Below, piece by piece: positions 1-34,018 of a stretch of 34,018 nt of DNA. The translations under genes and the position numbers were made by a program. The notes under the pieces were generated by a model. That model saw only the letters and a list, made by a program, of their open reading frames with translations, was not told the DNA's origin and did no database searches. Source of the DNA: an uncultured Eubacteriales bacterium (lineage in GTDB: Bacteria; Bacillota; Clostridia; Eubacteriales; Anaerofustaceae). Location: positions 1 through 34,018 of the forward strand of contig CADBPP010000015.1 in assembly GCA_902796565.1 (NCBI GenBank), in the 5' to 3' direction. The first letter of the stretch is position 1. Every line of letters starts with the position of its first letter.

Positions 1-62
1 AAAATCTTGTATTTAAGCCAAAAAATAAGGCATTTTTCTTTGCTGGTGAACCGCTTTTTTCT

Positions 63-90
63 TTGAAAATCCGTTCGATTGTGATATAAT
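63..90 (+). promoter_or_regulatory. Sigma-A-type promoter upstream of recF
   Basis: TTGAAA (63-68), a 16-nt spacer, then an extended -10 TGaTATAAT (82-90). It lies in an AT-rich stretch about 58 nt upstream of the recF ATG. Confidence 0.6.
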
Positions 91-147
91 AAAAAGGTTA
101 GGAGATCACCCCGAAAGCCCCCTGGGGCACACCGGGAAACGACAGTA

Positions 148-1251
148 ATGCACGTCATTTCGATGTCCCTTGACGCCTTCAGAAATATTTCCGCGGCGCG
201 TCTCGAATTCAGTCCCCATCTGAATATACTCCTGGGTGACAACGGTCAGGGAAAGACGAATACCATAGAGGCCCTGTGCCTCGCCCTGAGCGGAAAAAGT
301 CCCCGGGAATCCACCGGCGAGAACTTCATTATGAAGGGCCGGGATCGCTCCGTCATCGTTTGTGATGTAAAGAGCGACGATCTTACCGACCCGAGAGTCA
401 GTCTCACCATAACCCGTGAAGGTAAAAAGCATACCCTGAACGATTCCAGGATCCGCTCCCGACAGAGCCTGCTGGACATGTTCTCCGTGGTCTTTTTCGG
501 GCCCGACGATTTGAGACTGGTGAAGGACTCCCCCCAGGTGAGGAGGGACTTTCTGAACGAAGCCATCTGCTGTCTGTATCCCGGTTACACCGCAGTACTG
601 TCGGAATACAGCCGCACCCTCAGGCAGAGGGGGACGCTTCTGAAGGACTATTCACCGTCGGCACTGCCGCTGCTGGAAGTGTATGACGACACCCTGGTGA
701 AGACCGGGAGCACCCTTATAAAGTACAGGATAAGGACATTGAAGCAGCTGGGAAACCTGGCCGCCGCGAGATATGAAGCCATAAGCGGAGGCAGGGAGAG
801 GATCTCGGTATCATACATAAGCGACATTCTTAAAAGCGCCGCTTCCTCCGACGAGATAGAAGGCCTGTACGCTTCTGCCCTCAGGGAGGCCAGAAGGAAC
901 GACATCTACATGAAGACCACCACCGTCGGCGCCCACCGGGACGATATCAGCTTCTTCCTCGACGCATCCCCCGCCAGGAAGTTCGCGTCCCAGGGACAGC
1001 AGCGCAGCATAGCGCTGAGCATGAAGACGGCTCTCACGGACCTTATAAGGGAAGTGAAGCATCAGGACCCCCTGATCCTGCTGGACGACGTGATGAGCGA
1101 GCTGGACAGGGGAAGACGGGACGCCATAGCGGGGATGCTCGGCGGCTCACAGGTATTCATTACAGGCTCCGGAGTGGATTTCATTCCCTCGGGAGATGAC
1201 GCCCGCACCTTCAGGGTGCAGACAGGAAACATAACACAGGAAACAGTTTGA
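148..1251 (+). CDS. recF: DNA replication/repair protein RecF
   Basis: 367-aa ORF. Walker A '[15 protein letters not shown]', SMC/RecF signature-like '[15 protein letters not shown]', Walker B '[12 protein letters not shown]'. It sits directly 5' of gyrB, as in the conserved recF-gyrB-gyrA cluster. The SD is weak, so the alternative ATG at 163 cannot be excluded. Confidence 0.9.
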
Positions 1252-1268
1252 CGAACAGGAGAGAAAAC

Positions 1269-3176
1269 ATGGCAACCAACACTTACGACGCCAGCGGCAT
1301 CAAGGTCCTGGAGGGCCTCGAAGCCGTACGCAAGCGTCCCGGCATGTACATCGGAAGCACAGGACGGGACGGACTGCATCATCTCGTGTACGAGATCATC
1401 GACAACTCCGTGGATGAGGCTCTGGCGGGGTACTGCAAAAACATCGATGTCATCATCAATCCCGGAGAGACCATCACCGTCATAGATGACGGCCGCGGCA
1501 TCCCGACGGGCATACATCCGCAGTACAAGAAAAGCGCTGTGGAGATAGCTCTAACGAAGCTCCACGCAGGAGGAAAGTTCGACAACACCAACTACAAGGT
1601 GTCCGGCGGTCTGCACGGCGTCGGCGTATCTGTGGTCAACGCCCTCAGCGAGTGGCTCAAGGTCACCGTCTACCAGGACGGCAAGATCTTCGAACAGAAC
1701 TATGAGAGGGGCAAGCCCCTGGACGAGCTCACCGTGGTGGGAAAGACGAAGCGCACCGGCACCACTGTATCCTTCAAGCCGGACTATGAGATCTTCTCGG
1801 AACTGGTGTACAGCTATGACACGCTGCGCCACCGTATACAGGAGCTGGCATTCCTCAACAAGGGTCTGAGGATCACCCTCAAGGACGCCCGTACCGAGGA
1901 CGGAAAGTACGAGGAGTTCCACTACGAGGGCGGTATCGTCGAATACATCAAGCTTCTCAACTCGGGCAAGGAGCCTCTGACTCCCAACGTGATCTACTTC
2001 GAGAAGTCCACCGACGCGGGAGAGCTGGAGATCGCCATGCAGTACACCGACAGCTACAACGAGAGCATCTCCTCCTTCGCCAACAACATCAATACCACAG
2101 AAGGCGGAATGCACGTCAACGGCTTCAAGAGCGCCCTGACCCGCTGCATCAACACCTACGGACAGAAGTTCAACTTCCTCAAGAAGGACAAGGGCGAGAC
2201 CCTTTCCGGCGAGGATATCCGCGAGGGCCTCACGGCAATCATCTCGGTGAAGCTCAAGAACCCCGAGTTCGAGGGACAGACCAAGACGAAGCTGGGCAAT
2301 CCCGAGATCAGGGGAATGGTGGATACCATAGTGGGAAGTGTTCTGACCTCATATCTCGAGGAACATCCCCAGGAAGCCAAGATCATCATGGAGAAGGCCA
2401 CCCTCGCCTCCCAGGCCAGGGCCGCAGCCAAGAAGGCCAGGGAGAACGTCAGAAGGAAGAGCGGACTTGATACAGCGGCCCTCCCCGGAAAACTCTCCGA
2501 CTGCGCGGACAAGAATCCCGCCAACTGCGAGATCTACATAGTGGAGGGAGACTCCGCAGGAGGCAGCGCGAAGCAGGGACGGGATCCCAAGACCCAGGCG
2601 ATACTCCCCCTGAGAGGCAAGATACTAAACGTGGAGAAGGTAAGGCTCGACCGCATGCTCTCCTCGGATACGATAAAGAGCATGATCACGGCCTTCGGCA
2701 CCGGTATCGGAGAGGACTTCGACATAGACAAGGCCAGGTATCACAAGATCATCATCATGACCGATGCCGACGTGGACGGAGCCCATATCAGGACACTGCT
2801 GCTGACGTTCTTCTACCGCTACATGCCCGGACTCATAGACCACGGCTACGTGTACGTGGCCCAGCCGCCCCTCTACAAGGTCCAGAAGGGAAAGGACATC
2901 CGCTACTGCTACGATGAGGAACAGCTGGAGGCGATCTACACCGAGATTGGCCGTGACAAGACGGAGCTGCAGCGCTATAAGGGCCTGGGCGAAATGAACC
3001 CCGAACAGCTGTGGGAGACCACGATGAATCCCGCTAACCGCACCCTGCTGAAGATCAGCATCGAGGACGCCGTACAGGCGGACTACGTATGCTCCATCCT
3101 CATGGGCGACCAGGTCCAGCCCAGAAGGGATTTCATCACGGAGAACGCCACCAAGGTGGAAAATCTTGACATTTAA
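1269..3176 (+). CDS. gyrB: DNA gyrase subunit B
   Basis: GHKL ATPase motifs '[15 protein letters not shown]', 'DDGRGIP', '[15 protein letters not shown]'. Toprim motifs '[16 protein letters not shown]' and '[11 protein letters not shown]'. The track ORF starts at TTG 1248; I prefer ATG 1269, preceded by AGGAGAG (1257-1263), giving '[29 protein letters not shown]'. Confidence 0.97.
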
Positions 3177-3185
3177 AGGTGAGAA

Positions 3186-5669
3186 ATGGATAAGGACACA
3201 AAGAACAACCCGCCCGTTGAGGAGGTCAGCTCCTACGACGACGTAAAGCACATAGATTTCGTTGACACCATGCAGAAGTCCTACATCGACTACGCCATGA
3301 GCGTTATCGTGGGAAGAGCTCTGCCGGATGTCAGGGACGGTCTCAAGCCCGTCCACAGAAGGATACTCTACGGCATGGAGGAACTGGGGGTAAGAGCCAA
3401 CAGCGCCTACAGGAAGAGCGCCCGTATCGTGGGCGACGTCATGGGTAAATATCATCCCCACGGCGACGCTTCCATCTACGACGCCATGGCGCGTCTCGCC
3501 CAGGATTTCTCCACCCGGTACATGCTGGTGGATGGCCAGGGCAACTTCGGTTCCGTGGACGGGGACTCCCCCGCCGCCATGCGTTACACGGAAGCCAGGA
3601 TGTCGAAGATCGCGTCCGAGATGCTTCGGGACATCAACAAGGACACCGTGGACTTCGGTCCCAACTTCGACGAGAGCCTGAAAGAACCGCTGGTTCTCCC
3701 CTCCAGGTTCCCGAACCTGCTGGTAAACGGCTCCAACGGCATCGCCGTGGGTATGGCGACGAACATACCTCCCCACAATCTCGGTGAGGTCATCGACGCC
3801 ACCATCGCCCTGATGGACGATCCCTCCCTTACGGCGCTGGACCTTACGAAATACATCAAGGGACCCGACTTCCCCACCGGAGGCATCATTCTGGGACGCA
3901 GCGGCATGATAAGCGCCTATACCACCGGAAGGGGCCGCATCAGGGTAAGAGCCAAGGCTGAGATAGAGCAGGTCTCCAATACCCGTCAGAGGATAGTGGT
4001 ATCCGAACTTCCCTACATGGTCAACAAGGCCAAGCTGGTGGAAAAGATGGCGGAGCTGGTCCGGGACAAGAAGATCGTGGGCATCTCCGATATCCATGAC
4101 CTTTCCGACAGGAAGGGCATGAGGATAGTCATTGACCTCAAGAAGGACGCCAACGCCCAGGTCATCCTCAACCAGCTTTACAAGAACACCCAGATGGAGG
4201 ATACCTTCGGAGTCATCATGCTGGTGCTGGACCACAACCAGCCGAAGGTGCTGGATCTCAAGCAGATCCTGGAATGCTACATCGCCCATCAGAAGGAAGT
4301 CATCGTAAGAAGGACGAAGTTCGACCTGGACAAGGCCCTGGCCAGGGCCCACATCCTGGAAGGACTACTTATCGCCCTGGACAACATTGACGAGGTGATA
4401 AGGATCATTCGTTCCTCCTATGACGACGCCGAGGAGCGCCTGATGAAGCGCTTCGAGCTCTCCGCCATACAGGCCAAGGCCATCGTGGACATGCAGCTTC
4501 GAAGGCTGCAGGGCCTCGAGAGGGAGAAGCTTGAGACGGAATACGCGGAACTCGAAAGGATGATCGCCTACTACAGGGCCGTTCTCGAGAACGAATCCAT
4601 GGTCATCGACATCATCCGCGACGAAATGACAGAGATCAAGGACAAGTACAACGACGAGCGCCGCACCGGCTTCGACAACGACGCCGAGGATATCGAGATC
4701 GAGGATCTCATCCCCGAGGAGGACGTGGTCATCACCATCACCCACGTGGGATATGTCAAGAGGCTGCCCGCCAACACATACAAGGCCCAGAAGAGGGGCG
4801 GAAAGGGCATCACGGCCCACGCCACCAGGGAGAACGACTTCGTGGAGCATCTGTTCATGACCTCCACTCACAGCTACATCCTCTTCTTCACCAACAAGGG
4901 CAAGGTATACCGCCTGAAGGCATACGAAGTGCCCGAGGCGGGAAGGATGGCCAAGGGAATGGCTATAGTGAACATCCTGGCTATCGAGCAGGGTGAGAAG
5001 ATCACAGCCGTTATACCCGTGAAGACCTTCGACGAGAGCTCCTATCTCGTCATGGCCACCCGCAGCGGCCTGATCAAGAAGACCGCTCTGTCGGAATACA
5101 ATTCCTCCAGAAAGAGCGGCCTCATCGCCATCAATCTGGCTGAAGACGACGAACTCATCGACGTCAAGCTCACCGACGGAAAGTCCAACATCATCATGGG
5201 CACCAGGGGCGGTTACGCCATCGTGTTCAGCGAGGATGACATCCGTCCCATGGGCAGGGTCGCCATGGGCGTCAGAGGCATCAGGCTCTCCCCCAGGGAC
5301 GTGGTCATATCCATGGATATCGCCGAGGAAGGAAAGCACATCCTCACCGTCACGGAGAACGGCTACGGCAAGCTCACGAAGACGAGCCTGTACCCCGTAC
5401 AGGGCAGGAGCGGAAAGGGCGTTCAGAACTACAAGTTCAACTCAAAGACCGGGGAAGTCGCGGATCTTCTGTGCATAGACCGGGAGGAGAACGACGTCAT
5501 GATCATCTCCGACGAGGGTGTGGTCATCCGCATGAGCGCCTCCGAGATCTCCACCATGGGAAGGAGCACCTCCGGAGTGAAGCTGATGCAGCTTGATGAG
5601 GATATCAGCATAGCCGCCATCGCCAAGGTCAGCAAGGACGAGGAGATCGAGGAGGAGAGCGCGGAATAA
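3186..5669 (+). CDS. gyrA: DNA gyrase subunit A
   Basis: 827-aa ORF. '[11 protein letters not shown]', '[20 protein letters not shown]' (QRDR-type segment), catalytic-Tyr motif '[10 protein letters not shown]', C-terminal beta-pinwheel repeats and a short acidic tail. GGTGAG SD upstream. Confidence 0.97.
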
Positions 5670-5693
5670 TTCAAAGCTCCTGCGGAGGCTTTA

Positions 5694-8051
5694 ATGAGGA
5701 TCTACAGTGTTTCAGTCGGAGAGCTGTGCGCCATGAGCATGCTCTCCGGCTCCATAGACAACAGGTTTTCATCCCATTCAAGACTGATGGAGGGCATACG
5801 CCTCCATCAGTACATCCAGAGCAAGTACGGCCCTGACGATCTGTGCGAACAGACGATGGATCACAGGGCCGTTTTTGGTGATGTCGTACTGGAGATCTCC
5901 GGCAGGGCCGACGGGATCCTGGATACCGCCGGGGATCCGATGGTGGAGGAGATCAAGTCCACCACCAGGGACCTGTCGGAGATGACCGGTCCCAATCCGG
6001 GCCATCTCGCCCAGTGCAGGTGCTACAGCTACATCTACATGGTCCATAACGATCTCGACTCCATCCGCTACAGGGTCACCTACATCTTCGCCGGCGAGAA
6101 GCATGATCTGAAATGCTTTGAGTACCGCGACAGCCGCGAAGAGCTGGAAAAGCACTTTTTCTCCCTGGCCGAGGAGTGGATACGGCACATAACAGAGATC
6201 GAGAAGTACGAAGCGGAACGCAATGAGAAGATAAAGGCGATGAAGTTCCCCTTTGAGTTCCGCATGTACCAGAAGGAGACCATCAACAGGATCTACAGGG
6301 TGATCAAGGAGGGCAAAAACGTATTCATGAACGCCCCCACCGGGAGCGGCAAGACCCTCAACAGCCTCTATCCGGCCATCAAGGCGATGCCCTACCTGAC
6401 CCATCCCAAGATCTTTTATCTTACCGCCAAATCCACCCAGAAGGCGGTGGCCCTCAACGCCCTCTCGATCCTCAGGAAAAAGGGCCTTCCCATAAGGAGC
6501 CTGGTGCTGACCGCCAAGGAGAAGGCCTGCAGGCTGGATGTGACCAGCTGCAATCCCCAGGACTGCCCCTATGCCCTTGATTACTATGACAAGCTCAGGG
6601 ACAGGCGGGATGAGATGCTCGGCAGCAGGAAGGTATTCGACGCGGGGGACTTCCAGGAGCTCTCCGAGGAACACATCATGTGCCCTTTCGAGATGTCCCT
6701 GGACTTTTCGGAATGGGCGGATGTCATTATCTGCGACTACAATTACGTTTTCGACCCTTCAGCGGCTCTTAAACGGTATTTTGAGGAGGATGCCAAAGGG
6801 GATTACATCTTCCTGGTGGACGAGGCTCACAACCTTCCTGAGCGAAGCAGGCAGATGTACTCGGAGGTGATAAGCCGCTCCGACCTTCTGAAGCTGAAAA
6901 AGACCGCACCGACACTGAAGGTCCTCTCATCCTGCGCCGACGAGATACTCGACTGTATGGCGGAATGGCAGCGGGACGCCATGGACAATGACGCCTATAT
7001 ATTCAGGGAGCCCTCCACCACCTTCTACATGATCCTCTCCCACTTCTGCCAGGAAGCCGACAGGTTCCTTTCCAGGGCCAAGAGGGAGGACGAGAGGTAT
7101 TCCTTCATCCTGGACATGTACTTCAACATCACGAAGTTCATGAGCATCTGGGATCTGAAGAACGATTCCCACGTGTTCTATTATGACGTGAAGGAGGAGT
7201 TCTTAAAGCTCTTCTGCACCGACGCGAGGGAGTATCTCAGCGACATCCTCAAAAAAGGCCAGAGCGCCGTGTTCTTTTCCGCGACCCTCACCCCACTGGA
7301 CTACTACTGCGAGATCCTGGGAGGAGCCAGGGACGACTATCTCATGAACGTGAAGAGCAGCTTCGACCCGGACAACTTCAGGATCGCTGTGGACACATCC
7401 ATCAGGACAACCTATCAGAAGAGAGCCATGTACTATGCCGAGGCCGCGGAGAGGATCAATACGGTCATCTCCAGCAAAAGGGGCAACTATATTGTCTACT
7501 TCCCCTCCTACGCATATCTGGAAAGTGTTTACGAGGAATATAAAAAGCTTTTCGAGGATGAGGTGCTGGTGCAGACCAGGGGGCTGGATGAGAATGCCAG
7601 AAAGGAGTTCCTCGCGAACTTCACCTCCCAGAGCGCCGTCACCGCCTTCGCCGTGATCGGAGGAGTCTTCTCCGAGGCGGTGGACCTGGTGGGCGACAAG
7701 CTCATCGGAGCCGTCATCTGCGGGGTCAGCCTGCCGATGATCTGCACCGAAAGGGAGCTGATCAGAAACCACTATGACGAGACCGGGCGCAGCGGCTTCG
7801 ACTACGCCTACGTCTATCCCGGGATGAACAAGGTACTGCAGGCCATGGGGAGGGTAATCCGCACCCAGGACGACAAAGGCTGCGCGGTGCTTCTGAATGA
7901 AAGGTTCCGCTACAGCGCATACAGAAAATGCTTTCCGCCTCATTACGGACACATGGTGTTCGTGAACAGCGGAAAGCAGCTCAAACAATATCTGGACTAT
8001 GCAGGCGCCGGCGGTGAATTCTCCGACGAACCCTTTTACGAGGAGGAATGA
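5694..8051 (+). CDS. Fusion protein: N-terminal PD-(D/E)XK (RecB/Cas4-like) nuclease domain plus XPD/Rad3/DinG-family Fe-S DNA helicase
   Basis: 785-aa ORF with GGAGG SD at 5684-5688. Nuclease-like motifs 'GRADGIL' (D73), 'VEEIKS' (E86, K88) and 'QCRCYSYIY'. Helicase Walker A 'NAPTGSGKT' (aa 213-221), four Cys (C279, C286, C291, C330) positioned as in the XPD 4Fe-4S domain, DEAH box 'VDEAHN' (376-379), and C-terminal 'QAMGRVIRTQDDKGCAVLLNERF' (Helicase_C_2-like). Confidence 0.8.
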   Translation: MRIYSVSVGELCAMSMLSGSIDNRFSSHSRLMEGIRLHQYIQSKYGPDDLCEQTMDHRAVFGDVVLEISGRADGILDTAGDPMVEEIKSTTRDLSEMTGPNPGHLAQCRCYSYIYMVHNDLDSIRYRVTYIFAGEKHDLKCFEYRDSREELEKHFFSLAEEWIRHITEIEKYEAERNEKIKAMKFPFEFRMYQKETINRIYRVIKEGKNVFMNAPTGSGKTLNSLYPAIKAMPYLTHPKIFYLTAKSTQKAVALNALSILRKKGLPIRSLVLTAKEKACRLDVTSCNPQDCPYALDYYDKLRDRRDEMLGSRKVFDAGDFQELSEEHIMCPFEMSLDFSEWADVIICDYNYVFDPSAALKRYFEEDAKGDYIFLVDEAHNLPERSRQMYSEVISRSDLLKLKKTAPTLKVLSSCADEILDCMAEWQRDAMDNDAYIFREPSTTFYMILSHFCQEADRFLSRAKREDERYSFILDMYFNITKFMSIWDLKNDSHVFYYDVKEEFLKLFCTDAREYLSDILKKGQSAVFFSATLTPLDYYCEILGGARDDYLMNVKSSFDPDNFRIAVDTSIRTTYQKRAMYYAEAAERINTVISSKRGNYIVYFPSYAYLESVYEEYKKLFEDEVLVQTRGLDENARKEFLANFTSQSAVTAFAVIGGVFSEAVDLVGDKLIGAVICGVSLPMICTERELIRNHYDETGRSGFDYAYVYPGMNKVLQAMGRVIRTQDDKGCAVLLNERFRYSAYRKCFPPHYGHMVFVNSGKQLKQYLDYAGAGGEFSDEPFYEEE

Positions 8052-8054
8052 ATA

Positions 8055-9746
8055 TCAGCCGAAAAGCTGTCTGACTGATGCGGACAGCTTTTTTTCTTCC
8101 TCCCTCGCGCTGTCTTCATCATCGCTTTTAACGGAAAGATACACCTTCAGCTTAGGCTCCGTACCGGAGGGCCTCACAACGACTGTGCCACCGTCGGGCA
8201 GGTAGAACTTCAGTACGTCCGATACGGGAAGACCCTCGATACCCCTGCTGTAATCCTTCACGCTCACGGTCTCTATCCCCGCGGGGGAAAGGCCGCTTTC
8301 CCTCAGTTTCTCCATGATCTGCCTCATCCTGTAAAAACCCTCCTGTCCCTCGAAGCCGAAGGAATACAGGGTATTGAGGTAGTAGCCGTACTTCGAATAG
8401 AGCTCTGCGAGTTTTTCCGGAAGGCTCTTTCCCCTGGCGCGGTAATAGGCGAACATGTCGCAGATCATCATGGACGCCACCACGGCGTCCTTGTCCCTGA
8501 CGTAGGTGCCCGCGAGATACCCGTAGCTCTCCTCAAATCCGAAGACGTAACGGGACTCCTCGCCCTTCTCCTCCAGGAAACCTATCTGTTCCCCGATGTA
8601 CTTGAAACCGGTGAGGACATCCTTTATCCTGACGCCCCAGCGCTTCGCGATGGGTTCGATCATCTCCGTAGTGACTATGGTCTTGATGATAAGGGGATCC
8701 TCGGGCATGGTGTCCTTGAAGCATCTCAGCTCGCAGATGTATTCCGTGAGAAGTATCCCCGTCTCATTGCCGGTGAGGAGCCGGTACTCTCCGTTGTCCT
8801 TCACCGCGATCCCTACCCGGTCACAGTCGGGATCCGTGGCGATCAAAAGGTCGGCCCCGGCGCTTTTCGCCTTCTCTATGCCCTTTTCCATGGCCTGCCT
8901 TATCTCCGGGTTGGGATAGGGACATGTGGGGAAAGTGCCATCGGGCTCCCTCTGCTCCTCCACCACGGATATGTTCGTATATCCACATTCGCTCAGGGTC
9001 CTTACGACGGGTCTGAGCCCCGTACCGTTAAGGGGCGTATACACTATGGCCACGTCCCGGTCCAGTTCTTCCTCATCCGCCACCAGGGACTGGCTTTTTA
9101 CGTTTTCGATATATGCCGTCACCGTATCCTCCCCGATGAAGCTGATCATTCCCTTCTCAAGCAGTTCATCCCAGCTTCCGAATGAGACATCTTCGAAATA
9201 GTCGGCTTTGTCTATGAAGGAGGATATCTCCGAGGCCGCCTCGTCCGTGACCTGGCATCCGGCTGAGTTGTAGACCTTGTAGCCGTTGTACTCCGAGGGA
9301 TTATGGGACGCGGTCATCATCACTCCCGCGGCGCATCCGAGGTGTCTCACGGCGAAGGAAAGGGCCGGGGTGGGCATCAGCTCCGGATAGATGTATACCT
9401 TAATGCCATTTTCGGCGAAGACCGCCGAGGCCTCCCTGGAAAAGTACTCTGATTTGATCCTGGAATCGTAGCTCACGGCGATGCTCCTCTTCCCTTCGGG
9501 GAAGTGAGCCTTCACATAGTCCGCCAGGCCCTGGGAGACCCTGCCCACAGTATATACGTTCATGCGGTTCGTTCCTGCACCGATGATGCCCCTGAGGCCG
9601 CCGGTGCCGAACTCCAGCTGTCTGTAAAAGCGTTCCGTTACGGCAGCCTCATCCCCGGCCACCGACTCCAGCTCTGAGGTCAGATCCCTGTCCCGGAGAG
9701 CCTTTCTGAGCCAGAGCTCATATGTTTCCCTGATCTTTGTGTCCAT
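8055..9746 (-). CDS. pgcA: Alpha-D-phosphohexomutase (phosphoglucomutase/phosphomannomutase, PgcA-like)
   Basis: Active-site serine loop 'TASHNPSEYNGYK', N-terminal 'LEFGTGGLRGIIGAGTNRMNVYTV', Mg loop 'ATDPDCDRVG', sugar loop 'GFEESYGY', C-terminal 'VVRPSGTEPKLKVY'. Start moved from 9791 to ATG 9746 ('MDTKIRETYELW'), preceded by AGAGAGG. Confidence 0.9.
   Translation of the reverse strand: MDTKIRETYELWLRKALRDRDLTSELESVAGDEAAVTERFYRQLEFGTGGLRGIIGAGTNRMNVYTVGRVSQGLADYVKAHFPEGKRSIAVSYDSRIKSEYFSREASAVFAENGIKVYIYPELMPTPALSFAVRHLGCAAGVMMTASHNPSEYNGYKVYNSAGCQVTDEAASEISSFIDKADYFEDVSFGSWDELLEKGMISFIGEDTVTAYIENVKSQSLVADEEELDRDVAIVYTPLNGTGLRPVVRTLSECGYTNISVVEEQREPDGTFPTCPYPNPEIRQAMEKGIEKAKSAGADLLIATDPDCDRVGIAVKDNGEYRLLTGNETGILLTEYICELRCFKDTMPEDPLIIKTIVTTEMIEPIAKRWGVRIKDVLTGFKYIGEQIGFLEEKGEESRYVFGFEESYGYLAGTYVRDKDAVVASMMICDMFAYYRARGKSLPEKLAELYSKYGYYLNTLYSFGFEGQEGFYRMRQIMEKLRESGLSPAGIETVSVKDYSRGIEGLPVSDVLKFYLPDGGTVVVRPSGTEPKLKVYLSVKSDDEDSAREEEKKLSASVRQLFG
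8063..8097 (+). terminator. Possible intrinsic terminator of the helicase gene, embedded in the 3' codons of the convergent pgcA-like gene
   Basis: Inverted repeat AAAGCTGTC (8063-8071) / GACAGCTTT (8083-8091) running into a T-run (8089-8096). It begins 12 nt after the helicase stop codon. Confidence 0.45.
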
Positions 9747-9805
9747 TGAAAACCTCTCTGATTGTTTATGACAGATATTAACAGCCGGCACGGGGCCGGC
9801 CGGAA

Positions 9806-10588
9806 TTATTCATATATCTCCCTTACCAGCTCGATGCCCGTGCAGCGTAAGGTAGCATCGTCCAGAACGAACACTGCTCCGTTGAGCTGGGTGCGGCCAT
9901 CCGCAGTCTCATAGCGGCTGCGGCGCTGGGTAATATAATTCTTCACGATGATCTGGCGGTCCACCCCTATGACCCCGTCATAGGGCCCTGTCATGCCGAT
10001 GTCGGTAAGGTATCCCGTTCCTCCGTCAAGGATCCTCGCGTCATTCGTCTGCACATGGGTGTGGGTGCCGTATACGATGCTGGCCCTGCCGTCGGCATGG
10101 TAACCGAAGGCGATCTTCTCACTGGTGGCCTCTGCGTGAAAATCCACGACGATCACATCGCTTAAGGGATGGATCTTCTCATAGATCTCGTCAAAGGCCA
10201 GGAAGGGATTGTTCAGCGGCTCCATGAAAGCGGTGCCTGAAAGGTTCACCACCCCTATCCTCACCGCCCCGAGGCGGAAGACGGCCCAGCCCTTTCCCGG
10301 GCAGGGCGAGGGATAGTTGGCGGGACGGATGATCCTGTCTGTTTCCTGGATCACGTTGTTAAGATCCTTCTTGTCCCAGATGTGGTTCCCGCTGGTATAG
10401 ACATCCACCGCCTTGACGGCGAGAAGCTCCCCGGCGTTTATCGCGGACACGCCGCTGCCGCCGGAGGCGTTCTCACAGTTCACAATAAGAAAATCCGCAC
10501 GGTATTTTGCGCGGATTTCCCCTGCTTTGCTGATTATTATGCCGCGTCCGGGCCTTCCGAACACGTCTCCCAGTGCCAGGATCCTCAT
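9806..10588 (-). CDS. ymdB: YmdB-family metallophosphoesterase (2',3'-cyclic-nucleotide phosphodiesterase type, TIGR00282-like)
   Basis: 260 aa. 'MRILALGDVFGRPGR', 'NCENASGG', 'GNHIWD', 'DFHAEATSEK', 'GTHTHVQTND'. It lies immediately downstream of rny (12-nt gap), the conserved rny-ymdB arrangement of Bacillota. Confidence 0.9.
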   Translation of the reverse strand: MRILALGDVFGRPGRGIIISKAGEIRAKYRADFLIVNCENASGGSGVSAINAGELLAVKAVDVYTSGNHIWDKKDLNNVIQETDRIIRPANYPSPCPGKGWAVFRLGAVRIGVVNLSGTAFMEPLNNPFLAFDEIYEKIHPLSDVIVVDFHAEATSEKIAFGYHADGRASIVYGTHTHVQTNDARILDGGTGYLTDIGMTGPYDGVIGVDRQIIVKNYITQRRSRYETADGRTQLNGAVFVLDDATLRCTGIELVREIYE

Positions 10589-10600
10589 TCGTCCTCTTTC

Positions 10601-12139
10601 CTACTTGGCATATTCCGTCGCTCTCGTCTCCCTGATAACGTTGACCTTGATCTGTCCGGGATATTCGAGATCGTTTTCTATCTGCTTGGCTATGTCCCTG
10701 GCGATGTGCACCATCTTCAGGTCGTCCACCACTTCGGGCTTGACCATTATGCGCACTTCCCTGCCGGCGGAGATTGCGTAGCACTTGTCGATGCCGTCGA
10801 AGCTCTTCACCAGCTCCTCCAGCTTCTCGAGCCTTCTGGTGTAGCTCTCAAGAGTCTCCCTTCTGGCTCCGGGCCTTGCCGCGGAAATGGCGTCCGCCGC
10901 CTGGATGAGCACAGCTTCCACCGTGTGGGGCTCCACGTCGCCGTGATGAGCTTCCACCGCGTGGATGACATCGCTGTTCTCCTTGTACTTCTTCAGAAGA
11001 TCGACTCCCAGCTGTACATGGGGACCCTCGACCTCATGGTCTATGGCCTTTCCTATGTCGTGCAGCAGTCCTGCCCTGCGGGCGATCCTGCCGTTGAAGC
11101 CCAGCTCGTCCGCCATGATCCCTGCCAGTATGGAAACCTCCAGGGAGTGCTTCAGCACATTCTGGCCGTAGCTGGTACGGTAGTTCAGTCTTCCGATGAG
11201 CTTCACCAGCTCGGGATGGATCTTTCCGATGTTGGCTTCGAACACGGCGTGTTCTCCCAGCTCCCTCATCTTCTGATCCACTTCCGCCTCGGCCTTTTTG
11301 ACCGTCTCCTCTATCCTGGCGGGATGGATGCGCCCGTCCACGATGAGCCTCTCCAGAGATATCCTGGCGATCTCCCTTCTCACCGGGTCAAAACCCGAAA
11401 GTATGACGGCTTCGGGCGTGTCGTCGATGATAAGGTCTATGCCGGTCAGGGTCTCGAGAGCCCTGATGTTTCTTCCCTCACGGCCTATGATCCTGCCCTT
11501 CATCTCATCCGAAGGCAGGTTCACGACGGAAACGGTGCTCTCCGCCACATGATCGGCGGCGCATCTCTGAATGGCGTAGGTTATGATCTCCTTCGCCTTC
11601 TTGTCTGCCTCTTCCTTCGCTTCCGCTTCCTTGTTCTTTATAAGCAGCGCAGTCTCTCTTGATATCTGTTTTTCTGTTTCATCCAGTAATATCTGTCTTG
11701 CGTCTTCAAATGTTAATTGCGATATCTTTTCCAGCTCATTGATCTGCTGCTGGTACAGTTTGTTTATCTTTTCTTCCTTGTTCTCGATCTCCCTGGCTTT
11801 CCGCTGGGAATTCTCGTCTCTCTTTTCTATCTGATCCATCTTTTTATCGATGGCTTCTTCCTTCTGCATGATGCGGTCTTCCAGTCTTTTGACCTCGTTG
11901 CGTCTGTCATGCATCTCCTTGTCAAGATCTTTCCTCAGACCGTAGATCTCCTCCTTCGCGTCGGCTATACGGTCTTTCTTTATCCTCTCGCTCTCATTCA
12001 CCGCGTCGTTGACGATCTGGGCAGCCTGCTGCCTGGCCTCGGCGACTTTTCCCTTGCCGGAATTGTTAGCCAGGACTATTCCAAGCCCGATGCCGGCGCC
12101 AAGGGCGATGATGATGAGCACATATGCTAATGGACCCAT
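10601..12139 (-). CDS. rny: Ribonuclease Y
   Basis: 512 aa. N-terminal TM helix '[20 protein letters not shown]', long K/E-rich coiled-coil, KH domain '[26 protein letters not shown]', HD domain '[12 protein letters not shown]' and 'AVEAHHGD'. AAGGAGGAG SD upstream. Confidence 0.97.
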
Positions 12140-12243
12140 TGCTCCTCCTTGTTATTTTGATGTCAATAAACACTTGTATCGATATACGCAGAAACTTTAT
12201 ATAGTGAATTATCTTTCAGAAAAACACTCTACTTATTAGAGGT

Positions 12244-12252
12244 ATTATATCA
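12244..12252 (-). promoter_or_regulatory. Candidate extended -10 element (TGaTATAAT) for rny
   Basis: The minus strand reads TGATATAAT about 105 nt upstream of the rny ATG, in an AT-rich spacer. There is no good -35, which is acceptable for extended -10 promoters. Confidence 0.4.
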
Positions 12253-12302
12253 TATAAATATAATTTTTTATCAGCATTCCATAAAAAAAGGGTATTATTC
12301 GA

Positions 12303-12351
12303 ACAAACAAATAAAAGGCCGGGCCGCTGTGCTGACACCCGCGGCCCGGCC
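12303..12351 (-). terminator. Strong intrinsic terminator, minus strand, not attached to any ORF
   Basis: Perfect 11-bp GC-rich stem GGCCGGGCCGC (12317-12327) / GCGGCCCGGCC (12341-12351) with a 13-nt loop. On the minus strand it is followed by TTTTATTTGTTTG. The plus-strand flank is not U-rich. Confidence 0.7.
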
Positions 12352-12405
12352 CGATTTGGGGGTAACCAAAAATAAAACCGTATTCATGGACCGCTTTCGA
12401 GATCC
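12303..12405 (-). ncRNA. Candidate ~100-nt small RNA (promoter-to-terminator unit), identity unknown
   Basis: Minus-strand TTGATT (12435-12440), a 17-nt spacer, TATACT (12412-17), then about 60 nt, then the 12303-12351 terminator. It lies after the trpS terminator and before the rny promoter. No convincing ORF/SD inside. Confidence 0.25.
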
Positions 12406-12495
12406 TGAAAGAGTATACACGAAGCAAAATAATAAATCAATAGGTTTTTTTGATTTTAATCATTAATAATCTAAAAATCACTGTCTAACGTCCAT

Positions 12496-12524
12496 GAAAA
12501 AGGGCCCTGGACGATCCGGGGCCC
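12496..12524 (-). terminator. Intrinsic terminator of the lon-engB-serS-X-trpS operon
   Basis: The minus strand reads GGGCCCCGG-atcgt-CCAGGGCCC followed by TTTTTCAT. It starts 18 nt after the trpS stop. Confidence 0.7.
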
Positions 12525-12541
12525 CGCTGTATCCACACTGC

Positions 12542-13546
12542 TCAGAACTGAAGGTATCCAACCTTCCTCTTTACCTTGTCCAGCACCCTCGCCGCAATGG
12601 CGGAAGCCTTTTCGCTGCCGTCCTTCAGGATATCCATCACGTACTGTTTGTCCTTTACGAGACGGTCGAACTCGCTCTGTATGGGAGCGAGACGGTCCGC
12701 GACGGCCTCACCCACAGCCAGCTTGAAATCAGCATAGCTGGAGGTCGCAAAATCGGCTTCGGCCTCCTTTACGGATTTGCCGCATACGCAGGCGTAGATC
12801 TCCAGAAGGTTGGAGATGCCGGGTTTGTTCTCCCTGTCGTGCACGATCTCGTGCCCGCTGTCGGTCACGGCTTTTTTGAACTTGGAGATGATGACGTCTC
12901 TCGGATCCTTCATAAGGATGTAGGCGTTGGCGTTCTCATCGGATTTGCTCATCTTCCTGGTGGGATCCGCCAGGCTCATGATCCTGGCGCCGCTTTCCGG
13001 AATGTATCCCTCGGGGACCGTGAAGGTGGGCGAATAATTGTTGTTGAAGCGCTCAGCGATGTTCCTGGCCAGCTCCACATGCTGGGTCTGGTCGGCTCCC
13101 ACCGGCACCAGGTCGGAATTGTACAGCAGGATGTCCGCGGCCATCAGCACGGGATAGTCGAAAAGTCCCACCCTGATGTTCTCGCCCTGTTTGGCGCTCT
13201 TGTCCTTGTACTGGGTCATGCGGGACATCTCTCCCATGTATGAGTTGCAGTTGAGTATCCAGCACAGCTCAGCATGGGCGCTCACGTGGGACTGAACGAA
13301 CAGCAGTGACTTGTCCGGGTCCACGCCGGCCGCCAGCAGCATGGCGCTGCACTCGAATGTCCTTCTCCTCAGATCCGCCGGTACCTGGGGCACCGTCAGG
13401 GAATGCATGTCGGCGATGAAATATATGCAGTTGTAGTCTCCCTGCAGATCCACCCAGTTCTTGATGGCTCCGAAATAGTTGCCGATGGTGAATTCCCCGG
13501 AGGGCTGAATCCCGCTGAAGATGGTTTTCTTGTCCTTGTCAAACAT
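12542..13546 (-). CDS. trpS: Tryptophan--tRNA ligase
   Basis: 334 aa. Class-I signature region 'GIQPSGEFTIGNYFGAI', 'KMSKS' ('RKMSKSD'), and 'VPVGADQTQHVELARNIAERFN', typical of TrpRS. GAGGAAAAAG SD upstream. Confidence 0.95.
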   Translation of the reverse strand: MFDKDKKTIFSGIQPSGEFTIGNYFGAIKNWVDLQGDYNCIYFIADMHSLTVPQVPADLRRRTFECSAMLLAAGVDPDKSLLFVQSHVSAHAELCWILNCNSYMGEMSRMTQYKDKSAKQGENIRVGLFDYPVLMAADILLYNSDLVPVGADQTQHVELARNIAERFNNNYSPTFTVPEGYIPESGARIMSLADPTRKMSKSDENANAYILMKDPRDVIISKFKKAVTDSGHEIVHDRENKPGISNLLEIYACVCGKSVKEAEADFATSSYADFKLAVGEAVADRLAPIQSEFDRLVKDKQYVMDILKDGSEKASAIAARVLDKVKRKVGYLQF

Positions 13547-13559
13547 TTTCTTTTTCCTC

Positions 13560-14825
13560 TCAGTCTTCCCCGCCTTCTTCTTCCGAAGATCCTTCCTGCG
13601 GGGCGTTCTCAGGTGCGTCTGAAGCGGGCTCAGCGTCGATGTCCACGGGAGTGGGATCGATGTAGACGGCCGCCTTCTGGTTGTCCATGCACAGATAATA
13701 CTTGCCGGTCTCGAACAGCTGCCTCGGGATCTTTATGACGTCGGCGCTGATCCTCTCGCCTCCCGGCGGGATATTGTCCTTGACCGTGCTGTATTCTATG
13801 CACTTTTCCAGTGAATATATCTGCAGGGCGTTGAAGTCATACACGCCGTAAAGGCCCTTGAGGGGGTCCTCCTGCTGCTCTTCCTCCGAGGCCTCATCGC
13901 CTTGCCCTTCACCGGCTGTCTCCTGAGTGGTATCCTCCACCGGCAGGATGAAGCTTTCCGCGGGAGCGAGCTTCGATGCGATCTCCAGAAGCTCCGCCGC
14001 TTCCTCCCCATCGGGATCGAGGGGAGAGACTGTACCGTCGGAGCCCAGGCTGAAGGGCTTAAGCATGATGTAAGGCGTGATCTCCCAGGTCTGCTCCTGG
14101 TCGGACACGTTCCTGAAGGTGTACATGACCGAGATGTATACATAGTCCGGGTCAAACTGATACGTCAGCATTGAACCCAGCACGTTCACCTCGTCGAAGG
14201 TGACCTCCACCGTTCCGTTGGACACGGTGTCCCCCGCCCTGATGACCTTGAGGGAATCATCCTTTCTGAGCATGGGCAGGAGCTTTACAGCGCCGAAGGC
14301 TATGGCTCCGAGGAGCACGGCTATAAGTATCCACAGCACGACAGTGGTCGCTCCGGAGCGGCGGTCGGACTTCGTCTTTACCTGTCCGTCGCCGTTTTCA
14401 TCAGCGGCCTCATCCTTTTTCTTTCGGGCCTTTTTCTCCCTTTTGGGCTTTTTCCCGCGGGAAGGGGTCTCTTCCCCGGGGGCAGTGTCCTCTTCTCCGT
14501 CGGGACCTTCGGGCTCCTCTCCCGTGAGGGCACCGGAAAGCGCCTCATCTGGAATGAGCGCTTCGGCGGAGGGATCTGAGGAGGGACGCGATTCCCCCTC
14601 ACCGGAGGGAGGCCTCTCCACGGTCTTTGCCGCGTCAAAATCCAGCATGCCGATATCGGCGGGATTGAAATATTCGCTCAGATCGTCATATTCCGTATCC
14701 GCCACCTCGGTGCCGGTCATTATCCCTTCCGGCCTTACAGGCTCGTATGCGGTATCACCGTCTGTTATGTTTTCTGATGCATCGTCCCCTGCGACGGGGG
14801 CAAAATCATCAAGATCTTTGACCAT
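13560..14825 (-). CDS. Hypothetical single-pass membrane protein with acidic disordered N-terminus and an extracytoplasmic beta-rich domain (possibly DUF4352-like)
   Basis: 421-aa ORF packed between serS (19-nt gap) and trpS (13-nt gap). About 130 aa of D/E/P/G-rich sequence, a basic patch 'KKPKREKKARKKKDE', a TM helix 'TTVVLWILIAVLLGAIAFGAVKLL', then 'VEVTFDEVNVLGS...YISVMYTFRNVSDQEQ'. C-terminal acidic tail. Confidence 0.6.
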   Translation of the reverse strand: MVKDLDDFAPVAGDDASENITDGDTAYEPVRPEGIMTGTEVADTEYDDLSEYFNPADIGMLDFDAAKTVERPPSGEGESRPSSDPSAEALIPDEALSGALTGEEPEGPDGEEDTAPGEETPSRGKKPKREKKARKKKDEAADENGDGQVKTKSDRRSGATTVVLWILIAVLLGAIAFGAVKLLPMLRKDDSLKVIRAGDTVSNGTVEVTFDEVNVLGSMLTYQFDPDYVYISVMYTFRNVSDQEQTWEITPYIMLKPFSLGSDGTVSPLDPDGEEAAELLEIASKLAPAESFILPVEDTTQETAGEGQGDEASEEEQQEDPLKGLYGVYDFNALQIYSLEKCIEYSTVKDNIPPGGERISADVIKIPRQLFETGKYYLCMDNQKAAVYIDPTPVDIDAEPASDAPENAPQEGSSEEEGGED

Positions 14826-14844
14826 ATCCTTAAACTCCGATGAA

Positions 14845-16128
14845 TTATTTCTTGGTTATCCTGTCCACTCCCAGCATGTAGGGGACGAGGACCTCGGGTA
14901 TCGTGATGCTGCCGTCCTCATTCTGATAGTTCTCCAGGATGGCCGCGAAGGTCCTGCCGATGGCCAGGCCGCTGCCGTTGAGGGTGTGCAGGTACTGGAC
15001 CTTTCCCTCACTGTCGCGGTAGCGCAGATTCGCTCTCCTCGCCTGGAAGTCCTCGAAGTTGGAACAGGAACTGATCTCAACATAGCGGTCGTAGCTGGGC
15101 ATCCAAACTTCGATGTCGTATGTCTTGGCGGAGGAGAAGCCGATATCTCCGGTGCACAGCTCCACCACCCTGTATGGGATGTTGAGCTTCTGCAGTATGA
15201 GCTCGGCGTCGTTGGTGAGCTTTTCCAGCTCATCGTAGCTCGTGGAAGGTTCCACCAGCTTGACCAGTTCCACCTTGTCGAACTGGTGGTTGCGGATGAG
15301 TCCCCTGGTATCCCTTCCGGCGCTTCCGGCCTCTCCCCTGAAGCAGGGAGTATAGGCGGTATAATACTTGGGCAGCTCCGTGTATGAAAGGATCTCTCCG
15401 GAATGGATGTTGGTGACGGGCACTTCCGCCGTGGGTATCAGGAAGAAGTCGTTGCCGTCATAGGTGAGCTTGTAAGCGTCCTCCTCGAACTTTGGAAGCT
15501 GTCCCGTACCGGTCATGGCCTGGCGGTTCACCATAAGGGGAGGAAGCACCTCGGTATAAGCTCCGGTCTCCTTGGTGGTGTGGGTCGTCAGCATGAAGGT
15601 CTGTATAGCCCTCTCCAGACGGGCGCCGAGGCCCTTGAACATGGAGAAGCGGGCTCCGGAGATCTTGACGGCTCTTTCAAAGTCAAGGATATCCAGGTCT
15701 GTTCCGAGATCCCAGTGGGCCTTGAACTCGAAATCGAACTTCCTGGGGGTGCCCCACCTTCTGACCTCGCGGTTGTCCGCGTCGGAACGTCCGATGCAGA
15801 TGTCGGGGTTGGGCGTGTTGGGGATCGAAAGGAGCAGATCCCTCAGCTCGCCGTCGGCCAGGTCGATCTGTTCGTTGATCTCCTTGATCTCATCGGAGAG
15901 TTTTTTCATCTCAGCCATGAGAGCGGAAGCGTCCCTGCCTTCCTTTTTCAGGATGGGGATCTGTTTCTGATCGCTGTTCTGCTGGGCCTTGAGAGTCTCT
16001 GCCCTGGTGATCAGCTTTCTTCTTTTCTCATCCGCTTCCAGCACCGGAGTGATGTCGATGTCCCCCCTGCGTCTGAGGAGCTCCTGTACTTCCTCTGGAT
16101 TCTGTCTAATTCTTTTTATATCGAGCAT
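14845..16128 (-). CDS. serS: Serine--tRNA ligase
   Basis: 427 aa. '[14 protein letters not shown]', coiled-coil tRNA-binding arm, class-II motif 2 '[25 protein letters not shown]', motif 3 '[20 protein letters not shown]'. AGGAG SD lies inside the engB 3' end. Confidence 0.96.
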
Positions 16129-16709
16129 ATCAGTTCTCCTAAAAAATTTTGCATTTCTTCAATCAGTTGTCTGTTCTGTGTCGAGAACTCCAGAACCGCC
16201 TCATCCTCGTCTATGGCGAGTTCCGAGGCAATCGTATCGAACAGCTTCGCGCGTTCGTTGCGCTTGAGCTTGTCCTCCTTTGTAAGGACGGTCACGGGGG
16301 TGATGCCGCAGGAGCGGATAAGTTCGTGCATCCTTATGTCGTCAGCTGTGGGCGGATGGCGGTAATCCAGCAGGTGGATCACCACGAAATCCGCATCCCG
16401 TTTTTTCAGGTAGCTTTCTATCAGCGGGCCGAAGCCCTCCTTTATCTTCTTCGAAGTCTTCGCGTATCCGTATCCCGGCATGTCCACGATGTAGAAGTCG
16501 TCGTTCACAAGGTAGAAGTTGGCGGTGCGGGTCTTTCCCGGCTCCGACGATGTCCTGGCAAGGCTTTTGCGTCCGAGGATCGCGTTGATGAATGATGACT
16601 TCCCCACATTGCTCTTGCCCACCAGCACTATCTCGAAGCGTCCCGCCGGAGGAAAGGCGCCGATGGCCGGGGCGCTGGTCACCAGAACGGCGCTGTTAAC
16701 CTTCAGCAT
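16116..16709 (-). CDS. engB: Ribosome biogenesis GTP-binding protein EngB/YsxC/YihA
   Basis: 197 aa. G1 'GKSNVGKSS', '[14 protein letters not shown]', G3 'DMPGYGYA', G4 'LTKEDK'. lon-ysxC adjacency is conserved in Bacillota. The start overlaps the lon stop by 14 nt; the stop overlaps the serS start by 13 nt. Confidence 0.93.
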
Positions 16710-19065
16710 TCAGGTCTCCGAACACGAAGGAGAATACGTCGTCCACCTTCTCCGCGAAGGAGATGGAAAGGTTCTCCCGGATCTTTTCCGGCACGTCCAC
16801 CAGATCCTTCTCGTTCTGCTTCGGGATGATGACTCTGTCGATGCCGGCCCTGAGGGCGGCCATGAGCTTCTCCCTGAGGCCTCCGATAGCCAGGACCCTG
16901 CCGGTCAGGGTGATCTCCCCGGTCATGGCCAGTTTCTGACTGACGGGAAGGTTCCTTATGGCGGACAGCAATACCGTCGCCATGGTCACTCCGGCGGAGG
17001 GCCCGTCCTTCGGAACGGCTCCCTCGGGGGCGTGGACATGGATGGAATTCTCCTCCCAGAACTTTGGATCGATGCCGTAGCGCTCCGAATTAGCCTCGAG
17101 ATATCCCACGGCTATGCTGGCGCTCTCCTTCATCACGTCTCCCAGCTGTCCGGTGAGCTGTACCTTGCCCTTGCCCTTGAAGATCACCGCTTCCAGGGGA
17201 AGGGTGGTCCCTCCGGTGGCCGTCCACGCAAGGCCGTTCACCACGCCGGTGTAGGAGGTATCCTCCACCGTGTCGTAATGCCCCACCTGGGCTCCCAGGT
17301 ATTCCCTGAGACGTTCTGAGGTGATCTCAAGAGGCTCCTCGCGGCCGGCGACGACTTCCTTGGCCGCCTTCCTGCAAAGGGAGGCGATGCTCCTCTCCAG
17401 CTGTCTGACTCCCGCCTCACGGGTATAGTTCTCAATTATCTCACTGAGGATATCGTCGGAGATTATGATGTTGTCCCCGGTTATGCCGTTGGCCTCCAGC
17501 TGCTTGCCCAGGAGATGGCGCTTGGCTATCTCGAGCTTCTCGTCGGGAAGATATCCGTCCAGCTGTATGATCTCGAGACGGTCCATAAGGGGCGCAGGTA
17601 TGGTGGACAGGGAATTTGCGGTGGTTATGAACATCACCGGTGACAGATCGAAGGGGATCTCCACGTAATTGTCCGTGAAGGTGGAGTTCTGTTCCGGGTC
17701 CAGCACCTCCAGAAGGGCGCTGGCGGGATCTCCGTGGTAATCCTTCGAAAGCTTGTCTATCTCATCCAGCAGGAACACCGTATTGGTGCTGCCCACCTGT
17801 CTGAGGCCGGCTATGATGCGTCCGGGCATCGCGCCCACGTAAGTCTTCCTGTGGCCGCGGATCTCGGATTCGTCATGCATTCCTCCCAGGGACAGCCTGG
17901 TGAACTTCCTCTTGGTGGCCCTGGCGACGCTCTTGGCGATGGATGTCTTTCCCACGCCCGGGGGGCCCACAAGGCACAGTATCGGGCTCTTCATGGTCCC
18001 GGTGAGCTTGAGGACCGCCAGGTACTCGCTTATCCTGGTCTTGACCTTTTCGAGGCCGTAATGATCCTCCTCCAGTATGGCGTCTGCTTCGGCGATATCG
18101 AATTCACCTGCGGGCTCCTTGGTCCAGGGCAGATCCAGCACACAGTCGAAGTAGGACTGGGTGACGCTGGCTTCCTGGCTTCCCAGGGGCGTACCCTCCA
18201 GACGGTCGAGCTCCTTGAGGAGTCGGTCCTTGTATTCCTGCTCTATGGGAAGGGCGTTTATCTTCTCCCGGTATTCGGAAATGGTATCGCCGCTGCCGTT
18301 GAGCTCCCGGTCGATGAGCTCCTTCTTTTCCCTGAGGTAGCGGTGCTTCTGCTCCTCGGCAAAGTTCGAGGCAATCTTCGATTCCAGCTCCACCTCCAGC
18401 TGTGCGGTGCGCAGGGACATGTCGATGTACTCGATGAGCATCTTCATCCTCTGCTTGGTGTCAAGGCACTCCAGCGCGCTGTAGAACTGCTCCTCGTCCA
18501 GGGGGGACATGGCGGAAATGTAATCCGCCCCGTCGTCGGGCATTTTGCGGTCGAGTCCCGATTCCTTCTCGTCATCCAGACGCCCCACGATGGACATGAG
18601 GTTGTAGAACTTGTCCTTCAGCAGGGAGAACATGGCGAATTCCTCGACGGTATACTCCCGGTTGGAATAGTCCAGCATCTCCACCCTGGCCATAAGGTAC
18701 GGCTCTGTCTCCACTATCTCCTTTATCAGCACCCTGCTCTTTCCTTCGATGGAGACGCGGGTGGTCTCCCTGGAGTAGCGCATCGCTCCTTTGATGTCGC
18801 ACAGGGTCCCTATGGGTCTTATATCGTCAAGAGTTATGTCCTTGTCATTGTCGGTTATGCGGTCCGCCATCACCACCAGGCGCGTATCCTCGGAAACGCT
18901 CAGGATCGCGGAGAGATACTTGCCCCTGTACATGTCCATGGTATTGGAGGTATACGGTCCGATTATCATGGAACTGGTGGGGATGATCGGCACCGTCAGT
19001 TCATTTTCGTTTACAGATTCGGTCTTGCTTTTAGAGGTCATATCTGTAAGAAACTGCTTTAACAT
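16696..19065 (-). CDS. lon: ATP-dependent Lon protease (LonA type)
   Basis: 789 aa. N-terminal LON substrate-binding domain, AAA+ Walker A 'GPPGVGKTSIAKS', Walker B 'VFLLDEIDK', protease Ser motif 'PKDGPSAGVTMATV', and 'ITLTGRVLAIGGLREK'. AAGGAG SD upstream. Confidence 0.96.
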   Translation of the reverse strand: MLKQFLTDMTSKSKTESVNENELTVPIIPTSSMIIGPYTSNTMDMYRGKYLSAILSVSEDTRLVVMADRITDNDKDITLDDIRPIGTLCDIKGAMRYSRETTRVSIEGKSRVLIKEIVETEPYLMARVEMLDYSNREYTVEEFAMFSLLKDKFYNLMSIVGRLDDEKESGLDRKMPDDGADYISAMSPLDEEQFYSALECLDTKQRMKMLIEYIDMSLRTAQLEVELESKIASNFAEEQKHRYLREKKELIDRELNGSGDTISEYREKINALPIEQEYKDRLLKELDRLEGTPLGSQEASVTQSYFDCVLDLPWTKEPAGEFDIAEADAILEEDHYGLEKVKTRISEYLAVLKLTGTMKSPILCLVGPPGVGKTSIAKSVARATKRKFTRLSLGGMHDESEIRGHRKTYVGAMPGRIIAGLRQVGSTNTVFLLDEIDKLSKDYHGDPASALLEVLDPEQNSTFTDNYVEIPFDLSPVMFITTANSLSTIPAPLMDRLEIIQLDGYLPDEKLEIAKRHLLGKQLEANGITGDNIIISDDILSEIIENYTREAGVRQLERSIASLCRKAAKEVVAGREEPLEITSERLREYLGAQVGHYDTVEDTSYTGVVNGLAWTATGGTTLPLEAVIFKGKGKVQLTGQLGDVMKESASIAVGYLEANSERYGIDPKFWEENSIHVHAPEGAVPKDGPSAGVTMATVLLSAIRNLPVSQKLAMTGEITLTGRVLAIGGLREKLMAALRAGIDRVIIPKQNEKDLVDVPEKIRENLSISFAEKVDDVFSFVFGDLNAEG

Positions 19066-19096
19066 CTTGGCTCCTTTTGATAGATATACAACTTAC

Positions 19097-19125
19097 ATTA
19101 TACTCTGTAATGTTCCTCATAGCAA
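19097..19125 (-). promoter_or_regulatory. Sigma-A-type promoter of the lon operon
   Basis: The minus strand reads TTGCTA (19120-25), a 17-nt spacer, TATAAT (19097-102), about 32 nt upstream of the lon ATG and just after the upstream terminator. Confidence 0.6.
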
Positions 19126-19160
19126 GAATTTGACCAGTTTTAAAAAACGGCTCTGCCGAT

Positions 19161-19190
19161 AAAAAAAGGCACGGGGTGCTTCCCCGTGCC
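19161..19190 (-). terminator. Intrinsic terminator of the DUF2975/HTH/membrane-protein operon
   Basis: 9-bp stem GGCACGGGG (19168-76) / CCCCGTGCC (19182-90) with a 5-nt loop, followed on the minus strand by a T7 run (19161-67). It sits 9 nt after the 537-aa ORF stop. Confidence 0.85.
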
Positions 19191-19198
19191 CTGCATGT

Positions 19199-20812
19199 TC
19201 AGTTGCTGTTCCACGCATCCGAAAGGACTTCCGGATGCAGACTGTAAAATCCTTGCAGATCCTCCATCGCCTTCTCGGAGGATCGGCACCAGCCGCTCCA
19301 GCCTCCGAAGAGCTCATCCCCCGGGACGATCCCGAAGCGGGAATCGTATGTCACCTCCCAGTAACGGAAGCAGCAGGTCCTGAGGCAGTCCATGGCCTGA
19401 GCCTTAATGGCGGGATCCGGGGACCCGGAGAGCTCTATAAGGTACTCCACCCCGCTGTCTCCGAGGCTGTAAAGGTGCCATACGTCTATGTCCGGCAGAC
19501 TGCCGTCGGTATAGCGGGAATAGTCGTAGGAGGCTATGAACCCGTTTACGTCGCCGAAGCTCATGACGAGAAGGGCTAATGAAAAGATGATCAGAGCGCT
19601 CCGCACCACCCTCACCGAGGGCTTTACGAGCCTTAACGCCAGGAGAACGAAGACGATCATCAGGCACGCCATGAAGACGCTGGTGACCACCCTGAGATAG
19701 GTCATTCCCAGCATGTCTATGTAAAGGACCATCTTGGAGAGGGCCGTTACCGCTATCACCATGGTGAAGGCGCAGATGAACAGACACTGGCCGAGGCATA
19801 TTCCCTTCATCCTTTCCTTTCCGAAGAGGGAAGCGCAGCGGAAGACCACGATGAAGTTTATCACCGCTATCCAGCACATCTCGAAGAATCCCCTCCTGGC
19901 GTACTCCGACACCATGTACTCTCCCCGGTATGCCTCGGGAAGGATCCCGGAGAAGGCTGAGAAGAAGTATGCCAGCTGCGAGAAGAGGTATACGATGTAC
20001 ACGCCGCAGATGACCCACAGGAATGAGCGCATAACGGTGCTGTCCGCCTGTTTCGCGGAGGAATGGCTCCTGGCGGGCTCGTTCATCCTCAGACTCCAGC
20101 AGTAGCTCACCACCAGTACCGAGAGCAGAAGGCTCGCCAGCAGCCTGAAAGCGTCCTCCCCTATGTCCACTGAGAAGGAGAGCATGAGACCTTCGAAGGC
20201 GGCGTCCGATGATATCAGAAGGCCGATAAGCACCGCCGCCAGAGGCAGTGAGAGGGCTATGCCCTTGAGGGAACGGAGCCTTTCGGGGTTCATGGAGGGC
20301 CTCGCCTTGGCTATGGAGGAAAACATCCGGCCTATGCCTCCGAAGGCCCCCAGGAAGAATTCGGCGACGCAGGAGGTTATGACGGAAAGATCCGTGTCCT
20401 CCCTCCTCTTCGAGACAAGCCCCGTAAAATATACCAGGGACATGCCGAAGAGCATCGTTATCACTATCAGGTTAAGTTCCGACGTGCTGAACGAAAAGAC
20501 GGCGCTCAGGGCTGCGCATACCCCGCCGCAAAGCAGAGTATAGCCGTCGGGCTTCGTATCGCCCTTTGCCAGATACAGCGTGCATACCGTAAGGGACGCG
20601 ATATAGGCGACGGTGAAGCCGAGGCGCATCCCCGATGAAAATCCCCAGAATACCATCATGGCGCACACGGCAGCCATGGGCAGTATGTACCTAAGGTCCC
20701 TCTCCTCAAGGGCGTAGAGCAGCTTTTCCGCTGCCGGGGAATAAGGGGCATATATGTCCCCGGCGGGAACATACCCTGTATCTTTCTCACTGGAATATGT
20801 ATTGTCACTCAT
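19199..20812 (-). CDS. Polytopic membrane protein of unknown function (resembles DUF4153/DUF4173-type proteins; not confidently placed)
   Basis: 537-aa ORF with about 10 or more hydrophobic helices, and a C-terminal ~110-aa soluble, Cys/Trp-rich region ('DIDVWHLYSLGDSGVEYLIEL...CLRTCCFRYWEV'). Its ATG overlaps the HTH gene stop (ATGAGTGA). Confidence 0.55.
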   Translation of the reverse strand: MSDNTYSSEKDTGYVPAGDIYAPYSPAAEKLLYALEERDLRYILPMAAVCAMMVFWGFSSGMRLGFTVAYIASLTVCTLYLAKGDTKPDGYTLLCGGVCAALSAVFSFSTSELNLIVITMLFGMSLVYFTGLVSKRREDTDLSVITSCVAEFFLGAFGGIGRMFSSIAKARPSMNPERLRSLKGIALSLPLAAVLIGLLISSDAAFEGLMLSFSVDIGEDAFRLLASLLLSVLVVSYCWSLRMNEPARSHSSAKQADSTVMRSFLWVICGVYIVYLFSQLAYFFSAFSGILPEAYRGEYMVSEYARRGFFEMCWIAVINFIVVFRCASLFGKERMKGICLGQCLFICAFTMVIAVTALSKMVLYIDMLGMTYLRVVTSVFMACLMIVFVLLALRLVKPSVRVVRSALIIFSLALLVMSFGDVNGFIASYDYSRYTDGSLPDIDVWHLYSLGDSGVEYLIELSGSPDPAIKAQAMDCLRTCCFRYWEVTYDSRFGIVPGDELFGGWSGWCRSSEKAMEDLQGFYSLHPEVLSDAWNSN

Positions 20813-21032
20813 TTTCTTTCATACCTCCTTCATCGGGCACGTATCTTAAAATATCGCCGGGCTGACAGGACAGGGCCTCGCATACCGCCTCCAGGGTGGA
20901 GAAGCGTATGGCCCGGGCCTTCCCGGTCTTGAGGATGGAAAGATTGGCGGGGGTGATCCCGATCCTCTCCGAGAGCTCCTGGGAGCTCATCTTCCTCACA
21001 GCCAGCATCACATCGAGATTGACTTCTATCAT
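20805..21032 (-). CDS. Small XRE/Cro-CI-family HTH transcriptional regulator (YozG-like)
   Basis: 75 aa from internal ATG 21032: 'MIEVNLDVMLAVRKMSSQELSERIGITPANLSILKTGKARAIRFSTLEAVCEALSCQPGDIL'. This closely follows the YozG-type pattern (...ANLSILKTGKAKAIRFSTLEAIC..L.CQPGDIL). The track's 132-aa N-terminal extension overlaps the upstream gene and is rejected. Confidence 0.85.
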   Translation of the reverse strand: MIEVNLDVMLAVRKMSSQELSERIGITPANLSILKTGKARAIRFSTLEAVCEALSCQPGDILRYVPDEGGMKENE

Positions 21033-21040
21033 GGCGCACC

Positions 21041-21508
21041 TCATATCGTGAGCTCGTTCTCGTCGTTTATGCGCTTGGCGTTGACGAAAACGTCCCTGAT
21101 GACCGACAGTATCACCCCGATGAACAGGGCTGCGGCGCTGACTATGCCCAGGGGCATGTAGCGCACCGATCCGAGGCCGGTTATCACGAATACCGCGAGG
21201 CACAGAAACGAGAGGATCCGAAGATAACGGATGTTCACAGAGGTGAAGATCTCATCCTTTCTGATGTTCACAAGGAGCCTCACCAGGCAGTACAGCGCGG
21301 CGTAGGCCAGGGCGCAGCAGGGATACAGGCACCTGCTGAGGGTCACCCTCAGCCATTCGATGTATTCCGTGTCCACAGCCGCCGGGCGGTAGTGCCCGTA
21401 GTAGGCCTCAAACAGTACCGGGAACCTCACCAGTGTGTATGTGACCGCCAGGAAGATGACGGCGCACAGGGCGAGGGACAGCTTCACAGATCCTTTTTTC
21501 TTTTCCAT
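21041..21508 (-). CDS. DUF2975-like small membrane protein
   Basis: 155 aa from ATG 21508 (GGAGG SD 7 nt upstream). Four hydrophobic helices, 'IFTSVNIRYLRIL', and the C-terminal 'INDENELTI' typical of DUF2975 proteins that pair with YozG-like regulators. Confidence 0.7.
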   Translation of the reverse strand: MEKKKGSVKLSLALCAVIFLAVTYTLVRFPVLFEAYYGHYRPAAVDTEYIEWLRVTLSRCLYPCCALAYAALYCLVRLLVNIRKDEIFTSVNIRYLRILSFLCLAVFVITGLGSVRYMPLGIVSAAALFIGVILSVIRDVFVNAKRINDENELTI

Positions 21509-21563
21509 TTTGTGCCTCCGGGGCTTTCTTTTGTGCCATCTTAACATCTCGATTATCGTTTGT

Positions 21564-21580
21564 CAATAATTTAATTATTG
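21564..21580. promoter_or_regulatory. Palindromic candidate operator in the divergent promoter region
   Basis: CAATAAT-tta-ATTATTG (7-bp perfect arms). It is flanked by related CGATAAT/ATTATCG-type repeats at 21550-21558 and 21586-21592, and lies between the DUF2975 operon and the ATP-grasp gene. Confidence 0.35.
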
Positions 21581-21686
21581 TTTTTCGATAATTAATTGTT
21601 TTTTAACGATACCTATCCCCGGCACTATTGAATCCCGGGGGCTTTTGGGGTATCATTAAAAAAACACTGAAACGGAGAATAAGATT

Positions 21687-22703
21687 ATGGAAGCCGGATA
21701 TATGCTCAGGGTATTCAGACAGGCCAGCGTCAAAAGGCTCTTCGATGTCATAGACCGCTGTCATGAAAAATCGGGAAAGAGCAGGGCATTCATCTTTTTT
21801 GACATGCTCAACTGCGCCGTCCGCTACGGGGCGGGATTCCATGACTACCTCATATTTGCCTACTGGGACATGAACCATGCCCAGAGGAGCACCTATATCA
21901 CGAGGATCAAGAACAAGAAGCTCAATACCATCTGCAACAACGAGGAGCATGACCACATGCTCAGCAACAAGGACGAGTTCTACCGCAACTTCAGGGAATT
22001 CCTCGGAAGGGAATTTCTGGATCTGGAGGAGTGCACCAAGGAGGAGTTCGAGGCTTTCGCCTCCCGTCACGACGTATATTTCGCCAAGCCCAGGGACGGG
22101 GAGTGCGGCCACGGCATAGAAAGACTTAAAAGGGAGGACTTCGAAAGCGTCGACGCGCTGTGGGACTATCTAAAGGCGGGGGATTTCCGTACCGTCGAGG
22201 AAGAACTGAAGCAGCACGAGGACATGAACAGGCTCTATCCCCTGGCGATAAACTCCCTGAGGATAGCCACCCTGGTGGATGACAACAGGGTTCCCCACCT
22301 TCTGTACGCCGTATGCAAGATGGGCAATGAAGGAAAGTTCGTGGACAACATGGAGAACAGCGGACTGTGCTGTCCTCTCGATCCCGAGACCGGGGAGATC
22401 GTGGGAGTGGCCCATACATCCGCGCTTATCAACTATGACACCCATCCCTACACGGGGGTGAAGCTCATAGGCTACAAGGTGCCCTTCGTTAAGGAAGCCA
22501 TCGAGCTGTGTCTGAAGGCGGCGCTGGTGGTGGAGGATATCCGCTACGTGGGATGGGACTGCGCCATCACGCCCAACGGCCCCGCCATCATAGAAGGCAA
22601 CACCTATCCCGGATACGATTTCTGGCAGCTGCCGGAGCATACACCGGACAAGATAGGGCTGCTCCCCGTGATCAAGGAGCTGGTGCCCGAGATGAGGGAC
22701 TGA
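21687..22703 (+). CDS. ATP-grasp family protein (sugar-transfer-associated ATP-grasp type)
   Basis: 338 aa. N-terminal region 'FFDMLNCAVRYGAGFHDYLIFAYWDMNHAQRSTYITRIKN', central 'FAKPRDGECGHGIERL', C-terminal 'VGWDCAITPNGPAIIEGNTYPGYDFWQ'. These resemble my recollection of the ATPgrasp_ST family. GGAGA SD upstream. Confidence 0.6.
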   Translation: MEAGYMLRVFRQASVKRLFDVIDRCHEKSGKSRAFIFFDMLNCAVRYGAGFHDYLIFAYWDMNHAQRSTYITRIKNKKLNTICNNEEHDHMLSNKDEFYRNFREFLGREFLDLEECTKEEFEAFASRHDVYFAKPRDGECGHGIERLKREDFESVDALWDYLKAGDFRTVEEELKQHEDMNRLYPLAINSLRIATLVDDNRVPHLLYAVCKMGNEGKFVDNMENSGLCCPLDPETGEIVGVAHTSALINYDTHPYTGVKLIGYKVPFVKEAIELCLKAALVVEDIRYVGWDCAITPNGPAIIEGNTYPGYDFWQLPEHTPDKIGLLPVIKELVPEMRD

Positions 22704-22726
22704 GAAAAGAATGCTGTGAAAACCAA

Positions 22727-22765
22727 TACGGGGTCTCCCAGGAGGAGGCCCCGTACTTTTTATTT
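22727..22765. terminator. Terminator between convergent ATP-grasp gene and ileS, probably bidirectional
   Basis: Stem TACGGGG (22727-33) / CCCCGTA (22749-55), followed on the plus strand by CTTTTTATTT. The minus-strand flank is only weakly U-rich. Confidence 0.55.
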
Positions 22766-22774
22766 CCCTGTGAT

Positions 22775-25700
22775 TCAGATCCTTTCAGTGAGGATAAATG
22801 CGTCATGGCCGTTCAGGTTGACCTTTTCGCCTGTATTCTCCGCCACGGTGAGCTCCTGGGAGAGGGTCTCGCGGCAGATGTAGTCGCGGAATGCCTCCAC
22901 CGCTCCGATGACGGTATCGTCGCTGGAGATAGTGAGCTTTATACGGTCAGCCACTTCGTAGCCGCTGGCCTTTCTCAGCTGCTGGACCTTGGAAATGATC
23001 TCCCTGGCGTAGCCTTCGTTGATCAGATCCTTCGTCAGCTCCGTATTGAGTATGATGAACAGGTTGTCCTGCATCTGTACGTCGAAGCCTTCCTTGGCAT
23101 TGATCCTGACGTCCAGCATGTCCCTGGTGAGGCTGAGCTTTTCTCCTTCGATCTCCACGCCGACGCTTCCCTCTTCGCCCAGGACCTTCATGAAGGATGC
23201 GGCGTCGGTGTCCGCGAGATACGAGGCAAGGGCCTTAACCCTGGAGCCGAACAGCTTTCCGCACACCTTGAAGTCGGGCTTTATGGTAAAGTTCATATAG
23301 TCGGCGAGATTCTCCTCGAAGCGCACTTCCTTGACGTTGAGCTCTTCCTTTATAAGGTCGGTAAGGTAGCCGATATCGTCCTTGAGGGACGCGTCCGCCA
23401 TGGCGTATGCCAGTGGCTGGCGCACCTTGATCTGGACCTCTTCCCTGGCGCCGCGGCCCAGGGACACCAGGGTCCTTACCGTATTCATCCTGTAGTTGAG
23501 CTTCTCGTTTATCAGAGCCTCATCATAGGCGGGATAGTCCGCAAGATGCACGCTCTCCCATCCTGTGAGGTCGCGGTAGATCTCCTCGGTGATGTAGGGG
23601 GCGAAGGGAGCCGCCAGGCGGCATATGCCCTCCAGGACCCTGTAGGTGGTGAGAAACACCGCCTTCTTGCTGTCGGAGAGGCCGCTCTCCCAGAAACGCC
23701 TGCGGTTGCGCCTGATGTACCAGTTGGAAAGATCCTCGTTGACGAATTCCTGGATGGCCCTGACGGTCTTGGTGGTGTCATACTCATCCATGTACTGGCG
23801 GCAGTTCTTCACCAGCAGGTTGTATTCGCTGATGAGCCAGTCGTCGATCTCCTCCGTATAGGTGAAGCCCTGGGCGTAGGAGGCGGGATCGATCCCGTCT
23901 GTGTTGGCGTAAAGGGCGAAGAATGCGTATACATTTTTGAAGGTCGTGAAGAACTTGCTTATGACCTCCTTTAATCCCTCCTCGTCGAAGCGGGTGGGCG
24001 TCCATGCCGGAGACACGTACAGCAGGTACCATCTGAGGGCGTCCGCTCCGTACTTGTCGAAGAGCTCGAAGGGATCCACCGTATTGCCCCTGGACTTGGA
24101 CATCTTCTGTCCCTTCGCGTCCAGTATCAGGTCGTTGACCAGCACGTTGCGGTAAGGCGCTACGCCCTTGAGGAAGGTGGAGATGCAGATGAGTGAATAG
24201 AACCATCCTCTCGTCTGATCGATGCCCTCGCAGATGAAGTCCGCGGGGAACTGGTCGTTGAACTTGTCCTCGTTCTCGAACGGATAGTGCCACTGGGCGA
24301 AGGGCATGGAGCCCGAATCGAACCAGCAGTCGATGACGTCCTTTATACGGGTCATGACGCCGCCGCACTTCTCGCACCTGATATGCACTTCGTCCACATA
24401 GGGGCGGTGCAGCTCGATGGATTCGTCGATATCCTCGATGGCCAGCTCCGCCAGCTCCTTTCTGGAGCCCACGGCGTGCACGTGGCCGCACTCGCACTTC
24501 CAGATGTTGAGGGGGGTGCCCCAGTAGCGGTTACGGCTGATGGCCCAGTCCTTGACGTTCTCCAGCCAGTTGCCGAAACGCTTCTCACCTACGAAATCGG
24601 GGAACCAGTTGACGGTCTTGTTGGCTGCCACCAGCTCGTCCTTGTACTTCGTGGTGGAGATATACCAGCTGGGCTTGGCGTAGTACAGAAGGGGCGTCTT
24701 GCATCTCCAGCAGTGGGGATAGTTGTGCTCCATCCTCTGCTTCCTGTAGAGCTTGCCGGTCTCCTTGAGGTATTCTATGATCTTCGGATCGGCGTCCATG
24801 ACGAACAGCCCCGCCCAGGGGGTGGCGGTGTACTTGCCCTGTTCGTCCACGGGGTTCATCACCGAAAGGCCGTAGGCGGCTCCCACATTGTAGTCGTCCT
24901 CGCCGAAGGCGGGGGCGATGTGGACGATGCCGGTGCCGTCGGTGGTGGATACGTAGTCCGCGCAGACCACGAAGAAGGCCTTCTTTCCGTCGGAAGGCTC
25001 AACGAAGGGCATGAGCTGCTCGTACTCCGTGTACTCCAGATCCGCTCCCTTCATCTCCTCCAGGACTTCGTACTCCCCTTCCAGAACGGAGGATGCCAGC
25101 TCCTTCGCCAGGATGTATACGTATCCGCCGCTGGCTACCTTTACGTAGGTCACGTCCCTGTTCACCGCCAGGGCCACGTTGGACGCCAGGGTCCAGGGGG
25201 TGGTGGTCCAGGCCAGGAAGTATTCGTCCCGGTCCTTGATCTTGAAACGAACGTAGACCGTATCGGTCTTGATCATCTGATAGCCCTGGGCCACCTCATG
25301 GGAGGCAAGGCCCGTCCCGCATCTGGGACAGTAGGGCAGTATCTTGTGGCCCTCGTACATGTAGCCCTTCTCAAAGAACTGCTTGAGGATCCACCACTCG
25401 GTCTCGATGTAGTTGTTGTCCAGCGTTATGTACGGATCGTCCAGATCGATGAAATACGCCATCCTGCGGGTCATCTCCCTCCAGAGGGCCTCGTATGAGA
25501 ACACGGAATCCTTGCACTGCTCGTTGAACTCCCTGATGCCGTACTTCTCTATGTCCTGCTTGCCGTTCATGCCAAGCTTCTTTTCGACCTCGATCTCCAC
25601 GGGCAGTCCGTGGGTGTCCCATCCGGCCTTTCTCAGGACCCTGCTCCCCAGCATCGTGTGATATTTGTTGACGCTGTCCTTGAGGGTACGGGCGATCACA

Positions 25701-25870
25701 TGATGGATGCCCGGTTTTCCGTTGGCCGTGGGAGGGCCTTCGAAAAAGACAAAGTTGGCGCTGTCCTTTCTGTTTTCTATGGTGCGCTTCAGGATGTCGA
25801 TATCCTCCCAGTAGCGGGCGATCTCCTTCTCCGTTTCGGCAACGCTCTTCTTGCTGAGTTCCTTAAACAT
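22775..25870 (-). CDS. ileS: Isoleucine--tRNA ligase (long, type-2-like form, 1031 aa)
   Basis: 'FFEGPPTANGKPGIHHVIARTLKD' (HIGH region), 'KMSKSRGN', a CP1 editing domain, and Zn-type Cys pairs 'CPRCGT', 'CWRCKT', 'CECGH', 'CEKCGG'. Start moved from 25945 to ATG 25870 ('MFKELSKKSVAETEKEIARYWEDIDILK') with GGAGGAG SD. The 25-aa track extension would read through the T-box terminator. Confidence 0.96.
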   Translation of the reverse strand: MFKELSKKSVAETEKEIARYWEDIDILKRTIENRKDSANFVFFEGPPTANGKPGIHHVIARTLKDSVNKYHTMLGSRVLRKAGWDTHGLPVEIEVEKKLGMNGKQDIEKYGIREFNEQCKDSVFSYEALWREMTRRMAYFIDLDDPYITLDNNYIETEWWILKQFFEKGYMYEGHKILPYCPRCGTGLASHEVAQGYQMIKTDTVYVRFKIKDRDEYFLAWTTTPWTLASNVALAVNRDVTYVKVASGGYVYILAKELASSVLEGEYEVLEEMKGADLEYTEYEQLMPFVEPSDGKKAFFVVCADYVSTTDGTGIVHIAPAFGEDDYNVGAAYGLSVMNPVDEQGKYTATPWAGLFVMDADPKIIEYLKETGKLYRKQRMEHNYPHCWRCKTPLLYYAKPSWYISTTKYKDELVAANKTVNWFPDFVGEKRFGNWLENVKDWAISRNRYWGTPLNIWKCECGHVHAVGSRKELAELAIEDIDESIELHRPYVDEVHIRCEKCGGVMTRIKDVIDCWFDSGSMPFAQWHYPFENEDKFNDQFPADFICEGIDQTRGWFYSLICISTFLKGVAPYRNVLVNDLILDAKGQKMSKSRGNTVDPFELFDKYGADALRWYLLYVSPAWTPTRFDEEGLKEVISKFFTTFKNVYAFFALYANTDGIDPASYAQGFTYTEEIDDWLISEYNLLVKNCRQYMDEYDTTKTVRAIQEFVNEDLSNWYIRRNRRRFWESGLSDSKKAVFLTTYRVLEGICRLAAPFAPYITEEIYRDLTGWESVHLADYPAYDEALINEKLNYRMNTVRTLVSLGRGAREEVQIKVRQPLAYAMADASLKDDIGYLTDLIKEELNVKEVRFEENLADYMNFTIKPDFKVCGKLFGSRVKALASYLADTDAASFMKVLGEEGSVGVEIEGEKLSLTRDMLDVRINAKEGFDVQMQDNLFIILNTELTKDLINEGYAREIISKVQQLRKASGYEVADRIKLTISSDDTVIGAVEAFRDYICRETLSQELTVAENTGEKVNLNGHDAFILTERI

Positions 25871-25879
25871 TTTCTCCTC

Positions 25880-26112
25880 CGTCAAAAAAATAAAAGTCCT
25901 GTGTGAACAGGACGGATATATCCGCGGTACCACCCGTTTTGGCATATCTCTATGCCCTCTTTAAGTGCCTTAACGCGGCGTACGGGACGGCTTACTGGTT
26001 TTCTGCCGTCCGGCTCCGAAGTGATATTCACCCGCTTTGGGTCATCCGTTCACACCGACCACGGACTCTCTCGGACCTTCCCCGGACTACTCCTCTTCAT
26101 CACGGCTTTTGT
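25880..26112 (-). promoter_or_regulatory. T-box leader (tRNA-Ile sensing transcription attenuator) of ileS
   Basis: The minus strand contains the conserved T-box sequence GGGTGGTACCGCGG (25921-25934). A terminator follows: GTCCTGT-tcac-ACAGGAC (25896-25913) plus TTTTATTTTTTT. Stem-I elements are present ('AGAGAGTCCGTGGTCGGTGTGAACGG'), with a candidate specifier loop 'GGTGAATATCAC' carrying AUC (Ile) at 26022-26024. Confidence 0.88.
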
Positions 26113-26117
26113 TAAGC

Positions 26118-26146
26118 TATTGTACATTATGCACCCATTAAAGTCA
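26118..26146 (-). promoter_or_regulatory. Sigma-A-type promoter driving the ileS T-box leader
   Basis: The minus strand reads TTGACT (26141-46), a 17-nt spacer, TACAAT (26118-23). Confidence 0.6.
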
Positions 26147-26231
26147 ATGTATTTTGGGCTTTTCCGATTGTATGGAAAGCTGTGTGATGATATACTCTAT
26201 ACGGAAAAAGTTCCGATCAAGGAGACAGGAA

Positions 26232-27170
26232 ATGGAAAAGGCAACAAACAGGAAATTCGACTGGGTATCCAACGCCCTCATGGGGGCGCTGATGGTCCTT
26301 ACGGGCATCATGATAGTATTCTTCCCAAAGGCGGCCATGAGCATGATACTTATAATGGCGGCCATCGTTTTCTTCGTGACGGGATTCACCGACATGATCG
26401 CCGCGATACGCTACAGGAACGATTCCAAAGGCTGGCAGACAACCCTGTCCTCGGGAATAGTCACTCTCCTGGTGGGAGTGTTCATGGGCTTCACCATCTA
26501 CATGCCCGTCACCCCGATGACCACGGTCATAGTCCTCTGTGTATGGGCGGTGCTCAGATGCCTGCTCACACTGGTGGGCGTCATCATGGGCAAAGTCAGG
26601 AGAAGCGGCACCATCATATCCTCCTGTGTCCTGGGACTCAGCGGCATACTTGTGTTCATCTTCAGGGACGTCCTTGCGGCTTCCACCCTCATCATAGGCT
26701 ACGTGCTTATCGGCGTCGGGGCCGTGCTGATGATCGTGGGCTTCTACAGGAGGGCTGCCGTCAATGAAAAGACGGAGGCCATCGTGCAGAAGGAAAGAGA
26801 AGAGAAAAAGCACGAGAGAGAGGAAAAGCTCGTAGGCGCCATAAATGACAAGGCCCGTCTCAGGGGCCTCGCGGAGGGATACGATACTTTGACCGGCGAA
26901 GAGACCGGCATCGAAGAGGATCAGGCGGACGCACCGCAGGAGGAGGACACATCCTCAGAGGAGCGGGAAGCTTCCGATGAAGCTAATGTCCCCGCGGAGG
27001 AGGAAGCGCCAGGGGAACCTTCACAGGAACGCGCTGACAGTTCCGAAGAGAGCCCCGCAGCTGAAGAGAGCGCGGAGGAAGAGGCTGCCGCAGCGGAGAG
27101 CGCACCTGAGCAGGAAGAAGAACAGCCTGAGGAAAAGAAGGGACTCAGGGGTTTCTTCAGCCGTTTCTGA
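26232..27170 (+). CDS. HdeD/DUF308-like membrane protein with long acidic C-terminal tail
   Basis: Start at ATG 26232 (AAGGAGA SD at 26218-26224). About 175 aa of repeated TM hairpins with the DUF308 pattern ('WVSNALMGALMVLTGIMIVFFP', 'WQTTLSSGIVTLLVGVFMGFTIYMP'). Then about 135 aa of E/A/S/P-rich sequence ending 'KKGLRGFFSRF'. The track start (26154) would overlap the ileS promoter. Confidence 0.7.
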   Translation: MEKATNRKFDWVSNALMGALMVLTGIMIVFFPKAAMSMILIMAAIVFFVTGFTDMIAAIRYRNDSKGWQTTLSSGIVTLLVGVFMGFTIYMPVTPMTTVIVLCVWAVLRCLLTLVGVIMGKVRRSGTIISSCVLGLSGILVFIFRDVLAASTLIIGYVLIGVGAVLMIVGFYRRAAVNEKTEAIVQKEREEKKHEREEKLVGAINDKARLRGLAEGYDTLTGEETGIEEDQADAPQEEDTSSEEREASDEANVPAEEEAPGEPSQERADSSEESPAAEESAEEEAAAAESAPEQEEEQPEEKKGLRGFFSRF

Positions 27171-27181
27171 CACGTATTTCG

Positions 27182-27206
27182 GGCTGCCGTGCCGGCAGCC
27201 TTTTTT
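27182..27206 (+). terminator. Intrinsic terminator of the HdeD-like gene
   Basis: GGCTGCCG-tgc-CGGCAGCC followed by TTTTTT, starting 12 nt after the stop. Confidence 0.85.
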
Positions 27207-27410
27207 AATAAGGAGAGCTGCCTTTTTTTCAACACCGGGGTGTTGATAACAGCTCCGGAAGGCGTTCCTCACAAAAGGGCTTGAGAGCGCGACTTTTGTT
27301 TTTGCCCCCTTTTGGCGCCATTGCGGCACGCTGTTCGAAGGATGGCTCAAAAAACCGTTTACTGAGCAGTTTTATATCGAAAACTGCCCTTTAGCGGTCA
27401 GAAACGGGCA

Positions 27411-27431
27411 CTTATCGACATCTTATCGACA
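27411..27431. repeat. Tandem direct decamer CTTATCGACA x2 (11-bp register)
   Basis: Exact copies at 27411-27420 and 27422-27431, about 90 nt upstream of the GTPase-NYN gene. The core TTATCGACA differs from the DnaA-box consensus TTATCCACA at one position. Confidence 0.5.
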
Positions 27432-27520
27432 AAATGTTCATAACTATGTGCATTTTGGGCCGGGATAAGCCCCCGTGAAGAGGGGCATGTTAAAAAAATA
27501 AAGCAAAAGGATAAAACCGC

Positions 27521-30100
27521 ATGAGAAAGATTACAGCGGGAATGATCGCCCACGTGGACGCGGGAAAGACGACCCTGGCGGAGGCGATGCTCTTCGCCTC
27601 AGGGCAGATCAGAAAACAGGGACGGGTGGACCACCGGGACACGACGATGGACAGCCATCTTCTGGAAAAACAGAGGGGCATAACCATCTTCGCCTCCCAG
27701 GCCTATATCCCCTGGGAGGATACCGGGATATACCTTCTGGATACCCCGGGACATGTGGACTTCTCCAGCGAGACCGAAAGGATAATGCGCATCCTGGACT
27801 GCGCCGTGCTGGTCATCAGCGGCACCGACGGGGTACAGGCCCATACCGTGACGCTGATGGAGATGCTCAGACACTACATGGTGCCCGTCTTCGTCTTCGT
27901 CACCAAGATGGACTACGCCAGGAAAGAAAGAGAAGAACTCCTCTCCGACATGAGAAAGAAGCTGGGAGAGGGCTTCGTCGACATCCTTTCGGAGGGATCA
28001 TCCGAGGAAGCGGCCATGCTGGATGAAGAGCTTCTCGAAAAGTATCTGTCGGAGGGGAAGCTCACGGATGAGGATCTGAGGGGGCTCATAAGATCATTAA
28101 GGCTGTTTCCGGTTTATTTCGGATCGGGCCTTAAGGACAGCGGGATAAACGAGTTCCTTTCATCCCTCTGCGCCCTGTGCCCGAAAAAAACGTATCCCGA
28201 CTCCTTCGGAGCAAGAGTGTTCAAAATAAGCAGGGACCCCCAGGGGGGCCGCCTGACCCACGTGAAGATCACCGGCGGCACAATCAGGGTAAAGGACAGC
28301 ATAGAGACCTCCCCCGCAAAGAGCGAGAAGGTCGACCAGATCAGGATGTATACCGGAGAGCGATTCAATACCGTGAGCGAGGCTTCGGCGGGGGACGTGT
28401 GCGTGCTGACCGGGCTCGGTTCCACCTACAGCGGACAGGGCCTCGGGTTCGAGGAAGACCTTTCGGGAAACCTTATGGAAAGCGTCATGGAATACAGGCT
28501 CAGGCTTCCGGAGGGAGAAGACCCCGTGAGGGCCTTTCGCACCCTGTCCGTCCTCTCGGAGGAGGATCCCTCTCTCAGACTGAGGTATGACAGCTCCCTG
28601 GGGGAGATAAGGATCAGCATCATGGGCCAGGTACAGACCGAGATCCTCACATCAGTCATAAGCGAGCGCTTCGGCATGCAGTGTTCCTTCGACATGGGCC
28701 GTGTGCTCTACAGGGAGACCATCGCTGATACGGTGGAAGGGATCGGGCACTATGAGCCCCTCAGGCATTACGCGGAGGTGCATCTTCTCATGGAACCCCT
28801 CCCGAGAGGGAGCGGCCTCGTATTCGCGGACCGCTGTCCCGACGAGGTACTGGAGCGCAACTGGAGGAACCTGGTCCTCACCCACCTGAGGGAAAAGCAG
28901 CATCCCGGCGTTCTTACAGGCTCACCGGTAACCGACATGAGGATCTCCCTGGTGTCCGGACGCAGCCATCTCAAGCACACCGAAGGCGGGGATTTCCGCC
29001 AGGCCACCTACAGGGCGGTGAGGCAGGGGCTGATGAAGGCGAAAAGCGTCCTCCTGGAGCCCTGGTATTCCTTCACCCTCACTGTCCCTTCCGAAACCGT
29101 GGGAAGGGCCATCAACGACATAAGGATGAGAAACGCCGTCTTTTCCTCCCCCGAGGAGGAGTCCGGCATGAGCGTCATCACCGGAAGGGCGCCTCTCACC
29201 TGTCTCTCGGACTATGCCCGGGAGGTATCATCCTATACTTCCGGCAGGGGAAAATTTTCGATGCAGCTGTGGGGCTACGATGATTGCCACGATCCCGACA
29301 GGGTGATCGAAGAAGCGGGCTACGATCCCATCACGGACCTTGAGAACCCCACCTCCAGCATCTTCTGCGCCAACGGCGGAGGCTTCGACGTCAGATGGGA
29401 CAGGGTGGAGGAATACATGCACCTGGAGAGCTTCCTGAAGACACCTTCTCCCGGGATACCGAAAGTGAAGCAGGCCAACCTGGATCTGGGAGAAAAGGAG
29501 CTTGAAGCCATCATAGAGCGGGAATTCGGCAGGAGCGTCCACCCCTTCTACCGTTCAAGGAGCACTGTGTCCGTCTCCTCCGCAAGGAGCAGCGAGGTCT
29601 ATGAACCCGTAAGGAAGTGGTATGTCATAGACGGCTACAACGTGATCTTCGCGTGGGATGAACTGAGGGACCTGGCACAGCGGGACATCGCAGCCGCCAG
29701 GGAAAAGCTCATCCACATCGTCAGCAACTTTTCCGCCTTTTGCTCGGTGGAAACGGTCCTGGTGTTCGACGGCTACAGGGTAAAGGGATCCTCAGGAGAG
29801 AAGAGCGATTATCAGGGCATACATCTGGTCTATACCATGGAAAACGAGACCGCGGACGCCTACATGCAGAAGCTCCTTTCCGAGATGGGGAAGAACGACC
29901 GTGTATATGTGGTCACCTCCGACAGTCTGGTACAGCTCTCCGCCATGCACTCCGGGGCGCTGAGACGTTCCGCCGCGGACTTCCGCGAAGAGGTGGAGAA
30001 CACCAATGACGAGATAAGAAGGATCCTCGCTTCCCAGGAGAAGGAGAGCTTCGTTATAGGGGAAGCTCTCGAAAACAGGGATGCCGCTCCGAAGGACTGA
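27521..30100 (+). CDS. TetM/TetO/EF-G-like translational GTPase fused to a C-terminal Rae1/YacP-type NYN ribonuclease domain
   Basis: Single uninterrupted 859-aa ORF. GTPase motifs: G1 'AHVDAGKTT' (aa 10-18), 'LEKQRGITI', G3 'DTPGH' (74-78), 'DGVQAHT', G4 'TKMD' (128-131), plus EF-G-like domains II-V ('LEPWYSFTLTVPSETVGRAINDI...'). The C-terminal aa ~700-845 aligns by eye to B. subtilis YacP/Rae1: 'YVIDGYNV' (D704), 'VLVFDGY' (D750), 'MENETADAYM' (D779), 'VYVVTSDS' (D801), 'GALRRSAADFREEVE'. Confidence 0.85.
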   Translation: MRKITAGMIAHVDAGKTTLAEAMLFASGQIRKQGRVDHRDTTMDSHLLEKQRGITIFASQAYIPWEDTGIYLLDTPGHVDFSSETERIMRILDCAVLVISGTDGVQAHTVTLMEMLRHYMVPVFVFVTKMDYARKEREELLSDMRKKLGEGFVDILSEGSSEEAAMLDEELLEKYLSEGKLTDEDLRGLIRSLRLFPVYFGSGLKDSGINEFLSSLCALCPKKTYPDSFGARVFKISRDPQGGRLTHVKITGGTIRVKDSIETSPAKSEKVDQIRMYTGERFNTVSEASAGDVCVLTGLGSTYSGQGLGFEEDLSGNLMESVMEYRLRLPEGEDPVRAFRTLSVLSEEDPSLRLRYDSSLGEIRISIMGQVQTEILTSVISERFGMQCSFDMGRVLYRETIADTVEGIGHYEPLRHYAEVHLLMEPLPRGSGLVFADRCPDEVLERNWRNLVLTHLREKQHPGVLTGSPVTDMRISLVSGRSHLKHTEGGDFRQATYRAVRQGLMKAKSVLLEPWYSFTLTVPSETVGRAINDIRMRNAVFSSPEEESGMSVITGRAPLTCLSDYAREVSSYTSGRGKFSMQLWGYDDCHDPDRVIEEAGYDPITDLENPTSSIFCANGGGFDVRWDRVEEYMHLESFLKTPSPGIPKVKQANLDLGEKELEAIIEREFGRSVHPFYRSRSTVSVSSARSSEVYEPVRKWYVIDGYNVIFAWDELRDLAQRDIAAAREKLIHIVSNFSAFCSVETVLVFDGYRVKGSSGEKSDYQGIHLVYTMENETADAYMQKLLSEMGKNDRVYVVTSDSLVQLSAMHSGALRRSAADFREEVENTNDEIRRILASQEKESFVIGEALENRDAAPKD

Positions 30101-30128
30101 GGGGCTTTTCCCGTTCCACAGAGAAATG

Positions 30129-30169
30129 ATCGGCCGGCGCATACACGCCGGGCCGATTCTTTTTTTTTA
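30129..30169 (+). terminator. Intrinsic terminator of the GTPase-NYN gene
   Basis: An 11-bp GC-rich stem with one bulge (ATCGGCCGGCG / CGCCgGGCCGAT, 30129-30157), followed by TCTTTTTTTTT. Confidence 0.85.
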
Positions 30170-30192
30170 TAGCTGCTGCAGTCATAATACAT

Positions 30193-30236
30193 AAAAACAG
30201 CGTATCCCGCTGCCCGCCGGGCTTCGCGATACGCTG
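30193..30236 (-). terminator. Probable intrinsic terminator of the GH1 gene
   Basis: The minus strand reads CAGCGTATC ... GATACGCTG (9-bp stem, 21-nt loop with an inner CCCG/CGGG helix), followed by TTTTTATG. Confidence 0.55.
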
Positions 30237-30255
30237 ATATCTCATGTGTTTTCTC

Positions 30256-32145
30256 TCATCGGCCGAGGATACGGTCGAGCTCATCCGTACCGGAAAGCTC
30301 CTCTTCTTCCGTCTCTTCGCCGGCAGCCGCGGAAGGCTCGTCCTCCGTATGCTCACGGGGCAGCTCTTCCCCTTCCTCTGCGGTTTCATTCCCGGGAGCT
30401 TCTACGGTATCCTCCGGCCCCTTTTCCTCCGGGGCAGCGTCCGGTACTTCCGCGCTGTCTTCGGGAACTTCTTCCACCGGCAGTGCATCTGTGGCGGCCG
30501 GCAGAGCATCCTCCTCAGCCTCATTTCCTCCTTCAGCCCCGTCTTCTTCAGAAGAGATCCTTCCGAGGATAACGTCAAGGCTGTGATGGATTTCATCATC
30601 AGGGGCAGGCGCATTTTCCCCATCAGGCATCTCCGCGGATGGGGCGCTCTGCAGCTGAGGCAGCGCCTCCTCTGCGGGAAGCTCGGTCCTGGCATTGAGG
30701 CCCTTATCCTCCCTGACGGAGAACTCGTCATAGCCCTCGGGGTCCGCGGCGTAGGCGGAAACGCTGGTGATGACTCCGGAACCGGCCTCGGACTTGAGAA
30801 ACTTCTCCCTGTCGGTGTACACCTCATCGATGCCCTCGAGGATCTTCCCCGTTATGTCATGATAATATGTCCCGGCGTATCTCAGTGTCATCTCCTCGGT
30901 GACGCCGTGGTTTTTTATCACATCCGCGTAGAACTCGCCGCTCCTCTTGAGCTTCATCTCACCGCCATCGTAGTCGGTATGCACGAGGCCGTAGCGGGCG
31001 AAATTGCCCTCCAGGAACTCGAAGCTGTCGGTGAAGCTCCTGTAGTAATATCCCTCAAAGTACACGGAAGATTCCGCCATGGCTTTAAGGTGTTCGTAGA
31101 TATATCTGATGCGGAAGAAGTCCTCGTTGTCGCATACGCCGTTCTCGGTCACTATGACGGGAAGGTCCGCGACGGATGTAAGATCCCTGGCGCACTTGAC
31201 CAGGCCCTCGGGACATATGGCGTTCCCGAGATCGCTCACCGGGAAGCCCTCCGGAGCGGGACGCTCCTCGTAACCCGTGACCATGGTGCCGTACTGGTAG
31301 TTCATGGCGATGAAATCGGCGTAGCATCCTTTGGGCATGCCCAGCTTTTTCACGGGCCTTGCGGCAACGCCTGCCAGTACCGCCTTGGCGAAGGACAGGT
31401 ATCCGAAGCTGTCGAGCCAGCCGGCGGCGCGGCGCTGGTAGCCGCTTTTGGGATCCTTCGGCTCATGATATATCGTTGCTATGGAGCAGCTCACCTTCAC
31501 GGGAGAGTATCCCAGCTGATCCGCCGCGGAATGTATAAGGCTGTAGGCCGACATATGGCATCTTGCCATGTTCGTGAGCACTTTGCGGTAGAGCTTGTAG
31601 GACTGTTTTCCGGGAGGGAAGCATCCGTAGAAATATCCGTTGATGGCATAGGTATTGGGTTCATTCATGGTGATGAAATCCTTCACCAGGTCCCCGAAGC
31701 TCTCCACCGCCTTTTTCACGTAGTGCAGGAAGATATCGACGCATCCGTCGTTCTCGAATCCTCCGAGTTCCATGAACCACAGGGGATCCGCGAAGCTGTG
31801 CAGCGTCAGCATGGGAACGATGCCCTTTGAGACGATATACTCCAATATCTCGCGGTAATGCTTAATGACGCCGTTGTTGAACACTCCCCTGGCAGGTTCG
31901 ATGCGGCTCCAGGATACGCCGAGCCTGAAGCGGGAGATGCCCATCTCGGCCATCAGATCCACTTCCCTCTTGTAGTTCTCGTAGAACCCGCATGCCTCAT
32001 CCGGGGACGCGCCGTCCTTTATGTATCCCTTCCTGTACCACTCGTACCAGGTGTTTCTTTTGTCATCTCCCTCGGTCTGCACCGCGCAGGCCGACACTCC
32101 GAGCATTATCTCGCTTTCCGGGATCCTGAGTTCTTCCATAGTCAA
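30256..32145 (-). CDS. Glycoside hydrolase family 1 (beta-glucosidase / 6-phospho-beta-glucosidase-like) with ~190-aa acidic C-terminal extension
   Basis: 629 aa. GH1 acid/base motif 'ITMNEPNTY' and nucleophile motif 'VIVTENGVCD'. Also 'FRLGVSWSRIEP' and 'MLTLHSFADPLWF'. The N-terminal 'F.WG.A.AA.Q.EG' signature is degenerate ('MLGVSACAVQTEGDD'). The tail is E/P/A-rich. Confidence 0.8.
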   Translation of the reverse strand: MTMEELRIPESEIMLGVSACAVQTEGDDKRNTWYEWYRKGYIKDGASPDEACGFYENYKREVDLMAEMGISRFRLGVSWSRIEPARGVFNNGVIKHYREILEYIVSKGIVPMLTLHSFADPLWFMELGGFENDGCVDIFLHYVKKAVESFGDLVKDFITMNEPNTYAINGYFYGCFPPGKQSYKLYRKVLTNMARCHMSAYSLIHSAADQLGYSPVKVSCSIATIYHEPKDPKSGYQRRAAGWLDSFGYLSFAKAVLAGVAARPVKKLGMPKGCYADFIAMNYQYGTMVTGYEERPAPEGFPVSDLGNAICPEGLVKCARDLTSVADLPVIVTENGVCDNEDFFRIRYIYEHLKAMAESSVYFEGYYYRSFTDSFEFLEGNFARYGLVHTDYDGGEMKLKRSGEFYADVIKNHGVTEEMTLRYAGTYYHDITGKILEGIDEVYTDREKFLKSEAGSGVITSVSAYAADPEGYDEFSVREDKGLNARTELPAEEALPQLQSAPSAEMPDGENAPAPDDEIHHSLDVILGRISSEEDGAEGGNEAEEDALPAATDALPVEEVPEDSAEVPDAAPEEKGPEDTVEAPGNETAEEGEELPREHTEDEPSAAAGEETEEEELSGTDELDRILGR

Positions 32146-32357
32146 ACCCTCTTCGTTTTCTGCGGAGATATCCGCAAGGTGATTTTATCACACCATCGGT
32201 CCTTTTTAAAGCATTATGGGAAAGAGCCGTCCCATTAATTGAGAGGAGGCTTCCGTTTGATTTAGCAGAATAAATTATCATTAATCACGGAATAAATGAT
32301 GAAATACTGTTCCGACTTTCACCGCCATAAGTTACAATTATACTGAAGGAGTATGCC

Positions 32358-34018
32358 ATGTTAAGTCTTAGAAACATCTCCAAGGAGTATCATACGGGCG
32401 GAGAGACCGTAAAGGCACTCAACAACGTCAGCCTGGACTTCCGTACCAATGAATTCGTATCCATCCTGGGGCCTTCAGGAGGAGGAAAGACCACCCTTTT
32501 GAACATCATAGGGGGGCTCGATCAGTATACCTCGGGAGACCTTATCATAAACGGCAGGAGCACCAAGAAGTACCGTGACCGCGACTGGGACAGCTACCGC
32601 AACCATTCCGTGGGCTTCGTTTTCCAGAGCTACAACCTGATACCGCACCAGAGCGTACTGCAGAACGTGGAGCTGGCCCTCACCCTTTCCGGTGTGAGCC
32701 CTTCAGAAAGAAAGAGAAGGGCCCGTAAGGCCCTGGAAGCAGTCGGGCTGGGTGACCAGATACGCAAAAAGCCCAATGAGATGTCCGGCGGCCAGATGCA
32801 GCGCGTGGCCATTGCCAGGGCAATAGTCAACGATCCGGACATCATCCTGGCGGATGAGCCCACGGGAGCGCTGGATACCCAGACCAGCCTGCAGGTGATG
32901 GAGATCCTGAAAGACATCGCCAGGGACCGCCTGGTGGTGATGGTCACCCACAATCCGGAGCTGGCGGAAAAGTATTCCACCAGGATCGTGCGCTTAAGGG
33001 ACGGACAGATCATAGACGATTCCAACCCCCTCTCCCCCGCGGAGACAGCCTCCGAAAAGGAGATGGAGAAGGCCATGGGACAGAAGAAGGAGAAGAAGCC
33101 CTCCATGTCCCTTCTGACCTCTTTCGGGCTGTCCTTCAAGAACCTTCTCTCGAAGAAGGCCCGCACCCTGCTGACCTCCTTCGCGGGAAGCATCGGGATC
33201 ATAGGCATAGCCCTGATCTACGCCGTGTCCCAGGGCACCAGCAACTACATAGACTCCATACAGCAGGATACCCTTTCGACATATCCTCTCACGATAACGG
33301 CGGAGACGGCGGACATGTCCTCCATCATGACGGCCTTCGGGGCCATGCTCAACGTCAAGGACGACAGACCCGAGGGCACATTGGTGGAAAAGCAGGTCAT
33401 GGGGCAGGTGTTCGCCCAGGTGGGCACCAATGACCTCAAGAGCCTCAAGCACTATATCGACGATCATTACGACGAGATAGACGATTACGTCAACGAGATC
33501 AAGTACAGCTACGGCATATCCCCGAGGGTCTATACCTATGACATCAACGGGGACGTGTTGAGGGTCAACCCCACCAGCATCTTCGCGGGCTATTATTCCG
33601 CATTCATGGGCGGCTCCTCGGTATTCAGCGAGATGATAACCAACAGGGAGCTGCTGGACAGCCAGTACGATATCCTGATGGGTTCCTGGCCCGACAGCTA
33701 CGACGAGCTGGTGTTCGTCCTCTCCGACCGGGGAACCATCACGGACTACATGGCCTACTGCCTGGGCCTTCTGGACCGTGCAGAGATCGAGGAGATGATG
33801 GAAAAGGTGCAGAATTCGGAGGAGATCGTCCTCAGGGAAGTTCCCAACGAATGGACCTATGAGGACATCATGGATCTGGACCTGAGACTGGTATTCGCCT
33901 ATCAGTTCTACCGCTACAATTCCGAATTCAACGTATGGGAGAACATGAGCTCCGACGGAGCTTACGTGGAGGATCTGGTGAAGAACGCGGAGAGACTCAA
34001 GATCTCCGGGATAGTGAT
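32358..34018 (+). CDS. ABC transporter, fused ATP-binding domain and FtsX/MacB-type permease (5' partial; runs off the window)
   Basis: Not in the ORF track because there is no stop inside the window. ATG 32358 follows GAAGGAG. My own translation gives 'MLSLRNISKEYHTGGETVKALNNVSLDF', Walker A 'GPSGGGKTT', 'FVFQSYNLIPH', signature 'MSGGQMQRVAIARA', Walker B 'IILADEPTGALD', 'VTHNPE'. Then a TM helix 'LLTSFAGSIGIIGIALIYAV' and a large extracytoplasmic domain. Confidence 0.85.
   Translation, partial: MLSLRNISKEYHTGGETVKALNNVSLDFRTNEFVSILGPSGGGKTTLLNIIGGLDQYTSGDLIINGRSTKKYRDRDWDSYRNHSVGFVFQSYNLIPHQSVLQNVELALTLSGVSPSERKRRARKALEAVGLGDQIRKKPNEMSGGQMQRVAIARAIVNDPDIILADEPTGALDTQTSLQVMEILKDIARDRLVVMVTHNPELAEKYSTRIVRLRDGQIIDDSNPLSPAETASEKEMEKAMGQKKEKKPSMSLLTSFGLSFKNLLSKKARTLLTSFAGSIGIIGIALIYAVSQGTSNYIDSIQQDTLSTYPLTITAETADMSSIMTAFGAMLNVKDDRPEGTLVEKQVMGQVFAQVGTNDLKSLKHYIDDHYDEIDDYVNEIKYSYGISPRVYTYDINGDVLRVNPTSIFAGYYSAFMGGSSVFSEMITNRELLDSQYDILMGSWPDSYDELVFVLSDRGTITDYMAYCLGLLDRAEIEEMMEKVQNSEEIVLREVPNEWTYEDIMDLDLRLVFAYQFYRYNSEFNVWENMSSDGAYVEDLVKNAERLKISGIV

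What the first reader, a model, noticed from the sequence alone, without database searches (positions are those of the whole stretch)
27521..30100. Translational GTPase (TetM/EF-G-like) fused in-frame to a Rae1/YacP-type NYN endoribonuclease
**Seen in sequence.** One uninterrupted 859-aa ORF.
- Residues 1 to ~640 carry all translational-GTPase signatures (AHVDAGKTT, DTPGH, TKMD, the LEKQRGITI and DGVQAxT motifs shared with TetM/TetO, and EF-G-like domains II-V).
- Residues ~700-845 match the YacP/Rae1 NYN fold motif by motif (VIDGYN, VFDGY, ENETAD, VVTSD, GALRRSA..EV), with all four acidic positions present (D704, D750, D779, D801).

**Established knowledge.**
- B. subtilis Rae1 (YacP) is an A-site, translation-dependent mRNA endonuclease.
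- TetM/EF-G-type factors dock at the GTPase-associated centre and insert domain IV toward the A site.

**Inference.**
- The fusion physically couples a GTP-gated ribosome-docking module to an A-site RNase.
- That makes it a plausible self-contained, ribosome-targeted mRNA (or rRNA/tRNA) cleavage or ribosome-rescue/quality-control factor.
- It is unlikely to be a simple tetracycline-resistance protein.

The gene is monocistronic, with its own 350-nt leader and a strong terminator. I do not know of a characterised protein with this architecture.
Basis: partly seen in the sequence, partly recalled or inferred. Interest (0 to 1): 0.85.

Follow-up and report, generated by a model that had tools for sequence, protein, structure and literature searches.

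The report
Ribosome GTPase fused to Rae1 nuclease
This is a real, conserved chromosomal gene of gut Clostridia that joins an EF-G/TetM-like ribosome-binding GTPase to a Rae1-type RNA-cutting domain; two published surveys had already noticed the fusion but nobody has tested it, and it most likely brings the nuclease to stalled ribosomes and is not a tetracycline-resistance protein.

Summary
ORF 27521-30100 (+) encodes one 859-aa protein with a complete translational GTPase (domains G, II, III, IV, V) and a NYN_YacP/Rae1 nuclease domain. All GTPase motifs and all four NYN aspartates are invariant across 77 homologues. More than 100 independent assemblies carry the same architecture, so it is not an assembly error.

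The architecture is not new. Atkinson 2015 and Matelska 2017 described "Tet–NYN_YacP" fusions in Clostridia. I found no functional study.

New findings here:
- The GTPase is not a true Tet protein. It belongs to a separate clade, sister to TetM/TetO, with its own invariant domain IV loops and C-terminal element.
- That clade also has nuclease-free members in Bacilli and Actinobacteria.
- The "linker" is a conserved module plus a flexible tether of 65-203 aa.
- The gene is a monocistronic core-chromosome gene.

Best reading (inferred): a GTP-gated factor that tethers a Rae1 nuclease to stalled ribosomes. It is a new member of a known but uncharacterised kind, of moderate interest.

The parts
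27181..27210 (+). Intrinsic terminator of the upstream DUF308 membrane-protein gene. It marks the start of an independent transcription unit.
   Evidence: Terminator scan: 9-bp stem (7 GC pairs) followed by a T-run. Conserved in relative L085.
27211..27520 (+). 310-nt untranslated promoter/leader region. It contains a near-invariant block at ~27330-27455, a tandem direct repeat CTTATCGACA at 27411-27420 and 27422-27431, and the Shine-Dalgarno AAGGA at 27507-27511.
   Evidence: Sequence. Alignment with the leader of an 88%-identical orthologue. No Rfam family at E<=1 apart from a sub-threshold chance hit on the upstream terminator. Fold z-score only -2.1. The only uORF candidate is not conserved.
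27521..28195 (+). G domain (residues 1-225) with a short G' insertion. Motifs: G1 AHVDAGKTT, G3 DTPGH (catalytic H78), G4 TKMD, G5 FGSGLK.
   Evidence: Pfam GTP_EFTU, E 1.4e-48. Motifs invariant in 77 sequences.
28196..28696 (+). EF-G-type domains II (residues 226-310) and III (residues 311-392).
   Evidence: Pfam EF-G_D2 and EFG_III. AF2 model and Foldseek hits to EF-G.
28697..29044 (+). Domain IV (residues 393-508), the most conserved part of the family. Clade-specific tip loops: G.GH[YF]E-PLRHYAEVHL and GR[AS]H.KHTEGGDFRQATYRA.RQGL.
   Evidence: Pfam EFG_IV. 48% invariant columns and dN/dS 0.055. Loop comparison with TetM, TetO and EF-G.
29045..29290 (+). Domain V (residues 509-590).
   Evidence: Pfam EFG_C. 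dN/dS 0.024.
29291..29440 (+). Clade-specific C-terminal module (residues 591-640). It has a helix equivalent to the EF-G C-terminal helix, then a beta-hairpin and short helix with the motif DS[VI]FC.HG.G..V.W..V..YMH.
   Evidence: 30% invariant columns. No Pfam or PDB sequence match. 587 representative clusters carry it. It is present in the nuclease-free relatives. Moderately confident in the full-length model but not in isolation.
29441..29614 (+). Flexible tether (residues 641-698) containing one conserved amphipathic helix (EKELEAIIEREFG, residues ~658-670).
   Evidence: pLDDT 29-55. Length 65-203 aa across 93 family members. dN/dS 0.19. The helix is predicted but not docked onto the NYN domain.
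29615..30067 (+). Rae1/YacP-type NYN endoribonuclease domain (residues 699-849) with D704-GYN, D750, D779 and D801.
   Evidence: Pfam NYN_YacP, 142 bits. Alignment to 5MQ8. Aspartates invariant. D7N/D81N is the published Rae1 catalytic mutant (PMC10351889). dN/dS 0.042.
30068..30100 (+). Poorly conserved C-terminal tail and the TGA stop codon (30098-30100).
   Evidence: No invariant columns and dN/dS 0.45 for residues 839-859. Sequence.
30128..30168 (+). Intrinsic terminator: a GC-rich hairpin at 30128-30158, then T9 at 30160-30168.
   Evidence: Fold: -20.6 kcal/mol, z = -4.93, 0 of 200 shuffles fold as well. Sequence.

Best explanation
**Shown.** The gene encodes a single polypeptide with two parts.
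- A catalytically intact EF-G-fold translational GTPase. It belongs to a distinct clade, sister to the Tet ribosomal-protection proteins.
- A catalytically intact Rae1/YacP NYN endoribonuclease. It is joined through a conserved C-terminal module and a flexible tether of ~60 aa (up to ~200 aa in relatives).
- The gene is a monocistronic housekeeping gene in the core chromosome of many Clostridia.

**Inferred.**
1. The GTP form docks at the ribosomal factor-binding site. It probes the decoding centre with its invariant domain IV tip, and so selects ribosomes that cannot progress (stalled or collided).
2. While the GTPase is docked, the tethered Rae1 domain cuts the mRNA at the periphery of that ribosome. 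[quoted passage not shown]
3. GTP hydrolysis then releases the factor.
4. The truncated mRNA sends the ribosomes to tmRNA rescue. This is the same logic as the Rae1/CART pathway of B. subtilis, but with recruitment built into the protein.

The nuclease-free relatives imply that the GTPase recognises ribosomes on its own, and that the nuclease is an add-on in Clostridia.
For: **Both enzymes look active.**
- Architecture and motifs.
- Both halves are under strong purifying selection: dN/dS 0.02-0.17 for the GTPase domains and 0.04 for the NYN domain.
- D704 and D779 equal D7 and D81 of Rae1. The D7N/D81N double mutant abolishes Rae1 function (PMC10351889).

**The GTPase reads the decoding centre.**
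- Domain IV is the most conserved region, with 48% invariant columns.
- It keeps the His that aligns with the loop His in E. coli EF-G 'GSYHDVD'.
- The rest of its loops are unlike both Tet and EF-G.

**The nuclease hangs on a leash.**
- The tether has low pLDDT, variable length of 65-203 aa and relaxed dN/dS.
- That fits a nuclease acting some distance from the docking site.

**Rae1 biology fits.**
- Its way of recognising ribosomes is unknown and its binding is transient. A covalent ribosome-docking module would solve exactly that problem.

**Housekeeping context.**
- The gene lies in the recF-gyrBA … IleRS core region.
- GC content matches the neighbours.
- There is no defence-system match and no conserved operon partner in 17 loci.

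**The clade is coherent.**
- Fused and non-fused members form one clade in 100 of 100 bootstraps.
Against: - There are no experimental data for any member. The substrate (mRNA, rRNA or tRNA) is not known.
- The models cannot place the NYN domain relative to the GTPase (pTM 0.48). No coordinates were available for docking on a ribosome.
- The very strong conservation of the domain IV tip would also fit insertion into a vacant A site, as in Tet. That favours a leading stalled ribosome over a collided one, or A-site-proximal chemistry.
- I could not establish whether genomes with the fusion also keep a stand-alone Rae1. So it is unknown whether the fusion replaces Rae1 or adds to it.
- No link to smpB/ssrA or to RQC genes appears in the neighbourhood.
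Confidence: 0.5

Rival explanations
1. rRNA- or tRNA-directed nuclease. The GTPase docks at the factor site and the NYN domain cuts ribosomal RNA or a bound tRNA. The purpose would be rRNA maturation or quality control, ribosome inactivation, or turnover. [quoted passage not shown]
For: - Atkinson 2015 proposed it.
- Before Rae1 was characterised, NYN_YacP was predicted to act in an rRNA/tRNA processome, because stand-alone yacP sits next to mrnC and rlmB.
- The docking site is surrounded by rRNA (SRL, GAC, h44/H69; established knowledge of EF-G and TetM complexes).
Against: - The only characterised family member, Rae1, cleaves mRNA and not rRNA.
- The long tether of variable length argues against a fixed rRNA target next to the docking site.
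- The gene here has no neighbourhood link to rRNA-processing genes.
Confidence: 0.2
2. The factor inserts domain IV toward the A site and the NYN domain cleaves the A-site mRNA codon, like RelE, on ribosomes with an empty A site.
For: - In TetM the C-terminal extension runs back toward the decoding centre (my recollection of the TetM-70S structures 3J9Y/3J25, not tested here).
- Domain IV is extremely conserved.
- Rae1 could be docked into the A site in an earlier model.
Against: - The A-site model for Rae1 has been retracted by its authors in favour of cleavage 12 nt upstream.
- With domain IV in the A site there is no room for a ~150-aa NYN domain as well (inference from EF-G and TetM complexes).
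- The TetM C-terminal extension is not conserved here.
- The tether is long, disordered and variable.
Confidence: 0.15
3. A bona fide tetracycline ribosomal-protection protein, as NCBI names many members, in which the NYN domain is an accessory.
For: - The best NCBIfam hit is tet_protect.
- The clade is sister to TetM/TetO.
- RefSeq and GenBank name members 'TetM/TetW/TetO/TetS family…'.
Against: - It scores 413 bits against the 775-bit cut-off.
- Identity to TetM is 30%, no higher than to EF-G at 31%.
- The TetM/TetO loop sequences and C-terminal extension are replaced.
- It lies in core chromosome with no mobile element.
- It is conserved across Lachnospiraceae, Oscillospiraceae and other Clostridia as a single-copy gene.
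- Newer RefSeq annotation already uses 'translation factor GTPase family protein'.
Confidence: 0.07
4. Artefact: two adjacent genes merged by a frameshift or an assembly error.
For: None found.
Against: - The same continuous ORF occurs in more than 100 independent clusters and in finished genomes of cultured species.
- The junction region is itself conserved.
Confidence: 0.01

Closest known systems
Published 'Tet–NYN_YacP' fusion proteins of Clostridia (Atkinson 2015, BMC Genomics, Additional file 8; Matelska et al. 2017, NAR)
   Same: The architecture is identical: trGTPase domains G-V plus a C-terminal NYN_YacP domain. The motifs match too, for example 'GRAHLKHTEGGDFRQATYRAVRQGL' and 'DSVFC.HG.G' in the R. 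albus, E. rectale and C. thermocellum proteins. The window protein is one more member, from an uncultured Eubacteriales MAG.
   Different: Nothing essential. Those papers filed the GTPase as 'Tet' and left the function open (a resistance mechanism or an rRNA RNase). Neither noted the separate clade, the nuclease-free relatives or the conserved C-terminal module.
Tet(M)/Tet(O) ribosomal protection proteins
   Same: Five-domain EF-G fold with a short G' insertion. The window protein aligns in a single full-length stretch to TetM and TetO. The two clades are sisters in the tree.
   Different: - Only ~30% identity.
- Domain IV loops I and III and the C-terminal extension are replaced.
- Below the NCBIfam cut-off.
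- Chromosomal core gene, not on a transposon or plasmid.
- Carries a nuclease domain.
EF-G
   Same: - The overall fold; the top Foldseek hits are all EF-G chains.
- An intact GTPase centre.
- The His aligned with the loop His in E. coli EF-G 'GSYHDVD' is retained.
- The helix after domain V aligns with the EF-G C-terminal helix.
   Different: - 28-31% identity.
- Loop I lacks the GGRGQ[YF]G motif and is 4 residues shorter.
- Shorter G' insertion.
- Below the EF-G model cut-offs.
- Has an extra C-terminal module, tether and nuclease.
Rae1/YacP of Bacillus subtilis (PDB 5MQ8)
   Same: - An NYN_YacP domain with D-GYN and four Asp, including the D7 and D81 equivalents.
- A C-terminal helix after the nuclease core.
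- A presumed ribosome-associated function.
   Different: - Rae1 is a free ~170-aa protein encoded in the cysS-mrnC-rlmB-yacP-sigH cluster.
- Here the domain is covalently tethered to a GTPase and encoded elsewhere.
- Identity is ~34-38%.
Collision- or stall-sensing mRNA endonucleases SmrB (E. coli), Cue2 and NONU-1 (eukaryotes), and GTPase-delivered rescue factors (Hbs1-Dom34/Pelota)
   Same: Functional analogy only. A nuclease or rescue module is brought to a stalled or collided ribosome, and the mRNA is cut so that rescue (tmRNA or no-go decay) can proceed.
   Different: - The folds are unrelated (SMR versus NYN).
- None of them is fused to a translational GTPase.
- Hbs1 delivers a non-nucleolytic partner in trans (established knowledge).

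Membership tests
Tet ribosomal protection proteins (TetM/O/W/Q…) | Reaches the curated NCBIfam equivalog model NF012153 tet_protect (cut-off 775 bits) | tested here: not met
   413.4 bits. The specific models for Tet(M), Tet(Q), TetM/W/O/S and Otr(A) are also far below their cut-offs.
Tet ribosomal protection proteins (TetM/O/W/Q…) | Domain IV loop III as in TetM/TetO (…GLYYSPVSTPADFR…). From my own knowledge of the TetM and TetO structural papers, this loop dislodges tetracycline. | tested here: not met
   The aligned segment is GRSHLKHTEGGDFR, invariant in the family. Loop I (PPNPFWAS in TetM) is replaced by a shorter PLRHYAEV.
Tet ribosomal protection proteins (TetM/O/W/Q…) | C-terminal extension as in TetM/TetO (CQPRRPNSRIDKVRYMF…) | tested here: not met
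   Replaced by CHDPDRVIEEAGYDP…SSIFCANGGGFDVRWDRVEEYMH.
Tet ribosomal protection proteins (TetM/O/W/Q…) | Confers tetracycline resistance | not testable with these tools
   Needs MIC assays.
Tet ribosomal protection proteins (TetM/O/W/Q…) | Phylogenetic placement inside the Tet clade | tested here: not met
   The family forms a sister clade on a long branch. It is monophyletic in 100/100 bootstraps and TetM+TetO is separate in 100/100. Only two Tet sequences were included, so the position relative to Tet(Q), TetB(P) and Otr(A) was not resolved.
EF-G | Reaches the curated EF-G models (TIGR00484 cut-off 659; NF009381 cut-off 583) | tested here: not met
   299 and 364 bits.
EF-G | Domain IV loop I GGRGQ[YF]G and loop 'SYHDVDSSE' | tested here: not met
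   Loop I is GHYE-PLRHYAEV. Only the His of the second loop (H483) is retained.
Translational GTPase superfamily (EF2/EF-G-like family) | GTP_EFTU G domain with G1-G5 and a catalytic His, plus domains II-V | tested here: met
   Pfam hits for all domains. Motifs invariant. EF-G fold by Foldseek.
NYN_YacP / Rae1 | Pfam PF05991 above the gathering score | tested here: met
   142 bits against 24.6.
NYN_YacP / Rae1 | 'GYN' motif after the first Asp, and at least four active-site Asp (Matelska 2017) | tested here: met
   D704-G-Y-N, D750, D779 and D801, all invariant in 77 sequences.
NYN_YacP / Rae1 | Equivalents of Rae1 D7 and D81 (the D7N/D81N double mutant is catalytically dead) | tested here: met
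   D704 and D779 in the alignment to 5MQ8. Mutant cited from PMC10351889.
NYN_YacP / Rae1 | Stand-alone ~170-aa protein in the cysS-mrnC-rlmB-yacP-sigH cluster (the orthologue context of B. subtilis rae1) | tested here: not met
   The domain is fused and encoded between a DUF308 gene and a GH1 gene. The canonical cluster is seen in C. difficile.
NYN_YacP / Rae1 | Translation-dependent mRNA cleavage upstream of stalled ribosomes that triggers tmRNA rescue | not testable with these tools
   Needs end-mapping and tmRNA-tagging experiments.
NYN_YacP / Rae1 | Curated NCBIfam model for Rae1 | tested here: inconclusive
   No NCBIfam model matches either this domain or the C. difficile stand-alone protein. 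No such HMM appears to exist.
Anti-phage defence systems (PADLOC) | Match to any PADLOC-DB model | tested here: not met
   0 families at E<=0.01.

The most novel reading that the evidence does not exclude
The GTPase half defines an unnamed translational-GTPase subfamily, sister to the Tet proteins. Its markers are the domain IV motif 'KHTEGGDFRQ' and the C-terminal 'DSVFC.HG.G..V.W…YMH' hairpin. On this reading, its ancestral job is to recognise translocation-blocked or collided ribosomes. In Clostridia it has captured Rae1, creating a self-contained, GTP-gated 'seek-and-cut' ribosome-rescue factor. That would be a bacterial counterpart of GTPase-delivered no-go-decay machinery. In these lineages it could be the only Rae1 activity. 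It would also reveal how free Rae1 finds ribosomes, possibly through the nuclease-free GTPase in trans in Bacilli and Actinobacteria that have both.
Probability: 0.3. Interest if true: 0.8.

Novelty: new member of a known kind. Interest (0 to 1): 0.5.

Why it matters
Rae1 has just been placed at the centre of a collision-rescue pathway in Gram-positive bacteria (CART, 2025-26). How it recognises ribosomes is unknown, because its binding is too transient to capture. A natural fusion of Rae1 to a factor-site GTPase is abundant in gut Lachnospiraceae and Oscillospiraceae and present in tractable species such as C. thermocellum. It offers a stable handle for structural work and a direct hypothesis for recruitment.

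There are two practical consequences:
- Many database entries call these proteins tetracycline-resistance determinants, and the evidence here does not support that. This inflates resistome counts in gut metagenomes.
- HMM-based surveys of Rae1 with no length filter silently count these fusions as ordinary Rae1.

Tried and rejected
1. **Co-occurrence of the fusion with a stand-alone Rae1 in one genome. Inconclusive.**
   - tblastn of the NYN domain against the plasmid collection found only the fused copy in the Monoglobus and Agathobacter fragments, but those records are partial genomes.
   - I looked for the canonical cysS-rlmB-yacP cluster in a fusion-lineage genome. This led to a Subdoligranulum fragment where the synteny is not kept.
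   - No supplementary tables were held for the 2017 and 2026 papers.
2. **Conserved operon partners.** None were found in 17 fused loci.
3. **Second NYN copy within ±10 kb.** None.
4. **Riboswitch, attenuator or leader peptide in the 5' leader.** There was no Rfam hit, only a weak fold signal, and the single uORF candidate is not conserved.
5. **Defence-system membership.** No PADLOC hit.
6. **Independent fold for the 591-700 region.** There was no Pfam or PDB sequence match. A separate AF2 run of residues 585-859 gave low confidence for the module and no docking of the tether helix.
7. **The ~290-330-aa 'module + NYN' proteins in the representative search.** I judge these to be N-terminally truncated gene calls that start at a conserved internal Met of domain V, and not a split form.
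8. **First bootstrap script.** It timed out and was rewritten.
9. **Leroy 2017.** The paper is not held.


Full report
**1. The observation**

Pfam finds a full EF-G-type translational GTPase followed by a NYN_YacP domain:
- GTP_EFTU, residues 4-221, E 1.4e-48
- EF-G_D2, 230-305
- EFG_III, 337-389
- EFG_IV, 393-508
- EFG_C, 510-590
- NYN_YacP, 702-849, E 2.4e-41, 142 bits against a gathering score of 24.6

The nuclease domain aligns over 135 residues to the crystal-structure sequence of B. subtilis YacP/Rae1 (5MQ8/5MQ9, E 7e-21). In that alignment D704, D750, D779 and D801 correspond to D7, D53, D81 and D104. D7N/D81N is the published catalytically dead Rae1 (PMC10351889).

In a 77-sequence alignment of full-length homologues, the four aspartates, the P-loop AHVDAGKTT, DTPGH with the catalytic His78, and TKMD are all invariant.

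**2. It is not an artefact**

- More than 100 protein clusters of 845-904 aa, from ENA, NCBI, JGI and Logan assemblies, carry the same Pfam architecture at 54-88% identity. Some clusters hold hundreds of member sequences.
- The species-representative genome collection holds full-length fusions in Oscillospiraceae, Lachnospiraceae, Blautia, Acetatifactor, Pseudobutyrivibrio, Clostridiaceae and other Clostridia. RefSeq annotates one in Monoglobus pectinilyticus.
- Against an 88%-identical orthologue, dN/dS is 0.04 for the NYN domain, 0.02-0.17 for the five GTPase domains, 0.10 for the 591-640 module, 0.19 for the tether and 0.45 for the last 21 residues. Both enzymatic halves are maintained by selection.

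**3. Gene context**

The window is origin-proximal core chromosome. The gene order is recF, gyrB, gyrA, a DinG-like helicase, phosphoglucomutase, YmdB, RNase Y, Trp/Tyr-tRNA synthetase, SerRS, an EngB-like GTPase, Lon, DUF4153, an ATP-grasp protein, IleRS with a T-box leader, a DUF308 membrane protein, the fusion gene, and a convergent GH1 glycosidase.

- GC content is uniform across the window.
- There is no tRNA or tmRNA gene, and the annotated ORFs show no mobile-element or resistance-cassette genes.
- The upstream gene has its own terminator.
- The fusion gene is followed by a strong hairpin (-20.6 kcal/mol, z = -4.9) and T9.
- Across 17 fused loci, no neighbouring gene recurs beyond chance and no second NYN gene lies within 10 kb.

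The gene is therefore monocistronic and has no operon partner.

The 310-nt leader has no Rfam match. It does contain a block at ~27330-27455 that is nearly identical in the 88% orthologue, including a tandem CTTATCGACA repeat. This is probably a promoter/operator. The only uORF candidate is not conserved.

**4. What the GTPase is**

The best curated model is NCBIfam tet_protect, but at 413 bits against a cut-off of 775. EF-G models are also far below their cut-offs.

Identity to Tet(Q), TetB(P), Tet(M) and Tet(O) is 30-32%, and to EF-G 28-31%.

I built a MAFFT alignment of fused proteins, TetM, TetO and nine EF-Gs, and a neighbour-joining tree on 593 columns. In that tree the family is monophyletic in 100 of 100 bootstraps. 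It groups with TetM/TetO against EF-G in 100 of 100, on a long branch.

The sequences at the functional tip of domain IV are clade-specific:

| Element | This family | EF-G | TetM |
|---|---|---|---|
| Loop I | G.GH[YF]E-PLRHYAEVHL | KQSGGRGQYGHV | HIEVPPNPFWASIGL |
| Loop III | GR[AS]H.KHTEGGDFRQATYRA.RQGL | GSYHDVDSSEMAFK | GLYYSPVSTPADFR |

Only the His aligned with the His of E. coli EF-G 'GSYHDVD' is shared with EF-G. The TetM/TetO C-terminal extension is absent. Domain IV is the most conserved part of the whole protein, with 48% invariant columns against 29% for the G domain.

**5. The 'linker'**

Residues 591-640 are conserved, with 30% invariant columns. The motif is Y..D..N..S.FC..G.GF.V.W..V..MHL.
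- The first helix aligns with the C-terminal helix of EF-G. It is followed by a predicted beta-hairpin and a short helix.
- The module has no Pfam or PDB sequence match.
- It occurs in 587 representative clusters.
- It loses model confidence when cut away from the GTPase, so it probably packs on the GTPase body.

Residues 641-698 are a tether.
- They have low pLDDT and relaxed dN/dS.
- The length is 65-67 aa in the window's clade but reaches 203 aa elsewhere.
- One conserved amphipathic helix (EKELEAIM.REFG) sits in the tether. It does not dock on the NYN domain in the model.

Foldseek against the PDB returns only EF-G-type chains. No solved structure has this architecture.

**6. Nuclease-free relatives**

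Four loci in the genome scan match only residues 1 to ~634-649.
- The Neobacillus cucumis protein (648 aa) and the Bifidobacterium avesanii protein (741 aa) end just after the YMH motif and are followed by unrelated genes.
- A Coriobacteriaceae protein and an Intestinibacter protein behave the same way.
- None has a NYN gene within 10 kb.
- All keep the KHT[ES]GGDFR loop.
- They nest inside the family in the tree; a fused-only clade was recovered in 0 of 100 bootstraps.

So the GTPase with its C-terminal hairpin is an autonomous factor. The nuclease was added, or lost, more than once.

The short 'module + NYN' proteins in the representative search start at a conserved internal Met of domain V. 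They are most simply truncated gene calls.

**7. What is already known**

[quoted passage not shown] Additional file 8 lists R. albus 7, E. eligens, E. rectale, B. proteoclasticus, C. cellulolyticum, C. lentocellum, L. phytofermentans, C. thermocellum and D. hafniense.
- Matelska 2017 noted the 'TetM-NYN_YacP fusion' and called its role unclear.
- Seven literature searches found no functional study.
- The Rae1 field has moved. [quoted passage not shown]
- Rae1 is needed for the rise in tmRNA tagging after ribosome collisions, a pathway named CART. Its mode of ribosome recognition is unknown because binding is transient (PMC13622287).
- That survey detected Rae1 by hmmsearch with no length filter, so fusions like this one would be counted as Rae1.

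**8. Mechanism**

Shown: two intact enzymes on one chain, joined by a flexible leash. The GTPase belongs to a ribosome-factor family, and its A-site-probing domain is under the strongest constraint.

Inferred:
- The GTPase docks at the factor-binding site of ribosomes that cannot advance.
- The leash lets the Rae1 domain reach mRNA at the edge of that ribosome.
- From established knowledge of ribosome geometry, the factor site lies on the same side as the mRNA entry channel. In a disome, the entry channel of the trailing ribosome faces the exit side of the stalled one, which is where free Rae1 is now thought to cut.
- GTP hydrolysis would time or terminate the encounter, and the cut would hand the ribosomes to tmRNA.

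I put this at about 0.5. The general idea of ribosome-dependent mRNA cleavage is somewhat more likely than that, and the specific geometry less.

Rivals:
- An rRNA or tRNA target (0.2).
- Genuine tetracycline protection (0.07).
- An artefact (0.01).

**9. Verdict**

The protein is a new member of a fusion family that is documented but functionally uncharacterised.

Its interest lies in timing. It is a ready-made structural and genetic handle on the open question of how Rae1 finds ribosomes. It also shows that 'tetracycline resistance protein' is the wrong label for these genes.

The largest gap is whether genomes with the fusion also keep a free Rae1.

Noticed in passing
L016, L017 (5144-7090), L019 (10001-12226), L020: Nuclease-free members of the same GTPase clade occur in Coriobacteriaceae, Neobacillus cucumis (648 aa), Bifidobacterium avesanii (741 aa) and Intestinibacter bartlettii. 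They keep the KHT[ES]GGDFR domain IV loop and end right after the C-terminal 'FC..G.G..V.W…YMH' hairpin. This trGTPase subfamily appears to be unnamed.
   Followed up: partly
window 27330-27455 (tandem CTTATCGACA at 27411-27420 and 27422-27431): A block of the 5' leader is almost identical in an orthologue whose protein is only 88% identical, so it is more conserved than the coding sequence. It includes an 11-nt-period direct repeat, possibly an operator or promoter. Matelska 2017 mentioned HTH-protein genes near some fusion genes.
   Followed up: partly
window 25905-26112 (-): A T-box leader (134.8 bits, full length) lies upstream of the isoleucyl-tRNA synthetase gene (22775-25945, -), with a promoter-like site at 26147-26119.
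   Followed up: no
window 26154-27170 (+) and 30256-32145 (-): Both genes flanking the fusion (the DUF308 membrane protein and the GH1 glycosidase) end in long Glu/Ala/Pro-rich, low-complexity acidic tails of ~100-170 aa.
   Followed up: no
L019 10001-12226: The Bifidobacterium nuclease-free homologue has a ~55-aa Gly/Asp/Ala-rich insertion at the domain IV/V boundary. It is absent from all other family members.
   Followed up: no
P0123 (500 aa; representative-library hit): A protein with the G domain (10-155), part of domain V, the C-terminal module and the NYN domain, but no domains II-IV. It is either a chimeric assembly or a naturally minimised variant.
   Followed up: no
window 1-8051 and 9806-12139: The window starts with recF-gyrB-gyrA, which is origin-proximal. 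It also carries the RNase Y-YmdB pair, so the contig is core chromosome.
   Followed up: partly
database annotation and PMC13622287 methods: Members are variously named 'TetM/TetW/TetO/TetS family tetracycline resistance ribosomal protection protein', 'small GTP-binding protein', 'elongation factor G' and 'translation factor GTPase family protein'. The 2026 Rae1 phylogenomic survey used no length filter, so it would count these fusions as Rae1.
   Followed up: partly
window 13560-14825 (-) and 32630-33208 (-): Two sizeable ORFs (420 aa and 191 aa) have no Pfam match at the thresholds used.
   Followed up: no
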